Positions 1-40,326 of a stretch of 40,326 nucleotides of DNA are shown piece by piece. The notes beneath the pieces are model-generated. The model was not told the DNA's origin and did no database searches. It saw only the letters and a list, made by a program, of their open reading frames with translations. The DNA lies in IMG/VR virus record IMGVR_UViG_3300037422_000319, positions 1 through 40,326 of that record; one strand, 5' to 3'. The position numbers and the translations under genes were made by a program. How positions within the stretch are numbered: position 1 is the first letter of the stretch; each line of letters begins with the position of its first letter. The DNA comes from a virus.

Positions 1-127
1 ATAGTACTCTCTAACCATTTTCAAAAGCATCTTGACGGCAACAGACCAGACAGCAGCCCGGGCAGCAGACCAGGCAGCAGACTCGGCAGCAAACTCGGCA
101 GAAGACTCGGCAGCAGCCCGGGCAGCA
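1..127. repeat. Terminal direct repeat; 1-127 is identical to 40200-40326, so the window closes into a circle of about 40,199 bp
   Basis: Base-by-base comparison of window start and end. Identity starts at 40200 (atagtactctctaacc...) and runs to the last base. Confidence 0.95.
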
Positions 128-465
128 TACAATTCATCTTGGGTCGCTTTTCCATTAACAAACCGCAAACAAACTCGCAAAATGCGATCAAATTCTTTTT
201 TATTACCAGCTTTTATTTGCTTTCTACAAGTCTTGGCTTGTGCAACTGCAAAACATCGTATAAGGCCCGCGTCAAGAAACTTCTCACGACAAACCACCCA
301 TACTTTGTCTCTAGAAGGCACGTTTTTCATTTTCAAAATGTCGATTGCCGTGCCTTTCCAGGACTCAGGAATATACTTGATTGGATCGTAACAAGGACCA
401 AAAGAACGAATATCGGCCATTGTAATAATGGTTAATTTTGGTTTTTTGATTTTTTTAAGTTTCAT
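1..465 (-). CDS. Hypothetical protein with C-terminal Ala-rich AAxSAA(W/E) repeats. The ORF runs off the window start; after circular closure it ends at TAG 40191-40193 (about 157 aa).
   Basis: Absent from the ORF track because it has no stop inside the window. My translation: MKLKKIKKPKLTIITMADIRSFGPCYDPIKYIPESWKGTAIDILKMKNVPSRDKVWVVCREKFLDAGLIRCFAVAQAKTCRKQIKAGNKKEFDRILRVCLRFVNGKATQDELYAARAAAESSAEFAAESAAWSAARAAVWSVAVKMLLKMVREYY then AK-stop across the junction. GAGGA lies 8 nt upstream of ATG 465. Same strand as neighbours. Alternative in-frame ATGs at 480 and 420. Confidence 0.7.
   Translation of the reverse strand, partial: MKLKKIKKPKLTIITMADIRSFGPCYDPIKYIPESWKGTAIDILKMKNVPSRDKVWVVCREKFLDAGLIRCFAVAQAKTCRKQIKAGNKKEFDRILRVCLRFVNGKATQDELYAARAAAESSAEFAAESAAWSAARAAVWSVAVKMLLKMVREYY
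37..132. repeat. Eight tandem degenerate 12-nt units (GGCAGCAGACNN), in frame, encoding the Ala-rich repeats of the minus-strand CDS
   Basis: Read directly: ggcaacagacca / gacagcagcccg / ggcagcagacca / ggcagcagactc / ggcagcaaactc / ggcagaagactc / ggcagcagcccg / ggcagcatacaa. Confidence 0.9.
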
Positions 466-469
466 AACA

Positions 470-559
470 CTAATCCTCATTTTTTCTTGGAGCCGCAACG
501 TAAACGAGCAGCCCAATTATTACAATTATCGCTCCTAAAGTCTTAATAATTAGTCTCAT
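470..559 (-). CDS. Small single-pass membrane peptide (29 aa), not in the ORF track
   Basis: ATG at 559 lies 2 nt after the prepilin stop. Translation: MRLIIKTLGAIIVIIGLLVYVAAPRKNED. Stop TAG 470-472 lies 4 nt before the next ATG (465). Fills an otherwise empty gap; no clear SD. Confidence 0.4.
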   Translation of the reverse strand: MRLIIKTLGAIIVIIGLLVYVAAPRKNED

Positions 560-561
560 AA

Positions 562-1002
562 TTAATTAAAAATATTGAGTTTAAATACCAATACCTTTAA
601 CTCCCCAGAATACGAGTACACAACCCATAATGAATTGCTTGCGTCATTAACCCAATTTGGATTACTTACACGGTTAAGTGTGCCCAAAGTGTGCCCGCAG
701 CCCGCTCCATCGTCATAAATGCGTACAGTATCCCCGTCAACTTTCTTTCCATAATACTGGCCGTCAATTTGAGTGCATGCCGAATTTATTATAACTTTTC
801 GGTCTGGGTTACTGGCGAAATATTGATCAAGAGCTGCCTTAAGAGCAGCCGCTTGCGTAATACTAGCCTGTAACGCGTCCTGCTTTTTCTTAGCAAGTTT
901 GAGGCTAATTAAAATTGAGCTATTGAAATAATAGCCAATTAAGCCCAAAACGGTAACGGCGGCCATGACTTCCAATAGCGTAAACCCTTTAATATTTCTC
1001 AT
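562..1002 (-). CDS. Type IV prepilin / T2SS pseudopilin-like protein (class III signal peptide)
   Basis: N-terminus MRNIKG-FTLLEVMAAVTVLGLIGYY: short basic leader, Gly(-1), Phe(+1), Glu(+5), hydrophobic helix. Two Cys in the C-terminal half (SACTQ...GAGCGH). ATGA start/stop overlap with the upstream gene. Confidence 0.8.
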   Translation of the reverse strand: MRNIKGFTLLEVMAAVTVLGLIGYYFNSSILISLKLAKKKQDALQASITQAAALKAALDQYFASNPDRKVIINSACTQIDGQYYGKKVDGDTVRIYDDGAGCGHTLGTLNRVSNPNWVNDASNSLWVVYSYSGELKVLVFKLNIFN

Positions 1003-1235
1003 TTTTCACTTCCCTTTTTAAGTACACCTAGGTAAGTACCGCGTTTAAAATAAATCGTATTATACGCCGATTTATAATGCATTTCCCATACCAGCCCTGA
1101 AGAGCCTAAATTGCTTGGAGGGAGTTGCGCAGCATTGACAATTTGTTTAGCCCAATACTTTACAAGCTGTTTACGCAGGCTAACTGATTTAGGTTTTTGA
1201 CTTTGTCTAACTTTAAATACCTGTGACTTACTCAT
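999..1235 (-). CDS. Hypothetical protein (78 aa from ATG 1235)
   Basis: Track ORF 999..1241 begins at a GTG. ATG 1235 forms an ATGA overlap with the upstream stop. Confidence 0.55.
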   Translation of the reverse strand: MSKSQVFKVRQSQKPKSVSLRKQLVKYWAKQIVNAAQLPPSNLGSSGLVWEMHYKSAYNTIYFKRGTYLGVLKKGSEK

Positions 1236-1474
1236 AAACACTCCAATTTTTCAGAAGCCCTCGCTTCGATGGATTCCTTTAAAGCCCTCACGGCACTTGA
1301 GTGATAACGCTTAGCCCAAAGCAAAGCCTGAAGGCTATTTAGAGGCTTTTCTATCGTTCTATCCGGCAGCGCCGATCGTAAACAAAAGCCATCAATGCCT
1401 TCTAACAGTGTTTCTGTAAAATGAAGCGTCTCTGTACTGCAGGGCAGAAATCTAATTGCTATTTTTTTCAGCAT
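1232..1474 (-). CDS. Hypothetical protein (80 aa from MLKKIAIRF...)
   Basis: Track ORF 1232..1558. Internal ATG 1474 is preceded by GAGGAA at 7 nt. The upstream part of the track ORF overlaps a better-placed 48-aa ORF. Confidence 0.55.
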   Translation of the reverse strand: MLKKIAIRFLPCSTETLHFTETLLEGIDGFCLRSALPDRTIEKPLNSLQALLWAKRYHSSAVRALKESIEARASEKLECL

Positions 1475-1598
1475 AGTTAATTTCCTCATCCACTTGAGTG
1501 ATAAAGTATTGCAGAATCGCTTGATATTCCTCATCGGTTTCGCTGTCTGCAATTGCAATTAGCCAATTCTTAAAGTCTTGTAACTTAGCGATACTCAT
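1452..1598 (-). CDS. Small acidic protein (48 aa), not in the ORF track
   Basis: ATG 1598 lies 2 nt after the stop of the Gp88-like gene. Translation: MSIAKLQDFKNWLIAIADSETDEEYQAILQYFITQVDEEINYAEKNSN. Confidence 0.5.
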   Translation of the reverse strand: MSIAKLQDFKNWLIAIADSETDEEYQAILQYFITQVDEEINYAEKNSN

Positions 1599-1600
1599 AG

Positions 1601-2236
1601 TTATTTTACCTTACTCCAATTGGTATTGCTGTATGACTTTCCGCCATGGTATACCAGCCCCACTTTGTCGTTTGTTAAGGCCTTGTCGTCTTGCTTACTC
1701 ACATCGGCATAGCCCGCTGCTCTTAACTCTTTAAGCGAGCTAAATACACGACTATGCGCCTGAATAGCAGGTTGAATCAGTTTATCTTGAGTACCGCCGT
1801 AAGAGTAAATTAGCCTAAAGTTAGAAGGCACTTTGCCGTCTTTTTTAAGGCCCTCAAAGAGAGAAACCATCTTAATATAGGCGTAGAATTCAACGTTAGG
1901 CAGCGCGTTCATTATACTAATCCAACGTTGTGCGTACTCGAGTGAGTAAAAATCTCCAGAATCATGGATGCGTATTCTTTCAGCTCGTTTAGAAACAATT
2001 TCCTCAATCATGCGGGCCTCAAAGTCAGGGCTTTGAGTAGCCGTTAAGCGTTCCTCGAATACCCGCGCAACATTGGAGAACCGATATGCCCCCATTGTAG
2101 CATAGCATCCGATAGCGCAGGCCGCCGCATTCGGGCATGTCTTAAAGCCATTAGCAGAGCGGTATGCCGGTATGCCAAAGTTAAACGTGCGCCGTTTAGA
2201 CTTTTTAATTTTAGAATTTCTAGTAAGTAATTCCAT
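1601..2236 (-). CDS. Gp88-family-like protein (Cys triad N-terminal domain), function unknown
   Basis: LLTRNSKIKK...FNFGIPAY...TCPNAAACAIGCYATMGAYRF...IRIHDSGDFYS...FYAYIKM matches my recollection of the Pfam GP88 pattern (TCP..C..CYA..G.Y, RiH.sGDFy, FYaYTK). Confidence 0.55.
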   Translation of the reverse strand: MELLTRNSKIKKSKRRTFNFGIPAYRSANGFKTCPNAAACAIGCYATMGAYRFSNVARVFEERLTATQSPDFEARMIEEIVSKRAERIRIHDSGDFYSLEYAQRWISIMNALPNVEFYAYIKMVSLFEGLKKDGKVPSNFRLIYSYGGTQDKLIQPAIQAHSRVFSSLKELRAAGYADVSKQDDKALTNDKVGLVYHGGKSYSNTNWSKVK

Positions 2237-2277
2237 ATTGAGTAGCTCCTATTTATTATGCTTTGCGTTTACTTAAC

Positions 2278-2517
2278 TTAGATGCAATTTCCTGGCCACT
2301 GCGCTTCAGGGCCCTCACCGTTTAATTGAACGCCGGAATACAGGCCGGACTTCGCGTGTGCCGTAAAACCAGACAAGCGTTCAAAGTCTGCGCATTCAGC
2401 ATTCCAGGAATGCGCAATACGTGCAATATCTAGGCAGGCCTTCTTATAGGCTTCGAGCACCTTAACCTTGTCGCCCGTCTCAATATCCCTAAATCTCCAA
2501 TAATGTGTATATCCCAT
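2278..2517 (-). CDS. Hypothetical protein (79 aa)
   Basis: ORF on the operon strand, tightly spaced with its neighbours. Confidence 0.55.
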   Translation of the reverse strand: MGYTHYWRFRDIETGDKVKVLEAYKKACLDIARIAHSWNAECADFERLSGFTAHAKSGLYSGVQLNGEGPEAQWPGNCI

Positions 2518-2608
2518 AATATTACTCCTTAATGTTTAGTAACTCCAAGTTAAGGCAGAGGCTTGTAATGTGATAACCAAGCCTCTGCTTTGTGTATGCT
2601 CTCAAGGC

Positions 2609-3379
2609 TTAACGCACTTGAGTATAGTTAACTGCCAGGTCCCAGAGCCTCTGATTGACTGCTATTTGCCTGTCAATGCTTTTAATAGCTCTAAGCTTAC
2701 GCATACCGCCGATAGAATCAGTGTTCACGTAAACCTTGCCCTTAAGAATTCGTTCCTGAACTCGGTTATACAATGTCCAGACATTTGGAACATTATCAGC
2801 GGCTCTATGATTCTCGTTAGTTAACTGATTGATATTATATTGGTTGACTTGAATGTCCAAATCATGCAATACAGTAGCCGCATAGTGCCACGCAATTGCA
2901 TCGTCGGCCGTGGTATTTTGCATAGACTCAATTTGATTAGAAACCATAGGCGCTTTGGCCGTTATAGCTCTTAGAGCAGCTGCGACTTTGCCGTCAGTAT
3001 AGCCGACATGTCGAACGCTATAAGACTGCGCAGTACCTTTGCTTACAACTAATCCGTTTGAACATACAATGCGATATAGCCCTAAGAGGAATTGAAAACT
3101 CGACATACCATTATGCGAATTCTTTAATAATATCCTAAGATTAGTATCGTTTGATACGCTCTTTAACTCGGTATGCTCGAATTCAATTAGATGCTGCGTA
3201 AAGTTGGGGTTGGTCGTTCGCGAGCGCTTTGCAGCTGCCTTAACAATGGACCACCCCTCGTTCTGCAATACGTTTATAACACGCATTGTAGGGATGAAGG
3301 CATAGCGATTTGAGAGTCCTTCTTCGGGAGCCTCTGCCAACGCTGCTAATGGCAATTCAACGGCATTTGAGTTATTCAT
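2609..3379 (-). CDS. DUF932/DUF945-family protein (phage/plasmid-like protein)
   Basis: Motifs FIPT...HLIEFEH...LRILLKNSHNGMSSFQFLLGLYRIVCSNGLVV are characteristic of DUF932 (NSHDG...G.fR.vC.NGlv). Confidence 0.75.
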   Translation of the reverse strand: MNNSNAVELPLAALAEAPEEGLSNRYAFIPTMRVINVLQNEGWSIVKAAAKRSRTTNPNFTQHLIEFEHTELKSVSNDTNLRILLKNSHNGMSSFQFLLGLYRIVCSNGLVVSKGTAQSYSVRHVGYTDGKVAAALRAITAKAPMVSNQIESMQNTTADDAIAWHYAATVLHDLDIQVNQYNINQLTNENHRAADNVPNVWTLYNRVQERILKGKVYVNTDSIGGMRKLRAIKSIDRQIAVNQRLWDLAVNYTQVR

Positions 3380-3564
3380 TTTGTTTCTCCTTTGTTAATA
3401 ACTTTATTAAGTAAAAAATCTAATTTACCTAAGGCCCGTGCCACTCCAGTTAAGGCCAATCCTCTATTAGTAGGCGCAGAATCATCTAGGATAGCCTTAA
3501 ATGCGCTCTCTAGTTCAATACTAATTTCCTTAAGAACGGTTACTTCACTTTTGTTCATAAACAT
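3376..3564 (-). CDS. Hypothetical protein (62 aa from MFMNKSEV)
   Basis: Track ORF 3376..3633 trimmed to an internal ATG just inside the upstream gene end (stop at 3545). Confidence 0.5.
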   Translation of the reverse strand: MFMNKSEVTVLKEISIELESAFKAILDDSAPTNRGLALTGVARALGKLDFLLNKVINKGETK

Positions 3565-3847
3565 ACTCCAATTCGCTATAGGTATTCCCCTCAACGCACT
3601 GGCACGATTCACACCAGTCAAGAGCATCCTCACCTACTCGGGAGACTGGCTCGTTACAATAACCGCAAAGCGTCAATTCTCGGGTATAACGCGTATAATC
3701 TAGGGAAATGATAAACTTTCCCCAAACAAAGGTCATAGCTCTATAGCCGCTATAATGATGGTAAGAACGCGACAATTCAATCTTAGTCCACGGCCAACGA
3801 GCCGACATTCCGACATACAATTCAGCATCTTTAATACGAATACGCAT
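3545..3847 (-). CDS. Hypothetical zinc-ribbon-like protein; first gene of the leftward early operon
   Basis: CGYC...(15 aa)...CESC pairs in the C-terminal third. GGAG lies 7 nt upstream of ATG 3847. Confidence 0.6.
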   Translation of the reverse strand: MRIRIKDAELYVGMSARWPWTKIELSRSYHHYSGYRAMTFVWGKFIISLDYTRYTRELTLCGYCNEPVSRVGEDALDWCESCQCVEGNTYSELEYVYEQK

Positions 3848-3945
3848 GGTATAACTCCACGGTTTCGAGGCGCCCGCTTACTAATACCCTGCGAACGCCT
3901 CAGTTTAGAGAAGGACCACGACTAAAATCTTATTAATCTATAATG

Positions 3946-4237
3946 CACGCGACATGCCAGTCACGCTAATCTAAGAAGCCCCTGATATTATTAGTAATGC
4001 GCCTTTGCAATACGCCAAAGCTTACAACAATATGCGGGAACGGTTCTGACACCTAGTCAGCTGTCTACAAGCCTGCTATGCTTATCACGCCCTAGACACT
4101 ATAAACTGGCATAAACATTGCCCTTGGCACGCTTACTGCCGTGTATGACACGCAAAAACCATGCCAAACGCCCTAATGTATGACGGCACGCCGCTTGCAT
4201 GCTGTATGACAGGCCCTCCGAATACACCTTGACACGT
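3946..4237 (+). repeat. Iteron-like array: six same-strand CACGC (plus one CACGT), three preceded by TGTATGAC
   Basis: CACGC at 3946, 3962, 4086, 4128, 4149 and 4187. CACGT at 4233. TGTATGAC at 4142, 4177 and 4203. All lie in the 744-bp ORF-free region. Confidence 0.6.
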
Positions 4238-4275
4238 AAGTAGTTGATATTGCAGGGGAATGAAGTACCCTCATT

Positions 4276-4300
4276 GGGTCAGCTGGGGGTGGGGCGTGGG
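4276..4300 (+). other. G-quadruplex-type motif (GGG-N6-GGGGG-N1-GGGG-N3-GGG), followed by CCCCC and a T6 run at 4323-4328
   Basis: gggtcagctgggggtggggcgtggg read directly. The most G-rich stretch I saw in the window. Confidence 0.5.
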
Positions 4301-4339
4301 CGAAGCGTAAGCTCCCCCGCCATTTTTTAGAACGCGCCC

Positions 4340-4387
4340 TAGACCAAAATAAAAAAGATGAAAACAGCTAAAAATAATTTTGGTCTA
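4340..4387. repeat. 11-bp perfect inverted repeat (TAGACCAAAAT / ATTTTGGTCTA) flanking a 26-nt A-rich spacer
   Basis: 4340-4350 and 4377-4387 are reverse complements. Spacer is aaaaaagatgaaaacagctaaaaata. Confidence 0.85.
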
Positions 4388-4423
4388 CAATGATTTCAAG
4401 GGCTTAGGAGAAAAAATGGGGGC

Positions 4424-4479
4424 TTGACAAGAAAAACTGAACTGTGCTACACTCCTATTATATAGCAAACGTTAGCTAA
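4424..4479 (+). promoter_or_regulatory. Rightward promoter P1 (TTGACA-N18-TACACT with TGn extended -10) plus downstream conserved box AGCAAACGTTAGCTAA
   Basis: TTGACA at 4424-4429, TGC-TACACT at 4445-4453, box at 4464-4479. Same CTTGACAA / TGCTAC / box arrangement as at 38104-38149. Confidence 0.6.
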
Positions 4480-4556
4480 ACCACACTAAGAGATAAGCCT
4501 CCGATACTGAGTATTGATACTCTGCAGAAAGCATAGAACCCTCCTTTAAAAAAGTC

Positions 4557-4591
4557 TTGACACCGCCAACTGGAGTTGGCATACTATTTCA
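4557..4591 (+). promoter_or_regulatory. Rightward late-operon promoter (TTGACA-N17-CATACT) with palindromic operator GCCAACTGGAGTTGGCA in the spacer; -10 ends 6 nt before ATG 4592
   Basis: TTGACA at 4557-4562, palindrome at 4565-4581, CATACT at 4580-4585, ATG at 4592. No SD before the ATG. Confidence 0.6.
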
Positions 4592-4882
4592 ATGAAGCAA
4601 GTCTCCACAACCGAAATCGAGAAGCGGTCCAAAGATCTCGAAGAATCCTTTAATTCTAAAAAAGCTGAGCATGAGAGTATTAGAAAGCAAATTGAGCAGG
4701 CCAGCCAGCGTCAGCAGCAACTTTACCAGGAATTGGTAAGTATTCAGGGCGCTTGGAATGCTCTTAGGAGCCTTCTGCCAGAGAAGCCAGCCACTCCTGT
4801 TGATAAAGTACCAGCAAAGTTGAAGGCTGTTAAAGCTTCAAAGGACGCTATAAGTGCTCCTAAGACAGCTCAATCAGAATGA
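4592..4882 (+). CDS. Hypothetical coiled-coil protein (96 aa); sits where a small terminase subunit might be, but is not recognisable as one
   Basis: Track ORF, first gene of the late operon. Charged heptad-like sequence. Confidence 0.55.
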   Translation: MKQVSTTEIEKRSKDLEESFNSKKAEHESIRKQIEQASQRQQQLYQELVSIQGAWNALRSLLPEKPATPVDKVPAKLKAVKASKDAISAPKTAQSE

Positions 4883-5303
4883 CTTCGGGCCAATCTTTAA
4901 ACTTTGGTTCTCGGAAATTTATCGCGGCGCGGTAAGAAAACTCTATCGCCGAGATCAGTTTTTCCTAAAGACTTTCAATGACTTATCGCAGGTCTTTAGT
5001 ACCGAGCATCGATGTTTTGTTGGTGCCGAGGAGAATGGCAAGATTGTTGCTGCAGCTCTTGGTGTAGGCAGTCCCCTAGATGCCAGGCTATTCCAGGGCG
5101 TCTTTCTCTGGGTAGATTCCAGCCGTCGAAATCAAGGGCATGGTGAGGCCCTAGCGAATGTCCTCTATTGCTGGGCAAAAGAGCATGGCTACTCCAGATT
5201 CGCCGTAGAGGCCCCTTCTAAGAATATCCCCTTAAAGCGAATTTTGCAAAAAATAGGCTTACATAGTACCAGAACGATTTGGGTTAAGGTAGAGAGTGAC
5301 TAA
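4854..5303 (+). CDS. GNAT-family N-acetyltransferase
   Basis: Acetyl-CoA motif A: VFLWVDSSRRNQGHGEALANVLYCWAKEHG (R/Q-x-x-G-x-G/A), followed by a beta-strand/helix pattern typical of GNAT. GTG start; overlaps both neighbours. Confidence 0.7.
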   Translation: MLLRQLNQNDFGPIFKLWFSEIYRGAVRKLYRRDQFFLKTFNDLSQVFSTEHRCFVGAEENGKIVAAALGVGSPLDARLFQGVFLWVDSSRRNQGHGEALANVLYCWAKEHGYSRFAVEAPSKNIPLKRILQKIGLHSTRTIWVKVESD

Positions 5304-6666
5304 TTTACTACCAGAACCAATCCGGCAGCGGCGAGAGCTTTTTTGCCTATTACAGGAAAAGAGGCGACGAACGCTCCCAGTAGATCTTTTTGAACGGCAG
5401 TCCCAGGTCAATAGCTCCCTTGACTCAGGTGTGTCCCGAATCGCGCTAGAAGTCGGGAGACGCGGGGGGAAGACCGACTTCCTCATATGGAAGTTAGGGG
5501 ACTTTGCTATAAACGCCCCCCGCGCAAATCTTGCGTATATCGCTAAAACCCTTGATTCTGCAAAGAGTATCGTTTGGTCCAAATTTCAGAAAATGTTCGA
5601 AGGGATTCCGGGAGTAGACTTTAAAGAAGGAACTCTAGAGATTCACTTCTCCAATCACTCAAAAATAAAGCTATACGGCGGCGATAAGGACCCGGATGTT
5701 ATTCGAGGAATGGCGCATCATGGCGTAGTTATTGACGAAGCTGCTCATATAAAGGGCCTTAAATATATTGTCGAAGAGATCGTAGAACCTACTCTTATTG
5801 ATTATGCTGGGTGGCTGGTACTGGCATCTACCCCCTACGGGTATGGCCCATTCTACGAATTTTGTCACTCGCCCCATTGGACATATTTCCACTGGACCGG
5901 CTATGATAATCCCTATATCCCACATCGAGAATTGGATAAGATGAAAGTTAAGTATGGCGAAAATAACGATGTGTGGTTACAGGAATATATGGCTATTCCA
6001 GTTCGCCACTCAGGCCTAGTTTTCTCCAATCTGCGCCCTTACCCACCACATGTTATTTCAGGCAAGGGTTTCGAGCCCAACCCTACTTGGCAGTACATCA
6101 TTGGGTTAGACCCCGGCACCGATGCCCCCACCGGCTTCGGCCTTTTCGCTTACGACCCCTTGAAAGATATCTTGTATTGCTTAAAGGCTAAGAATTTAGT
6201 AGATGCTTCTCTTAATACTATGGAAGCCTTGATTCGAGATGAATTGGTTAAGTATCCAAACTTAATAGCAATTGTAGACCATCACGCCTCTCTAGTCATT
6301 AAAGAACTCGGAAATAGAAAGCTTCCAATCGTGCCTTGTGGCACTAAAGACAGAATGGGCAGTTATAGTCGATTGATTGCTCGTATAGAGAGAGAACGTT
6401 TTGTTATTGTTAGAGAAACTAGTGAGGATCTGCTGACTGAGTGTATGCTTTTAGAATGGAAGCCAGCTCGAGGCGGGGAGAACGATACAAATGGTGTTAT
6501 CGGGAGCGATCATTGCGTAGATATGACTAGGTATGCAAATGAATATTTTTGGTATAAAGAAATTGTAGAAATCGAAGCGGATAAAACTAAGGAATTCATT
6601 GATCCTTTTGAGAAAAAGATCATGGAGGAAATGAATAAAGATAAGGATGACGATTCATGGATGTAA
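5296..6666 (+). CDS. terL: Terminase large subunit
   Basis: Walker A GRRGGKT, Walker B VVIDEAAH, C-terminal RNase H-like nuclease acidic motifs IIGLDPGTD and DHCVDMTRY. Followed by the portal. Confidence 0.9.
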   Translation: MTNLLPEPIRQRRELFCLLQEKRRRTLPVDLFERQSQVNSSLDSGVSRIALEVGRRGGKTDFLIWKLGDFAINAPRANLAYIAKTLDSAKSIVWSKFQKMFEGIPGVDFKEGTLEIHFSNHSKIKLYGGDKDPDVIRGMAHHGVVIDEAAHIKGLKYIVEEIVEPTLIDYAGWLVLASTPYGYGPFYEFCHSPHWTYFHWTGYDNPYIPHRELDKMKVKYGENNDVWLQEYMAIPVRHSGLVFSNLRPYPPHVISGKGFEPNPTWQYIIGLDPGTDAPTGFGLFAYDPLKDILYCLKAKNLVDASLNTMEALIRDELVKYPNLIAIVDHHASLVIKELGNRKLPIVPCGTKDRMGSYSRLIARIERERFVIVRETSEDLLTECMLLEWKPARGGENDTNGVIGSDHCVDMTRYANEYFWYKEIVEIEADKTKEFIDPFEKKIMEEMNKDKDDDSWM

Positions 6667-6878
6667 AAACTATTGCTGAATTAGGACAACTAGTGGATAT
6701 GCTAAGAGAAAAAGGCGTTTATCGTTATGTCTCCCCTGCTTTATCTATTGACATAGCCCCAAATATGTTGTATACTCCCCTCAAGTCCGAAAATCCCCCC
6801 AAAAAGGGCGCTAAAGCGTCCCCTAATAAACAAAAAGAAGCCGACGAGGCTTACGAGTACGGTGAGGAACAAGCTTAA
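6657..6878 (+). CDS. Hypothetical protein (73 aa)
   Basis: Track ORF; ATG overlaps the terminase end and its stop overlaps the portal ATG (TAATG). Confidence 0.55.
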   Translation: MDVKTIAELGQLVDMLREKGVYRYVSPALSIDIAPNMLYTPLKSENPPKKGAKASPNKQKEADEAYEYGEEQA

Positions 6879-8740
6879 TGTCTGTACAATCAATTCGTTC
6901 CGGGTCTTTAAAAGATAAATTCTTTTATGAAGGCCCTAGAGATAAAGTTCATAATGCTATTTGGGAGACTTTTAAGTCGTATAAAAATATTTATAGAAGA
7001 CAGCACACAGAATGGCTTAAGTTGGCTAGACAATACAATAATCGCCAGTGGGACCTAGCGAGTTTCAATTCCTTCTCTCAGGAATCCCACCCGGGTCAAC
7101 TCTCTGGTAATAGAATGACGCTTAACGTTGCCAAGAGTCTAGTAGATATTATCCATTCCCGTATAACCAGCCATCAGCCTGAAACTCTAATCCTCATGGA
7201 AAAGAACAGCCAAAAGGCTGAAAAACAAGTTACCTACGCTAATGCTTTTTTGAGAGAACGTCGTAAGACTTTGAAATTAGAAGGAAAAGAATCTGATACT
7301 TTTCTGGATAGCTGTATTTACGGAACTGGCCTCCTACTAAATTGGTTCAATCCCACTCTCCGCGTTAATGGGAAAAAGATCGGTGAAATTGAAATTAAGA
7401 GAGTCTTACCCTACTACTACATGGTAGAGGATTCGGCAGAGGCAGAGAATTCCAATTGGGGGCTTCTTCTACAATTCGAAAATATTAAGGATCTTAGAGC
7501 CTTATATCCAGAAATAAAGTTTAATGTTGATCAAAATGCCCAGGATTTTCAGAAGTCCCGCCTAGTGGGGGTTAAAAAAGAGACCGTCCCTGTACTTTAT
7601 TTTTGGCATCGAAAGACTGAAGGCATGCCCAATGGCCGTTTCATAAAGTGTACCAATACCGCGACCTTGGAGTATGAAGACTATGATGATGTTGAATTGC
7701 CTGTAAGGGCTCTGCGTTATTCCAGAACTACTAGTGGTTTCTGGGGTATCGGCGTCTCCCATACCGTTAAGAGCCTCCAAATCGAGATTAATAAGATGCT
7801 TTGGCACATTAGCCAAAACCAGAATTTTCACGGGCGTCCAAGAATTGCGATTGAAAAGGGAAGCAATGTATTTCCTGAGTCTATAGCCAACGGCTTGGGT
7901 TACGTGGAGTATACGAATAAGCCTCCGACTCCATTGGTATTTAATCCAACTCCCCCAGAGGTGTTTGCTCATTTTGGTACTTTGATTGAACGGGCGTACC
8001 TTGAAAATGGTATATCCTTATCTTCTGTTACTGGAGAACCTACCCCTGCAATGCGATCGGCGGCTGCTCTAGAGAGTGTAACTGAGCGAGAAAACAAGAG
8101 ATTTGCCCGTACTCTTCTTGACTATGAAATGTTTAAGCTGGAGAACTCGTCAAGAGTTATGAGGCTGGCCAAGAAGAATTATAAGAAGGATGATGAGCGC
8201 TGGTTCAAGGTTATCGTAGATGCTAAACGCTATGAAAAAATTGCGTTTGATCAGATCGAGGCCGGAGATGAGGATTATCACTTCAGGCTATCTAGCATGA
8301 GTTCTTTTGGAAATACTAAGGCCGGACAACATCAGACTATTCTTAACTACGTCCAAGCAGGATTAATTAAAGATCCTTCAGAAATACTTGATTTACTTCA
8401 ACTTCCTAATGAGGATCGCATATTTGATACTGTTTTACGAGATCAGAAGATCGCTAGAGAAGAAAACATCCGCATGCTGGATGGTGAATCCGTAGAGGTT
8501 CTGGAATGGGAAGATCATGAGATCCATCTCAAGGAACACTTTGCTTTTGCTAAAGAAAATAAGTTTGATCCCAATTTCCCGGATGCTAGGCCCCAGTTCG
8601 ATGAGCACATAAGACAACATCTTGCTCAGAGAGCTAAAGCCCAGCAAGGTCAGGCAAATCAGGTTGCTGCCGGAAATGCATCAGAACAGCTTCAAGAACA
8701 GGCTGCTCAGGCGCAGGCCCCAACACCAAATCAAGGCTAA
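6878..8740 (+). CDS. Portal protein (by size and position)
   Basis: 620-aa ORF between terminase and scaffold/capsid, with a Q/A-rich acidic C-terminal tail. Confidence 0.7.
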   Translation: MSVQSIRSGSLKDKFFYEGPRDKVHNAIWETFKSYKNIYRRQHTEWLKLARQYNNRQWDLASFNSFSQESHPGQLSGNRMTLNVAKSLVDIIHSRITSHQPETLILMEKNSQKAEKQVTYANAFLRERRKTLKLEGKESDTFLDSCIYGTGLLLNWFNPTLRVNGKKIGEIEIKRVLPYYYMVEDSAEAENSNWGLLLQFENIKDLRALYPEIKFNVDQNAQDFQKSRLVGVKKETVPVLYFWHRKTEGMPNGRFIKCTNTATLEYEDYDDVELPVRALRYSRTTSGFWGIGVSHTVKSLQIEINKMLWHISQNQNFHGRPRIAIEKGSNVFPESIANGLGYVEYTNKPPTPLVFNPTPPEVFAHFGTLIERAYLENGISLSSVTGEPTPAMRSAAALESVTERENKRFARTLLDYEMFKLENSSRVMRLAKKNYKKDDERWFKVIVDAKRYEKIAFDQIEAGDEDYHFRLSSMSSFGNTKAGQHQTILNYVQAGLIKDPSEILDLLQLPNEDRIFDTVLRDQKIAREENIRMLDGESVEVLEWEDHEIHLKEHFAFAKENKFDPNFPDARPQFDEHIRQHLAQRAKAQQGQANQVAAGNASEQLQEQAAQAQAPTPNQG

Positions 8741-8779
8741 TATAAAATATTCCTTGACAAAACCTAGGAGATATAGTAT

Positions 8780-9550
8780 ATGTCTAAAGAACAAGCTTCA
8801 CAGACCAAAACGGCTTCTGAAGCTAAGAAGGATGAGACCCACTCAGGCTCTGCCCCTCAAGACATACAGGCTCAATTAGATGAGCTAAAGCGTGGTTTTT
8901 CCCGGCTAGGCAATAGGGAACAAGCATTAATCGAACGCGAGGCTGCCTTAGACTCTGTGCTTAAAGAGCATAAAGAGCTGAAAACAAAGGTAGAAAGAGC
9001 TGAGCTAATTGAGAAGATGCTCATTGACAATCCTTACGAAGCCTATAAAATCGCAGGCGGAAATCCCACTCAAATCCACTCAAAAGTTGCTTCGGGCGTC
9101 GCTGAGGACGATCCGGCTCAGGTTAAGTTGAAAAGTCTTGAACAGACTATTTCAAAATTAACTAATACAGTCGAACAGTTAACTCAGAAAGAGCTTAAAG
9201 AGCAACAGGCTAAAGCACAGCAGACGTTTATTAGTCAAGTGGAACAGATAACTAAGAGTTATCCAATGGTTAGCGATCTAGATGGAAGTGTCGAAATCGT
9301 TAAGCAGGTTCTTCAGAGCGCTAAATCTGAAGGCAAAGAACTTTCTGTTGAAGATGCTGTAAAGCAGGTAAACGAGGAAGTTAAAAGTAGAGTAGCCAAA
9401 TTGGCTTCTCATTTGCCTCCCGATCAGCGACCTACAGAGCCAAAAGATGAAAAACCTTCTGGCCCACTTTCTATTAAGAATGCAAAAGAAAGGGCTATGG
9501 CACAAGCTAGGAGCTTGGCTGAAAAGCGGAAGGCAGATAAAAAAGGTTAA
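8780..9550 (+). CDS. Scaffolding protein (by position and composition)
   Basis: Highly charged, E/K/Q-rich coiled-coil 256-aa ORF directly upstream of the capsid gene. AGGAGA lies 8 nt before the ATG. Confidence 0.6.
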   Translation: MSKEQASQTKTASEAKKDETHSGSAPQDIQAQLDELKRGFSRLGNREQALIEREAALDSVLKEHKELKTKVERAELIEKMLIDNPYEAYKIAGGNPTQIHSKVASGVAEDDPAQVKLKSLEQTISKLTNTVEQLTQKELKEQQAKAQQTFISQVEQITKSYPMVSDLDGSVEIVKQVLQSAKSEGKELSVEDAVKQVNEEVKSRVAKLASHLPPDQRPTEPKDEKPSGPLSIKNAKERAMAQARSLAEKRKADKKG

Positions 9551-9555
9551 TTTAA

Positions 9556-10749
9556 ATGTACGATTTAACAGAAGCGGATGCGGTACTTAAAGAGAATTAC
9601 AATGACGACGTAGTCTCTGATGCGGTTCCGAAATCCCATCCATTACTATTTCACGTCCCAAAAGAAGAAAGTTTTACCGGCGAAGCTTGGATTGAGCCGA
9701 TTAAGATTTCTAACGTCCAGAGCATTGGGTCAGGCGCAGCATCCTTCTCGGATCTAGTGTCTTCTCCAGGAAACTCTGAAACCCGTAAGTTTATTCTTAC
9801 TTCCACAAAGCATTACGGAACGATTCAAATCGACCGTGAAACAATGCTTGCTTCAGCTAATAATGTCGGAGCATTTGTAGACGCCCTTGATTATGAAGTA
9901 AATAACATGATAGATGGCATTGGTCAGAACTTTGGTCGTCAACTTTATGGAGACGGTACGGGCCAATTAGGCGTTGTTTCTGCGATTGCACTCGGTGTTA
10001 TCACCTTGTCTAATCCAGCGGATAGCGTGAATTTCGAAGTTGGTATGAAACTTGATTCGTTTACCTCCGTGGGAGTTGCTCAGGATGCGGATTTAGTTGT
10101 TACCAAAGTGGATGAATCGGCAGGACTTATTACAGTATCGGGCGCAGCTGCAACAGCACCTACAGATCTTTTGTATCGCGCTAATAGCAAAGATCAAGAA
10201 CTTAAAGGTCTTTCTGCATGGCTGCCTACAGCCGTTCCATCTGCAACTCCTTTTTATGGCGTTGACAGAACAGAATCTTCGAGACTCTATGGTCAGTTTC
10301 AAAACGGATCATCGGGCGACTTGGACGATCTAATTCTGAAAATGCTTATGAAAGTTAACAAGCAAGCTGGAAAAGTTTCTCATATCTTCATGAGCTTTGA
10401 ACGCTATTCCAACTACTTGGCAACAAACCATGACAGAATTAGAATCCTTAGTCCAGTAGACAATGCAAGCATTGGCTTTCCTGGAGTTCAGGTTTCTACG
10501 CCTTACGGCAATTGCGAAATCTACGCAGATCGCTATTGCCCAGATAGCAGAGTCTACCTTTTGACAATGTCTTCTTGGAGACTTGTCAGCCGAGGTAAAC
10601 TTGTGCAATGGATTTCAGAAGACGGAGCTACAATTCTCCGCGCTTCTAGCTCGGACGCCTTTCAAGGTCGTTCGGCATCCTATTGCTTCTTAAGCTGCCG
10701 GGCGCCTATCGCTAATGCGGTAATCCACAGCTTACCTTCTGCTTACTAA
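9556..10749 (+). CDS. Major capsid protein (by position; followed by a strong hairpin)
   Basis: 397-aa ORF after the scaffold. A stable stem-loop lies immediately downstream, as is common after highly expressed capsid genes. Confidence 0.7.
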   Translation: MYDLTEADAVLKENYNDDVVSDAVPKSHPLLFHVPKEESFTGEAWIEPIKISNVQSIGSGAASFSDLVSSPGNSETRKFILTSTKHYGTIQIDRETMLASANNVGAFVDALDYEVNNMIDGIGQNFGRQLYGDGTGQLGVVSAIALGVITLSNPADSVNFEVGMKLDSFTSVGVAQDADLVVTKVDESAGLITVSGAAATAPTDLLYRANSKDQELKGLSAWLPTAVPSATPFYGVDRTESSRLYGQFQNGSSGDLDDLILKMLMKVNKQAGKVSHIFMSFERYSNYLATNHDRIRILSPVDNASIGFPGVQVSTPYGNCEIYADRYCPDSRVYLLTMSSWRLVSRGKLVQWISEDGATILRASSSDAFQGRSASYCFLSCRAPIANAVIHSLPSAY

Positions 10750-10757
10750 TTAGATTA

Positions 10758-10800
10758 GAGGGGGCCTTTATTGGCCCCCTCCTCTAACTATTTTAAGGTT
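10758..10800 (+). terminator. Stem-loop (9-bp GC-rich stem GAGGGGGCC / GGCCCCCTC, 6-nt loop) with a T-rich tail; probable partial terminator after the capsid gene
   Basis: Stem arms at 10758-10766 and 10773-10781. tatttt and gtttt follow within 20 nt, so the U-tract is not immediately adjacent. Confidence 0.6.
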
Positions 10801-10805
10801 TTATC

Positions 10806-11063
10806 ATGAAAAAACTAAATTCAAAAAAGCCAGGTAATCGCGGAAAGAGTAAACCTTTTGGCGGCATGCCTCGCGAAGGATCGACGCCTTCTGAAACTCC
10901 AGGGTCTCCTCCTTCTAAGCACGGCAAACCTCTTAAGGAATTTCAATCTGAAAAGCTCGATAAAATGAACGGGGTTCCTAACGAAGATCCAGCAACCCCT
11001 AAGCCAAAAAAGCCCAAGCTTCTTAGATTTGATGCTCCCGGCTGCAAATACGAATTGGAGTAA
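10806..11063 (+). CDS. Hypothetical basic Pro/Lys-rich protein (85 aa)
   Basis: Track ORF in the structural operon. Confidence 0.5.
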   Translation: MKKLNSKKPGNRGKSKPFGGMPREGSTPSETPGSPPSKHGKPLKEFQSEKLDKMNGVPNEDPATPKPKKPKLLRFDAPGCKYELE

Positions 11064-11066
11064 TCC

Positions 11067-11474
11067 ATGGCCGAAAAACGAATTGGCTACCCTATTACAG
11101 AAAGTCGTAATGCGGCTAGCACAAATATTCCTACAACTTACGCGGGAGCGGGCTCTACGCTATTGGATATTTCGGTTGCTGAGAAACAATGGCAGGATGC
11201 AGAAGTAGGAGCCGTAAGCTCTCAAACACAATCTCTTCCTGCTGGACGAGAGCGAAAAGTACATATAGCTGTAGTTAATCTCACAGGCACAGACATTGCT
11301 TTATCCTTTAGGCCTACTGACTCTTTACCTGCAGCCAGTATTCCAAGAGATGATCTAATTATCCCTGCGGGTAGCGCTGAAACCTTTGATGAAATGTACA
11401 TGGGTCATTTAATTCGTGTTAGATCAACAGGCGTAGCTATCGTAGCAGGAACGGTTAAAATAACTGTTTGGTAA
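11067..11474 (+). CDS. Hypothetical virion-associated protein (135 aa)
   Basis: Track ORF in the structural operon, tightly spaced. Confidence 0.55.
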   Translation: MAEKRIGYPITESRNAASTNIPTTYAGAGSTLLDISVAEKQWQDAEVGAVSSQTQSLPAGRERKVHIAVVNLTGTDIALSFRPTDSLPAASIPRDDLIIPAGSAETFDEMYMGHLIRVRSTGVAIVAGTVKITVW

Positions 11475-11479
11475 TATAA

Positions 11480-12763
11480 ATGAGCTATATTCAATTGCCT
11501 CCTAACGGGGCAGCTATTAGTCATGGAACATTGGCAGGTTTAGGGAATGATGATCACTCCCAATACCCCTTATTGATTGGACGATCCGGAGGCCAAAATC
11601 TTATTGGAGGCATAGATGCATTTGATGATCTTATTTTAGAATCTACTTCAAATGTACTAAAGGGAGCTGTAAATATAGCTTCAGGCTCTCCCTTATATTT
11701 ATTGGATAGCGGCAATCCAACCTCTAGAATTTATAGCGACACGGGAGGGGATACCGGAGCGCTTAGAATTGACAATGATGCATCAGGTATTGATTCATTA
11801 CTAGCTTTAACATCATTTGACTCTTTAGGACTTACTAGCGTTTTTATTGATATTTATGGTTTACTGTCTCCCGGAGCTGCCAATTTTGAAGCCATGACTA
11901 TAGGGTATGATGCCGGAGCTGGCTGTAATGCCATATATTCTAGCGCGGCAGGCTCTGGAATTCTTCGAGACATACAAATTAAAACAGACGCTGACAGTTC
12001 CCTTTTAGTTCGCGCTGATGGCGGAATTGATATGTTAGTTTCTGGGGCGGATGCTCGAGTTACTATCAACCCCGATGGTGATATTGACATTCACGCTAGA
12101 AACGTTGCAACAGGGATTGGTGAAGATACTGTTATTCGAGGCGGTAGTAGTCCTGATGATGCAGGCGGCGATGTTCTTATTTTTGGCGGAGCAAGTTCTA
12201 TTGATAATGGAGGTTCTGTAAGATTAGCGGGGGGAACTGGCGGAGCTAATGAAGGAAGTGTTTTCTTTGACAGTTTAGCGGTTTTTAACGAGGGCCTTGA
12301 CATAAATAGTAGTAGTCTTGATGTTTCTACATCAAATAGCGGCGCTACGAATACCATTTCAGTTGAAAATTCCTCAAATACGGCTAGTTCGAATGCTTCT
12401 GTTTTTATCCAAACTCTCGGAGCTTCTAGCGGCAATCCTTTTCTAAGGTTCAGTGCAACAGGGGCTACCCCGGCTTCTTGGGTAATGGGCATAGAAAGAG
12501 GCTCAAGTCGTTTTAGAATGGGGGCGGCTTTAGCTTTAACAGGGGGCTCTTATGCTCTTGAATTTGATGATAGCAATAATACAACTATTAATGGTGCAAT
12601 AGACCATAATGGAACTACGATAGGATTTTTTGGCACTGCGCCAGCCGCTCAACCTGCCGCAATAGCAGATGCGTCCGGAGGAGCAATAATCGATGCTGAA
12701 GCTAGAACAGCTATTAATGCGTTATTAGCTGCTGTGCGAACACTTGGTGTTATAGACACTTAA
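11480..12763 (+). CDS. Tail fibre / receptor-binding protein 1
   Basis: N-terminal HGTLAGLGNDDHSQYP motif. Gly/Ser/Asp-rich beta-type body. C-terminal FFGTAPAAQPAAI...AINALLAAVRTLGVIDT tail, which I recall from phage fibre proteins. Confidence 0.65.
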   Translation: MSYIQLPPNGAAISHGTLAGLGNDDHSQYPLLIGRSGGQNLIGGIDAFDDLILESTSNVLKGAVNIASGSPLYLLDSGNPTSRIYSDTGGDTGALRIDNDASGIDSLLALTSFDSLGLTSVFIDIYGLLSPGAANFEAMTIGYDAGAGCNAIYSSAAGSGILRDIQIKTDADSSLLVRADGGIDMLVSGADARVTINPDGDIDIHARNVATGIGEDTVIRGGSSPDDAGGDVLIFGGASSIDNGGSVRLAGGTGGANEGSVFFDSLAVFNEGLDINSSSLDVSTSNSGATNTISVENSSNTASSNASVFIQTLGASSGNPFLRFSATGATPASWVMGIERGSSRFRMGAALALTGGSYALEFDDSNNTTINGAIDHNGTTIGFFGTAPAAQPAAIADASGGAIIDAEARTAINALLAAVRTLGVIDT

Positions 12764-12764
12764 T

Positions 12765-12872
12765 ATGTTGTCCATTATTATTCATAATTTATATCATTTA
12801 ACTATGATTGTATGTGCAATTGTAGGATTAATAATTATCTACAAAAAGTTAGATATTGAAAGGAAAAAATAA
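12765..12872 (+). CDS. Small hydrophobic peptide (35 aa), not in the ORF track
   Basis: ATG at 12765 lies 1 nt after the fibre stop. Translation: MLSIIIHNLYHLTMIVCAIVGLIIIYKKLDIERKK. TAA 12870-12872 lies 2 nt before the next ATG. Exactly fills an AT-rich gap. Confidence 0.35.
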   Translation: MLSIIIHNLYHLTMIVCAIVGLIIIYKKLDIERKK

Positions 12873-12874
12873 AT

Positions 12875-13561
12875 ATGGCTCTTGGAATTAAAATTGCTCA
12901 TGCTGATAGAGTATTAAGAACTAGTAAGGGAATGACGATAGTATCAGAAGGCAGCAGCCCGTGCCCTACTGTAAAATCCCCAGCAGTTGATGCACCTGTA
13001 CCTCCAGGTCAATTCAATTCATTTAGATGGAATGGAATTGGATTTTCATTTGCTAGTGGATCGAGCGTAGGTGACCAAACACTGGGTGAAGTTGCAATGA
13101 TTGAAGGAACTACTAGTCTTAGCGCTTTAATGCTTGGACCGGATGTAGTCGGATCTTGCGAAATTTCTCTATATAATAGCGCCGGAGAAAAAACATTTAC
13201 TTTGAGAGAACCGGTTGATTATAGAGGAGAGTTCGCAACTTCAAATCTTAGTAAAGCTTTTGGATTTCTTTTGCGATACAGATCAGTAGAGTCTCTTACA
13301 CAAGTTGACGGAGACAGCGCAGGAGAAAATGAAAATACAAGTCATTTAGCTTTATTGGATATCAATGAAACTAACTATTCTTCTGGAAAAGTGGTAGTAC
13401 GCTTAAGCGGAGGTTGGCCTAAAGGTGTTATAAATCAACTCTATATCGCACCCTTTAGTTGTTTTATCCCTGCTGACGATCTTGAAGTGACCTTTTACGG
13501 AGCAACCATAACAGGTCACGGCTACATGGAATTACATGTTCCATTTGTAATTGCTGAATAA
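12875..13561 (+). CDS. Hypothetical structural protein (228 aa)
   Basis: Track ORF between fibre gene 1 and the M15 peptidase. Confidence 0.55.
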   Translation: MALGIKIAHADRVLRTSKGMTIVSEGSSPCPTVKSPAVDAPVPPGQFNSFRWNGIGFSFASGSSVGDQTLGEVAMIEGTTSLSALMLGPDVVGSCEISLYNSAGEKTFTLREPVDYRGEFATSNLSKAFGFLLRYRSVESLTQVDGDSAGENENTSHLALLDINETNYSSGKVVVRLSGGWPKGVINQLYIAPFSCFIPADDLEVTFYGATITGHGYMELHVPFVIAE

Positions 13562-13576
13562 AGGGGTTTAAAATCC

Positions 13577-13981
13577 ATGGTTCTTCGGCTTAGAAGAGGC
13601 GCTAGAGAAAAGCTTTCGACGCACTTCAATTCTGAAGAATTCGACTGCCATTGCAAGAATCGCGACTGCGACTCTACGCTAGTTGATACTAATTTAATAG
13701 CAAATCTGGAGGTTCTTAGAAACATTCTGGGGGGCATTAAGCTTGCGATCAGTAGCGGCTATCGTTGCGAAAAACACAATAAAGCGATCGGCGGAGAACT
13801 CGACAGCCAACATACTTATGGCAAAGCCGCCGATTTGGTATCAGCCACAGTTAAACCAAAAGTAATTGCTGATGCAACTGAATTAGTTCCCGGTTTTGTT
13901 GTCGGAGGGGTAGGAAGATACCCCTCTTTTACACATGTAGATGTAAGAAGCGGAAAAGCGCGTTGGGGCTCAAATGGCTAA
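13577..13981 (+). CDS. Peptidase M15 (VanY / D-Ala-D-Ala carboxypeptidase-like) cell-wall hydrolase; candidate endolysin or virion lysin
   Basis: SGYRCEKHNKAIGGELDSQHTYGKAADL ... FTHVDVR gives the H-x6-D ... H zinc-ligand pattern of the Peptidase_M15 families. Confidence 0.8.
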   Translation: MVLRLRRGAREKLSTHFNSEEFDCHCKNRDCDSTLVDTNLIANLEVLRNILGGIKLAISSGYRCEKHNKAIGGELDSQHTYGKAADLVSATVKPKVIADATELVPGFVVGGVGRYPSFTHVDVRSGKARWGSNG

Positions 13982-14699
13982 GGCAAACCTATTAGATCTA
14001 AGAAATCGAGCCAAAGACTGCGCTGATTTAGAAGACAGCGCATTCATTTCAGACGAAATGTGGGATAGCTATGTTAACGATGGCTATAAAAAACTTTATG
14101 CTTTGATTCTTAGCGTTCATGAAGATTACTTTCTTACCAGTGAAATAATTACCCTTATTGGCAGTCAGCAAGACTATACGTTAGATAGCACCTTTTTTAA
14201 GATAAAAGGGGTTGATTTGAATCCCGGAGGCGATACTCGAAACTCCATTACGGTTTATCCGTATCAGTGGGAAGAGAGAAATCGCTATAAGTATAATCAA
14301 CTATATAGCAATTTGATACTAGGAAACTCTTATCGATATCGCCTCATGGGAGGGGATACTCTGCGTGTAGTACCAGCTCCTTCTATAACGAATTCTGATA
14401 CTATGACTATATGGTTTATACCTGACGTTACTCCTCTAGCTCTGGATACTGATCAAGTAGTAACCGAGGAGTTATTTGATGAATATATTATTTTATACGC
14501 TGCACGGAGAGCTTACCTAAAAGAAGAATCTGATTCTAAAACATTAGATACGCTTTTTAAAGAAACAGCGGATATGGTTGTACAAACGGCTTCTAGTAGA
14601 AATGTTAATATGGCTAGACGTCCAGCACAAATGTATGACGATTATGAAGGTCTTATGGATTATAGAAGCGTTTATCCTGATGGAGAAGGAACCTATTAA
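13974..14699 (+). CDS. Hypothetical tail/adaptor-region structural protein (241 aa)
   Basis: Track ORF, overlapping starts and stops with both neighbours. Function only guessed from position. Confidence 0.5.
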   Translation: MAKANLLDLRNRAKDCADLEDSAFISDEMWDSYVNDGYKKLYALILSVHEDYFLTSEIITLIGSQQDYTLDSTFFKIKGVDLNPGGDTRNSITVYPYQWEERNRYKYNQLYSNLILGNSYRYRLMGGDTLRVVPAPSITNSDTMTIWFIPDVTPLALDTDQVVTEELFDEYIILYAARRAYLKEESDSKTLDTLFKETADMVVQTASSRNVNMARRPAQMYDDYEGLMDYRSVYPDGEGTY

Positions 14700-16300
14700 T
14701 GGCTTTTTCAACTACAACAAATATGGGTTTACTCCTTCCTGTAGTCAGTAATGACTTTGGGGCTTGGGGGGGACATTTAAATCTTTCTCTGCAATCGATA
14801 GATTCGCATGATCACACTTCTGGAAAAGGCATAAAAGTTCCCTCAGCTGGCCTTAACATTAATGCCGATTTAAATTTTAATAACTTTAGTATTGACAATA
14901 TTGGAGAACTGCGTCAAACAAACTTTCTGGTCGCAGTAACTGGCAATAATAAGGTATATACTAGAAATGGTAACCTTTACTATAATGATGGTCTCGGGAA
15001 TCAGATTCAAATTACGGCTGGGGGAATCGTAAACTCTTCTGGAGCAGGCAGTATTACTGGCTTAGGCGGCGATGATACAGTAATTTTCAATGATATAGAC
15101 AATATTATCTCTTTCAATGCTGACGGCGTTGCCAATTCGATGATCGGGCGCTTTGGAGAACTTCAAGTAACGGATCGCTATACATATGGAATTGGAACTA
15201 CCATAAATACAGATTTTATCTCCTCAAAATTCAGATTTAACAATGGCTCCCCAGGCAATGGTAACCTACTCTTTGAAAAATGGTTTGTCGATTCGTCTAG
15301 CAATATAGATTTTACTTTCGCCACAAGCACATTTAATTTTAATACGGGCGTAGCCAACGGGGCCAATTTAAAAGCTACCGATATTATATCACTTAATAGT
15401 TTTATTATAGGCACTGCCACTCCGGCTACACTATCTCGTTCAGCGGCCAATACTCTTTTAATTGATGATAAATTGCAATTAACGGATGTAACAGGACCTT
15501 TACTATCCCAAGCAAGCGGAACTAGACTTTTAATAGAAAATTCAGTTCAATTAGAGTCTTCTGTAGATGGTCCTATTTTATCACGAGCCAATGCAAATAG
15601 ATTATTAGTAGCCAATTCACTGCAGATAGAAAATAATTCAGATGGTCCTATTTTATCAAGAAGTTCAGCCAATCGTTTAAATATTGGTACTTCTTTACAG
15701 ATTAACTCTGGTCCAATTATATCAAATACGGGCGGCGTAACGCATATTAGCGGGGATCTATTAGTTAGTTCAGCGTCTGTTGGGGGCTCGCTTCAAGTTG
15801 GAACAGGCGGAGTTAATTTAACTGATCAGGGTTCAAATAGGTTGATGTGGAGAGGGGTTTTCGAACTAGGAAATGCGGGAGGAGCCACAGGTCCTAGATT
15901 ATTTAGAGCAACGGGGAATGTAATTGCTAGTGACAATAGTTCCGGGGTATTTCAAGGAAACGTTGTTCTTACTACAAATACTATTGGCGGAGCAAACGGT
16001 TATAGTTTAATTGGCGGAACAGGGGATCAAGCATCCTCTACTGTTTTAACTGGGGAAGGTTTTACTATTTCATTTAGCGGAACAGCGGGAATAGCTACAG
16101 TAAATTTTTCTACACCTTTTGTATCACCGCCAGCTGTTACATTTACTGCTACGAATGCGTTAACAGGCGCAGCAGATCCAGGAATTATTATAGGAATTTC
16201 ATCTATAACAAACAGTTCTGTAACTTTTGTTAGACGGACTGATGCTGGAACAAGAACATCAGGTCAATTTAGTTTTATTGCGTATGGTAGATATGCTTAA
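14699..16300 (+). CDS. Tail fibre / receptor-binding protein 2 with internal 22-25-aa repeats
   Basis: N-terminal SIDSHDHTSGKGIKVP motif (compare DDHSQY in fibre 1). Repeats of the form GP(I/L)LS(R/Q)xxxxRLLxxNSxQ(L/I)E. Gly/Ser/Thr/Asn-rich. Confidence 0.65.
   Translation: MAFSTTTNMGLLLPVVSNDFGAWGGHLNLSLQSIDSHDHTSGKGIKVPSAGLNINADLNFNNFSIDNIGELRQTNFLVAVTGNNKVYTRNGNLYYNDGLGNQIQITAGGIVNSSGAGSITGLGGDDTVIFNDIDNIISFNADGVANSMIGRFGELQVTDRYTYGIGTTINTDFISSKFRFNNGSPGNGNLLFEKWFVDSSSNIDFTFATSTFNFNTGVANGANLKATDIISLNSFIIGTATPATLSRSAANTLLIDDKLQLTDVTGPLLSQASGTRLLIENSVQLESSVDGPILSRANANRLLVANSLQIENNSDGPILSRSSANRLNIGTSLQINSGPIISNTGGVTHISGDLLVSSASVGGSLQVGTGGVNLTDQGSNRLMWRGVFELGNAGGATGPRLFRATGNVIASDNSSGVFQGNVVLTTNTIGGANGYSLIGGTGDQASSTVLTGEGFTISFSGTAGIATVNFSTPFVSPPAVTFTATNALTGAADPGIIIGISSITNSSVTFVRRTDAGTRTSGQFSFIAYGRYA
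15425..15769 (+). repeat. About five in-frame tandem repeat units inside fibre gene 2
   Basis: ATLSRSAANTLLIDDKLQLTDVT / GPLLSQASGTRLLIENSVQLESSVD / GPILSRANANRLLVANSLQIENNSD / GPILSRSSANRLNIGTSLQINS / GPIISNTGGVTHISGDLLVSS. Confidence 0.8.
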
Positions 16301-16451
16301 ATGGTATATAGATCATACTTAAGGCTTACACTCTAGTGCCAGGTTAGTTGAGTATAAGTCTACCGATATAGAAGTTGAACGGGGACCGCATAATAGGTCC
16401 TGGTCAAAAAGCGAGAACCTAGTAAACTTCTTAGCGGTTTAAAGGATTTGA

Positions 16452-19337
16452 ATGCGATTTGAGCCAGTACAATATACCTTCTCTAAAGGGCGGCATGCAA
16501 AAATTGATCCTTTTGGGTTACAACCGCCTTATTTTAAAGACATCGAAAATATGGTCACCCGTCGCCTAGGAGAATGGCGCGTTAGAACTGGTTATGAAAC
16601 AATCGATTCGCTGTCTTCTGGCCGAGCACTTTTTACCCTAGATACTGACCTTGTTGCGATTACCGATACTACCCTAGAGAGTTATACAACAACCGCAGAC
16701 AATTTTACTGAACAAGGGGCCTTTTATAATTTTTCAACGGCAAAACGAGCAATTTCAATTCGTTCTGCACAGCAATCTGACCCCGTAACTGCTGCGTATG
16801 ACGGCAAAATCCTTACAATGTGGGAAGATCTTACTGAATCCGGGGATCAAACCATTCGCTTTAAAATAATCGGAGCTGACGGAGAAACTGTTAAAGAGGA
16901 TACTATATTAGCAGGCTCTGTTGGAATAGATTATTCTGAACCTCGCTGCTTTGCCATGTCTAACCGATTTGCAATAACCTATAAGCGCGATTCTGATGAC
17001 CATACTTTTTTTACATCAATCCTATATTCAGATGACACATCTACTCCAGCATCAGGATTAGACATAGGCATTAAAAAGAATTTACAAGGCGAGTATACGG
17101 CCCTTACTAATCAAATCGCCATTACCTATATCGATGGAGCTAATAACCATCGAGGAGCTTTTCTTACTAATACAGGCTTTACGATGTCAGAAGTTACGGT
17201 TTCATTAGACGGTCCTAATATCGATCGTCTTTGGATTACCACTCGCGATATTGCATCAGTTCCTGAAAGCTTTATTTGCTACCATGAGACAGGAACTCCA
17301 GCGGTTAAATTTACCATTCGCAATTCGGCCATGGCTCAAGTTGTTGCCCCAACTGCGATTGAGGCAGCGGCTGATTTAGATCGTCCGATGGCCATTTACA
17401 ATGACACTGACTGGCGCGCCTATTGGGTCGATAAAGGAGGCGCATCTGAAAGTACCCTTTCTAAGATTAGGACTACGACCATCAGTACAACGGGAGCGGT
17501 CGGGCCCCTATCGGACTACTTGTTAAATAGGGTCATTACTAGCTCGCCGATCTTCATAGGCGACGAACTTTATTTACAAAGCTACCGATATGGCACGTTC
17601 CCTGGGTATGAACTTCTTACCGGAGAAGTTACACCAACCAAAATTAACGAAATGGAAACGGTAACCGTGCCGTCTTCTGCAAGTATCTTTAATAGACCGG
17701 CAGAAGATAATGGTACATTTTACTATGCCCAGCTTTCTACGTTATCAAGATTTAGAGATGCATCCTTCAACTTATTATCTAACGTAGTATCCTATGTTTT
17801 ATCTCAAGAATTAAAAGTTGTTGGGACAAAAGCCGTAAAAAGTTTATTTTTGACTGGACCCCAGGTTACCGTATATGATGGACAAGATGTATTTGAAGCC
17901 GGTTTTCCTATTCCTGATGCTATTGTTAGTGAAGTATCTGCAGGGTCTACTTTAACTGTACGATACGCTTATACATTTACATTTACAGACGCTAATGGTA
18001 TTGAGATTGAGTCATCGCCCTCCACAGATTTAGAAGTAACTACAAATGATCCTAGCGGTTCAAATGTTACAATAGAGGTACGAACTCTTAAGTTGACTAG
18101 AAAAGACCTAAATCGGGTTAAAATTAATCTTTACCGAACACTAAATTTGGGCACAACCTTTTTCTTAGTTAGTCAAAGTGTAAATGATCCTGCCGTAGAT
18201 ACGATTAGCATCGTAGATAACGTATCCGAAGTAACTTTAGCTACACGCCCTGTTTTATACACCGAAGGAGACGTTCTTGAAAACGATCCTATACCGGAGT
18301 CTACTTTTCTTAAGCAGCTTAATAATCGCATATTTTTTATACCTAGGGACAATACCTCTGCGGTAGGCTATACAAAGTTAAATCAATATCATGCATCTCC
18401 TGCAGGCTTTAGAGAAATCATTGATCAGAATGACGATGATGAGAATAAAGCGCTAGCTGAGTTAAATAGTAATTTAGTTATTTTTAAATCTGATACGATT
18501 CATATACTTACGGGCGCAGGTCCAGATAATAAAGGCCAAAACAATGACTTTTCCAGAAGAAAGGTTCCTACAGATGTCGGTTGCGTAGAGCCCCGCTCTA
18601 TCGCTCAATTACGAGAAATGGTCATATTCAAATCTCGTAGAGGTATATACTCAATAGACAGAGGCGAAAATGTTGTATATATCGGGGCTGAAGTAGAAGA
18701 TTACAATGACCGCGACATTACCTCAGCTGTGGTATACCCCGACTACCAGGAAGCCCGTTTTACGCTTTCTACAGGGGAAGTGCTGATCTACAACTACGAG
18801 ATGCAGGCTTGGAGTGTCTTTACCAAATATAGTGCAGCTGGGGCCGTTTTATGGCAATTTACGAATAAGTATTACCATATTAGATCAGACGGCGCAGTTC
18901 TTGGGGAATTAAAGTCTAACTCTATAACTGATTTTAATGACGAAGGCTCAGCAATTAAAATAAGACTTAGAACCCCCTGGCTTTGGTTCGAACACAAAAT
19001 GGTTAGAAAAAGGGCTAAACGCTGTGCAATATTAGGATCTTATAGCAATGGTTGTGAAATCCTTGTCGCTTTGCATACTGATTATGTTGACGGCATTAAG
19101 GATGTTGCAGTTGTTACCTTCGACGATTTAGTGGCTTATTCCGAGGGCAATTACGGAGAAGGCATTTATGGCGGCGGAACCAGCCTTGTAGAGTTACGAC
19201 GAAAGCTGAAATTACAGAAGGCGAAATCTTATAGTTTTGACATTAGCGCAGACCAACTAAATCAGGATTTTGTGTTTTCAGGCATGGAGTGGGAAGTCGG
19301 CATGAAGGTCGGCTTAAAGGATTCTAAAGCGGCATAG
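16452..19337 (+). CDS. Large tail structural protein (961 aa; nozzle / tubular-B-like by size and position)
   Basis: Largest ORF. Precedes three ejection-protein-like genes, as in T7-type gene order. No motif recognised. Confidence 0.5.
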   Translation: MRFEPVQYTFSKGRHAKIDPFGLQPPYFKDIENMVTRRLGEWRVRTGYETIDSLSSGRALFTLDTDLVAITDTTLESYTTTADNFTEQGAFYNFSTAKRAISIRSAQQSDPVTAAYDGKILTMWEDLTESGDQTIRFKIIGADGETVKEDTILAGSVGIDYSEPRCFAMSNRFAITYKRDSDDHTFFTSILYSDDTSTPASGLDIGIKKNLQGEYTALTNQIAITYIDGANNHRGAFLTNTGFTMSEVTVSLDGPNIDRLWITTRDIASVPESFICYHETGTPAVKFTIRNSAMAQVVAPTAIEAAADLDRPMAIYNDTDWRAYWVDKGGASESTLSKIRTTTISTTGAVGPLSDYLLNRVITSSPIFIGDELYLQSYRYGTFPGYELLTGEVTPTKINEMETVTVPSSASIFNRPAEDNGTFYYAQLSTLSRFRDASFNLLSNVVSYVLSQELKVVGTKAVKSLFLTGPQVTVYDGQDVFEAGFPIPDAIVSEVSAGSTLTVRYAYTFTFTDANGIEIESSPSTDLEVTTNDPSGSNVTIEVRTLKLTRKDLNRVKINLYRTLNLGTTFFLVSQSVNDPAVDTISIVDNVSEVTLATRPVLYTEGDVLENDPIPESTFLKQLNNRIFFIPRDNTSAVGYTKLNQYHASPAGFREIIDQNDDDENKALAELNSNLVIFKSDTIHILTGAGPDNKGQNNDFSRRKVPTDVGCVEPRSIAQLREMVIFKSRRGIYSIDRGENVVYIGAEVEDYNDRDITSAVVYPDYQEARFTLSTGEVLIYNYEMQAWSVFTKYSAAGAVLWQFTNKYYHIRSDGAVLGELKSNSITDFNDEGSAIKIRLRTPWLWFEHKMVRKRAKRCAILGSYSNGCEILVALHTDYVDGIKDVAVVTFDDLVAYSEGNYGEGIYGGGTSLVELRRKLKLQKAKSYSFDISADQLNQDFVFSGMEWEVGMKVGLKDSKAA

Positions 19338-19368
19338 CTGCGCTGGGCTTTATTAGAGGTTATTAGAA

Positions 19369-19611
19369 ATGGCACTGCCTAGACCAAATTATCGCGATAT
19401 GGGTAAGAGCACGGGAAACCAGTTAAGTTCTACCCTAGACGAGAATTTTAAGCGCGTTGAAAAAGACATCTCTAGGCTGCAAGATCGCAATTTAGAAGCC
19501 TCCAATTCAGCGCCAGGTACAGTTTTAGGATCGGTTGTAAGAAAAATAGAAGTATTTGATAAAGACGGGAATTCATTGGGATTTCTCGCATTATATGATG
19601 AGATAACCTAG
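19369..19611 (+). CDS. Hypothetical protein (80 aa)
   Basis: Track ORF in the structural operon. Confidence 0.5.
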   Translation: MALPRPNYRDMGKSTGNQLSSTLDENFKRVEKDISRLQDRNLEASNSAPGTVLGSVVRKIEVFDKDGNSLGFLALYDEIT

Positions 19612-19621
19612 CTTCGCTAGG
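19607..19621 (+). other. Short hairpin CCTAGC-ttc-GCTAGG overlapping the stop codon of the 80-aa gene
   Basis: 6-bp stem read directly. No U-tract, so not a confident terminator. Confidence 0.4.
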
Positions 19622-19629
19622 GGTTAAAC

Positions 19630-19674
19630 TTGACTTATACCACGTTTGTGGTATAGTGCCAACTGGAGTTGGCA
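19630..19674 (+). promoter_or_regulatory. Internal late promoter (TTGACT-N16-TATAGT) carrying two palindromes: ATACCAC-gttt-GTGGTAT in the spacer and GCCAACTGGAGTTGGCA at +1
   Basis: TTGACT at 19630-19635, palindrome A at 19637-19654, TATAGT at 19652-19657. Palindrome B at 19658-19674 is identical to 4565-4581. Confidence 0.65.
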
Positions 19675-19693
19675 GTTGTAGAAGGTTAAAATT

Positions 19694-20959
19694 ATGGCAG
19701 ATTTTGGATCAGCGCTATCGGGAGCAGTTTCAGGAGCTTCTGCAGGTTCAGCGGCGGGACCTTGGGGAACTGCAATTGGGGGAGTAGGAGGCCTTTTAGC
19801 AGGTTTACTCGGAGGAGGAGGACCTAGACCAGGCGAATTAGCAGCTAAAGCTGGCGGCTCTAACTCACAAATTCTAGGAGAAGCCTTTAGAAGCCCTCAG
19901 AGTGCAGAGCAACAGCAGCAAGTGATCGCTCAGCGAGTTTTGGCTGCGTACCCTAAATTGGGTACTCTTGAAAATGCTCTTAAATGGTATGCAGTTAGAA
20001 AAAAACTTGCTAATGAAGGCGGTAAAATAAGCAAGAAAGATTTAGAAGTTATCGCAGTTGTAGACTCTGCTCTATCCGAGCAAGGCATAAATATTGATAT
20101 GAGTAACCCCGATCAGCTTAAAAGTATATTCGGGGAACAAGGCGCGGCCTTTTTATCAACGCCAGTTCAAGATCTTATTACCATGAATCAGCAAGCAGTT
20201 CAAACTGCTAGGGAAATCGCTGCCCAGGCACCACAAATTTTACAAGAATTCAAAGCTGAAGCGGGTATAGAGCTGACTCCAGAACAGCAATTAGCTAAGG
20301 AGCAGAGGAGAAATCTATTGGTTTCCTCGATACTAGAACCGGCGAGATCAGAACTTGCATCCGCAGGCGCGACTGCAGAACGATCAGCTGCAGCTCGTGG
20401 ATTGACCTCCAGCCCGCTTTTAGAGCGCGATATTCTCAGAGAACGCGGTAAAATTGGAGCTGAAGCAGGCCGAACGGCTGCTCTTAGTATGGAAGATGCT
20501 AGACAAAAGGCACTTGCGCAATTGCCTGATGTCATCTCTAAGTCTATTGCCGCAGGCCTAACCCCAGAACAATATGTAAATCAAGTTGAAGGAGCAAGAG
20601 TACAGGCAGGAATGGGACAAGCTCAATTAGCTCAAGCGGGATTCCAGGGAGCTTCACAATTAGCTTTAGGTGAACGAGAATTGGCTATGAAGCCAGAATT
20701 AGCCAGAATTGGACAAGAATCTCAGTATGCTAAATTAGCTCAGCAAAAAAAGGGAGCAGAGGCGGAAGCCTTGGCAGGTTTGGGAGCTTCTGTTGAAACG
20801 GCTTTGAGTGGCGGTAAAAAAGATACAAAAGGAATGGCGACCGATGCTGAGGCTAATAAGTTTTTTGATTCAGCTGCAGAAGAGTATGATATTGACCAAG
20901 CCTCTAAAAATATAACCGCTGGCGTTATTAGACAGCCTAGAAATACGAAGGTACGATAA
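19694..20959 (+). CDS. Internal virion / ejection-like protein A (421 aa)
   Basis: Gly-rich hydrophobic N-terminus (GSALSGAVSGASAGSAAGPWGTAIGGVGGLLAGLLGGGG), then an Ala/Gln/Glu-rich helical body. Position after the tail protein. Confidence 0.5.
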   Translation: MADFGSALSGAVSGASAGSAAGPWGTAIGGVGGLLAGLLGGGGPRPGELAAKAGGSNSQILGEAFRSPQSAEQQQQVIAQRVLAAYPKLGTLENALKWYAVRKKLANEGGKISKKDLEVIAVVDSALSEQGINIDMSNPDQLKSIFGEQGAAFLSTPVQDLITMNQQAVQTAREIAAQAPQILQEFKAEAGIELTPEQQLAKEQRRNLLVSSILEPARSELASAGATAERSAAARGLTSSPLLERDILRERGKIGAEAGRTAALSMEDARQKALAQLPDVISKSIAAGLTPEQYVNQVEGARVQAGMGQAQLAQAGFQGASQLALGERELAMKPELARIGQESQYAKLAQQKKGAEAEALAGLGASVETALSGGKKDTKGMATDAEANKFFDSAAEEYDIDQASKNITAGVIRQPRNTKVR

Positions 20960-22731
20960 TGGCACCGCAAAATCCCCTTCTCCAATCGATGCTTAATCGC
21001 CAACTAGGTAATTTAGCAAATCCTGATCAACAACCCCCGATGTCTAACGATCCAGAAGAAGCTGAAGCATTACAGTTAGAATCGATGTACCCTCAAACTA
21101 GAACCCCAGGCCCAGTAAGGCCGGGGCAACAGCAAGGATTTATTGACCCTAAAACAGGACAAGAACGGCCCCCGTGGGCAGGTACCCCCTTTGCCCCTCC
21201 CCCTGGTCAATCAATGCCTCAAGAGGACGTTCAGCGCTTTAATCAGTTATACTCGACCGCAGAACAGATTGGGCAGCCGATACAATCCGCCCCTCAGGAA
21301 AAAGCCCCAGATCTAGCCCGTAAAGCTGCAGAAGGCCTAATGGCAGATGAAATGGAAGTTCAGAAGGCTAAATTGGCTGCAGAGCAAAAACTTGAAAAAG
21401 GAACAGTCAATACCGACCCTATGGACTTATCGCAGTACTATAGGAGTTCAGCTCAGGCGCTGTCTAAAATAACCGATACCCCAAGAGCCAGCGCAGCGAT
21501 GAAAGAGTTATCAAAATTAGTAAGTCAAAAAGCTGAGCTGTCGGAGCAGTATTTAGCAAAAATTAACCCTGCCGAATTTGGTCGTCCAGACTATTCCGCA
21601 GACCTTAATAAAAAGGGACTAGAAGATTTTATTAAAGAAAATAGAACGCTAAGAGAAAAGCAGAAAGTTGAATTGGACAATATAACGGATCAGATTAAAG
21701 AAAAAAAGCTAGACCCAGCCAACTTTTGGGCTAATAAGGGGGCTTTTAATCAACTTTTGGCGGGCATCTCTATCGCTTTAGGCGGATATGGCAGGGCCTT
21801 GTCTGGGGGTTCTAGCAATATTGCAATGCAAATTATAGACAAGGCCGCTGACCGGGACTGGGAAGCTCAAAAGAGTGAATTAGATAAGCTTTACAAGCTG
21901 CATGGCCTAACCTCCGAATCCATTAAACAGTTAAACGACCAAGAAGCCCATGATTTATCGGTTCTAAACTCCTCTGAACTTTTAGGTCTTGAGCATAGGC
22001 AGGCTAAATTCGCAGCTCTAGAAGGTCAACTAAAACTGGTAACAGAGCAGATTAAAAATGAAGAACAAAAAGCTGGCTATGACAATCTAATAGCGGACAT
22101 TCAGAATAAGCGAGCCGACATTGCCAATAAGATAAATACGATGGAAGATAGGCAAGTAGGCCGCATGCTAGAGCTTGGTAAGGAACTGGCTAAACAACAG
22201 GCAGCCGGTAAAGGAAAAGCCCCCACAACAGGCATGGCGCAGCATGTATCTGATGCTAGGTCTACTCTTTCTGCACTTGAGGATCTTCGTAAGATCCCTA
22301 AAGAAAAATTAAATCAATTGCTTCAGTTTTCAATAGCAGAAAAGATTGATCTTTTCGGGGATGTCAGATCTTATTTTGATTCTGCAGAGAAGGCAGGCCT
22401 TAGAGCAGAATTGCAGACTTTGGCTAATGTTTATAGACATGCCATAACCGGATCTCAGGCTGGTTGGAAAGAAATTGAATTCTTGAAAAACAGTCTTCCA
22501 AATCTTGGCGATAGAAATTCGGAAGTATTTTTGTCCAAATTAGACGCGGCCCATAAAAGATTCAGAACAGATCATAATCTTTATTTAGACACTCTTGCTA
22601 AGACAGGATACAACGTAAGTCAATTGTCTCCTGCAGAAGCCCCTCTAGATACAAATGATCCAAGAGTTCAGAAAGCCTTAGAAGCTGGCTACAGCGAACA
22701 AGAAATAAGGGAGTTCATGCGTGGCAAATAG
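20959..22731 (+). CDS. Internal virion / ejection-like protein B (590 aa)
   Basis: Pro/Gln-rich N-terminus and a long coiled-coil body. TAATG coupling to the previous gene. Confidence 0.5.
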   Translation: MAPQNPLLQSMLNRQLGNLANPDQQPPMSNDPEEAEALQLESMYPQTRTPGPVRPGQQQGFIDPKTGQERPPWAGTPFAPPPGQSMPQEDVQRFNQLYSTAEQIGQPIQSAPQEKAPDLARKAAEGLMADEMEVQKAKLAAEQKLEKGTVNTDPMDLSQYYRSSAQALSKITDTPRASAAMKELSKLVSQKAELSEQYLAKINPAEFGRPDYSADLNKKGLEDFIKENRTLREKQKVELDNITDQIKEKKLDPANFWANKGAFNQLLAGISIALGGYGRALSGGSSNIAMQIIDKAADRDWEAQKSELDKLYKLHGLTSESIKQLNDQEAHDLSVLNSSELLGLEHRQAKFAALEGQLKLVTEQIKNEEQKAGYDNLIADIQNKRADIANKINTMEDRQVGRMLELGKELAKQQAAGKGKAPTTGMAQHVSDARSTLSALEDLRKIPKEKLNQLLQFSIAEKIDLFGDVRSYFDSAEKAGLRAELQTLANVYRHAITGSQAGWKEIEFLKNSLPNLGDRNSEVFLSKLDAAHKRFRTDHNLYLDTLAKTGYNVSQLSPAEAPLDTNDPRVQKALEAGYSEQEIREFMRGK

Positions 22732-24709
22732 ACCTTCCCTAGAATCAATTTTTGGTGGAACTGAGAACGGTTTGGTACGGCCACAGGAACGGCCTTCTCT
22801 TGAAGAACTCTTCTCTGATCCCGCAGAGGAAACTCGCGACGATGAAGGCGGAGCAGTAGAACGTTTGGCATCCGGTTTGGGTGTTGAGCCTTCCCAGGAA
22901 GCCACGTATAGGGCCCCAAATCAAGAAAATCCACTTGCGTCCTTTGCAGCCGGAACTACTACCGGCGCGGTAGGGGATATTGCGGCTGAAGCCCTAAATC
23001 CCCAAGCTTATGAAGCTCGAACCCCCGTCGGGGGGGCTTTAAGCCAAAGAGTTTTTGATAATAAATTATACTATACCGGCTATCTAGCTGGACAAGCAGC
23101 ACAATTTTATGCCCTGCGTGGCGCTCTGAAATGGTTTGATGTGGGGGCTCCTCTTGCGACTGAGGTAGTGAAGAACGGCCTGATAATCGGCGCTTCTAGC
23201 TTTGCAAATAATGCCGATGTGCCTGATGCGTGGCAAAATGCAGCTTTAGGGTCGCTGTTATCCTTCGGCGGTGAGATGGCCGTAAAGCATTTTTCTAAGG
23301 CCCCAAAGTCCGGCTTAACGAGTAATGCCGTAACCGAAGCTGCAGCGGTAGAGGCTGAGCAATTTCCCAAAACTCTTGGTCAATACTTAGATGGCTTAGA
23401 AGTTGGAAAAGTTACTAAGACGGGCCCTGCGATGAACATTGCGTCGCTGGCCATTGACAACGTACTTGGACGAATTCCTTTCATAAGTGAACTGACAGGA
23501 AAACCATCGCTGCGAGAAAACATGAAGCGACTCATGAGCATCGTTCGAGGGGAATCTTCCGATGCCGAGGTTGACTATCTTACTAAAAGTGCAGGAGAAC
23601 TCTTTGAAGGAGCCTCCGATTCGATGAGTAAGAGAGCCCTTGATTTTAAGAAATCCCCTGAAGCCTATCGTGCTAGAGGGCTTATGGAGGGGGCTTCTCA
23701 AGATGCTCGAAAGGCAATGCTTAAGGCTAAGGATAAGATAATTAAACAGAAGCGGGCTCTTACAGAAACTGGGGGAGAACTTACACGTCCAGGAGAGTTT
23801 ATCTCTGATTTGAAGTTAGATAAAAAAACAGCTAACCTAGAAAAAATGAGAATTAAGCTGTTGGCTGAACAGACTGAGGGTGAAATCGATAAAATGGTTA
23901 ATCGCGCCTTTCAGATTGAAAAGAATTTCATGCCTAAGGCCCAGGAATTGCTAAAGGGCTACCAGGCATTTAGCGAAGTATCGGGCAAGCAAATTGATAT
24001 GGCCTACCCCCTTAGAGTGTTGGATACCTGGGTGACTAGTAGGATGGATGACGTTGCCCGTAACCTTCCAGAAATAAAGATTGACCCAGAATTGACCGGA
24101 ATTCAGGCTGCTAAAGAAGTAGCCTCTAAACAGAAAGAGATTTTAAAGGCCTATGGCAAAGTCATGGGTGAGTTCGAAAGGCTTCCTCTTGTACAGGAGA
24201 TCATGTCAATTGGCCAGAGAGATTTGTCCGATGAGAAGATCATGCTTAATCTTTTGAGAGGGGCCGAGGCCTTATCAAAAGAGAGTGGATTCCAAAAAAC
24301 TCATGCCGAGTCGCTGGTAAGTCTATTAACGGCCTACCGCCGTTCTGCCGGGGATCGCAAAGCAATGGCGGCTGCGGCTAAGGCTGAGTTAGGCGCTATT
24401 GATGCCATTAAAGCTAAAAATCCAGAAAAAGCCATAGACATTGTGGAAAAGTTCTTTAAGATTAGAGAAAACATGAATGGCTTCCTAAAATCCGAGGCGG
24501 CTAAGGCAATAAAAGGCCCTTCAGAAAAGCCCCTGCCTGGCTCTGAGCCTCTTAAAACGGATGCTGTTACCTCGGCCTACCAAGCAGCGGACTTTAATCG
24601 CTCGCGCAGGGAAGGCCAGACTAATGCTGCAGGAGCGGGCAGAGCAGCTAAAAGTTCTAGTTTCAGAACGCCCAGCGATCAATTCAGAGATCAAAAGGGT
24701 CGATATTAA
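22721..24709 (+). CDS. Internal virion / ejection-like protein C (662 aa)
   Basis: GTG start with GGGAG 7 nt upstream. Large helical protein, third of the series. Confidence 0.5.
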   Translation: MANRPSLESIFGGTENGLVRPQERPSLEELFSDPAEETRDDEGGAVERLASGLGVEPSQEATYRAPNQENPLASFAAGTTTGAVGDIAAEALNPQAYEARTPVGGALSQRVFDNKLYYTGYLAGQAAQFYALRGALKWFDVGAPLATEVVKNGLIIGASSFANNADVPDAWQNAALGSLLSFGGEMAVKHFSKAPKSGLTSNAVTEAAAVEAEQFPKTLGQYLDGLEVGKVTKTGPAMNIASLAIDNVLGRIPFISELTGKPSLRENMKRLMSIVRGESSDAEVDYLTKSAGELFEGASDSMSKRALDFKKSPEAYRARGLMEGASQDARKAMLKAKDKIIKQKRALTETGGELTRPGEFISDLKLDKKTANLEKMRIKLLAEQTEGEIDKMVNRAFQIEKNFMPKAQELLKGYQAFSEVSGKQIDMAYPLRVLDTWVTSRMDDVARNLPEIKIDPELTGIQAAKEVASKQKEILKAYGKVMGEFERLPLVQEIMSIGQRDLSDEKIMLNLLRGAEALSKESGFQKTHAESLVSLLTAYRRSAGDRKAMAAAAKAELGAIDAIKAKNPEKAIDIVEKFFKIRENMNGFLKSEAAKAIKGPSEKPLPGSEPLKTDAVTSAYQAADFNRSRREGQTNAAGAGRAAKSSSFRTPSDQFRDQKGRY

Positions 24710-24731
24710 GCTAGCCCCTCGAGGGAACGAG

Positions 24732-24920
24732 ATGAAAGAGTATAAGGAAATGTCTAAGATTTGGCAGGACGAGGAAGACGAGGAAATGCTTAAAAACATT
24801 AAGTCCCCTACCCCAGTCCACTTTAAAGGCAAAACCTATTATCTCCTGCCTGAATCAGTCTGTATTCGCAGTATTAGAGGCTCCTCTGATTCGGAATTTT
24901 CGATCGTGGTTTTTAATTAA
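24732..24920 (+). CDS. Hypothetical protein (62 aa from MKEYKEMSK)
   Basis: Track ORF 24561..24920 trimmed. ATG 24732 follows the upstream stop (24709) and a GAGGGAA SD. Confidence 0.5.
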   Translation: MKEYKEMSKIWQDEEDEEMLKNIKSPTPVHFKGKTYYLLPESVCIRSIRGSSDSEFSIVVFN

Positions 24921-25267
24921 TGGCGGACGATAAAGACATATTGCAGGTGCTGGGGGAGATAACTGCGACTCAAAAGCTTCAACAGGAGGCCCTTAGGGAC
25001 ATTTCTGATACCTGTAGAGCCAATACCGAGACTTTAATAAAGAATACAGAACAATTAGAATACCACATTCGCCGCACCGACATCATAGAAGAAAAGCACG
25101 AAGGATTCATGATTCTAACCGATAAACGTCTGGATTTATTGGAGAATGACCGGAAAGCGCGGGTCGCCATCAAGAAGGCCCTCTGGAAAACACTAGGAAA
25201 AGCTTCCTTCTTAGCAGGGGCCATTGTAGCGATTATAGAGGCTATTAGGGCCTTAATGAGGCTGTAA
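24920..25267 (+). CDS. Tail-anchored membrane protein (coiled-coil N-terminus, C-terminal TM); possible lysis regulator or holin partner
   Basis: C-terminal KASFLAGAIVAIIEAIRALMRL hydrophobic segment. Adjacent to the holin-like gene at the end of the late operon. Confidence 0.4.
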   Translation: MADDKDILQVLGEITATQKLQQEALRDISDTCRANTETLIKNTEQLEYHIRRTDIIEEKHEGFMILTDKRLDLLENDRKARVAIKKALWKTLGKASFLAGAIVAIIEAIRALMRL

Positions 25268-25269
25268 TA

Positions 25270-25506
25270 ATGAAAAGCATATACCCCATTGACCCTAAGA
25301 CCAAGAAGCGATCTGTGACCCTCCTATTAGTTATGGTAGCTAGTTTAGCAGTGCTTTCAAATATCGCCTTAGCGGCTCTAGGCTATGTTAAGGAGGAGTT
25401 GCCTATGGTTAGGGAATTCTTCTTCGGGGCCTTAGGGGCGTATACAGCAAGAAAGTTTACATTCTCTAAGGATTCCGTTGACATAGAGGAAAGTTCTAAG
25501 GAGTAA
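25270..25506 (+). CDS. Holin-like protein (78 aa, two hydrophobic segments, charged C-terminus)
   Basis: VTLLLVMVASLAVLSNIALAALGYV and FFFGALGAYTA segments, with an acidic/lysine tail. Near the end of the late operon, followed only by the small 25648-25821 ORF. Confidence 0.5.
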   Translation: MKSIYPIDPKTKKRSVTLLLVMVASLAVLSNIALAALGYVKEELPMVREFFFGALGAYTARKFTFSKDSVDIEESSKE

Positions 25507-25647
25507 TTGTCACAATTTTACATAACTTTTCATGACAAATTTATACATAATTACGTAGGTGAATTGACTAAAATGACCACTGAGATGCATAAACTGTGTA
25601 ACATGTCAAGTTTAGTTATTCAGTAATTTCAAGGAGATACAAATCAA

Positions 25648-25821
25648 ATGGCTGAAGATAGAAAAATAGATCCTCAGAAAAGTAAGGAAGCCGGCGAGGC
25701 TCTTAAAAATGCTGGAATGGAACAACTACAGAAAATTAAAGAGTTTTTCACTGGAAGGCAGCAGGTAGATCAAAAACGTGCTCAAGCTGCAGAAAATCTT
25801 AAGAAGAATCGCGGCTACTAG
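25648..25821 (+). CDS. Small hydrophilic protein (57 aa), not in the ORF track
   Basis: AAGGAGA lies 7 nt upstream of ATG 25648. Translation: MAEDRKIDPQKSKEAGEALKNAGMEQLQKIKEFFTGRQQVDQKRAQAAENLKKNRGY. Confidence 0.55.
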   Translation: MAEDRKIDPQKSKEAGEALKNAGMEQLQKIKEFFTGRQQVDQKRAQAAENLKKNRGY

Positions 25822-25955
25822 CTTTGCTAGGACTCTTTTACGCATTCCTTGTAAACTTGGGCTGTATCGAATAAAGATGCGGATAGAAGTAATTGCTTTT
25901 AAGCCAAATACTTTAGAAGAAATCGGGAGAGTGACGCGGCGTTGTATAAGGTGCT

Positions 25956-26300
25956 TTAAAATCTTTTAATCCTATTACTCCAGTACAGTATATCTGCTTT
26001 TACTTTAAAATTCACACGTTTATAGCTTCCAAGATGGCCTACTGCCAAATGGCAATTAAGTCCTCCCTTTTTAGATTCACATAAAGTCACTAAATTTGAT
26101 ACTTTTAATTCTAAATCAGGAGCCATATGAAAGGGCTTAATATGATGTACTTCCAACTTTTTAGTGCCTTTACAAACGGCGCATCGCCCATTTTTACTTA
26201 AATGCGTGGCTCTGATTTTTGGCCATTTATTAGAACGCTTAGATCCCTTGGGAACACTGCCCCTAATCCGATCTCTAAGATGTTTTAGTAGCTGTTTCAC
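25956..26300 (-). CDS. HNH endonuclease
   Basis: CAVCKGTKKLEVHHIKPF...NLVTLCESKKGGLNCHLAVGH matches the C-x2-C...HH...N...C-x2-H HNH pattern. Track ORF extends to GTG 26387 but would overlap the clearly coding zinc-ribbon end of the upstream gene by 113 nt. GTG 26300 is proposed; the start is uncertain. Confidence 0.8.
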   Translation of the reverse strand: MKQLLKHLRDRIRGSVPKGSKRSNKWPKIRATHLSKNGRCAVCKGTKKLEVHHIKPFHMAPDLELKVSNLVTLCESKKGGLNCHLAVGHLGSYKRVNFKVKADILYWSNRIKRF

Positions 26301-26670
26301 GCTCTTTACACTTCTCACAACGTACTGAAATCCATCCTTTTCCGCCCAACTTTCCGGAGTTTCCACATAGTTCACATGTAATAGCACTAATTTTCTCAGC
26401 TAATTCAATAACGGCGTCCATCAAATCAGTTGATTTGTCAATATAAAATCTCAAGGTTCCGAATTTCTCTTTTACCTGGACAGCTACGCAATGAACCCCT
26501 TCAAGGTTTGATAAGTTAGTCAAGCGTTCCGAAAGAGTTCTAATTATGGGCTCCCAGCCGCTTCCGCACTCAAAACCCCAGCACATGCTGGTAGTTTGCA
26601 TATCGGCATGGCGAGCTTGGTAAAGCTCAGGAAAATCTCTTACTAAAGCCTCATCTAACTTTATTTTCAT
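26275..26670 (-). CDS. Hypothetical protein with KEKFGTLRFY motif and C-terminal CxxC...CxxC zinc ribbon
   Basis: MCWGFECGSGWEPII...VQVKEKFGTLRFY resembles a widespread phage protein family of unknown function. Also CELCG...CEKC. Confidence 0.6.
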   Translation of the reverse strand: MKIKLDEALVRDFPELYQARHADMQTTSMCWGFECGSGWEPIIRTLSERLTNLSNLEGVHCVAVQVKEKFGTLRFYIDKSTDLMDAVIELAEKISAITCELCGNSGKLGGKGWISVRCEKCKERETATKTS

Positions 26671-26689
26671 TACGTTCCTCCAAAAAGAG

Positions 26690-26983
26690 TTATTTCCTTA
26701 AAAGCATAATAAGAAGACATGCTTCCGAGGACAATACCTTACTAACCCACATTCCGTAAAGATCCTTAGGAAGCAAATCGCTCATCATAGCCCTAACATT
26801 TTCTGCCTTACTGAGAGATTCTAGCTGTTGGGGAGGCTTTTCTTGAATAGTGTACCCGATCTTGGCGAGGGCTCGTTTCTTACTTTCAAGCGATTCGCCG
26901 TCCAGCGCGGTAATGCCGTCGTCTTTAAAGTTAATTGGATACCAATCTGAACCGTCTTTACTGACCGCGTATTTAATGATCAT
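26690..26983 (-). CDS. Hypothetical protein (97 aa from MIIKYAV)
   Basis: AGGAGG lies 4-5 nt upstream of ATG 26983. ATGA overlap with the upstream stop. Confidence 0.55.
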   Translation of the reverse strand: MIIKYAVSKDGSDWYPINFKDDGITALDGESLESKKRALAKIGYTIQEKPPQQLESLSKAENVRAMMSDLLPKDLYGMWVSKVLSSEACLLIMLLRK

Positions 26984-27180
26984 TTTGCCTCCTGAGTACA
27001 CACAACTCGATACACCTGAGATTTTACTTTAACGAACTTTTTAACGCAAGGGGACTTGGGATAGATTTCCACGCAGCGCTTCTTGGCTCTCATAAGTGTG
27101 TTTACGTCTTCCTGCGTCCATACCGGCGTTATATTAACTATTACAGTAGCGGCGCAGATTAATGCTTCTGTAAAGAACAT
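26980..27180 (-). CDS. Small protein with N-terminal hydrophobic signal/anchor (66 aa)
   Basis: MFFTEALICAATVIVNITPVW, then a basic Cys-containing domain. Confidence 0.5.
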   Translation of the reverse strand: MFFTEALICAATVIVNITPVWTQEDVNTLMRAKKRCVEIYPKSPCVKKFVKVKSQVYRVVCTQEAK

Positions 27181-27471
27181 TTATTTAGTGTCCTTCTCCG
27201 GATGAATTAGAAAAACCCGCTCTCCAATACAGTCAAGGTATTTAAGAGCAAAGTAAGCCGTAATATGATTGGCAGTAAGCCCATCATCTCCTAAGCCCCA
27301 AGTTTCTGACATATTATAGAAATTGAGTATTGGTTCATTACTAGATTCAGTAAGCTGTCCACGGCAACGCTCATGTTTAAGTTCTTGCCTAAAACTGGGA
27401 GCTGCTATGCCTCCAGCAATTATAAGCATAGACCCCGCGAGTAAAACGAGTAGGTTAGTCTTAAAGCTCAT
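27181..27471 (-). CDS. Secreted or membrane-anchored protein (96 aa)
   Basis: N-terminal MSFKTNLLVLLAGSMLIIAGGIAAPS signal-like segment. Confidence 0.55.
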   Translation of the reverse strand: MSFKTNLLVLLAGSMLIIAGGIAAPSFRQELKHERCRGQLTESSNEPILNFYNMSETWGLGDDGLTANHITAYFALKYLDCIGERVFLIHPEKDTK

Positions 27472-27791
27472 GCAGCGTCCGTAGGATTAGAGATGGCCGG
27501 AGCTGGAGTGTTCTCGCTTTTACGCTCTTCTCCAGATCCAGCCTCAGTGTTAGAGCCCCCGGTTGATTCTTGAGTTGCGGGGCTTAAAGCTACATAAACT
27601 CCTACATAGCCGCTAGGTTCGCTAACTAATTTAGTAGTCAGCCTAACCTGAATTTTTTGTACTAACTCGGCCAAAAACTTTTTATTAATAAGCTCGCTGG
27701 CTACCTTAACAATAAATAACTCAGTTTCGGCTTTAACTGAGTCTTCCAGACCTTTTAAAAAATCCGACTTAATGTCAATTACTTTATTCAT
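27468..27791 (-). CDS. Hypothetical protein (107 aa from MNKVIDIK)
   Basis: Track ORF trimmed. GAGGAAG lies 4 nt upstream of ATG 27791, which is 1 nt after the upstream stop. Confidence 0.55.
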   Translation of the reverse strand: MNKVIDIKSDFLKGLEDSVKAETELFIVKVASELINKKFLAELVQKIQVRLTTKLVSEPSGYVGVYVALSPATQESTGGSNTEAGSGEERKSENTPAPAISNPTDAA

Positions 27792-27792
27792 A

Positions 27793-27987
27793 TTACTTCC
27801 TCTTATTCTTTTGTTTTGATTTTTTGGCTCCGTGTTTTGGTCTTCTCCCCGCATTCTCATCTTGATTTGGGGGACATAAAGAACAACTTAACCATAAACG
27901 GCTAATCTTATTTTCTACATCTTCGTAAGACTTGCCAGCTTGAATGGCCAATCTTTTAAGCATGCTTCTAGATTTATTTTTTGCCAT
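27793..27987 (-). CDS. Small basic protein (64 aa from MAKNKSRS)
   Basis: Track ORF 27793..28074 trimmed to ATG 27987, overlapping the lipoprotein stop by 14 nt. Confidence 0.5.
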   Translation of the reverse strand: MAKNKSRSMLKRLAIQAGKSYEDVENKISRLWLSCSLCPPNQDENAGRRPKHGAKKSKQKNKRK

Positions 27988-28312
27988 GGCCTTTTCCTTT
28001 ACATTTCTTAGTATGTTTATGCTGTTTCTTGCAGCCCTCGGCAGAATCAGAATCAGAATCACTATCTGAGTCATTTTTAAGCTTATCTATACATGAATTG
28101 TATTTTTTAGCTAATTCCATTAAGTCCACTTGACATTGCCCTATATCGGAGGCTCCTTTTGACGGTTCGCTTGAAGGACACCCCATTGGAGTGAACGGTG
28201 CTCGCGTTTCACCGACGACGCGGTCATCATCTGCACAACTAATTGCCAGGCCTAGTGCAATAAAAAGTAGGCCTGCCAGATAGTACCACTGATAATTATT
28301 TTTCATAACCAT
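27974..28312 (-). CDS. Putative lipoprotein with a (DS)n repeat and a basic Cys/His/Lys tail
   Basis: Signal YYLAGLLFIALGLAISC (lipobox-like LAISC), DSDSDSDSDS, and C-terminal CKKQHKHTKKCKGKGHGKK. Confidence 0.6.
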   Translation of the reverse strand: MVMKNNYQWYYLAGLLFIALGLAISCADDDRVVGETRAPFTPMGCPSSEPSKGASDIGQCQVDLMELAKKYNSCIDKLKNDSDSDSDSDSAEGCKKQHKHTKKCKGKGHGKK

Positions 28313-28469
28313 GTTCTTTCCTTTTAATCGCCACTTTAGGGCTTAACTTTTTAACTTTCACTTCGCCAGAGTGAAGTTCTGACTTAAGTTTATCTTTTTG
28401 AGGACCTGTCAATGGGCTGCCCTTACTTAAAAGATACCCTACCTGTTTTTTACTTTTCATCTTTGCCAT
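28296..28469 (-). CDS. Small basic protein (57 aa), not in the ORF track
   Basis: GGAG lies 5 nt upstream of ATG 28469, 2 nt after the upstream stop. Translation: MAKMKSKKQVGYLLSKGSPLTGPQKDKLKSELHSGEVKVKKLSPKVAIKRKEHGYEK. Overlaps the lipoprotein start. Confidence 0.55.
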   Translation of the reverse strand: MAKMKSKKQVGYLLSKGSPLTGPQKDKLKSELHSGEVKVKKLSPKVAIKRKEHGYEK

Positions 28470-28471
28470 CG

Positions 28472-28807
28472 TTACTCCAATATAATAGTAATTAACCCGC
28501 CTGTCAACCCTGCCGCAGCCCCCGCCTCTGTATTCTTCATAAGGCCGCCAATCACGCAGCCAGCAGCCCCCCCAACAATAAGGCGGGCCCAGCCCGGGAG
28601 TAATGGCTCAACCTCGAGTTCAGAAACACGCTTGTAAGCCCCATCCCGTTGTTCCACTAAGATGTTATTAGCAGCCCTAAGTGCCGCATTTTGAAGCTCA
28701 AGCTCATCGGCATAACTAACACATACGGACAAATCCCACTCGCAATCCGCCCTTACGACACTGGACATAAGAGAAGCTACCAAAACTGCTATAAGCCATT
28801 TACTCAT
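28472..28807 (-). CDS. Envelope protein: cleavable signal peptide, coiled-coil, C-terminal glycine-zipper membrane segment
   Basis: MSKWLIAVLVASLMSSVVRA-DCEW..., and C-terminal LIVGGAAGCVIGGLMKNTEAGAAAGLTGGLITIIL. Confidence 0.6.
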   Translation of the reverse strand: MSKWLIAVLVASLMSSVVRADCEWDLSVCVSYADELELQNAALRAANNILVEQRDGAYKRVSELEVEPLLPGWARLIVGGAAGCVIGGLMKNTEAGAAAGLTGGLITIILE

Positions 28808-29082
28808 TTGGAATCCTCCTGAGTCTCTGAATATCGTTTTCTCATCTCAGCATATTTCTCTTGTAACTTAAAGGCCTTTACCTTTTCCTCACTAGTTTTC
28901 ATCTGCTTAGCAATTGACTCGAGTTCCTTATCGGCTCTGCTTTTCATTATATCTAATTGTAATTTTGACAGTTTACGCGATTTGTCTTTATTAGCTAAAA
29001 CTAATACCCCAATCACTATTGATGCAAATAAAAGCAGCCATTGCGTTAGGGTTAATCGGAGGCTATCTATAAACTTAAACAT
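28804..29082 (-). CDS. N-terminally anchored coiled-coil membrane protein (i-spanin-like topology)
   Basis: LTQWLLLFASIVIGVLVLA TM segment, then a K/E-rich helix. ATGA-type overlap with the next gene. Confidence 0.5.
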   Translation of the reverse strand: MFKFIDSLRLTLTQWLLLFASIVIGVLVLANKDKSRKLSKLQLDIMKSRADKELESIAKQMKTSEEKVKAFKLQEKYAEMRKRYSETQEDSK

Positions 29083-29329
29083 TTTTTAATTCCCTATTCC
29101 ATCGAGTGGCCCATTCTACTAAATCAATACCTCTAGCCAAATCTCCTGTTTGCTGATCTGCGATAATCTTAACTTCTCTTACCATCTGAGTCATAATTTT
29201 TAACTTTTCAGATTCAGAAATTCCATTACAAGGAGTAACGCAACTTTTGATAGAACGGCTTATTGGGGAATTAGGACAAATATTATAACAAGGTTGTGAT
29301 CCACAAATAGTACAATAATAATCTCTCAT
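29075..29329 (-). CDS. Cys-rich small protein (84 aa)
   Basis: N-terminal YCTICGSQPCYNICPNSPISRSIKSCVTPC. GGAGGG lies 6 nt upstream of the ATG. Confidence 0.55.
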   Translation of the reverse strand: MRDYYCTICGSQPCYNICPNSPISRSIKSCVTPCNGISESEKLKIMTQMVREVKIIADQQTGDLARGIDLVEWATRWNRELKNV

Positions 29330-29347
29330 GTGCGCCCTCCGCAGGAG

Positions 29348-29515
29348 TTAAACATCCCAGTTATCCTCACTTAAACAATGAATGCAGTATAAAAAATCCC
29401 CATCATCTAACTTATCGCCACAATCTACGCAATATTTTTGGTCACAGGATTCGCAGAAGAGTTCCCCCTCACTAGTAGTAATTATTTCATCTCCACAATT
29501 GCAATACTTACGCAT
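29348..29515 (-). CDS. Zinc-ribbon mini-protein (55 aa), not in the ORF track
   Basis: TAATG overlap with the metallophosphoesterase stop. Translation: MRKYCNCGDEIITTSEGELFCESCDQKYCVDCGDKLDDGDFLYCIHCLSEDNWDV (four Cys pairs). Confidence 0.6.
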   Translation of the reverse strand: MRKYCNCGDEIITTSEGELFCESCDQKYCVDCGDKLDDGDFLYCIHCLSEDNWDV

Positions 29516-30210
29516 TACAGTTTCCCCGTCCAGCGTCCCCTTCGATTTAATTTCATAGGGATAAAAGTAGGAACTCCATTATTGATTACGCCAACTCCTA
29601 GAATTGGCTTATCCTTTAGAAGTTTACCGTAATTAAAAGCATATGCGTGGCGGTCAATAAGACACCCTACATTGAACCCATATAACAGGTACTCTGCATT
29701 AGCCCAGTACTGAATGCCAGCCCAAGAGTGGAAGTGACCAAATACGGTGCTCTTCATATTCTTAAGGGGCAGCTGGAAGGAGGCCATTTTTCCCCCGCCT
29801 GTAATAGCATCGCCGTGCTCATAGCGAACCCCGTCAATGTCCCAATTCTCTGCCCACTGCCAGCCCTTTGGGGCCTTTAAAAATTCTCTATAATCCCTGA
29901 GATAGGCCTTAGGAATGCCGTGTTTATAGGCCTTTCTAAAAATGCGGGACGTGTGATTAGACTCACAAAGCTTCATGTCTGGAAAAGCTTTATACCAATG
30001 TTTTAACTTTGCGAGAGAAGCGAGCAACTCATCGCCTGCCGACATACCATCCGGGTCATGGTCCCAATCCCCAAGCGCATGGTGGTCAATCTCGTCCCCC
30101 ACATTAACCACTACGTGGGGCTTTACTTTAGCTGCTACGGTTTTGACAAACTCTAGAGCATCCCGGTGCTCAAACGGAATCTGTAAGTCTGGTATTACAA
30201 GCACTCTCAT
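29515..30210 (-). CDS. Calcineurin-like metallophosphoesterase
   Basis: Motifs IPDLQIPFEH (D-x-H type), GDEID (GDxxD), ESNH (GNH), GHFH (GHxH). Confidence 0.8.
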   Translation of the reverse strand: MRVLVIPDLQIPFEHRDALEFVKTVAAKVKPHVVVNVGDEIDHHALGDWDHDPDGMSAGDELLASLAKLKHWYKAFPDMKLCESNHTSRIFRKAYKHGIPKAYLRDYREFLKAPKGWQWAENWDIDGVRYEHGDAITGGGKMASFQLPLKNMKSTVFGHFHSWAGIQYWANAEYLLYGFNVGCLIDRHAYAFNYGKLLKDKPILGVGVINNGVPTFIPMKLNRRGRWTGKL

Positions 30211-30416
30211 CGCTGTTCCCCGGGTCCCTTAACTAAATAGGGGAGACGTCTGATTACTGGGACTTCAATCCCCCTTCTGGTACATTCCTCTTGTATTAAG
30301 AGAAGTACAAGGATAGAGACTTCTTTTTCAGGCCCACTCATATGCCTGTTCATTATATTAGCCAAAGTGTATAAATGTTTAGACTCTATCCTAGAGTTAC
30401 TCAGCCTGACTTTCAA
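30207..30416 (-). CDS. Hypothetical protein (69 aa)
   Basis: Track ORF; overlapping start and stop with neighbours. Confidence 0.5.
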   Translation of the reverse strand: MKVRLSNSRIESKHLYTLANIMNRHMSGPEKEVSILVLLLIQEECTRRGIEVPVIRRLPYLVKGPGEQR

Positions 30417-30759
30417 ATCGGATATTTAAAAAATCCATTCGTTCCGATTTTCTTCCGCCACTAGATATATTTTCAGAACGAGTGCCTGCAACATACCCAG
30501 AAGCCTGCATGTCAACCACAAACCTTGCTACAACGGCTCGGTCAATATGAGTAACGTTAACTTCAATCTGATTAACTCCAGTATCAATAGCCTGAAGAAC
30601 TAGTTTTGTAATAGTTCTTCTAAAAGCCTGCTCGGCTCGTTTGGAGGCTTCTTCTGCTAGAAGAATCTCTGGCTCTTTCTTGGGCTCGGCGGCCTCGGCG
30701 GTCGCATTCGCTTCTGCTACCATGTCCTCAATCGGGCGTTCAATTGCTCTTTTAGTCAT
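30397..30759 (-). CDS. Hypothetical protein (120 aa)
   Basis: Track ORF in the operon. Confidence 0.55.
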   Translation of the reverse strand: MTKRAIERPIEDMVAEANATAEAAEPKKEPEILLAEEASKRAEQAFRRTITKLVLQAIDTGVNQIEVNVTHIDRAVVARFVVDMQASGYVAGTRSENISSGGRKSERMDFLNIRFESQAE

Positions 30760-30771
30760 CGGTCTCTCCTA

Positions 30772-31326
30772 TTAAGCTGCGCGGTCAAATTCTGGCGGCG
30801 CAATAAAAAGTTCGAAAATACTTCTCACTTCTGAAGCTATATCAAGTCTGGAACGAAGTAGCGATACAAAACTTGCAACTGCCCCGTCATCCTGCCCCTC
30901 TACCTCTAAGAAGAGCCTCCGATCAGAATCACCCTCTACTTTATAAAAGGCACATTCCAATTTAAAGCCTTCATAGTTAAGCTTATACAACATATAAGTC
31001 TTACTAATTTCTCCGAGAGGGTCCCCAAGAACAGACCTAAAAAATCCCTTAGGGTATTCCACATCTGTTATAAACTCATGCTCGAGACGGTCAATATTGT
31101 TGCCCTTATCCTTTGTCTTTACTGTAACTAAGGTTTCTCTTTGCCCCTCTGTACGCCTAACTCTAAGAAATTGGGCCTCTCCATAAGATCGAAAATAAGT
31201 ATCCGTATCCATGTATAAAGACGTGTCTGTAGTAATAACATCAATAGATGGGATACCCTCAATCGCTACCCTAAGATTCTCTAGAGCTGAAAATAAGCTA
31301 TCCTGGCCTCTAACTACAAACTTCAT
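30772..31326 (-). CDS. CYTH-like (triphosphate tunnel metalloenzyme / class IV adenylate cyclase fold) protein, divergent
   Basis: FLRVRRTEGQRETLVTVKTKDKGNNIDRLEHEFITDV and RRLFLEVEG resemble CYTH strands (lRiR...lT.K....R.E.E and fvEiE). The N-terminal ExExK is replaced by KFVVR. Confidence 0.4.
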   Translation of the reverse strand: MKFVVRGQDSLFSALENLRVAIEGIPSIDVITTDTSLYMDTDTYFRSYGEAQFLRVRRTEGQRETLVTVKTKDKGNNIDRLEHEFITDVEYPKGFFRSVLGDPLGEISKTYMLYKLNYEGFKLECAFYKVEGDSDRRLFLEVEGQDDGAVASFVSLLRSRLDIASEVRSIFELFIAPPEFDRAA

Positions 31327-31766
31327 TTGTTCCTCCCAGATACTCCATTAGGATCAATAGCCCCAATTGGTATTAGAAAAGCCTGCGGTGCTTCTCCAGG
31401 ATCTGCTATATCCTGTGTGGAGGCTTTTTCTAATTCTCGTAACTTTAATTCTAACTGAGCTAAAACATTCCAGGCTTCGTGGGCTTGGTGAAGAAGGCCT
31501 GACTGCGGGTCATACTCTTCTCCTCGGTGACGGCTATTTTGATGGCGTCCTTGAGCATCAGCGTAACGAGATTGGCCATTTGGGACTTGGAGCCAGCCGC
31601 TATCGCTATACTTAATCGAGCCCATGGTGCCAACTTTAACGACTTCTTGAAAGGCCCTAGCAAAATCTTTAAGTACCAAGTTGAAGCGTAGTTTGCCTGC
31701 ATCTAACTTAGCCCCTGGGGTGTGGGCATCATAGCCTAGGGGGTCTTTTTCAGAATTTCTTTCCAT
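31323..31766 (-). CDS. DUF5664 / dATP-dGTP diphosphohydrolase N-terminal-domain-like protein
   Basis: KLDAGKLRFNLV...VVKVGTMGSIKY...RYADAQGRH...EYDPQSGLLHQAHEAWNVLAQLEL matches the K.D.GK...Ga.KY...A..RH...D.eSG..H.a...N.l pattern. Start trimmed to ATG 31766 (GAGGA upstream). Confidence 0.65.
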   Translation of the reverse strand: MERNSEKDPLGYDAHTPGAKLDAGKLRFNLVLKDFARAFQEVVKVGTMGSIKYSDSGWLQVPNGQSRYADAQGRHQNSRHRGEEYDPQSGLLHQAHEAWNVLAQLELKLRELEKASTQDIADPGEAPQAFLIPIGAIDPNGVSGRNK

Positions 31767-32079
31767 GGCGAATTCCTCGTGTTTTATTGTATTCAAGTTT
31801 TTTATCTATAATAGTTTCCAAGTCTAATTTTTTATACGCCGAGTAATCAAGTAAACGGATAACGGCATCTGCTATTTCAGAGCTTAGGCCTTTCAATTTT
31901 CCTGTAACAGGGTCTGCCCAAGTCTCTTCTTCGCCTTTACGAAGGCACTCAACCGCTTCAGCTAACTCAGTTACAACAAGCATGAGAGCCTCTGTATCAG
32001 TTTTCTTGAAACCTTCTTCGTACCAACCGGCCTCAACTGCTAGTTTATGGCATTTATCTTGTAATTCGTTTAATCTCAT
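31750..32079 (-). CDS. MazG-like nucleoside triphosphate pyrophosphohydrolase
   Basis: ALMLVVTELAEAVECLRKG ... LSSEIADAVIRLLDYSAYKKLDLETIIDKKLEYNKTR shows the all-alpha NTP-PPase E-x2-E ... E-x2-D signature. Confidence 0.75.
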   Translation of the reverse strand: MRLNELQDKCHKLAVEAGWYEEGFKKTDTEALMLVVTELAEAVECLRKGEEETWADPVTGKLKGLSSEIADAVIRLLDYSAYKKLDLETIIDKKLEYNKTRGIRHGKKF

Positions 32080-32552
32080 TTAATAACCTTTAAGAACAGT
32101 ATGCCACGATTGCGGTACATAGGCTCACAATCTCCGGCATAGTCATCATCGATTGCTACAAATTTTTCATTTGGATGAGCTTCCATAAGTTCTTTAATTT
32201 TTTCAGATTTATACAAATGAGGTCCTCTCCAATCATTGTCCTCACGCATAATAACTGGGGCTTTAGGGAAGCAGTACTCTTCCAGCCAAGCTTCTGTTTC
32301 TTTTCTTTGACTCTCAGATCGTCCAGTTAAGTAATAAATAACATGGGGCTCTACGTCTTCAATGCCAATAAGTAGGTGACGAATTTCATCAATAGGCTCA
32401 TCCATATGTAATACATCTGGGTTATGAGCTTTATCTAACCACTGCTGAAAAGCCTTACGATCTTTTCTATCAGGAATGGCCCCAAACTTAGCGAATCGCT
32501 TCGTAACATCGGCACAAGTATTGTCTATGTCTACTATATAAATCACTTCCAA
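32076..32552 (-). CDS. HAD-superfamily phosphatase (nucleotidase / polynucleotide 3-prime-phosphatase-like)
   Basis: Motif I IVDIDNT (DxDxT), motif II YYLTGRS, motif III/IV K...VAIDDDY. Confidence 0.75.
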   Translation of the reverse strand: MEVIYIVDIDNTCADVTKRFAKFGAIPDRKDRKAFQQWLDKAHNPDVLHMDEPIDEIRHLLIGIEDVEPHVIYYLTGRSESQRKETEAWLEEYCFPKAPVIMREDNDWRGPHLYKSEKIKELMEAHPNEKFVAIDDDYAGDCEPMYRNRGILFLKVIK

Positions 32553-32725
32553 ACTACTCCAGAACTTTTCTCTATGATATACTTAACCCCAAAACGATTC
32601 TCAATCTCTTTCATAAATTTTAAAACTTTACTATTGGGTATTTGAGTATGAACAAATACTGATAAAGCTTCCCACATAAATTTGTAATTAGCGTCAACTA
32701 CTTCCTTAAAGATTGGCTGTGACAT
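32543..32725 (-). CDS. Hypothetical protein (60 aa)
   Basis: Track ORF; overlaps both neighbours by 10-20 nt. Confidence 0.5.
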   Translation of the reverse strand: MSQPIFKEVVDANYKFMWEALSVFVHTQIPNSKVLKFMKEIENRFGVKYIIEKSSGVVWK

Positions 32726-33173
32726 AGTAAAGTCCCATCCCTATTGCGGCTAATTCATCCTCTGAATCAACCATCTTAATCCACGGCTTAAGCTTACCAC
32801 GTTTGCCCTTCCAGTCAACCTCTTTCTGCCAAGAGGTTACCGAGATAGTAGGGCTAACGCGTTTAACTCCCGCCGAATATAGAGCAGAACTTATTGAGCC
32901 AACAGCCCAGTGACAGTGAATGCTCGTCGCGGTCATCAACCGCTCAATAAAAGCCTCCTCAACTAAATATCCAAGATTAGACAATAACTGATAATATCGT
33001 ATAGATATAATTCTGATTCGGCCCAAAGCGGATACTAATCGATCATCCCCTTTAAGTTTGTCTTCTTCTTTAGTTAGCTGAACTGCTATAGTACCAGACT
33101 CAACATATTCAGTATCATTAAATATTGCCCAGCCAGTAGAGCGGCCCGCAGGGTCTATAAAGATCCTAACCAT
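32706..33173 (-). CDS. RuvC-like Holliday junction resolvase
   Basis: IFIDPAGRSTGWAIF (first catalytic Asp), EEAFIERL (Glu), DSEDELAAIGMGLYY (terminal acidic pair), in RuvC-fold order. Confidence 0.7.
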   Translation of the reverse strand: MVRIFIDPAGRSTGWAIFNDTEYVESGTIAVQLTKEEDKLKGDDRLVSALGRIRIISIRYYQLLSNLGYLVEEAFIERLMTATSIHCHWAVGSISSALYSAGVKRVSPTISVTSWQKEVDWKGKRGKLKPWIKMVDSEDELAAIGMGLYYVTANL

Positions 33174-33975
33174 AAATGTCCCTAACTATTTTATCAATCT
33201 CAGACTGAGGCTTTGGAGTAGGGTAAAGTTTATTTGACTCGGATAACCAGAAAGAGGCTACTCCTGCATCGTAGCCCCTGCGATGCAGGGCGTAGGCTAG
33301 CTTTACCAGTGTTGGGTGGCGGTCGCCTTCCGAGCGAGGCGTTGTTAGCTGCCGTATATATAGGTCATCAAAAATGCTTCTGGTATTTTCCATGTTAGGT
33401 CCAGCCATAAATGCATCCTGTGCAGCAGTTAATCGCTGCTCGGATTCGGCGATTTCTTCGGGCTCCAGACTTGGGATCGCGATTCCTGTTGATGCGCTAG
33501 ACAGCAACTCTTTCCGCTTTCCCGTTTCCTCGTGCCTATCTCCTGGTCGTCTAAATAAGTGCAAGTGTGCGTAGATGGAATCGTCCGCATCCGGGAAGTG
33601 TTTTCGTTTCCATACTTTGTCGAGCCATGGCAATGTATGCGAGGGCTCTGTGTTACGGAGCAACCCAACATGAAGGCCGCGACGACCAGAAGTATAACAA
33701 AGATAATCATAGCCACATTTCCTAATTTCTTCTAACGCTTTCCGCCCCGAGAGCTGGTCGTCGAAGTCCAGCCAGAGTCTTTCTGACCAGACACAACCCT
33801 TAAACCCCTTCGTACCTTCGACCGAGAGGAGGTCCGCTTGACTTTTCGTGACGTAATATAAAGAACTAAACCCGTGCCCAGGAAGCTCGCTAATCCGATA
33901 AAACCTAGGTTTAGCAGAGCTGAAGACAAAGGGCTTCCATAAAGCATAAACATATTCATTCTCCTTATTATTCAT
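33166..33975 (-). CDS. Archaeo-eukaryotic primase (AEP) type primase-polymerase with a PriCT-like C-terminal domain
   Basis: LWLDFDD (DxD), TSGRRGLHV (sGxGxH), HLHLFRRPG, and C-terminal GDRHPTLVKLAYALHRRGY...EIDKIVRDIY. Confidence 0.75.
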   Translation of the reverse strand: MNNKENEYVYALWKPFVFSSAKPRFYRISELPGHGFSSLYYVTKSQADLLSVEGTKGFKGCVWSERLWLDFDDQLSGRKALEEIRKCGYDYLCYTSGRRGLHVGLLRNTEPSHTLPWLDKVWKRKHFPDADDSIYAHLHLFRRPGDRHEETGKRKELLSSASTGIAIPSLEPEEIAESEQRLTAAQDAFMAGPNMENTRSIFDDLYIRQLTTPRSEGDRHPTLVKLAYALHRRGYDAGVASFWLSESNKLYPTPKPQSEIDKIVRDIYG

Positions 33976-33992
33976 AGTAATTATCGAACATC

Positions 33993-34622
33993 TTATTTGC
34001 CCTTGCCGGAGGCACTAAGTGCTCTTTTTAGTTCAGTGTAAGGAACCACATAAGTTACAGGTATAGGGTATCCCGTTCTGACAACTAATCCTATCACGCG
34101 TCCCGTTTCCTCGTCAACTACTGGACTACCGGAGTCGCCTGGAATAGCAACTGAGTGCAATGTGAAAAATCCACCCAGAGCTTCTTGTCCAAAGGAGCAA
34201 GGCATCTTATGCTGAACGGCAGAGCCGCCTCCATACCCCGCATGCCAGCAATTGGAATCAAATTCGGGGGCTTCTGTTGCGAGATCGAATGGGATGAGGT
34301 TGCGGGTATCGCCCTCTAGAATGGCCCAGTCGCGGTGATCTAATTCTTCCCCTTGATTAATTATCTTAAAATTAGTTGAGTACCCATCGGTAAATACCCC
34401 AAGAGAGAGCGCATTCCGTTCCTGCATACCCATAACACAATGCTTGGCAGTAGCAATTAAATTCTTTTTAATAACCCACGCGGTACAACTGTAGTTAAGA
34501 GAAAGGATATTCGGGACATTAGAAATCTCTTCAAAGCGGGTATAGTTAACTAGATGAACAGCTCCCGCTACAGCCAGAGTAGAGCTTATAAGAATGGATA
34601 AGACCAGATGCTTACTAATCAT
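33993..34622 (-). CDS. Secreted or anchored trypsin-like (S1/chymotrypsin fold) serine protease
   Basis: Signal-like MISKHLVLSILISSTLAVAGA. Catalytic TAKHC (His), HRDWAIL (Asp), GDSGSPV (Ser). ATG 34622 overlaps the polymerase stop (ATGATTAG); the track ORF extension to 34772 is rejected. Confidence 0.8.
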   Translation of the reverse strand: MISKHLVLSILISSTLAVAGAVHLVNYTRFEEISNVPNILSLNYSCTAWVIKKNLIATAKHCVMGMQERNALSLGVFTDGYSTNFKIINQGEELDHRDWAILEGDTRNLIPFDLATEAPEFDSNCWHAGYGGGSAVQHKMPCSFGQEALGGFFTLHSVAIPGDSGSPVVDEETGRVIGLVVRTGYPIPVTYVVPYTELKRALSASGKGK

Positions 34623-36561
34623 TTTTGATATTCGCGAGCGTCGTAACTTTTTTAATATCGCATTTAACTTCGACTTCAAGCTCGAGAGTTTTGTTAACAG
34701 TTTTGAGGGCTTCTTCGTAGATTTCTTTCGCATCGTCATACCTTCCTGGCGGATAAAAAAATGTAGTAGCATCGTGTGTATCCGGTAACCACGGCCTCAG
34801 TATAACATCGCGCTCCTTAGAAAGTCTACAAATTTCCATGACCCACATTACCAGTACGTCATGCCCGCCGCTCTGAATGAATCTATTCAATAAGTCTTTT
34901 TTAAATCTATCCGGTATAAATATAACTCTGCCTGCTGCATTAACTACATAACCTTGTTTATCATAAAGCTTCTTAAGTTTCTGCCCAAATTCTTCTACCT
35001 TTTTAAACTTACGCCAGTATGCTCGCACATGCCTTAAAGCTTCTTGAGGGGTAGTGGGATAACCATTAAACGTAAGTTGTCTAGCGATAGTATATTGAGT
35101 GCCTGTATATTGCAGGGCTAGGTGAATGATCTTACATATGTCTCGTAAAGACTTAAACTTTTTCTTGGCTTCATCAATGTCTTTAGATTGAGGATTGTAT
35201 TCATGTTGTAATTCAATATGATCTGGGAATATTTCTAGAGCCAGGTCCAGATAAATATCTCCTAGCCCATCTCTAAATACTTTAAGTAGAGTTTCATCAT
35301 CGCTGTAGTGGGCAGTTAGGCAAGGCTCTACTGCTTTTAAGTCTGCATGTATGCCTCCTTCATACTCATCAGGAACTGTGAAAGCTTGCATTATTAGCTC
35401 TTCTTTAAAAGGAGGGTTAAGTGTATTAGGACTAAAGCAAGCCAGCCTGCCAGATACAGTGCCGCAAATATTAAGAGGGGGATGTATGCTACCTTGCTCA
35501 TCAATACTTTCGAGGTACATTTTACAATATTTTGCGTTATCTAATTCTTTAATAATTCGAGCGAATAGCTGAGCGCCAGGATGCTGGTAGCGCCGTATTA
35601 CATCAGCCGCCGTTGAGGGTGCGCCCTTTTCAGTCACCTCTGTTATAGGAAGCCCCCATTTATCATATAGGAGCACCGCTCTCTGCTGGGTACTGCCGGG
35701 ATTAAAATCTCTATGATACCTATATATATTCAAATTCCGATTTACTCTACCCTTTTCAGTCTTTAGCATGGCGGAACCTTTTTTACTTTTACTGTAGGAC
35801 AATTCTGACTCAAGAGCCTCTATATCTGGAGCGTACTGTGTTCTAAGTTCGGTCTTAGTAGTAGCGGAGGCTTGTTCATAGTGCGATTTGGCTTGTAGGA
35901 GGGCCTTGGAGGAAAGAGGGATGCCCTGCTCCTCATAGCGTCTAAGCATGTCGTCATAGGCCATTCTATTTTGAATATAGGGTAAATAAGAGTACTTCTC
36001 GAAAAATGGCAGTAGTTTTTTATAGCCCAGGTAGGTGGAGTGTGCATCATAGCACGCGTATTCCGCTATTAAAGGCAGGTCGGCCATCCATATGTCTTTT
36101 CCTGGCTCGCCGCCTCGTGCCTTAATCTGCGCGTCGAGAATGGTCTTCTTGGACTCGGGCCAGCCCAGAAGGTCGGTTTGTAGTTTACCTAATGAAAACC
36201 CATGCATTAAGTCTTCGCGGTCGCTAAGCTGCCAGCCCAAACGAGTATCAAACTCCCAATTGGAGTTAATGCCAAACGTGTAATCGATCCAGTTTTTATC
36301 AAAGGCTCTATTGTGGCCTACCAACTTCCACTTAGAGAGGGGGGAAGCCATCGCTGACTTCCCTATAGAGGAATCTACTAGAGGAACATAAATCGCGTCA
36401 AAGCCTACTAGCTCATTGGAAGAAAAGGAAAATCCTATGAGGTTAGTGGAGGGGGTTCTAGGATACTTGCCCTTGGTTTCTATGTCGCACGCTATCGGTG
36501 TTCGTACATGGGCAGTTATCTCAGTTAGTTCCGCTAAATCTGAGACAACTTTCCATTTCAT
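34615..36561 (-). CDS. Family A DNA polymerase with 3-prime to 5-prime exonuclease domain
   Basis: Exo I ACDIET, Exo II GHNRAFDKNW, Exo III YACYDAHSTY. Pol motif A HADLKAVEP, motif B RDICKIIHLALQYTG, motif C SGGHDVL. Confidence 0.9.
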   Translation of the reverse strand: MKWKVVSDLAELTEITAHVRTPIACDIETKGKYPRTPSTNLIGFSFSSNELVGFDAIYVPLVDSSIGKSAMASPLSKWKLVGHNRAFDKNWIDYTFGINSNWEFDTRLGWQLSDREDLMHGFSLGKLQTDLLGWPESKKTILDAQIKARGGEPGKDIWMADLPLIAEYACYDAHSTYLGYKKLLPFFEKYSYLPYIQNRMAYDDMLRRYEEQGIPLSSKALLQAKSHYEQASATTKTELRTQYAPDIEALESELSYSKSKKGSAMLKTEKGRVNRNLNIYRYHRDFNPGSTQQRAVLLYDKWGLPITEVTEKGAPSTAADVIRRYQHPGAQLFARIIKELDNAKYCKMYLESIDEQGSIHPPLNICGTVSGRLACFSPNTLNPPFKEELIMQAFTVPDEYEGGIHADLKAVEPCLTAHYSDDETLLKVFRDGLGDIYLDLALEIFPDHIELQHEYNPQSKDIDEAKKKFKSLRDICKIIHLALQYTGTQYTIARQLTFNGYPTTPQEALRHVRAYWRKFKKVEEFGQKLKKLYDKQGYVVNAAGRVIFIPDRFKKDLLNRFIQSGGHDVLVMWVMEICRLSKERDVILRPWLPDTHDATTFFYPPGRYDDAKEIYEEALKTVNKTLELEVEVKCDIKKVTTLANIKND

Positions 36562-36672
36562 AAATCAAAGCCCCTAAAGGTTTTAGGAGAGCCAGCTTCC
36601 GTTTTACACCCGATGAGGCGTCATAGATGTACAGCTCGGATAAACACTGTACAATGACAAGCTCTTTACAAG

Positions 36673-37182
36673 CTAAGCCGCTTCTGGCCCGCCTTCATCG
36701 CCGCCGAGAGCTACGTATAGAACTCTCATGTTAGGGACTTCTTGTCCATCAACATTGCGATAAGTTGGGCTTTTTTTATCCTGAGCGACTTTAATTCTGA
36801 CGGGAGCACCCTTAAGTTTACCAAGGTCGCCATCAGTCGTGGCATCAGCAGGGACATTGAAATTTTCAACTTCCTCGCTAGTAAGGCCAGCTGCATCAAG
36901 ACGCTTCAAGAAAATAGAATGAGCTGCTTCATTTTTCTTTCCTTGAGCCGTTCTCAAAATGATATTCTCATACATATGACGCTTATTGAATTTCTCGTCA
37001 TCTATGATCATATAATTGAATTTAATACCAAATGACCCAGTCTTAAAGAAAGTACCAGCTGCAGAATTAATGACTGCAGAATACCAACCTTCAGCGATAG
37101 GCTCAAGAGGTTTTCTTGTTTTTGGTTCTGCCGTTTCGTTCTGAACGGCCTGTTTTCCTGACTTTGCTGCACTAGGTGCCAT
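36673..37182 (-). CDS. DUF669-like putative ssDNA-binding protein
   Basis: LEPIAEGWYSAVINSA...FGIKFNYMII...HMYENIIL...LKRLDAAGL...LKGAPVRIKV follows the DUF669 pattern. AAGGAGA SD; ATG 37182 lies 1 nt after the upstream stop, so the track N-terminal extension is rejected. Confidence 0.65.
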   Translation of the reverse strand: MAPSAAKSGKQAVQNETAEPKTRKPLEPIAEGWYSAVINSAAGTFFKTGSFGIKFNYMIIDDEKFNKRHMYENIILRTAQGKKNEAAHSIFLKRLDAAGLTSEEVENFNVPADATTDGDLGKLKGAPVRIKVAQDKKSPTYRNVDGQEVPNMRVLYVALGGDEGGPEAA

Positions 37183-37183
37183 G

Positions 37184-38065
37184 TTATTTTTCTCCTTTGT
37201 TATCATATTCTTGCATCCACTTATCAAAGGACAACTCGCCCTTATCGTAAGCATCGCAAGAGCCGCTCATAAGGCAATACCTTGCATCACAGCGGCTATA
37301 GGTTTTAGCTTTCAACTCTTCTTCATGAGGACGTACCCCAAGTTTTTTAGATTTGTTATCTAACTGAAGTTTCTCGTAATATCGCAATACATCTTGCTGA
37401 TTAAAAGGCAGCAACTTAACATCTCGGTCTGAATTCATGATAAAGAAATTATCCTCATCTTTACCAACTGCAAACCAGCGACGCTGAGGGGGGTATTTCT
37501 TTTTAGAATTGCCAATATACAAATCAACATGAAAGTAATTGCCTACACAAATTAGCCAGGTATCACGATTGAGCATGGTCATGTACGAGGCAGATTGAAC
37601 GCAATGCTTCATTTGAGGCCAGTTGCCTTCCCACGCTTTATAAACACTGAAAGGGGAAATCAATGACTTAGCTTCCATGCCCCCCAACTCTTTAGAATCA
37701 AAATCAGGGCGGCCTGACCACTCATCACCATTGGCCATAAGAATTTGATAATCCGGTTCGCGCTCAAACTCAACCCCTGCCTGAGTAAGCATTTTATCAA
37801 TTCTTAATTCATGACCAAACCCCGCCGCAAATGCTTCAATGTCATCCTTAGAGGGGGGAGTACCTAAACCCAATAGCCTAGCCTGAGCTTTACGAGCACA
37901 TGAGGTAGAGTAAGACCTGCCATCTTTAGTCAATGCCCCGCTACTTCCACCACGCAGTAACATAACGCTATCGCGATTCATTTGACGAGACTCTTGCTCA
38001 ACAGCTCTCTGAGCCTGCTTTTCAATCTCATCAATTCGATCCAATAACTTCATCAAAATTTGCAT
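37184..38065 (-). CDS. PD-(D/E)XK (Cas4/RecB-like) exonuclease with a C-terminal Cys cluster
   Basis: GRPDF...(12 aa)...MEAKS (D...ExK). C-terminal YSRCDARYCLMSGSCDAY plus N-terminal SCARK cysteines, as in Fe-S Cas4-type nucleases. First gene of the leftward replication operon. Confidence 0.7.
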   Translation of the reverse strand: MQILMKLLDRIDEIEKQAQRAVEQESRQMNRDSVMLLRGGSSGALTKDGRSYSTSCARKAQARLLGLGTPPSKDDIEAFAAGFGHELRIDKMLTQAGVEFEREPDYQILMANGDEWSGRPDFDSKELGGMEAKSLISPFSVYKAWEGNWPQMKHCVQSASYMTMLNRDTWLICVGNYFHVDLYIGNSKKKYPPQRRWFAVGKDEDNFFIMNSDRDVKLLPFNQQDVLRYYEKLQLDNKSKKLGVRPHEEELKAKTYSRCDARYCLMSGSCDAYDKGELSFDKWMQEYDNKGEK

Positions 38066-38071
38066 TTCTAG

Positions 38072-38100
38072 ATAGTAACAGGAAGAAAAATTAAAAGCAA
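38072..38100 (-). promoter_or_regulatory. Leftward promoter candidate TTGCTT-N17-TACTAT ending 6 nt before ATG 38065 (leaderless design)
   Basis: Reverse complement of 38063-38100 reads ttgctt-ttaatttttcttcctgt-tactat-ctagaa-ATG. No SD. Confidence 0.45.
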
Positions 38101-38104
38101 GCCC

Positions 38105-38149
38105 TTGACAAAAAATAAATCCTATGCTACTTTAGCATACGTTAGCTAA
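38105..38149 (+). promoter_or_regulatory. Rightward promoter P2 (TTGACA-N17-TACTTT with TGn extended -10) plus conserved box AGCATACGTTAGCTAA
   Basis: TTGACA at 38105-38110, TGC-TACTTT at 38125-38133, box at 38134-38149. Same design as 4424-4479. Confidence 0.6.
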
Positions 38150-38175
38150 GTATCTGAGGCTTTCTCTTATATAGC

Positions 38176-38205
38176 TTGCGGTCATGTGCCGCGCTGGGGT
38201 ATAAT
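38176..38205 (+). promoter_or_regulatory. Rightward promoter P3 (TTGCGG-N18-TATAAT) ending 6 nt before ATG 38212 (leaderless design)
   Basis: Consensus TATAAT at 38200-38205, then aacacc, then ATG. No SD. Confidence 0.5.
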
Positions 38206-38211
38206 AACACC

Positions 38212-38682
38212 ATGACAAAAAAGCCTCCTTCAACTATTAATCAGGCAACTTTAAAAAAGGTTCGAAAGTTTTATGTAGTAGAGGGTTTGACTCCAACGGC
38301 AATCACGGCTCAAATGCGCATGGAGTTGCAACGTGTTGTCGATATCATCGAGCAGCACAATCTTAGGGCTGAGCGGGAGCTTTATTTAGAGCAGAACCCC
38401 AATCTATCGGCGCTAGCCGCTTCCTCTTCCGAACTCCGTAGGATTCAAAATAAACAGCAATCCAGTCAAGAGATTACGGCTTCTGAGAGAAACTTCCTAA
38501 TGAAATATTTAGAGGCTGAAGGAGCGGGCTTGACTGACCAGGAGCAGTTCCAAAACTGGTCAAAGGAGAAATTAGATAAACGAATTGGCGAATTGCACTC
38601 TAAACTGTATCCTGCTCAAAGCTCGAAAACTGCTCCCAAATCATCTTCGAAAACTGAAACTGATCAATCGGGGAAATCTTAA
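38212..38682 (+). CDS. HTH-like putative regulator (157 aa); the only rightward gene between the two leftward operons
   Basis: N-terminal ATLKKVRKFYVVEGLTPTAITAQMRMELQRVVDIIEQ looks like a helix-turn-helix. C-terminus is low-complexity and Ser/Lys-rich. The track TTG start at 38176 is rejected (no SD; it lies inside the promoter). Confidence 0.55.
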   Translation: MTKKPPSTINQATLKKVRKFYVVEGLTPTAITAQMRMELQRVVDIIEQHNLRAERELYLEQNPNLSALAASSSELRRIQNKQQSSQEITASERNFLMKYLEAEGAGLTDQEQFQNWSKEKLDKRIGELHSKLYPAQSSKTAPKSSSKTETDQSGKS

Positions 38683-38794
38683 GTAGTCCCTGTCTAACCA
38701 ACTCAAAGGTTACGCCTAATTCAAAATATATTGGCTCCCCTGTCTTGAGAAAGGCCACGAGTCTAACAGTCTTACCTGTCATGTCTACTTTCAT
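38600..38794 (-). CDS. Hypothetical protein (64 aa); its 3-prime end overlaps the HTH gene convergently by 83 nt
   Basis: Track ORF. GAAGG lies 7 nt upstream of the ATG. Reality is uncertain because of the convergent overlap. Confidence 0.4.
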   Translation of the reverse strand: MKVDMTGKTVRLVAFLKTGEPIYFELGVTFELVRQGLLKISPIDQFQFSKMIWEQFSSFEQDTV

Positions 38795-38865
38795 TTTTTA
38801 CCTTCTAACATTCTCGTTAAAGTAGTTTCTGATTCATCAAATATCCTTAAGGGTTAGCATATCTT

Positions 38866-39369
38866 TCACTCCCCAATCTCATCTGCCAAGCCAAGTTTAA
38901 CTGTTTCTTCTGCAGTTAAATACCAATCTTTATTCAGTTTAGCTCTTAGTTGTTTAAACGTAAAGCTAGGGATCTTTTTTCTAATTTGCTCTAAGTATAT
39001 CATATCAAGGCGGCCCTCTTCTTTAGCTGCATACCTAAGTTGCGATATTTGCTTTACTATTCCGTTATCGTCAACGGCTCCAATACTTCCGTGTAACATT
39101 ATCTTAGCATTCGGCATCACAATTCGTCTGTCAAATGCCTGAAGAATCAAAGAAGCCATAGACTGAGCTTCGCCGTATACAACTCCAGTAGTCCGTCCCT
39201 TCTGAGTTTTTATCGCATCATAGATAGCCATTCCTGCAGCAACCTCGCCTCCTTGTGAGTTTATGACTACATAGATGGGCTTCGATTTAGGCAATTCATA
39301 AAGTCGCCTAATAAATACTCGAGCTAAGCGATCATCTATATCACGGTCAAGATATAATATGTTTCTCAT
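38866..39369 (-). CDS. ClpP-like (S14 family) serine protease
   Basis: IYVVINSQGGEVAAGMAIYDAI...VYGEAQSMASLILQA...PNAKIMLHGS...KDWYLTAEETVKLGLADEI aligns with ClpP INSPGG / G.AaSM / imiHqP / rD.y...EA..yGliD, including Ser-His-Asp. Confidence 0.85.
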   Translation of the reverse strand: MRNILYLDRDIDDRLARVFIRRLYELPKSKPIYVVINSQGGEVAAGMAIYDAIKTQKGRTTGVVYGEAQSMASLILQAFDRRIVMPNAKIMLHGSIGAVDDNGIVKQISQLRYAAKEEGRLDMIYLEQIRKKIPSFTFKQLRAKLNKDWYLTAEETVKLGLADEIGE

Positions 39370-39733
39370 AGAACTCCCTTAGTATATCTTGTTTAAGAGG
39401 CACGTTATCCCTAAATTCTTTTTCAATTCCGTATTTTATGGCTAGCAATAATCCATATAAGTCTGCTTTTTCCTCAATATATTCAGCATAAAATGGAAGA
39501 GATTCGTAGCCTAGCGGGTCAATTATCTCAATTTCATTGTCTATATAATGCCCTAGCTCATGAAGCAAAACTAAGCATTTGTTTTTATAACTTAAAAGAG
39601 AACTAATTAAAATTTCCCGAAAAGGCTTAAAAACTCCTGCCATTCCATGCCAGTGTAAGAAGGCGTTTTCACATATACATATCTTTAGGCTCCAACTTAA
39701 TCGCAATTTCCAATATAAAAAAATCCATCTCAT
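39347..39733 (-). CDS. ImmA/IrrE-like zinc metalloprotease (HEXXH)
   Basis: LVLLHELGHYIDNE ... EEKADLYGLLLAIKYGI (HExxH plus a downstream E-x-x-A-D/N helix), as in the ImmA/IrrE family. Confidence 0.6.
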   Translation of the reverse strand: MRWIFLYWKLRLSWSLKICICENAFLHWHGMAGVFKPFREILISSLLSYKNKCLVLLHELGHYIDNEIEIIDPLGYESLPFYAEYIEEKADLYGLLLAIKYGIEKEFRDNVPLKQDILREFYEKHIIS

Positions 39734-39921
39734 TTTAATTTATCCTTATAGAACGTTTCACGTTCCTCGAAGAAATTGAAGACATCATCTTTTATTTCTT
39801 GCTCATCTGTAGAGCTACCTAATCCCATTTTAAATCCATCTTTCCATAGGTCAATAGTCACTTGCAGAAATTCATCCCTAAGTTTTCTAAGCCTACTTAT
39901 TTTTTCTAGAGTTGTCCGCAT
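39730..39921 (-). CDS. Hypothetical protein (63 aa)
   Basis: Track ORF; ATGA-type overlap with the ImmA-like gene. Confidence 0.5.
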   Translation of the reverse strand: MRTTLEKISRLRKLRDEFLQVTIDLWKDGFKMGLGSSTDEQEIKDDVFNFFEERETFYKDKLK

Positions 39922-39933
39922 AAACAGTTCCTT

Positions 39934-40155
39934 TTAATCCCTTTTTTGCAGCTGTGCGGCATTATTAGCTTCGCGCAGCGATTCTCCGACACAATAAATG
40001 AAGTCGGCACGTTTCTTCATGTGACAGTCAATTGCAGCCGACATACAGTTTCTAACATCAGTAGCTTTTTCTAAGCCGATCGTGCTTAGGGGGGTTTGTG
40101 CCGTGTATCCGTTGTATAGCATGCAGAATTGCAGGACTAATTTCATAATTTCCAT
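39934..40155 (-). CDS. Hypothetical Cys-containing protein (73 aa)
   Basis: AAGGAG lies 7 nt upstream of ATG 40155. Confidence 0.55.
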   Translation of the reverse strand: MEIMKLVLQFCMLYNGYTAQTPLSTIGLEKATDVRNCMSAAIDCHMKKRADFIYCVGESLREANNAAQLQKRD

Positions 40156-40190
40156 CGTGATACTCCTTTCGAGGCGTAGCTCCGATTGAG

Positions 40191-40326
40191 CTATTTGGCA
40201 TAGTACTCTCTAACCATTTTCAAAAGCATCTTGACGGCAACAGACCAGACAGCAGCCCGGGCAGCAGACCAGGCAGCAGACTCGGCAGCAAACTCGGCAG
40301 AAGACTCGGCAGCAGCCCGGGCAGCA
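40191..40326 (-). CDS. 3-prime end of the Ala-repeat protein gene (duplicate of the 1-127 copy plus the last 3 codons including the stop)
   Basis: Frame carried from 1..465 across the circular junction gives ...REYYAK-TAG, with the stop at 40191-40193. Confidence 0.7.
   Translation of the reverse strand, partial: AARAAAESSAEFAAESAAWSAARAAVWSVAVKMLLKMVREYYAK
40200..40326. repeat. Second copy of the 127-nt terminal repeat
   Basis: Identical to 1-127. Confidence 0.95.

Follow-up and report, generated by a model that had tools for sequence, protein, structure and literature searches.

The stretch of viral DNA analysed here (40,326 nt, called the window throughout) carries a gene whose product is pilin-like in its processing and assembly helix and in its lollipop layout. 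Judged by sequence comparison and structural modelling, its head is an orphan and, the N-terminal domain apart, the protein belongs to no known pilin family. The class III (prepilin-peptidase type) signal at its N-terminus is, on sequence grounds, real and not a chance match, and we are highly confident that the protein is a substrate of the prepilin-peptidase type. As far as sampled, the gene belongs to a rare family that occurs as a single-gene module on phage-like contigs only, without a dedicated phage partner. The explanation that we consider best as a whole, and to which we give about an even chance, is that of a small inner-membrane protein, processed by the host, which would act on the host type IV filament machinery and exclude pilus-dependent phages.

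The class III signal of the pilin-like protein

The gene and the parts of its product are as follows.

562..1002, minus strand: pilin-like gene, 146 aa, with a class III signal, a long alpha-1 helix and a predicted eight-stranded beta head without a known fold
985..1002, minus strand: leader peptide MRNIKG, Gly at -1 and Lys at -2, from the sequence and family conservation
901..984, minus strand: mature N-terminus FTLLEVMAAVTVLGLIGYYFNSSILISL (alpha-1N), with Phe+1, Leu+3, Glu+5 and Gly+14; pilin-type hydrophobic helix
580..807, minus strand: head domain, aa 66-141, eight predicted beta strands; C76, C102 and N114 invariant, G107 and W126 near-invariant in the alignment of 26 sequences

An earlier note on this DNA had described ORF 562..1002 as a minus-strand gene with a class III leader, and this description was confirmed in the sequence. 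The ORF has an ATG start and 146 codons, its product begins MRNIKGFTLLEVMAAVTVLGLIGYY / MRNIKGFTLLEVMAAVTVLGLIGYYFNSS, and the N-terminus reads MRNIKG/FTLLEV, where the slash marks the cleavage by prepilin peptidase that is predicted after G6. An in-frame stop lies one codon 5' of the ATG, so that the leader is fixed at six residues and cannot be longer, and a Shine-Dalgarno-like element (GGGAAG/GGAAG) precedes the start. The arrangement of MRNIKG followed by FTLLEVMAAVTVLGLIGYYF has all the elements of the prepilin-type pattern: a short basic leader, Gly at -1, a hydrophobic residue at +1, Glu at +5 and about 20 hydrophobic residues. The local GC content of the gene (about 41%) is in line with that of the genome (42.7%).

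The earlier note had also proposed searching N_methyl (PF07963/TIGR02532), and both models recognise the protein. Pfam N_methyl PF07963 matches residues 1-22 with 28.0 bits (E=1.5e-6; gathering score 21.2) and NCBIfam TIGR02532 scores 23.0 bits against a cut-off of 16.3; since both lie above curated cut-offs, the signal is not taken for a chance match. Prepilin-peptidase substrates need an acidic residue at +5 in the membrane helix and a Gly at the cleavage site, whereas a plain signal-anchor does not. The claimed class III signal is further borne out by the divergent family described below, across which the defining residues do not vary.

An orphan head in a rare family

The family was found only by deep searching. 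A word-seeded search of 5.8 billion clusters returned the pilin-like protein itself, from the 40,326-bp JGI contig that is the window, and nothing else, and the same kind of search with the family profile added P0034 only. An exhaustive HMMER search of 1.84 billion representatives gave 33 matches, about 25 of them full-length relatives of 123-221 aa with 25-42% identity. The 20 relatives that were looked up are all metagenomic and, in all but one case, form singleton clusters. Several of the HMMER matches rest on the head alone, so that the family is defined by its head and not merely by a generic pilin N-terminus. Two giant repeat proteins among the matches, P0018 and P0033, consist of Big_6/Big_9/cadherin-like Ig repeats with a GDTxxxYDxGxxxGT...N..W motif, and homology to them was rejected at a profile-profile probability of 1.8%.

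Invariance was counted in an alignment of 26 family sequences (A1). Gly-1, Leu+3, Glu+5, Cys76, Cys102 and Asn114 are present in 26/26, position -2 is Lys or Arg in 22/26, and position +1 is occupied by Phe (18), Val (3), Ile (2), Met (2) or Leu (1). Mean pairwise identity is 0.34 over the head (residues 71-141) vs 0.33 over the helix. From the sequences, strong purifying selection acts on the class III signal, and the head is conserved, extracytoplasmic and probably disulfide-bonded. Regarding the disulfide, the earlier note had pointed to two Cys in the C-terminal half, placed as for a pilin disulfide loop. Both are present (C76, codon 775-777; C102, codon 697-699), and their invariance in all 26 members implies a periplasmic disulfide; their position fits a C-terminal D-region loop less well, as the two residues lie mid-head, 26 residues apart, with C102 44 residues from the C-terminus.

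Beyond the family the searches were negative. With tblastn the pilin-like protein gave only spurious matches at E=5 among 50,697 GenBank phage records, and megablast of positions 1-8000 found nothing among GenBank phages. PHROGs contained no real family (phrog_10597 matched the leader only, at E=0.019), and a pattern scan of IMG/VR (alignment A2) gave 599 pattern matches with 0 confirmed. A degenerate head-motif pattern had 5 matches in 185,579 species genomes, as many as chance alone would give; translation and tblastn showed each of them to be false. Among the 1.84 billion representatives the head had no cellular homolog, and every full-length match there was a family member on a phage-like contig.

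The structure of the protein was predicted with AlphaFold. The model obtained without an alignment had a pLDDT of 65, and that obtained with the 26-sequence alignment A1 had a pLDDT of 92.4 and a pTM of 0.63. In the AF2 model one continuous 56-residue helix (residues 9-64), about as long as alpha-1 of pilins (about 53 residues), is followed by eight short beta strands. The earlier note had suggested a structural comparison with PilA and GspG, and here the resemblance to pilins ended: among 350,542 PDB chains Foldseek found 0 matches at E<=1e-3, no pilin in the top 50 and a best TM of 0.25, hence no match to PilA, GspG or any solved pilin. The top Foldseek matches, WD40 blades and PH/PTB domains, were rejected at TM <= 0.25. 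The search of viral predicted structures in BFVD gave no significant match either.

Sequence profiles draw the same boundary. In Pfam at E<=1, N_methyl was the sole family, and no head-domain family was matched. The family profile against all PDB sequences matched 22 chains, all of them type IV pilins or pseudopilins (geopilin, PilA, MshA, TcpA, PilE, GspG, PpdD); nearly all of these alignments end by about profile position 60, inside alpha-1, and none reaches the conserved head block. The pilin and GspG family models that the earlier note had also named did not recognise the protein as a member: GspG (TIGR01710; 23.4 vs 88.85 bits), GspH (TIGR01708; 22.4 vs 80), ComGE (17.6 vs 49) and ComGF (15.6 vs 80) all stay far below their cut-offs, and these models, like that of GspJ, align to the N-terminal helix of the protein alone. 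The alpha-beta roll head of the major pilins PilA and PilE, in which alpha-1C packs against a four-stranded antiparallel sheet, was detected neither by fold nor by head HMM. It is on these negative results with Foldseek, Pfam and the GspG, GspH and ComG models that the head is called an orphan and the protein is placed in no known pilin family.

At least two members, P0002 and P0010, carry Zn-ribbon-like extensions of about 53 residues, with CxxC...CxxC, ahead of the G/F site, and in both a strong ribosome-binding site is found at the long-form start only. In loci L002 and L004, small genes of their own immediately after the pilin-like gene contain the P0010 motif CKVCCKHDWEMGEYCIICG again, and by blastp the motif is linked with a CarD-like protein that is encoded two genes upstream in L013. 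The protein of the window has neither the extension nor a Zn-ribbon motif, and the leaders of most members are 5-8 residues long. Long folded leaders are atypical of PilD substrates. As the leader is cytoplasmic, the topology of the long form is consistent. In other phages this Zn-ribbon has its own gene next to the pilin-like one.

Genomic setting of the gene and its relatives

The surroundings of the pilin-like gene in the window are listed below.

1..127 = 40200-40326, no strand: terminal exact repeat, by sequence identity
470..559, minus strand: 29-codon ORF MRLIIKTLGAIIVIIGLLVYVAAPRKNED, candidate single-pass membrane peptide, filling the 96-nt gap to the next gene
999..1241, minus strand: upstream 80-aa gene of no known function, with an ATGA overlap with the pilin-like start (translational coupling) and no Pfam or PHROG match
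1601..3379, minus strand: upstream early module of DUF932 (2609-3379), a 79-aa gene (2278-2517) and GP88 (1601-2236), from Pfam; syntenic in L012
3848..4591, no strand: gene-free divergent region of about 740 bp between the leftward non-structural and the rightward GNAT/terminase/structural blocks, from the ORF map

The exact match of positions 1-127 with 40200-40326 means that the contig closes on itself, which makes it a complete genome of about 40.2 kb; with this closure the leftward gene chain runs from position 1 into ClpP and the replication genes, and a 157-aa gene was reconstructed across the junction. The rightward block holds GNAT, the large terminase, portal, major capsid protein, an M15 peptidase, an SU10-type adaptor, an internal-virion/amidase-like protein and large tail genes. 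The leftward block starts from 3848-4591 with small genes, DUF932, GP88, the pilin-like gene and the 29-aa ORF. Beyond the junction, the genes of this block are those for an M78-like protein, ClpP, DUF669, DNA pol A, a trypsin-like protease and a HAD phosphatase, followed by a MazZ-like dGTP diphosphohydrolase domain, CYTH, a metallophosphatase and HNH. From this layout, 3848..4591 is the probable start of the transcription unit that holds the pilin-like gene. Scans of 1-5400 for promoters and terminators did find sigma-70-like sites, but at or below the shuffled expectation; nothing was found with Rfam, no tRNAs were found and there was no clear spanin.

The gene chain described in the earlier note, coupled through ATGA and composed of early genes, is indeed tightly coupled and non-structural: the stop of 999..1241 overlaps the pilin-like start as ATGA, and the genes further upstream overlap or are 2 nt apart. 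Its early expression is suggested by gene order only. Likewise, the note's statement that no other pilus or secretion gene is present agrees with the Pfam or PHROGs scan of the approximately 50 window ORFs, which revealed no integrase, repressor, pilus or secretion gene. As the gene is phage-borne and comes without pilus machinery in the genome, any pilin-like activity must rely on host PilD and a host assembly system, as the note had reasoned. The phage is apparently virulent, with no lysogeny genes. Its closest cultured phages are distant (DNA pol <=27%, capsid about 22%, terminase <=26% identity), and an attempt to name the host from the DNA polymerase, capsid, terminase and GP88 failed, these proteins being 22-39% identical to those of phages of unrelated hosts.

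Directly downstream of the pilin-like gene the earlier note had noticed a 29-codon ORF for a single TM helix. Such an ORF exists. It starts 2 nt past the pilin-like stop and ends 4 nt ahead of the next ATG, and its 29-aa peptide has one strongly hydrophobic segment (Kyte-Doolittle 2.63 over 19 residues) flanked by basic residues. We lean towards regarding it as a plausible real gene because it fits closely between two genes and shows a clean profile with a single TM segment. No Shine-Dalgarno element was found for it. It is not conserved: no counterpart was found beside the homologs, and the genes downstream of these are unrelated (an acidic 72-aa protein, Zn-ribbon proteins, a two-TM protein, a lipoprotein and others). 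PfsE is a 30-aa inner-membrane protein that binds PilC and needs a conserved aromatic YxWGW motif to do so (PMC8764522, PMC11436027). The 29-aa peptide agrees with PfsE, the only phage membrane peptide of about 30 residues known to block pili, in size and single TM segment only, and a PfsE-type inhibitor identity was rejected, since the peptide has one Tyr, no Trp and no YxWGW motif.

The earlier note had advised looking for the same gene in related phage contigs. Eleven contexts (labels within L001-L006 and L012-L018) were retrieved on contigs from 40 kb up to 87 kb, with a GC content of 34-50% in the loci checked. All 11 look like phage DNA, as small genes follow one another in the same direction over long stretches and phage hallmarks are present. 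Among the hallmark genes are DNA pol A, a trypsin-like protease, ClpP, DnaB, RNR, RecA and a CarD-like protein, as well as terminases, P22/SU10-type portals and an M15 peptidase; in three loci a SAM lyase is located 0.3-1.6 kb from the pilin-like gene. The window genes are linked by blastp with L012, an unrelated 87-kb phage contig, in which the order DUF932, GP88, two small genes, pilin-like gene is that of the window. In L015/L016 the order is pilin-like gene, DNA pol A, ClpP, MazZ-like, HAD. In L004 and L017 the pilin-like gene, alone or with the Zn-ribbon gene, stands on the strand opposite to its neighbours, in the manner of a moron cassette. Unrelated envelope proteins (lipoproteins and TM proteins) adjoin several homologs. 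An all-against-all comparison of the neighbours in nine loci (eight retrieved loci and the window) left the pilin-like gene as the sole gene common to all, and thus no conserved phage partner.

Proposed role and comparison with known systems

How might such a protein serve the phage? We suggest that it would be inserted co-translationally with the leader in the cytoplasm, and that a host prepilin peptidase of the PilD/GspO type would cleave it after Gly6 and methylate Phe+1. The product would be a 140-residue molecule, in which a hydrophobic helix with Glu+5 is followed by the family-specific, disulfide-bonded periplasmic beta domain. Through alpha-1N and Glu+5 it could engage the host type IV filament machinery, either the type IV pilus or a related T2SS or competence system, and enter it as a foreign subunit of the tip or minor type, or as one that blocks the chain and stops elongation. 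Soon after infection the pili would thereby be altered or lost, which would keep rival phages, or the progeny of the phage itself, from pilus-dependent adsorption to infected cells and debris. Type IV pili are among the commonest phage receptors.

This scheme is supported by the retention of Gly-1, Leu+3 and Glu+5 at about 33% pairwise identity across 26 members, with +1 limited to F/V/I/M/L, and by the location of the pilin-like gene among small genes near SAM lyase, DNA pol A, ClpP, DnaB and RNR. That the protein must act via host type IV filament machinery follows from there being neither phage assembly genes nor a conserved phage partner. We infer the cleavage, the early timing, the engagement of the pilus and the exclusion phenotype; for the engagement of the machinery, the incorporation or blocking and the change in pili with its adsorption block, the argument is one of analogy. 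The decoy or poison pilin of the earlier note, with superinfection exclusion as its purpose, may be read in the same way, backed by published precedent for other phage pilins (PMC12952977, PMC12426801). Several points count against the scheme. The orphan head, as modelled and compared by sequence, means that its packing into a filament lacks a structural match to pilins. Type IV pili in the host are an assumption, the marker proteins of the phage being no closer than about 25-39% identity to those of any cultured phage. The early timing is suggested by gene order only, with promoter scans no higher than background, and the long leaders of at least two members are unusual for PilD substrates.

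Other readings deserve consideration, beginning with the choice of filament. With its short basic leader and its length of about 140 residues when mature, the protein would suit a pseudopilin no less than a T4a pilin, and the best NCBIfam full-family alignments are with GspG (residues 5-61) and GspH (5-82), then ComGE and ComGF; GspG 5wda aligns through alpha-1C, including an ALxxALDxY stretch. The protein might be a pseudopilin mimic that, during infection, stops secretion or DNA uptake by entering or blocking either the type II secretion pseudopilus of the host or a competence (Com/MSH-type) pilus. We consider this unlikely, with scores far below the curated cut-offs (23 vs 89, 22 vs 80, 18 vs 49 bits), an alpha-1C likeness confined to the window protein and P0002 instead of being family-wide, and no head-domain similarity found by Foldseek or by the family profile vs the PDB. 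The head, conserved as much as the helix (0.34 vs 0.33) and of a fold without a match, could also be the whole point of the protein, with the class III-like N-terminus a mere signal-anchor or PilD-dependent release device for a periplasmic beta effector on a non-pilus target (peptidoglycan, another receptor, or a block to DNA entry as with T4 Imm/Sp). The unrelated envelope proteins beside several homologs, which suggest envelope-directed gene clusters, would suit such an effector. Gly-1, Leu+3 and Glu+5 in 26/26 are, however, a signature of pilin processing and subunit contacts and are needless for anchoring or Sec/YidC insertion, which makes this reading improbable to a similar degree. An even smaller likelihood attaches to the assembly, by host machinery, of a phage-specified filament or adhesin of use to the phage or the host (adhesion, biofilm, partner-virus receptor), and we hold it to be very unlikely: the SNJ2 provirus provides a precedent (PMC12426801) and the N-terminus has everything that a major subunit needs, but there are no lysogeny genes, a filament would have little time to be of benefit within a lytic cycle, the family is single-copy and no recognisable pilin fold is seen in its head.

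The members with long extensions raise a further pair of ideas. If their strong ribosome-binding sites at the long-form start, together with the related Zn-ribbon gene adjacent in L002 and L004, are taken at face value, P0002 and P0010 could be uncleaved bitopic proteins with a cytoplasmic Zn-ribbon and a periplasmic beta domain, the pilin-like motif being an ancestral relic. We find this most unlikely, as a relic motif would not remain invariant at about 33% identity and the window protein and most members have 5-8-residue leaders. The family may on the other hand have evolved in phages and not been copied from a host pilin. The universal class III signal would then admit it to any type IV filament system of a host, and the head, of new fold, would be the effector. 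In P0002 and P0010 two products would arise when prepilin peptidase cuts the precursor, a Zn-ribbon protein in the cytoplasm and a pilin-like protein in the periplasm or on pili. We regard this combined reading as quite unlikely; if it were true, a phage would be using PilD as the processing protease for a two-compartment pro-protein.

The host-processed protein acting on type IV filaments, which is the explanation that we favour, would have relatives in function among phage pilins already described. P-FimU, a minor pilin encoded by F10-like Pseudomonas prophages, becomes part of the pilus tip and blocks phages that bind there (Sztanko et al., Cell Rep 2026, PMC12952977). The P-PilA of Xylella prophages has about 50% identity to host PilA, and the structures overlay on PilA below 2 A (PMC12952977). 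PilA-like genes, some of them truncated, occur in virulent or non-temperate phages as well, for which early superinfection exclusion was suggested (PMC12952977). Like P-FimU and P-PilA, the gene studied here is a phage-borne pilin-type gene without phage assembly genes, relying on the host pilus, with a shown or proposed block of adsorption; its genome has terminase, portal, capsid and DNA polymerase and no pilus gene. P-FimU and P-PilA are, however, recognisable homologs of host FimU and PilA, whereas our family shares only the N-terminal segment with pilins, and no whole-protein homology to a host subunit was detected in 1.84 billion representatives or 185,579 species genomes. They are also prophage morons, whereas the pilin-like gene lies in the early/DNA-metabolism block of an apparently virulent phage.

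In the case of the archaeal provirus SNJ2, the host machinery builds abundant filaments from the type IV pilins of the virus (Xiang et al., Cell Rep 2025, PMC12426801). These pilins are, like the pilin-like protein, virus-encoded proteins with a class III signal that use host processing and assembly. SNJ2 is archaeal and temperate and its pilins are major subunits, whereas the protein of the window has a bacterial-type signal with Glu+5 and is likely a minor or blocking subunit. With GspG/GspH and the FimU/PilV class it has in common the short basic leader, G/F-T-L-L-E, a mature length of about 120-150 residues and a long alpha-1 with an all-beta head; unlike them it misses the family cut-offs, has no Foldseek match and is encoded outside any gsp, pil or fim operon. 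Tip/gp05 and Aqs1 (PilB) are non-pilin phage inhibitors of type IV pili (PMC8764522, PMC11436027); together with PfsE they are small phage pilus inhibitors for superinfection exclusion, unrelated to the pilin-like protein in sequence and mode of action.

In summary, phage pilins are already known (P-FimU, P-PilA, SNJ2), and phage-versus-phage competition at the pilus by means of them was shown only recently. What is new here is the orphan head, the occurrence of the family, as far as seen, on phage contigs only, its spread over unrelated uncultured phages and the Zn-ribbon fusions. The protein would serve as a small module, independent of the host, with which pili, pseudopili or competence could be manipulated in heterologous bacteria, and would give a new pilin head fold for structural study. 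Set beside P-FimU and P-PilA, the family would carry the phage-pilin principle beyond mimicry to an effector in its own right, and beyond prophages to phages that are apparently virulent.

Genome ends, lysis candidates and replication genes

Positions 1-127 of the window are identical to positions 40200-40326. With this exact 127-bp direct repeat at its two ends, the contig represents a complete genome of about 40.2 kb that either closes into a circle or is terminally redundant. Locus numbers below (L001 and the like) denote phage-like metagenomic loci that carry homologs of the pilin-like gene, each with its own coordinates. The genes discussed here are:

window, start at 465, minus strand: 157-aa gene spanning the junction of the contig ends
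window 24920-25506, plus strand: two small membrane protein genes after the tail genes
window 29515-32552, minus strand: nucleotide-metabolism cluster (metallophosphatase, CYTH, MazZ-like N-domain, HAD phosphatase)
window 33993-36561, minus strand: DNA polymerase A, then immediately a trypsin-like serine protease
window 1601-3379, minus strand, and L012 7471-9501: DUF932 - small gene - GP88 module

The product of the junction-spanning gene has no match in Pfam and ends in AAxSAA-type repeats at its C-terminus (AARAAAESSAEFAAESAAWSAARAAVWS). The membrane proteins, one of 115 aa with a coiled-coil and a C-terminal TM and the other of 78 aa with one TM, are possible holin or lysis proteins. An M15 endolysin-like peptidase lies at a distance from them, within the structural block (window 13577-13981), and no lipobox spanin was recognized in the window.

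The MazZ-like dATP/dGTP diphosphohydrolase N-domain matches PF18909 (E=1e-24), and its pairing with the HAD phosphatase is also present in L015/L016. Modified-base (aminoadenine) pathways of some phages come with MazZ-type enzymes; a PurZ-like gene was not seen in the window. The polymerase and protease ORFs of the window overlap by about 158 nt, and their pairing is kept in a distant relative (L004 11246-13854). A phage ClpP gene is found in both the window and L015.

The DUF932-GP88 module is common to phage contigs of 40 kb (the window) and 87 kb (L012). Among cultured matches of GP88, Streptomyces phage Gilgamesh ranks first (39% identity); a Methanomassiliicoccales virus and Synechococcus phages come next. 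The very broad spread of hosts suggests that this is another mobile early module.

The head motif and Zn-ribbon-like module

The head motif of the pilin-like protein, GDTVRIYDDGAGCGHTLGTLNRVSNPNW (residues 82-121; window 640-760, minus strand), is similar to the hairpin GDTITLYDGGTAIGTANVGSNGTW of bacterial Ig-like Big_6/Big_9 repeats, and HMMER E-values against giant adhesins are inflated by this resemblance. Profile-profile comparison gives no support for homology to these repeats (probability 1.8%).

A Cys-rich, Zn-ribbon-like module (C..CC.H...G.C..CG) accompanies homologs at these sites:

L005 8058-8639 (homolog P0002)
L017 6001-6504 (homolog P0010)
L002 2199-2381
L004 5615-5779
L013 2495-3226

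In P0002 and P0010 the module is fused to the pilin-like protein ahead of its prepilin cleavage site, so that the leader is about 53 aa long, and these fused forms have a strong RBS at the long start only. In L002 and L004 it is a gene of its own directly after the pilin-like gene. A CarD-like protein near another homolog, in L013, is similar to the module by blastp.

Neighbors and orientation of the homologs

Three unrelated envelope-targeted proteins adjoin homologs:

L012 10488-10850: lipoprotein (lipobox LLTSC) containing regions rich in Pro/Thr and in Cys
L001 3414-3875: lipoprotein (FTGC) bearing collagen-like repeats
L003 4792-5187: two-TM protein

Their presence beside several homologs hints that envelope-directed early genes may cluster there.

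In L004 (5148-5779) and L017 (6001-6504), the pilin-like gene and Zn-ribbon are opposite in strand to all flanking genes, which in L017 are portal/structural genes, a placement resembling that of an independently transcribed moron cassette.

Follow-up and report, generated by a model that had tools for sequence, protein, structure and literature searches.

An 18-bp palindrome repeated at two structural-gene promoters of an uncultured SU10-like phage is a candidate operator

The phage genome analysed here carries the same 18-bp palindrome at two promoters that point into its structural genes, and this repeat is probably the operator of a dimeric helix-turn-helix protein that would hold both promoters off together. 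As far as sequence comparison can tell, it has the signature of an operator: the half-sites are conserved and spaced by about one turn of the helix, the centre is free, and the repeat overlaps the promoter core. A dimer bound at both promoter cores would exclude RNA polymerase. The packaging, head and tail block, whose first gene begins at 4592, would be transcribed from one of these promoters and the distal structural block, beginning at 19694, from the other, so that the bound protein would keep both blocks off and allow their joint release. From this arrangement we infer both that a protein binds the palindrome and that it represses, along with what this protein is and how late genes are timed.

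The window, by which we mean the whole stretch of 40,326 nucleotides that was analysed, is a complete circular phage genome of 40.2 kb, since bases 1–127 equal 40200–40326, with a G+C content of 42.7%. Virion genes lie on the plus strand from 4592 to about 25506 and include those for the large terminase, the portal, an SU10-family capsid protein and a 961-aa internal-virion-like protein. The early and replication genes on the minus strand encode a DNA polymerase A, a DUF669/SSB-like protein, a ClpP-like protein and an M78-like metalloprotease, together with a MazZ-like pyrophosphatase, DUF932 and GP88 proteins and a pilin-like protein. The capsid and adaptor proteins fall in the SU10 families PF17236 and PF24175, and many ORFs, including most of the early ones, have no family assignment. 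A scan of approximately 70 ORFs turned up neither an RNA polymerase nor a sigma factor, and no integrase or Pfam helix-turn-helix protein; this agrees with a first-pass annotation, which spoke of late expression without a phage RNA polymerase or a recognisable late sigma factor. There is no close relative among cultured phages, where the best capsid matches are about 22% identical. Searching IMG/VR with a 421-aa structural-block protein and the large terminase returned no close relatives either, and the capsid relatives in that collection, with an identity of only about 30%, do not carry the motif.

The 17-mer GCCAACTGGAGTTGGCA occurs exactly twice, at 4565–4581 and 19658–19674, as the first-pass annotation had reported, and both copies are intergenic. 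That annotation had noticed no further copy, and a genome search allowing up to three mismatches adds none (0.04 expected by chance). When up to five mismatches are allowed in an 18-bp frame, the whole genome yields 11 matches, both copies included, against 10.9 in shuffled sequence; at this level the genome thus holds no additional weak sites. In the frame TGCCAACT-NN-AGTTGGCA, the copy at 19657–19674 is a perfect palindrome and the copy at 4564–4581 agrees at 17 of 18 positions, with a single C in place of T. Arms of 8 bp flank a 2-bp centre, which places the half-sites about 10 bp apart from centre to centre, or roughly one turn of the helix. The positions of both copies and of the neighbouring features are collected in Table 1.

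Table 1. Positions of the palindromes, promoters, genes and bacterial loci discussed in the text
Feature	Position	Strand	Description
Operator copy 1	4564–4581	.	cGCCAACT-GG-AGTTGGCA; in the P4557 spacer, overlapping the -10
Operator copy 2	19657–19674	.	TGCCAACT-GG-AGTTGGCA; from the last base of the -10 across the expected start site
Predicted promoter P4557	4557–4585	+	TTGACA 4557–4562, 17-nt spacer, CATACT 4580–4585, TG at -15/-14
Predicted promoter P19630	19630–19657	+	TTGACT 19630–19635, 16-nt spacer, TATAGT 19652–19657, preceded by TG
First gene of the structural block	4592–4882	+	96 aa, coiled-coil-like; 56% identical in L033
First gene after site 2	19694–20959	+	421 aa, no family match; 68% identical in L033
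Second, unrelated palindrome	19636–19655	.	20 bp, TATACCAC-GTTT-GTGGTATA; occupies the P19630 spacer and supplies its -10; not in L033
Earlier candidate regulator	38212–38682	+	helix-turn-helix-like stretch; not a supported part of the system
Bacterial toxin-antitoxin loci with the palindrome			12 loci: L040, L063, L064, L068, L071, L076, L087, L101, L110, L112, L113, L115

Both sites carry predicted sigma70-like promoters that match the consensus at 10 of 12 positions, have a TG extension and point to structural genes. The first-pass annotation had proposed promoters of this type and orientation at 4557 and 19630; the prediction agrees, and the -35, the spacing and the CATACT of P4557 are identical in the related phage contig L033, where the sequence immediately 3' differs. 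The placement of the palindromes is also as first described. At site 1 the palindrome fills the space between -35 and -10 and extends into the -10, and at site 2 it runs from the final base of the -10 across the position expected for +1. ATG 4592 sits only 6 nt past the -10 of P4557 and has no Shine-Dalgarno sequence, so the mRNA from this promoter is probably leaderless. The distal structural block (19694–25506) begins with the 421-aa gene, whose ATG is preceded by GAAGG. The second palindrome at P19630, a perfect one, has no other copy in the genome except for one GTGGTATA half-site in coding sequence at 18729.

Another pair of promoters shares features of its own. P4424 (TTGACA-18-TACACT, 4424–4480) and P38105 (TTGACA-18-TACTTT, 38105–38150), both on the plus strand, have TGCTAC in common at the -10 and share the downstream box ACGTTAGCTAA (4469 and 38139); the two appear to form a second class of promoters. 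P4424 is located 130 nt ahead of the operator promoter, and its transcripts would be expected to carry a long leader with the conserved block TCTGCAGAAAGYATAGAACCC.

Two related contigs, L033 and L034, were found through the capsid protein, which is 86% and 54% identical to that of the window, respectively; L159, a contig of the early region, comes from the sample that yielded L033. L033 keeps the palindrome at both orthologous positions. Its site 1 ortholog (1250–1267) reads tACCAACT-TT-AGTTGGCA, within the layout TTGACAct-ACCAACT-TT-AGTTGGCA-TACT, with an ATG 7 nt past CATACT and no Shine-Dalgarno sequence. The site 2 ortholog (16160–16177) reads TGCCAACT-TA-AGTTGGCA, within the layout TTGACAg-TGCCAACT-TA-AGTTGGCA-GTATTAG. 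Across both sites, the window and L033 agree at 31 of 32 arm bases and at none of the four centre bases, and the intergenic flanks of the operators are much less conserved. Arms that are kept while the centre is free and the flanks have diverged indicate purifying selection on the half-sites. In three of the four sites the register is the same, namely TTGACA-N(1–2)-palindrome with the -10 overlapping the right arm. Site 2 of the window departs from it because the 20-bp palindrome is inserted between the -35 and the operator and gives a new -10. In the 21-kb stretch of L034 no such element is present, and the gap corresponding to site 2 is 12 nt long there.

The comparison also touches on the start codons. 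An ATG 6–7 nt past a good -10, with no Shine-Dalgarno sequence, occurs both at 4592 (CATACT) and at 38212 (TTGCGG-18-TATAAT), and this short distance is conserved: window 4580–4594 corresponds to L033 1266–1281, and 38195–38214 to L159 at about 5540–5565. The arrangement suggests leaderless mRNAs at both genes and may be a hint to the host group.

Since the palindrome can also fold as RNA, the four sites can be read as hairpins, GCCAAC-UGGA-GUUGGC, that might stabilise the 5' end, mark a processing site, weakly terminate or attenuate P4424 transcripts, or control translation close to the start codons. We regard such an RNA-level element as improbable. Three of the four sites have folding energies of -8.8 to -10.4 kcal/mol (z about -2.4), a terminator scan flagged site 1, and variation is confined to the loop. 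However, site 1 lies upstream of the predicted start and so would not be transcribed from P4557, and its L033 counterpart folds with just -5 kcal/mol (z -0.86). A U-tract is missing at site 2 and in L033, and site 1 alone has a tail, a weak one; the hairpins do not qualify as intrinsic terminators. Moreover, the stem shows no compensatory change and its arms are conserved as sequence, the same sequence is found on DNA at the -35 of the bacterial toxin-antitoxin promoters described below, and neither the window nor the related loci gave an Rfam match.

The spacing of the hexamers raises a further alternative, an activator site at which, for example, a MerR-like regulator would remodel an over-long spacer of 19–20 bp. 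Long-spacer readings exist at site 1 (TTGACA-19-TACTAT) and at site 2 of L033 (TTGACA-20-TATTAG), and the centre of the dyad falls midway between the hexamers. Yet the conserved reading is the 17-nt CATACT with TG, and TACTAT is TACTCA in L033. At site 2 of the window the palindrome lies 3' of a complete promoter with a 16-nt spacer, and a MerR-family gene was not found in the phage. We consider an activator of this type unlikely. Readings of the sites as a sigma54 promoter or a LexA box were set aside after comparison by eye with the consensus sequences.

An operator for a dimeric repressor, as the first-pass annotation had proposed, accounts better for the dyad, its overlap with the promoters and its conservation in L033; the protein that it named as the first candidate binder is not supported. 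The palindrome was also traced elsewhere. In viral contigs, the exact 17-mer has four matches, three of them in coding-like sequence and only one, in L002, in a regulatory position; a 16-base pattern has eight matches, all except L002 inside long ORFs. Three further matches to a promoter-plus-operator pattern in metagenome contigs looked like chance and were discarded. L002 is an unrelated, AT-rich phage contig (32.6% G+C) with two tandem copies upstream of a ParB-like gene, where they come after a terminator-like hairpin. Within the 8 kb of L002 no protein in common with the window is detectable. The hairpin of L002, which lies 15 nt before the palindromes, is a 29-bp element, GAACYTGTAAG-NAAT-CCTTACARGTTCGA (6771–6802), that recurs with 90% identity in L034 (4194–4226).

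In bacteria, the palindrome leads to a toxin-antitoxin clade. The pattern TGCCAACTNNAGTTGGCA was scanned in one genome per bacterial or archaeal species and gave 114 matches, against about 139 expected from size alone by a rough estimate; the total is thus uninformative, and it is the contexts that inform. Among the 80 loci listed out of the 114, 12 have the palindrome 30–100 nt ahead of an operon of two genes, a Gp49-family toxin gene (PF05973, TIGR02683) followed by one for an HI1420-type antitoxin (PF21716, TIGR02684, weak HTH_3). They come from several phyla, with Gammaproteobacteria, Latescibacterota, a cyanobacterium, Burkholderiaceae and a Desulfofustis assembly among the sources. In these promoters the left arm supplies TTGCCA as the -35, a -10 of TATATT or TATGAT follows 17 nt downstream, and the centre is AT, GT, AC or GC. 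We thus predict that TGCCAACT-NN-AGTTGGCA, lying over the -35, is the operator of this horizontally spread Gp49/HI1420 clade, for which no published operator was found in the literature. In a related Gp49-domain HigBA module of Acinetobacter baumannii, the antitoxin represses its own operon and the toxin acts as corepressor (PMC5906591). More distant HI1420 homologs in temperate phages of Burkholderia, Pasteurella and Brucella have different palindromes, so the match is to one clade and not to the whole family.

The phage sites share with this predicted operator the 8+2+8 sequence itself, exact at site 2 and at 17 of 18 positions at site 1, the free centre dinucleotide and the overlap with the promoter core. 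Unlike the bacterial loci, the phage has no toxin or antitoxin gene, and its sites do not lie upstream of such an operon. Whereas the toxin-antitoxin palindrome overlaps the -35, that of the phage occupies the spacer and -10 at one site and follows the -10 at the other; the phage promoters have a separate upstream TTGACA or TTGACT and no good -10 17 nt after the left arm.

Other bacterial occurrences are of a different kind. A Saccharibacteria assembly holds three promoter-like elements of about 55 nt, GGCTCGYT-TGCCAACTAAAGTTGGCA-16 nt-TAATAA (L038 571–588, L099 3879–3896 and L104 7331–7348), in which the right arm provides TTGGCA as the -35, 16 nt before TAATAA. Those in L038 and L099 point into cell-envelope genes, sugar-epimerase-like and RodA/FtsW-like, and the one in L104 faces away from the adjoining membrane-protein gene; the elements may form a small regulon or be a mobile promoter. 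As a possible host, this assembly has its three palindrome promoters in its favour, but no proteins in common with the phage. The palindrome is also found in Saprospiraceae repeats, in REP-like elements of Cloacimonadota beside a transposase, and beside XRE genes in two further loci. Such repeated promoter- or REP-like elements would fit a non-functional relic, that is a promoter/operator cassette taken from a toxin-antitoxin module or a mobile promoter. This explanation is the most remote of those considered, as the arms are kept at two sites in two phages while the flanks have diverged and the centre is free.

If the palindrome is an operator, its binder may come from outside the phage. That the phage sites carry the promoter palindrome of the toxin-antitoxin clade points to a factor supplied in trans, and identity over the 8-bp half-site is, on the sequence, unlikely to have arisen by chance. 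We tentatively propose that the binder is an HI1420/XRE-type protein provided by the host or by a resident prophage or plasmid, whose presence or decay the phage would read. The six-frame translations of the window, L002, L033 and L034 were searched with an antitoxin HMM and, by phmmer, with XRE, Cro and C2 sequences, and gave nothing (best E about 0.5–2.4). No XRE, MerR or HI1420-like ORF was found in the phage; homologs of the toxin or the antitoxin are likewise missing from the window, L033, L034, L159 and L002. The exact half-site identity, the lack of a recognisable cognate in the phage and the sharing with L002 together make a trans-acting factor about as likely as a phage protein. A counterpoint is that only one HI1420 clade matches, and its specificity is possibly coincidental; it would also be unusual for an accessory host factor to control essential late genes.

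Taken one step further, the promoters of both structural blocks and one promoter of L002 could be wired to the antitoxin, or the toxin-antitoxin complex, of a horizontally mobile Gp49/HI1420 module residing in the host or in one of its prophages or plasmids, an idea that we put forward with reserve. In one version, the labile antitoxin would decay after infection and so act as a timer that frees the late genes. In another, the module would defend the cell by directly repressing the late promoters of the phage.

Equally tentative is the possibility that an operator of the same kind is bound by a phage-encoded protein that no profile recognises, either the 38212–38682 product or a small early protein. 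Self-encoded control is common in phages, which usually bring their own control proteins, and most early ORFs here are without a family. The specificity of such a protein would match that of the toxin-antitoxin clade by chance, and an exact 8-bp half-site match to a conserved operator clade is unlikely on that basis. The empty antitoxin and XRE searches, and L002 with its operator and no detectable shared protein, also count against a binder made by the phage.

The first-pass annotation had put forward the 38212–38682 product as the first candidate, a choice that the analysis does not support. The product has no Pfam, PHROG or NCBIfam family, and its AlphaFold2 model is unusable (pLDDT 55.8). 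Homologs are present in L159 (73% identity) and L034 (36%). The helix-turn-helix-like stretch is conserved in L159, which comes from the sample of the operator-bearing L033, and differs in L034; this pattern would suit a binder, but a homolog also exists in L034, whose 21-kb stretch is operator-free. In addition, the gene has its own promoter with a different palindrome, TATGCTA-CTT-TAGCATA (38123–38139), which lies over the -10 of P38105, is kept in L159 at about 5455–5475 with the centre CTTA, and would be a more natural target for the product. It may be an autoregulatory site of the 38212–38682 gene. The M78-like metalloprotease, an ImmA/IrrE-like protein encoded at 39347–39733 on the minus strand (HELGH motif, PHROG 87, E 2e-8), has no adjoining XRE repressor gene; it was set aside as a remover of the repressor, being missing between ClpP and the next ORF in L159.

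Dyads that overlap phage promoters are well known from the operators of lambdoid Cro/CI and of P22 Arc/Mnt. The sites described here resemble them in the 17–18-bp dyad, in half-sites one turn apart, in the position over -35, -10 or +1, and in the use of one protein for several promoters. In contrast to those systems, there is no recognisable repressor gene near the sites or elsewhere in the genome, and the genes under these promoters are structural ones, in a phage that appears to be lytic, as no integrase was found.

Host control of phage promoters has precedents in LexA, boxes for which occur in GIL01, in CTXphi and at tum of coliphage 186. To our knowledge, the palindrome resembles no LexA box. 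If the binder acts in trans, the likeness would lie in an operator on phage DNA, a protein from the host and a development tied to the state of the host, whereas the candidate host factor here would be the antitoxin of an accessory toxin-antitoxin module and not a core regulator.

The phage has capsid and adaptor proteins of the SU10 families, and among the SU10/phiEco32-like podoviruses late transcription in phiEco32 uses a phage sigma factor, gp36. By comparison, no sigma factor or RNA polymerase was detected here, and the operator accompanies promoters whose -35 and -10 are of the host type.

Palindromic operators are a familiar type of element at phage promoters, and what is new here is the uncharacterised lineage. 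The unusual part would be the possible, still doubtful wiring to a toxin-antitoxin antitoxin. The sites offer a testable control point for structural genes in an uncultured SU10-like lineage in which no RNA polymerase or sigma factor was detected, and about 21 kb of virion genes would come under one 18-bp site, present at both promoters. As a by-product, the analysis yields a predicted operator for the widespread, uncharacterised Gp49/HI1420 clade. Were the binder an antitoxin, there would be a direct transcriptional link from a toxin-antitoxin system to phage late genes, which, if true, would bear on how such systems sense or resist infection. Were it an ordinary phage repressor, the finding would be routine.

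Several further features of the genome deserve mention. Iteron-like repeats, TTGGCACGCTTACTGCCGTGTATGAC and GGCACGCCGCTTGCATGCTGTATGAC, lie at 4100–4215 in a 666-bp divergent control region and are kept in L033 (780–880); they may be an origin or control sites of early promoters. A hairpin, CCTAGC-TTC-GCTAGG (19607–19621), stands at the end of the 19369–19611 ORF, and a similar one, CTAGC-TTT-GCTAG (25818–25830), lies beyond the structural block. Both are probably terminators, since a T-run trails the latter. Across the assembly junction (1–139 and 40188–40326) runs a 12-nt tandem periodicity (GGCAGCAGACYC-like), which encodes an Ala/Asp/Ser-rich or Leu/Pro-rich repetitive stretch, depending on the strand. 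The ORF at 31323–31796 has a MazZ-like dATP/dGTP diphosphohydrolase N-terminal domain (PF18909, E 1e-24). Among the ORFs scanned there was no Pfam match to an adenylosuccinate-synthetase-like protein (PurZ), and hence no evidence for a 2-aminoadenine genome. Finally, the 146-aa product of the minus-strand ORF at 562–1002 bears a prepilin-type N-terminal methylation motif (PF07963), and L159 contains a similar ORF.

Follow-up and report, generated by a model that had tools for sequence, protein, structure and literature searches.

Nucleotide hydrolases encoded by phages control which nucleotides become available to the viral polymerase and underlie Z-genomes and other non-canonical DNA. In PurZ and PurZ0 phages, DUF5664 and MazG-type enzymes cleanse the pool of canonical dNTPs (PMC12884076). 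The activity of DUF5664 was demonstrated only in 2026: the stand-alone protein DUF5664-1 of Arthrobacter phage Wayne, a PurZ0 (Z-base) phage that also encodes DutZ and DmtZ, converts dATP, dUTP and dGTP to dNMP and PPi (Nucleic Acids Res 2026, PMC12884076). Like the DUF5664-DUF550 dATP/dGTP pyrophosphohydrolase of Acinetobacter phage SH-Ab 15497 and the MazZ/DatZ set of PurZ phages, the locus analysed here combines DUF5664 with a MazG-superfamily pyrophosphatase. Unlike in SH-Ab 15497, the two are unfused and encoded by separate neighbouring genes, and in contrast to the PurZ phages there is no PurZ, DatZ or DpoZ context.

The window, a stretch of 40,326 nucleotides, closes into a circle and represents an entire phage genome of 40,199 bp. 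On its minus strand, positions 30772-32552 hold four overlapping genes in the order HAD, MazG-like, DUF5664 (PF18909) and CYTH/TTM-fold, with overlaps of 4, 17 and 4 nt. Genes for a DNA polymerase, a primase-like and a RuvC-like protein immediately precede the block, stop and start codons overlap, and a metallophosphoesterase gene follows two ORFs further downstream. The original prediction of four phosphohydrolase-type genes, a nearby metallophosphoesterase and an unusual local density of such enzymes was borne out by ORFs and by profile and structure matches, and all four family assignments held in profile HMM and structure searches (structure models for the HAD and CYTH proteins). The NCBIfam scan contributed no further annotation. 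In a scan of positions 29000-34000, promoter- and terminator-like sites were no commoner than in shuffled sequence and none fell inside the block. A nucleotide search with positions 29000-36600 against 50,697 phage records gave no match, hence no sequenced close relative among them. The clustering of the genes is not due to chance, since the same order recurs in L018, a near-identical but independent Logan assembly, and, without MazG, in the diverged sister phage L004.

The DUF5664 gene (31323..31766, minus strand) encodes a stand-alone DUF5664 / dGTP_diPhyd_N protein of 147 aa, a predicted dNTP pyrophosphohydrolase, from ATG 31766, which is preceded by a Shine-Dalgarno-like GAGGA; a longer ORF starts with TTG at 31796. 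The protein matches PF18909 (1e-24, 86.8 bits, cut-off 27), phrog_5033 (1.4e-40) and phrog_801 'dATP/dGTP pyrophosphohydrolase' (1.8e-28). As with Wayne DUF5664-1, it is a single-domain PF18909 protein whose gene lies among those for nucleotide metabolism and replication, and the same reaction is predicted for it. In contrast to Wayne, the genome carries no PurZ0, Dut or NDT, and the partners of its DUF5664, whose substrates are predicted, are a HAD phosphatase, a MazG-like enzyme and a TTM protein. We found DUF5664 homologs in 796 reference phage records, mostly of Vibrio, Pseudomonas, Klebsiella and Xanthomonas phages, and in the three inspected the gene was a solitary member of the replication module with no base-substitution partner gene. 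On this distribution, and with dUTP also accepted by the Wayne enzyme, DUF5664 is no marker of base substitution.

Evidence for a link between DUF5664 and the HAD phosphatase came from several lineages. The two are naturally fused in Salinibacter phage M8CRM-1 gp34 (PF18909 at residues 11-120, HAD at about 130-262), and the DUF5664 and HAD proteins of the window match non-overlapping halves of phrog_37590. Moreover, the genes are adjacent or at most 4 genes apart in Pantoea phage LIMEzero (ORF30/ORF31) and in L004, L016, L017, L024 and L025, both gene orders occurring, and DUF5664 was nearby on every contig with a HAD at least 36% identical to that of the window. As in the window, the coupled domains of M8CRM-1 and LIMEzero lie downstream of DNA polymerase or in a replication module; unlike gp34, the window proteins are separate with MazG wedged between them, and the Salinibacter HAD is more distant and NT5C-like, carrying a weak NT5C signature. 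Around the 80 closest IMG/VR DUF5664 loci, in contrast to L018 and L004, narrow local HMMs, which would miss other HAD subfamilies, detected companions of these subfamilies within 5 kb in 0 of 80; that all 80 lack a HAD of this subfamily by these models counts against a DUF5664-HAD unit. On the comparative data, DUF5664 and HAD are the probable conserved core of the block.

The HAD-superfamily phosphatase (32076..32552, minus strand) belongs to the PNKP/AphA-like subfamily III. Its ORF encodes 158 aa from TTG 32552, but the likely start is GTG 32546, giving 156 aa, as this codon forms a GTGA overlap with the stop of the upstream gene. The protein matches Pfam Acid_phosphat_B (PF03767; 36.2 bits, cut-off 27), the HAD_PNKP and LNS2 models and phrog_415 (3.5e-22). 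Motif I (DxDxT, here D8-I-D10-N-T12) is invariant in 7 homologs, and T76, K115 and D136 of motifs II-IV are likewise invariant among homologs. Foldseek searches with the AF2 model (pLDDT 91) retrieved Pnkp1, the T4 Pnkp 3'-phosphatase (TMt 0.73) and AphA (structures 4xru, 7.8e-7; 5uj0, TMt 0.73; and 1z5g); the nucleotidases AphA and cdN stand beside Pnkp among the structural neighbours. With the 3'-phosphatase domain of T4 polynucleotide kinase, Pnkp1 and the class B acid phosphatase AphA, the protein shares the DxDxT core and a small-cap Rossmannoid fold. The HAD call of the original prediction stood as to family and can be refined to the PNKP/AphA clade, for which a polynucleotide 3'-phosphatase role is also possible.

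As to the substrate, the homologs and the gene context point in different directions. The closest sequence and structure homologs, polynucleotide 3'-phosphatase domains, favour 3'-phosphates, whereas the coupling to DUF5664 favours mononucleotides as the predicted substrate. If the former applied, the block might serve the healing of nucleic-acid ends: the HAD would be a DNA/RNA 3'-phosphatase, the metallophosphoesterase would trim ends or open 2',3'-cyclic phosphates and the TTM would act on 5'-triphosphate ends, jointly repairing damage by host nucleases. In addition to the Pnkp1 and T4 Pnkp matches, relatives of the HAD are named 'polynucleotide kinase/3'-phosphatase' in PHROG and RefSeq, distant homologs have RNA ligase and kinase genes as neighbours in Ruegeria phage RpAliso and a tRNA nucleotidyltransferase gene nearby in ATSV, and the TTM fold includes RNA triphosphatases. 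However, unlike T4 Pnkp and Pnkp1, the window HAD is stand-alone without a kinase domain and its gene context points to mononucleotides; Pfam, PHROG and NCBIfam scans of the complete genome detected no P-loop kinase or ligase. The consistent coupling or fusion of the HAD to DUF5664, a dNTP pyrophosphohydrolase that has no place in end healing, and the missing catalytic glutamates of the TTM also weigh against this role, which we consider unlikely.

We give about an even chance to a different reading, in which the block is an accreted nucleotide-hydrolase cassette of the replication module that acts on the (deoxy)nucleotide pool in dNTP sanitation and turnover. We infer the substrates, the order from DUF5664 to HAD and the biological purpose as follows. 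DUF5664 would cleave dNTPs to dNMP and PPi, with dATP, dUTP and dGTP as substrates by analogy with the Wayne homolog, and the adjacent PNKP/AphA-clade HAD would then dephosphorylate dNMP to the nucleoside, a step that would make the disposal of unwanted dNTPs irreversible. A phage with canonical DNA would gain little from depleting dATP or dGTP, and the substrates that matter may therefore not be those of the Wayne enzyme; dUTP is a plausible target, as the phage has no Dut gene. A stepwise conversion of dNTP to dNMP to nucleoside had been among the original proposals, and the comparative data support it for the DUF5664-HAD pair only, not for the MazG-like and CYTH genes.

The MazG-like all-alpha NTP pyrophosphohydrolase (31750..32079, minus strand; 109 aa) is nearest to the DCTPP1/RS21-C6 type. 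It matches phrog_3301 'pyrophosphatase' (7e-25), and its ExxE...ExxD motif (E38/E41...E68/D71) is invariant in 26 homologs. A profile of the homologs retrieved from the PDB 4qgp (1.4e-5), DCTPP1/RS21-C6 (2.9e-5) and MazZ 7ody (1.4e-3). The protein itself had no Pfam match at E up to 0.1 and no NCBIfam match, while one homolog carries PF12643; unlike the enzyme of SH-Ab 15497, it lacks a match to DUF550 (PF04447); among solved structures it is closest to 4qgp and DCTPP1. The gene is present in L018 but missing from L004, where 5 nt separate the end of HAD from DUF5664, and from L016, L017, L024 and L025. Its homologs elsewhere occur on their own, both within replication modules of other phages and in a cellular-type gene context. 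Its absence from L004 marks the gene as a lineage-specific, recent insertion between HAD and DUF5664. In the cassette, it would act as a second house-cleaning pyrophosphatase that was acquired independently and presumably prefers other bases. Read as a claim for one co-inherited four-gene pathway, the original prediction failed at this gene, which is missing in L004 and at every other DUF5664-HAD locus. The block is pieced together around a single conserved pair of enzymes and is not a conserved four-step pathway, and the earlier interpretation as a whole was partly supported.

The lack of a partner for base modification was confirmed. Among about 50 ORFs of the complete genome, Pfam, PHROG and NCBIfam searches revealed no homologs of PurZ, PurZ0 or PurA, DatZ, dUTPase, NDT or the deazaguanine pathway and no thymidylate-synthase-like, hydroxymethylase or glycosyltransferase genes. 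In addition, several 6-bp palindromes are avoided, GAGCTC being observed 0 times against 9 expected; this weakly suggests that restriction enzymes can attack the DNA, which would then not be globally modified. These observations bear on the proposal that the enzymes cleanse the pool for a modified base, in the manner of the Z-genome, with the replacement nucleotide supplied by an unrecognised enzyme or by the host. DUF5664 and MazG-type enzymes are used in this way in PurZ and PurZ0 phages (PMC12884076), and a novel modification enzyme could hide among the several small ORFs without annotation. Against it stand the complete genome without detected homologs of base modification or replacement-nucleotide biosynthesis, the avoidance of restriction sites and the occurrence of DUF5664 in hundreds of isolated phages, the inspected ones without a base-substitution partner gene. 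We regard such cleansing as highly improbable; nothing links the block to DNA hypermodification, and there is no sign of exotic DNA chemistry.

The last gene of the block (30772..31326, minus strand) encodes a CYTH / triphosphate-tunnel-fold protein of 184 aa. Its Pfam CYTH score (22.6 bits) is just below the 23.2 cut-off, but the CYTH model recognises 33 of 60 relatives at E up to 1e-3, and a profile of the 60 retrieved the CYTH structures 2dc4 and 1yem from the PDB at 1e-9. The search for homologs gave 3 matches when word-indexed and 149 relatives in an exhaustive representative search; tblastn against the phage records gave no match and phmmer against the PDB only noise. The AF2 model (pLDDT 91) has the predicted eight-stranded beta-barrel tunnel fold, with Foldseek matches to 2dc4, SaTTM 7nsf (TMq 0.67), 1yem, AtTTM3 and YgiF, and a phage CYTH protein in BFVD superposes on it with TM 0.81. 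By the motif definitions of PMC8233210 (ExExK, beta8 ExE/ExA and HF motif), both N-terminal ExExK glutamates are gone, although 57 of the 60 relatives keep them; the protein begins M-KFVVRG, compared with MQNREIEMKFVVRG in the 73%-identical P0002. Assembly error as the source of this truncation was rejected, given the 100% identical protein of L018, the strong Shine-Dalgarno GGGAGG and the ATGA overlap at the start codon; the in-frame codons upstream of the ATG read stop-W-S-I-W-E-E-Q and include no start codon. Class IV adenylate cyclase (CyaB), the name given to the protein by JGI, was also discarded, as there is no HF motif and no ExExK and beta8 reads E-V-E rather than ExA.

Retained are DxY (D42/Y44), FxRxR (R55/R57), the beta8 ExE (E141/E143) and all basic tunnel residues (K2, R55, R57, K70 and K109), and an aromatic residue, F53, occupies the ThTPase 'W/Y' stacking position. 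The protein resembles SaTTM, NeuTTM and AtTTM3 in the tunnel fold and in the DxY, RxR, lysines and beta8 ExE of hydrolytic TTMs; AtTTM1/2 lack both ExExK and beta8 ExE (PMC8233210), whereas the window TTM lacks the beta1 glutamates and keeps the beta8 ExE. Unlike these named TTMs, it is phage-encoded, translationally coupled to DUF5664 and has F53 at the ThTPase-type position. The CYTH-like assignment of the original prediction stood as to family and fold, but a canonical triphosphatase role is doubtful because both ExExK glutamates are absent. Under the cassette reading, the CYTH/TTM would have joined DUF5664 only in a small clade and lost the beta1 metal-binding glutamates in the window genome; it probably binds a triphosphate ligand rather than hydrolysing it efficiently, or uses a non-canonical mechanism.

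A binder of this kind might also act against host defence. One or more of the enzymes would then destroy or sequester cyclic oligonucleotides, ADPR derivatives, (p)ppGpp or Ap4A, with the motif-less TTM as a sponge for triphosphate ligands. The retention of basic tunnel residues, DxY and the stacking aromatic without the beta1 glutamates is the pattern expected of a binder, and MazG-like and calcineurin-like enzymes are able to hydrolyse alarmones and dinucleoside polyphosphates. To our knowledge, no enzyme known to counter CBASS, Thoeris, Pycsar or type III systems belongs to any of the four families. Furthermore, the genes are embedded far inside the replication operon rather than in an early or accessory region, and distant phage CYTH genes adjoin not defence-related genes but dUTPase (L010) and NDT-like and DUF3310 genes (L005, L006), with a P-loop kinase about 1 kb upstream in L007; these neighbours place the CYTH family in nucleotide metabolism. 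DUF3310 as a distant DUF5664 homolog, which would have extended the CYTH-DUF5664 link, was rejected (hhalign probability <1%). Degradation of alarmones or defence signals, also suggested originally, found no positive evidence, and we judge an anti-defence function distinctly unlikely. A more specific variant is a long shot: the CYTH/TTM would be a pseudoenzyme sequestering a triphosphorylated nucleotide, either a signal of immunity or stress or one that DUF5664 consumes or produces, and the DUF5664-HAD-TTM trio a counter-defence or pool-control device. If true, the trio would be a previously unrecognised device, beyond simple house-cleaning.

The CYTH gene also bears on whether the block has a joint function at all. 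Independent 'moron'-type house-cleaning genes, each marginally beneficial, might simply have gathered where the replication module tolerates insertions. The presence or absence of MazG between close relatives and its solitary homologs fit such a gathering, as do the confinement of the CYTH-DUF5664 linkage to this small clade and the erosion of the CYTH catalytic motifs, which takes one form in the window and another in L004. We nevertheless hold it to be rather unlikely, given the DUF5664-HAD linkage in at least 6 diverged lineages, in both orders and with a fusion, and the translational coupling of the genes. Moreover, the CYTH gene appears to be under purifying selection, with dN/dS of roughly 0.11-0.14, indicative only because dS is saturated.

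With regard to phage nucleotide metabolism, the recurrent and sometimes fused HAD partner of DUF5664, in phages without a visible non-canonical-base partner gene, predicts an undescribed two-step route for disposal of dNTPs to nucleosides. In addition, the locus exposes an uncharacterised phage triphosphate-tunnel family among nucleotide-metabolism genes, one clade of which is losing the catalytic motif. Should house-cleaning be the block's sole purpose, the practical value lies in better annotation.

Downstream of the block, a conserved hypothetical protein of 120 aa (30397..30759, minus strand) separates CYTH from the metallophosphoesterase; it had no family match in Pfam, PHROG or NCBIfam, and its ortholog occupies the same position in L004 (46% identical) and L018 (100%). 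A doubtful small ORF of 69 aa with a TTG start (30207..30416, minus strand) is absent from L004, uncalled in L018 and without a family match in Pfam or PHROG. The calcineurin-like metallophosphoesterase itself (29515..30210, minus strand; 231 aa) matches phrog_221 (7.8e-58), with a Pfam Metallophos score of 19.9 bits, below the 21.5 cut-off; its sequence retrieved nothing useful from the PDB, and the L004 ortholog is 86% identical. Relatives of the genes of this locus currently carry the labels 'endolysin; inhibits RNA polymerase', 'polynucleotide kinase' and 'adenylate cyclase class IV'.

The four overlapping minus-strand genes of the block lie exactly where they were originally predicted, and their assignment to nucleotide-phosphohydrolase-type families was upheld by Pfam, PHROG, profile and structure searches. 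The first (32076-32552) encodes a HAD protein that matches Pfam Acid_phosphat_B above the cut-off (36.2 bits) and phrog_415 (3.5e-22), with sub-threshold matches to HAD_PNKP and LNS2. Residues D8/D10/T12, T76, K115 and D136 do not vary across its homologs, and its true start is probably the GTG at 32546, in a GTGA overlap with the preceding stop. The MazG-like protein (31750-32079) has no match in Pfam but matches three PHROG "pyrophosphatase" families (E down to 7e-25); it carries an invariant ExxE...ExxD signature, and its 26-sequence profile matches PDB 4qgp, DCTPP1/RS21-C6 and cyanophage MazZ. The third gene (31323-31766) encodes a DUF5664 protein (PF18909, 1e-24). The CYTH-like product of the fourth (30772-31326) falls 0.6 bit short of the Pfam threshold. 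An exhaustive search recovered 149 relatives of this protein; among 60 that were aligned, 33 match Pfam CYTH (E up to 1e-3), and the profile of all 60 reaches 1e-9 against two CYTH structures, 2dc4 and 1yem. Its model (pLDDT 91) resembles a Sulfolobus triphosphate tunnel metalloenzyme (TTM; TMq 0.67) and a BFVD phage "CYTH domain containing protein" (TM 0.81). Further downstream on the same strand lies a metallophosphoesterase gene (29515-30210; phrog_221, 7.8e-58). Gene overlaps within the block are 4, 17 and 4 nt, and between 29000 and 34000 promoter- and terminator-like sites showed no excess over shuffled sequence, with none inside the block.

Bases 1-127 recur exactly as a direct repeat at 40200-40326. 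This repeat is an assembly overlap, thus the window represents a complete phage genome of 40,199 bp, either circular or circularly permuted, whose assembly is circularly closed. A separate sequencing run gave a near-identical Logan assembly (L018, 40,187 bp), and over the 12.5 kb compared its proteins share 98.5-100% identity with those of the window. Bases 29000-36600 have no nucleotide match among 50,697 phage records, and the DNA polymerase reaches a best identity of only about 25% with reference phages. The plus-strand genes at about 4.8-25.5 kb serve virion structure and lysis (large terminase, portal, major head protein, endolysin, internal virion protein), and on the minus strand one long early and replication operon starts at about 40.1 kb and extends to 26 kb. 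In the latter, genes for ClpP-like and metallo-proteases, an SSB-like protein, a family A DNA polymerase, a trypsin-like protease, a PriCT primase-like protein and a RuvC-like resolvase are followed by the block and, further downstream, by an HNH endonuclease gene.

DUF5664 was detected by tblastn in 796 reference phage records, mostly of Vibrio, Pseudomonas, Klebsiella and Xanthomonas phages, and it is a solitary replication-module gene in Curvibacter phage P26059B, Pseudomonas phage tf and Vibrio phage 115E34-1. By itself the gene is uninformative on modified DNA. Local HMMs found no HAD, MazG, CYTH or metallophosphoesterase gene of the block's subfamilies within 5 kb of the 80 closest IMG/VR DUF5664 loci. 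Together with the solitary genes elsewhere this bears out the view that such clustering is truly unusual for DUF5664. Among homologs of the protein (e.g. NC_048055 gp21 and NC_017971 tf_41) the label "endolysin; inhibits RNA polymerase", which comes from phrog_5033/2252, is widespread. Given that the family is PF18909 and that pyrophosphohydrolase activity has been published for it, this label looks like a propagated misannotation.

The partner of DUF5664 appears to be the HAD gene. All contigs with a HAD protein at least 36% identical to that of the window carry DUF5664 within four genes, either in the order HAD-DUF5664 (window, L018 and the sister phage contig L004) or in the order DUF5664-HAD (related loci L016, L017, L024 and L025). 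In Pantoea phage LIMEzero, ORF30 (HAD_PNKP, 2e-18) overlaps ORF31 (PF18909, 9e-32), and in Salinibacter phage M8CRM-1 a single 304-aa protein, gp34, combines PF18909 (residues 11-120) with a HAD domain (about 130-262) bearing a weak NT5C signature. Furthermore, the HAD and DUF5664 proteins of the window match separate halves of phrog_37590. Fusion and order-independent linkage are a classic sign of two enzymes sharing one pathway. The HAD model (pLDDT 91) superposes on the 3'-phosphatase domains of Pnkp1 and T4 Pnkp and on the nucleotidase AphA. These Pnkp-like nearest structures, and an RNA ligase gene adjoining distant HAD homologs, would suit an end-healing module, but kinase and ligase are absent and HAD and DUF5664 occur as a fusion in M8CRM-1, and we consider this reading unlikely. 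One distant HAD_PNKP homolog (30% identity), on the 97-kb viral contig L022, lies about 4 kb upstream of a gene for an Acb2/Tad1-hairpin (anti-CBASS/anti-Thoeris sponge-like) protein (9287-9508); DUF5664 is absent there.

The MazG-like gene is an add-on to the block. In L004, where the HAD and metallophosphoesterase proteins are 78% and 86% identical to those of the window, just 5 nt separate the end of the HAD gene from DUF5664, leaving no room for a MazG gene, and MazG is also absent from L016, L017, L024 and L025. Homologs in other phages stand alone, adjoining DNA polymerase or Cpn10 genes, and those in L014 and L015 sit among cellular-type metabolic and translation genes. This patchiness, shared by the CYTH gene, fits a set of unrelated morons, whereas the DUF5664-HAD linkage does not, and this explanation is fairly unlikely. 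The polymerase gene adjacent to the MazG-like homolog in L012 and L013 (5353-6957) encodes UDG fused to DNA_pol_A_exo1, with the DNA_pol_A domain split off, which suggests uracil avoidance as a possible theme around this MazG subfamily.

About 50 ORFs, comprising essentially all of at least 100 aa and many smaller ones, were scanned against Pfam, PHROGs and NCBIfam. None resembled PurZ/PurA, DatZ, dUTPase, NDT, thymidylate synthase, dCMP hydroxymethylase, a glycosyltransferase or a deazaguanine-pathway enzyme. Because the genome is complete, the statement that the block has no biosynthetic partner stands within the limits of homology detection. Cleansing of the nucleotide pool for a modified base, for which such a partner was not found in a complete genome, is very improbable. 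Missing 6-bp palindromes include GAGCTC (0 observed vs 9.2 expected) and GGATCC (0 vs 4.5), a weak indicator that fits DNA visible to restriction enzymes.

We judge nucleotide disposal by DUF5664 and HAD, with a MazG-like sanitiser and accessory TTM and metallophosphoesterase proteins, to be the most likely mechanism, with about an even chance of being right. DUF5664 would convert selected dNTPs to dNMP and PPi, a reaction performed on dATP, dUTP and dGTP by the stand-alone homolog of Arthrobacter phage Wayne (PMC12884076), and the coupled HAD would strip the remaining phosphate, making disposal irreversible. As the phage lacks Dut, dUTP or damaged dNTPs are plausible targets. The MazG-like, DCTPP1-type enzyme would be a second sanitiser, acquired independently. 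That the block comes immediately after the genes for polymerase, primase-like protein and resolvase fits a supply of clean precursors to replication. All block proteins come from known superfamilies, and hydrolases of the nucleotide pool are an established type of phage system; new is the recurrent DUF5664-HAD unit in phages with no visible base-substitution partner gene. In the literature, mentions of DUF5664 were found in only two papers. The locus is a testable enzymology lead that is unlikely to surprise specialists.

The CYTH gene follows DUF5664 only in a small clade (window, L018, L004 and L019). More distant phage CYTH genes have other, also nucleotide-related neighbours, namely DUF3310 (L005, L006), an NDT-like gene (L006) and dUTPase (L010), and in L007 a P-loop kinase is encoded about 1 kb before the CYTH gene. 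An (R)ExExK N-terminus, containing the hallmark ExExK motif, is present in 57 of the 60 aligned relatives. The window protein begins M-K-F-V-V, and its ortholog P0002 (L019; 73% identical) begins MQNREIEMKFVV. Upstream of the window ATG the frame reads stop-W-S-I-W-E-E-Q, with Q in place of the second glutamate, and contains no alternative ATG, GTG or TTG start. A GGGAGG Shine-Dalgarno sequence precedes by 5 nt the ATG at 31326, which forms an ATGA overlap with the DUF5664 stop, and L018 carries the same N-terminal sequence. The L004 ortholog P0003 (880-1425, an intact 181-aa ORF) reads NNELK, without the first E of ExExK, and also lacks K70, D73, R80 and E143. Catalytic residues have thus apparently been eroded independently in two sister lineages. 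All four contigs nonetheless retain an undisrupted ORF, with a pairwise dN/dS of about 0.11-0.14 at saturated dS.

The SaTTM study (PMC8233210) assigns metal and substrate binding to ExExK, and the binding of metals 1 and 2 in hydrolytic TTMs to the beta8 ExE; it describes an aromatic W/YxRxR in ThTPases and a requirement for HFxxxxExExK and ExA in AC-IV enzymes. The window protein keeps DxY (D42/Y44), FxRxR (F53/R55/R57), K70, K109 and ExE (E141/E143) and lacks ExExK, a defining catalytic feature of the TTM family. By these definitions it is a TTM-type protein, and its JGI label, adenylate cyclase, was rejected. The protein would more probably serve in binding, or use non-canonical chemistry, than hydrolyse triphosphates efficiently. 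This binder-like residue pattern is the one positive sign of anti-defence hydrolases or a sponge, a role that we regard as quite unlikely. Also new are this uncharacterised phage TTM family amid nucleotide-metabolism neighbourhoods, and a clade shedding the catalytic motif with the gene retained; we found no description of phage CYTH proteins beyond annotation tables.

Several other genes of the window deserve mention. A ClpP/head-maturation-protease-like gene (38866-39369, minus strand; phrog_94, 4.7e-33) and a metalloprotease-like gene (39347-39733, minus strand; phrog_87) stand at the operon start, distant from the structural module. The trypsin-like serine protease gene (33993-34772, minus strand; Trypsin_2, 6.5e-12), whose product has a basic, hydrophobic N-terminal region, lies between the polymerase and primase-like genes, overlapping the polymerase ORF at its 3' end. 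A GNAT-type acetyltransferase-like ORF (4854-5303, plus strand; phrog_1249, 4.9e-11) directly precedes and overlaps the large terminase gene, at the position expected for the small terminase. A minus-strand ORF of 146 aa (562-1002) has a prokaryotic N-terminal methylation (type IV pilin/pseudopilin) motif (PF07963, E = 1.5e-6); a pilin-like gene is unexpected in so small a phage, but similar motifs have been listed for T4-like phages (PMC1524935). Adjoining it on the same strand are genes for GP88 (1601-2236; 3.8e-38) and DUF932 (2609-3379; 6e-30) family proteins. Finally, a small minus-strand ORF (27974-28312), whose product resembles a secreted protein or lipoprotein and has both a (DS)5 repeat and a tail rich in lysine, lies amid small membrane-protein ORFs (28.3-29.1 kb), where ORFs of both strands overlap, and with its neighbours it is possibly a lysis or spanin-type region.

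What the first reader, a model, noticed from the sequence alone, without database searches (positions are those of the whole stretch)
38866..39733. Overlapping ImmA/IrrE-like metalloprotease and ClpP-like serine protease genes in the early operon, far from the head genes
The HEXXH protein (LLHELGHYI...EEKADLYG) and a well-conserved ClpP-like protein (Ser-His-Asp context intact) overlap by 23 nt. They sit on the opposite strand from the portal/scaffold/capsid module and are separated from it by the rest of the leftward early operon (about 5.5 kb across the circular junction), so a prohead-protease role is not the obvious reading. The head module has a scaffold but no protease gene of its own.

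ImmA-type proteases normally cleave a cognate repressor in temperate elements, yet no integrase or repressor is evident. The pair could be an early-expressed proteolytic module aimed at host proteins (defence sensors, repressors, or ClpX/ClpA hijacking). Alternatively it could be an unconventional, distantly encoded capsid maturation protease.
Basis: partly seen in the sequence, partly recalled or inferred. Interest (0 to 1): 0.65.

Follow-up and report, generated by a model that had tools for sequence, protein, structure and literature searches.

The report
Two unlinked accessory phage protease genes
Two real protease genes, a stripped-down ClpP-like serine peptidase and a tiny ImmA/IrrE-like zinc peptidase, overlap by 23 bases in the leftward (probably early) operon next to the replication genes of a new phage, but they are not a conserved pair and each is an ordinary, if uncharacterised, kind of phage accessory gene.

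Summary
Both ORFs lie on the minus strand: a 167-aa ClpP-like gene at 38866-39369 and a 128-aa HEXXH gene at 39347-39733. They overlap by 23 nt. They sit in the leftward operon of a circular ~40.2-kb phage, away from the terminase/portal/scaffold/capsid block.

The ClpP-like protein is a confident ClpP fold (pLDDT 93, TM ~0.9) with an intact Ser70/His93/Asp148 triad. It is only the catalytic core. It lacks the axial gating loops and helix A, most ClpX/ClpA docking-pocket residues, and the C-terminal extension seen in head-module ClpP-type proteases. It groups with an uncultured-phage ClpP-like clade whose nearest members lie beside DNA-metabolism genes, not with prohead proteases or cellular ClpP.

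The HEXXH protein is a near-orphan minimal M78-like zincin (motifs intact, below Pfam threshold). It is absent from the only close relative of this phage, which keeps the ClpP-like gene in the same slot. It is the lowest-GC stretch of the genome. No such gene lies near any of 84 other ClpP-like loci.

So the "pair" is an accidental adjacency. A non-capsid role for the ClpP-like gene is favoured, and ClpX/ClpA hijacking is disfavoured. This is a new member of known kinds, of modest interest.

The parts
38866..39369 (-). ClpP-like serine peptidase gene, 167 aa. It is the bare catalytic core, with head and handle but no axial loops, no helix A and no C-terminal extension.
   Evidence: Pfam CLP_protease 2e-29. 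AF2 pLDDT 93.3. Foldseek top hits are ClpP structures, TM 0.87-0.91, rmsd 1.5 A. 59% identical syntenic orthologue in L001.
39160..39162 (-). Codon of catalytic Ser70 (GEAQSMAS).
   Evidence: Invariant column in A5. Aligns with E. coli Ser97. Codon checked.
39091..39093 (-). Codon of catalytic His93 (IMLHGS).
   Evidence: Invariant in A5. Aligns with E. coli His122. Codon checked.
38926..38928 (-). Codon of catalytic Asp148 (NKDWYLTAEE).
   Evidence: Invariant in A5. Aligns with E. coli Asp171. Codon checked.
39347..39733 (-). Minimal M78 (ImmA/IrrE/CapP)-like zinc peptidase gene, 128 aa. It is a lineage-specific accessory gene.
   Evidence: phrog_87 metallo-protease 2.2e-8. Pfam Peptidase_M78 18.2 bits, below the cutoff of 22. 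Only two homologues among 1.84e9 representatives. Absent from L001. GC 0.326, the lowest 387-nt stretch of the window.
39548..39562 (-). HELGH zinc-binding/catalytic motif (H58-E59-L-G-H62).
   Evidence: Invariant in A1. Codons checked. Aligns with HELGH of CapP 7T5T (weak, E=1.1).
39473..39475 (-). Glu87 of 'EEKAD', the putative third zinc ligand (ExxA[DN] motif of M78 peptidases).
   Evidence: Invariant in A1. Aligned with 'EAQAD' of CapP. The ligand role is inferred from family knowledge.
39347..39369 (-). 23-nt out-of-frame overlap between the HEXXH 3' end and the ClpP-like 5' end.
   Evidence: The ClpP-like start matches the L001 orthologue start (MKTLYIDR vs MRNILYLDR).
39374..39380 (-). 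AAGGGAG Shine-Dalgarno for the ClpP-like gene, lying inside the HEXXH ORF.
   Evidence: Upstream sequence printed.
39743..39747 (-). AAGGA Shine-Dalgarno for the 128-aa HEXXH start. That ATG overlaps the stop of the 63-aa ORF (ATGA at 39730-39733).

Best explanation
These are two independent accessory protease genes that happen to abut. They are not a module.

**(1) The ClpP-like gene**
- It is a catalytically competent ClpP-fold serine peptidase and a long-standing resident of this phage lineage's leftward operon.
- It lies just upstream of the recombination/replication genes: a Cas4-like nuclease (assigned by motif only), an SSB-like protein, PolA and a RuvC-like resolvase.
- It belongs with an uncultured-phage clade of non-canonical ClpP-like proteins whose nearest members sit among DNA-metabolism genes.
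- Here it is reduced to the catalytic core. There are no axial gating loops, no helix A, a remodelled ATPase-docking pocket and no procapsid-targeting tail.
- I infer that it assembles through its retained handle into ClpP-like rings with a permanently open pore.
- I infer that it acts in the cytoplasm during the replication phase as an ATPase-independent peptidase on unfolded or flexible proteins and peptides, from host or phage.
- On this reading it is neither the capsid maturation protease nor a partner of host ClpX/ClpA.

**(2) The HEXXH gene**
- It is a rare minimal M78-type zinc endopeptidase, present in this phage but not in its sister and probably acquired horizontally.
- By analogy with ImmA, IrrE and CapP it most likely makes a single site-specific cut in a DNA-binding regulator. 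That target is not encoded next to it, so it would belong to the host or to a co-resident element.

**Shown:** gene reality, fold, motifs, truncations, synteny, absence of the HEXXH gene from the relative, and lack of co-occurrence.

**Inferred:** oligomer state, open pore, timing, substrates, and the direction of the indel.
For: **ClpP-like gene**
- Fold and triad.
- Core-only architecture: the maximal ORF adds only 3 codons upstream, and the same N-terminus occurs in L001.
- The window has 3 residues before the equivalent of E. coli R27/V28, against 18-32 in the viral clade and 28-36 in canonical ClpP. It has 4 residues after the core, against 45-209 in head-module proteases.
- Pocket positions diverge: F49E, Y62V, F82T, L189G (E. 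coli sequence verified identical to 1TYF).
- The handle helix is retained (H104-132).
- Removing the N-terminal loops makes isolated ClpP degrade unfolded proteins (statement in bioRxiv 10.1101/2023.03.01.530711).
- Phylogeny: in the NJ tree the window plus L001 is sister to the viral clade. Bootstraps give 76/100 with that clade, 5/100 with head-module proteases and 2/100 with canonical ClpP.
- Neighbours of the nearest viral homologues: DNA pol exonuclease subunit, ribonucleotide reductase, primase, exonuclease, ERCC4 nuclease and TerL.
- Among 134 neighbours of 36 loci, no MCP, portal or scaffold family is in the top 25.
- Precedents in cultured phages: Mycobacterium phage Nebkiss gp119 lies between a RepA-like helicase and a DnaQ-like exonuclease, while that phage's head module is portal-scaffold-MCP without a protease. 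The Myxococcus phage Mx1 ClpP-like gene lies directly after the primase-helicase.
- Podovirus-type MCP with no propeptide. Jasmine has the same layout.

**HEXXH gene**
- Motifs. PHROG match.
- Rarity.
- Absence from L001. Lowest GC in the window.
- No adjacent HTH. No co-occurrence with ClpP-like genes.
Against: - The best PHROG hits for the ClpP-like protein are families labelled 'head maturation protease' (phrog_94, 4.7e-33).
- NCBIfam Clp_rel_HeadMat scores almost as well as the ClpP subfamily models (82.7 vs 88.9 bits, all below cutoff).
- Prohead ClpP-type proteases also lack gating loops.
- No other head protease is encoded, so a trans-encoded maturation role is not excluded.
- Bootstrap support for the viral-clade placement is moderate (76%), from NJ on 158 columns.
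- Loss of helix A could prevent ring assembly altogether.
- Timing ('early') is assumed from gene order only; promoter and terminator scans found nothing above chance.
- Only one relative of the phage exists, so insertion versus deletion of the HEXXH gene cannot be polarised. The neighbouring 63-aa gene is also low-GC (0.339).
- M78 membership rests on motifs and one PHROG hit. Pfam is below threshold, the AF2 model is poor (pLDDT 58), and the fold search was empty.
Confidence: 0.55

Rival explanations
1. The ClpP-like protein is an unconventional, trans-encoded capsid maturation protease. It would be made from the leftward operon, enter procapsids, and trim scaffold, portal or MCP.
For: PHROG top hits are 'head maturation protease' families. 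NF045542 Clp_rel_HeadMat matches at 82.7 bits. No protease gene lies in the head block. Like prohead proteases, it lacks ClpP gating loops.
Against: - The score is below the NF045542 cutoff of 120.
- The MCP is podovirus-type, aligned from residue 3, next to a separate scaffold candidate. By established knowledge, T7- and P22-type heads mature without proteolysis.
- There is no C-terminal targeting extension (4 residues vs 45-209).
- It groups with head-module references in only 5/100 bootstraps.
- The four head-module references in the residue alignment have Glu where this protein, canonical ClpP and the viral clade have the catalytic Asp (alignment-dependent).
- The gene sits with replication genes on the opposite strand, and this placement is conserved in L001.
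Confidence: 0.2
2. The M78-like and ClpP-like genes form a co-operating early two-protease module aimed at host proteins. For example, M78 clips a regulator or defence protein and the ClpP-like enzyme degrades the fragments.
For: The genes are adjacent with a 23-nt overlap, which implies co-transcription and possibly coupled translation. Both have intact active sites. Iyer et al. 2021 (PMC7824862) propose that patchily distributed phage ClpP targets the host.
Against: - The sister phage keeps the ClpP-like gene without the M78-like gene.
- The two other family members have no ClpP neighbour.
- 0 of 591 genes around 84 ClpP-like loci are M78-like.
- The ClpP-like gene has its own Shine-Dalgarno.
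- The GC of the HEXXH gene is an outlier.
Confidence: 0.08
3. The ClpP-like protein works with host AAA+ unfoldases (ClpX/ClpA/ClpC), or co-assembles with host ClpP rings, to redirect or poison host regulated proteolysis.
For: It is a true ClpP fold with a handle region and triad. Y60, I90, F112 and L114 equivalents stay aromatic or hydrophobic (Y, V, I, M). Phages are known to manipulate host Clp proteolysis, for example the SPO1 adaptor-like protein for ClpCP (PMC6873191, listed).
Against: - The axial loops (E. coli residues 1-19) that contact ATPase pore-2 loops, and helix A, are missing.
- F49, Y62, F82 and L189 equivalents are E, V, T and G.
- The chain ends 4 residues after the core, and R170 is K.
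- All NCBIfam ClpP equivalog cutoffs are missed by a wide margin, e.g. TIGR00493 73.9 vs 308.6.
Confidence: 0.12
4. The HEXXH ORF is a decaying or non-functional passenger, with no protease activity.
For: It is a near-orphan below the Pfam threshold. The structure model is poor. It is dispensable in the sister phage. Its C-terminus is shorter than in the two homologues.
Against: - The 128-codon ORF is intact in the most AT-rich (stop-prone) part of the genome.
- It has a good Shine-Dalgarno and an ATGA coupling to the upstream gene.
- H58, E59, H62 and E87, plus 20 other positions, are invariant across proteins only 33-35% identical.
Confidence: 0.1

Closest known systems
ClpP-like protease of Gaia-type mycobacteriophages (Nebkiss gp119 / Gaia gp118) and the Clp protease-like protein of Myxococcus phage Mx1
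   Same: The ClpP-family gene is encoded inside the DNA replication module. In Nebkiss it lies between a RepA-like helicase and a DnaQ-like exonuclease, and in Mx1 directly after the primase-helicase. Nebkiss has a portal-scaffold-MCP head block without a protease. The function is likewise untested.
   Different: Sequence identity is only 35-38% over part of the length. In the NJ tree Nebkiss sits beside the head-module proteases and Mx1 beside canonical ClpP, not with the window. Both are longer (232-233 and 187 aa) and keep N-terminal regions.
Uncultured-phage non-canonical ClpP-like clade ('Group A' here: P0002-P0034 and IMG/VR loci L003-L082)
   Same: These are the best sequence relatives outside L001 (33-45% identity in IMG/VR, up to 44% for P0002-P0005). 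They share 'ILQAxD-RxxMPN' without the canonical two-residue insert, and share the triad. They were the sister group in 76/100 bootstraps. The nearest loci have DNA-metabolism neighbours.
   Different: Group A proteins are 190-250 aa, with a distinctive N-terminal segment of about 20-30 residues and an insert before the first helix. The window and L001 proteins have lost both. No cultured phage carries a close Group A member.
ClpP-family prohead (head maturation) proteases, e.g. Xanthomonas phage Xp10 8R, Gordonia phage Denise gp4 (NCBIfam NF045542)
   Same: Same fold family. They lack the cellular ClpP gating apparatus. PHROG groups them together with this protein.
   Different: These genes lie between portal and MCP, are 245-670 aa, and (for the four references in the residue alignment) have 45-209 residues after the core. 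The window protein scores below the family cutoff and groups with them in only 5/100 bootstraps.
Cellular ClpP (E. coli ClpP, PDB 1TYF)
   Same: Ser-His-Asp triad, head plus handle architecture, and TM-score ~0.9 to solved ClpPs.
   Different: Residues 1-25 (axial loops and helix A) are absent and the IGF/LGF pocket is not conserved. It is not an equivalog by any NCBIfam model. About 30% identity.
ImmA (ICEBs1 and phage anti-repressor proteases), IrrE (Deinococcus) and CapP (CBASS regulator), i.e. Peptidase_M78
   Same: HEXXH followed about 25 residues later by ExxA[DN]xΦ. Its small size fits the core M78 domain. The only PDB sequence hit is CapP 7T5T, aligned on exactly these motifs. P0092 weakly matches PADLOC capP.
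   Different: It is below the Pfam gathering score. It has no adjacent HTH/XRE substrate gene and no sensor or C-terminal domain (ImmA, IrrE and CapP are larger). It is carried by a phage in which no lysogeny genes were found among the ORFs scanned.
ClpP genes of jumbo phages (Iyer et al. 2021, PMC7824862; Atu_ph07 gp676, PMC6102473)
   Same: Patchy distribution that does not follow virion type; these authors hypothesise anti-host use.
   Different: Those are near-canonical full-length ClpPs, often accompanied by phage ClpX, ClpA or ClpS. In the tree, Atu_ph07 falls inside the canonical group. This phage is 40 kb, and no Clp-type ATPase or adaptor appeared among the ORFs scanned.

Membership tests
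ClpP / peptidase S14 superfamily (Pfam PF00574) | Score above the Pfam gathering threshold | tested here: met
   103.2 bits vs cutoff 20.2, E=2e-29, model positions 17-179 of 182.
ClpP / peptidase S14 superfamily (Pfam PF00574) | Ser-His-Asp catalytic triad at the conserved positions | tested here: met
   S70, H93 and D148 are invariant in A5 and align with E. coli S97, H122 and D171.
ClpP / peptidase S14 superfamily (Pfam PF00574) | ClpP fold (head domain plus handle helix) | tested here: met
   AF2 pLDDT 93.3 with handle helix 104-132. Foldseek TM 0.87-0.91 to ClpP structures.
Cellular ATP-dependent ClpP (orthologue of E. coli ClpP; TIGR00493 and related equivalogs) | Equivalog score cutoffs | tested here: not met
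   TIGR00493 73.9 vs 308.6; NF001368 88.9 vs 249; all others also below cutoff.
Cellular ATP-dependent ClpP (orthologue of E. coli ClpP; TIGR00493 and related equivalogs) | N-terminal axial gating loops (E. coli residues 1-19) and helix A | tested here: not met
   Only 3 residues precede the equivalent of E. coli R27/V28. The maximal ORF cannot extend further. The L001 orthologue has the same N-terminus.
Cellular ATP-dependent ClpP (orthologue of E. coli ClpP; TIGR00493 and related equivalogs) | Conserved hydrophobic pocket for IGF/LGF loops of ClpX/ClpA | tested here: not met
   L23 and L24 are absent. L48Y, F49E, Y62V, F82T and L189G, while the canonical ClpPs in the same alignment keep L/L/L/F-Y/Y/F-Y. 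The residue list comes from established ClpP literature and was recalled, not fully verified here.
Cellular ATP-dependent ClpP (orthologue of E. coli ClpP; TIGR00493 and related equivalogs) | Heptameric or tetradecameric self-compartmentalised assembly | not testable with these tools
   No multimer prediction or experiment was available. The handle is retained, but helix A is missing.
ClpP-related phage head maturation protease (NCBIfam NF045542) | Family score cutoff | tested here: not met
   82.7 bits vs cutoff 120.
ClpP-related phage head maturation protease (NCBIfam NF045542) | Gene located in the head module, between portal and scaffold/MCP | tested here: not met
   The gene is on the opposite strand, with the replication genes. 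All five reference proteases lie between portal and MCP.
ClpP-related phage head maturation protease (NCBIfam NF045542) | C-terminal extension or scaffold-like domain for incorporation into procapsids | tested here: not met
   4 residues after the core vs 45-209 in the four references placed in the residue alignment.
ClpP-related phage head maturation protease (NCBIfam NF045542) | Cleaves capsid or scaffold proteins in proheads | not testable with these tools
   This needs virion or procapsid proteomics. Indirectly, the MCP aligns to the podovirus MCP model from residue 3, so it has no propeptide.
Peptidase M78 (ImmA/IrrE/CapP; Pfam PF06114) | HEXXH motif plus a downstream Glu in an ExxA[ND] motif | tested here: met
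   H58-E59-L-G-H62 and E87-E-K-A-D are invariant in the three family members and align with the CapP motifs.
Peptidase M78 (ImmA/IrrE/CapP; Pfam PF06114) | Score above the Pfam gathering threshold | tested here: not met
   18.2 bits vs 22. Two of the three family members match at E<=1. PHROG phrog_87 'metallo-protease' matches at E=2.2e-8.
Peptidase M78 (ImmA/IrrE/CapP; Pfam PF06114) | Adjacent cognate HTH (XRE/CI-type) repressor substrate | tested here: not met
   The flanking 63-, 73-, 64- and 168-aa ORFs have no HTH family in Pfam or PHROGs. Neighbours of the two homologues have none either.
Peptidase M78 (ImmA/IrrE/CapP; Pfam PF06114) | Zincin-like fold | tested here: inconclusive
   AF2 with 3 sequences gave pLDDT 58. 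Foldseek found no hit with E<4.

The most novel reading that the evidence does not exclude
The 167-aa protein, conserved in this lineage, is a naturally gateless, adaptor-independent ClpP core. It would self-assemble into open-pored rings and indiscriminately shred nascent or unfolded host proteins during replication. That would make it a phage-encoded natural counterpart of ADEP-activated or N-terminally deleted ClpP, used for host shut-off or amino-acid recycling. The wider uncultured 'Group A' clade would then be a phage-specific family of ATPase-independent ClpP enzymes. The M78-like gene would be a separate, recently acquired anti-repressor.
Probability: 0.15. Interest if true: 0.65.

Novelty: new member of a known kind. 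Interest (0 to 1): 0.3.

Why it matters
ClpP-like genes outside the head module recur in unrelated phages: Gaia-type mycobacteriophages, Mx1, jumbo phages, and a large uncultured clade. None has a demonstrated function.

This 167-aa version is about the smallest natural ClpP core seen here, with an intact triad. That makes it a convenient test case for whether such proteins are ungated, ATPase-independent peptidases, which bears on how phages reshape the host proteome.

It also warns against automatic annotation. PHROG labels would call this gene a head maturation protease in a phage whose podovirus-type capsid probably needs none.

The M78-like gene adds a very rare minimal branch to the ImmA/IrrE/CapP family, found here with no lysogeny genes detected among the scanned ORFs. 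The practical conclusion is that adjacency and overlap alone do not make a module.

Tried and rejected
- **Nucleotide search.** A search of the 36.0-40.3 kb region against GenBank phages found no match.
- **tblastn with the HEXXH protein against phages.** No match even at E<=1.
- **IMG/VR and metagenome scans for more relatives of the phage.**
  - IMG/VR scan with the 293-aa protein: nothing.
  - Metagenome scan with the PolA alignment: nothing.
  - IMG/VR scan with the PolA alignment: one 22% hit.
  - Metagenome scan with the ClpP alignment: two 29% hits.
  - The lineage is therefore only the window plus L001, and the indel cannot be polarised.
- **IMG/VR scan with the HEXXH alignment.** 600 pattern matches, none confirmed.
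- **Third large protein search, with the HEXXH profile.** It returned the same 3 proteins.
- **AF2 and Foldseek for the HEXXH protein.** The model was poor (pLDDT 58) and the hits meaningless.
- **PDB searches for the HEXXH protein.** The single-sequence search gave only a spurious ABC-transporter hit. The profile search gave only CapP at E=1.1.
- **PADLOC.** Nothing for either gene.
- **Promoter and terminator scan of 37.9-40.3 kb.** Counts equalled shuffled expectation.
- **DNA alignment of the window and L001 around the indel.** Too diverged to define breakpoints.
- **M78-ClpP fusion by frameshifting in the 23-nt overlap.** Considered and rejected. The ClpP-like frame is +1 and no slippery motif is seen. 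The ClpP-like gene has its own SD. The L001 orthologue starts at the same residue without any upstream M78 gene.
- **N-terminal truncation caused by the HEXXH insertion.** Considered and rejected, because L001 has the same N-terminus without the insertion.
- **PDB searches of the 421-aa late ORF and the 293-aa nuclease-like ORF.** Nothing found.
Full report
**1. The observation**

The window is a circularly assembled phage contig. Its first 127 nt are identical to its last 127 nt, so the unique length is about 40,199 bp.

On the minus strand there is a 167-aa ORF at 38866-39369 and a 128-aa ORF at 39347-39733. They overlap by 23 nt in different frames.

The 128-aa ORF starts with an ATG that overlaps the TGA of the upstream 63-aa ORF (ATGA). 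It has an AAGGA Shine-Dalgarno 9 nt upstream. The 167-aa ORF has its own AAGGGAG inside the 3' end of the HEXXH ORF.

A gene caller had chosen a 98-aa form of the HEXXH protein (P0091). The two distant homologues align from query residue 6-8, so the 128-aa form is preferred.

Both genes lie in the long leftward operon. On the other strand lie TerL (5296-6666), the portal (6878-8740), a 256-aa highly charged helical protein in the scaffold position (8780-9550) and the major capsid protein (9556-10749). No protease family was found in that block.

**2. The ClpP-like protein**

*Family, triad and fold*
- Pfam CLP_protease matches at E=2e-29, but only from model position 17.
- In a 32-sequence alignment the invariant columns include S70, H93 and D148. 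These align with E. coli ClpP S97, H122 and D171. The E. coli sequence I used was verified as 193/193 identical to PDB 1TYF.
- AlphaFold2 with this alignment gives pLDDT 93.3, with the long handle helix at 104-132.
- Foldseek finds solved ClpPs at TM 0.87-0.91 and rmsd about 1.5 A.

So it is a true ClpP fold with an intact triad.

*It is only the core*
- The ORF cannot be extended upstream by more than three codons.
- Only 3 residues precede the equivalent of E. coli R27/V28, against 28-36 in canonical ClpPs. The axial gating loops (residues 1-19) and helix A are therefore absent.
- It ends 4 residues after the last core motif.
- Canonical docking-pocket positions are changed: L48Y, F49E, Y62V, F82T, L189G. 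The ring-sensor R170 is K. The cellular ClpPs in the same alignment conserve these positions.
- Every NCBIfam ClpP equivalog cutoff is missed by a wide margin, and so is the cutoff of the ClpP-related head-maturation model (82.7 vs 120).

**3. Its relatives**

The only close relative is P0001 (59% identity), on a 7.7-kb JGI metagenome contig, L001. L001 is syntenic with window positions 32.0-40.2 kb, gene for gene. Its orthologue has the same truncated N-terminus.

Beyond that, the homologues fall into two groups.
- **Group A.** A large set of viral and metagenomic ClpP-like proteins of 190-250 aa. They have a non-canonical N-terminus and the shared signature 'ILQAxD-RxxMPN'.
- **Canonical cellular ClpPs.**

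In a neighbour-joining tree of 144 sequences, the window plus L001 is sister to Group A. Five head-module ClpP-type proteases form a separate group. In 100 bootstraps on 46 taxa, the window pair joined Group A 76 times, the head-module group 5 times and the canonical group 2 times.

Group A has no close cultured representative.

**4. Genomic context of relatives**

The nearest IMG/VR loci place the ClpP-like gene next to the following:

| Locus | Neighbour |
|---|---|
| L007 | DNA polymerase exonuclease subunit |
| L003 | ribonucleotide reductase |
| L016 | primase |
| L049 | exonuclease |
| L008 | metallophosphoesterase |
| L017 (large marine group) | between an ERCC4-type nuclease and TerL |

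An aggregate PHROG scan of 134 neighbours from 36 non-redundant loci showed TerL (5 members), HNH endonucleases and ERCC4 nuclease. No capsid, portal or scaffold family was among the 25 commonest.

In cultured phages the same arrangement exists.
- Mycobacterium phage Nebkiss gp119 lies between a RepA-like helicase and a DnaQ-like exonuclease. That phage's head block is portal-scaffold-MCP with no protease.
- Myxococcus phage Mx1 has its ClpP-like gene directly after the primase-helicase.

By contrast, bona fide head-module ClpP-type proteases all lie between portal and MCP. The examples were Xp10 8R, Denise gp4, phiCs5676-1, IME1354_01 and a Vibrio C-like fusion. They are 245-670 aa. The four in the residue alignment have 45-209 residues after the core and carry Glu at the column of the catalytic Asp (alignment-dependent).

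**5. Is a prohead protease needed here?**

The MCP passes the NCBIfam 'capsid_maj_Podo' cutoff (118.6 vs 80 bits). It aligns from residue 3 to model position 1, so it has no N-terminal propeptide.

Its only detectable cultured relatives are Arthrobacter phage Jasmine and kin. They have the same terminase, portal, scaffold-position gene and MCP layout without a protease. From established knowledge of T7- and P22-type assembly, such heads mature without proteolysis.

This evidence, together with sections 2-4, makes the maturation role the less likely reading. I put it at about 0.2. It cannot be excluded without proteomics.

**6. The HEXXH protein**

*Sequence evidence*
- Pfam Peptidase_M78 matches below threshold (18.2 vs 22 bits).
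- PHROG phrog_87 'metallo-protease' matches at 2.2e-8.
- An exhaustive HMMER search of 1.84 billion representative proteins found only two relatives, P0092 and P0093, at 33-35% identity. A profile search of 5.8 billion proteins found the same ones.
- In the three-way alignment H58, E59, H62 and E87 (in ExxAD), plus 20 other positions, are invariant.
- The only PDB sequence hit of the family profile is CapP (7T5T), aligned on exactly HELGHYI...E..ADL, but at E=1.1.
- P0092 weakly matches PADLOC capP.

*Structural evidence*

The structure prediction was poor (pLDDT 58) and the fold search uninformative.

I therefore call it a probable minimal M78-like zincin, not a proven family member.

**7. 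The two genes are not a module**

- In L001 the homologue of the 63-aa gene is followed, after 10 nt, by the ClpP-like gene. There is no HEXXH gene and no remnant of one.
- The HEXXH gene has GC 0.326 against 0.427 for the genome. It is the lowest-GC 387-nt stretch of the window; 0.25% of windows are as low. The conserved 63-aa neighbour is also low (0.339).
- The contigs of P0092 and P0093 carry no ClpP-like gene. One has a DnaB-like helicase fragment nearby.
- Among 591 genes within +/-4 positions of the ClpP-like gene in 84 loci, none has an M78-type motif or matches the family HMM.
- No HTH or repressor family was found in the four flanking small ORFs.
- No integrase or repressor appeared in the other leftward ORFs scanned. 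ORFs 13974-25267 were not scanned.

**8. Most likely mechanism**

*ClpP-like protein.* Shown: an intact catalytic core with a handle, no gate, no canonical docking pocket and no capsid-targeting tail, conserved with the replication genes.

Inferred: it forms ClpP-like rings whose pores are constitutively open. It would then act without an ATPase on unfolded or flexible polypeptides in the infected cell.

This inference rests on the known behaviour of N-terminally truncated ClpP, as stated in bioRxiv 10.1101/2023.03.01.530711. It agrees with the anti-host proposal made for patchily distributed jumbo-phage ClpPs (Iyer et al. 2021, PMC7824862). Loss of helix A could compromise assembly, which is the main uncertainty.

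*HEXXH protein.* By analogy with ImmA, IrrE and CapP it most likely cuts a DNA-binding regulator encoded elsewhere, in the host or a co-resident element. This is an inference from family behaviour only.

**9. Novelty and verdict**

Each gene is a new, divergent member of a known kind.
- ClpP-like genes in phage replication modules are already annotated, and a host-directed role has already been hypothesised.
- M78 peptidases are common phage accessory genes.

The overlap is real but not evidence of functional coupling. The most interesting residue is the extreme minimalism of the ClpP core and the existence of an uncultured, uncharacterised viral ClpP-like clade.

Interest is 0.3.

Noticed in passing
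window 1-127 and 40200-40326: The first and last 127 nt are identical, so the window is a circularly assembled contig with a unique length of about 40,199 bp.
   Followed up: yes
window 36-127 / 40235-40326; ORF from 420 (minus strand) across the junction to about 40190: A 12-nt tandem repeat (CGGCAGCAGACC, 7.7 copies) is coding. It lies in a 142-aa junction-spanning minus-strand ORF and encodes an Ala-rich repeat (AARAAAESSAEFAAESAAWSAARAA). No family was assigned.
   Followed up: partly
window 33993-34772 (-): This is a third protease gene in the same operon. It is a trypsin-fold serine protease (Pfam Trypsin_2, 6.5e-12) with His/Asp/Ser motifs (TAKHC, DWAIL, GDSGSP) and an N-terminal basic stretch plus a hydrophobic helix, so it is probably membrane-anchored or exported. 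Its ORF overlaps the 3' end of PolA. It is conserved in L001 (55%) and weakly resembles the protease part of PADLOC RT-Protease_XI.
   Followed up: partly
window 29515-32552 (-): A cluster of nucleotide-handling genes lies here:
- a HAD/PNKP-like phosphatase (32076-32552);
- PF18909, the dATP/dGTP diphosphohydrolase N-terminal domain, MazZ-like, 1e-24 (31323-31796);
- a CYTH-like gene, just below threshold (30772-31326);
- a weak, below-threshold Metallophos match (29515-30210).

This hints at nucleotide-pool manipulation or base modification. No PurZ-sized ORF was seen.
   Followed up: no
window 562-1002 (-); L001 285-605: A 146-aa protein carries a type IV pilin-like N-terminal methylation motif (Pfam N_methyl, 28 bits vs cutoff 21.2) in the leftward operon. 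The L001 106-aa protein has a similar 'KGFGMLE + hydrophobic' N-terminus. This may be a pilin or pseudopilin mimic.
   Followed up: no
window 38176-38682 (+) and 38600-38794 (-): A lone plus-strand 168-aa gene is embedded in the leftward operon. It converges on a 64-aa minus-strand ORF and overlaps it by 83 nt. Both are conserved in L001 (70% and 60%). Neither has a family. The 168-aa gene may be a regulator.
   Followed up: partly
window 37184-38065 (-): A 293-aa protein with no family or PDB hit shows a PD-(D/E)XK-like motif (GRPDFD...MEAKS) and a C-terminal Cys cluster (CDARYCLMSGSCDAYD), which suggests a Cas4/RecB-like nuclease. It is 66% identical in L001. The assignment is by eye only.
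   Followed up: partly
window 4854-5303 (+): A GNAT acetyltransferase (Pfam Acetyltransf_1, 1e-9) lies immediately upstream of, and overlapping, TerL, where a small terminase subunit would be expected.
   Followed up: no
window 1601-2236 (-), 2609-3379 (-), 25956-26387 (-): The leftward operon also contains a GP88-family protein (3.8e-38), a DUF932 protein (6.2e-30) and an HNH endonuclease. No tRNA genes are present in the window.
   Followed up: no
loci L003-L082, proteins P0002-P0034: A large, apparently uncultured-phage clade of non-canonical ClpP-like proteins ('Group A') was seen. Members share the N-terminus 'RDDxDKFxDY..RTIYxGS..GESGVD'. It has no cultured-phage member above about 37% identity. 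It includes a marine group with the fixed order ERCC4 nuclease, ClpP-like, TerL, and crAss-like contigs where the gene follows the two crAss ring proteins (L002).
   Followed up: partly
loci L090, L092-L094 (the four head-module ClpP-type proteases included in the alignment): In the MAFFT alignment all four head-module references have Glu at the column of the ClpP catalytic Asp171. The window protein, Group A and canonical ClpPs have Asp. This could be a discriminating feature, but it depends on the alignment.
   Followed up: no
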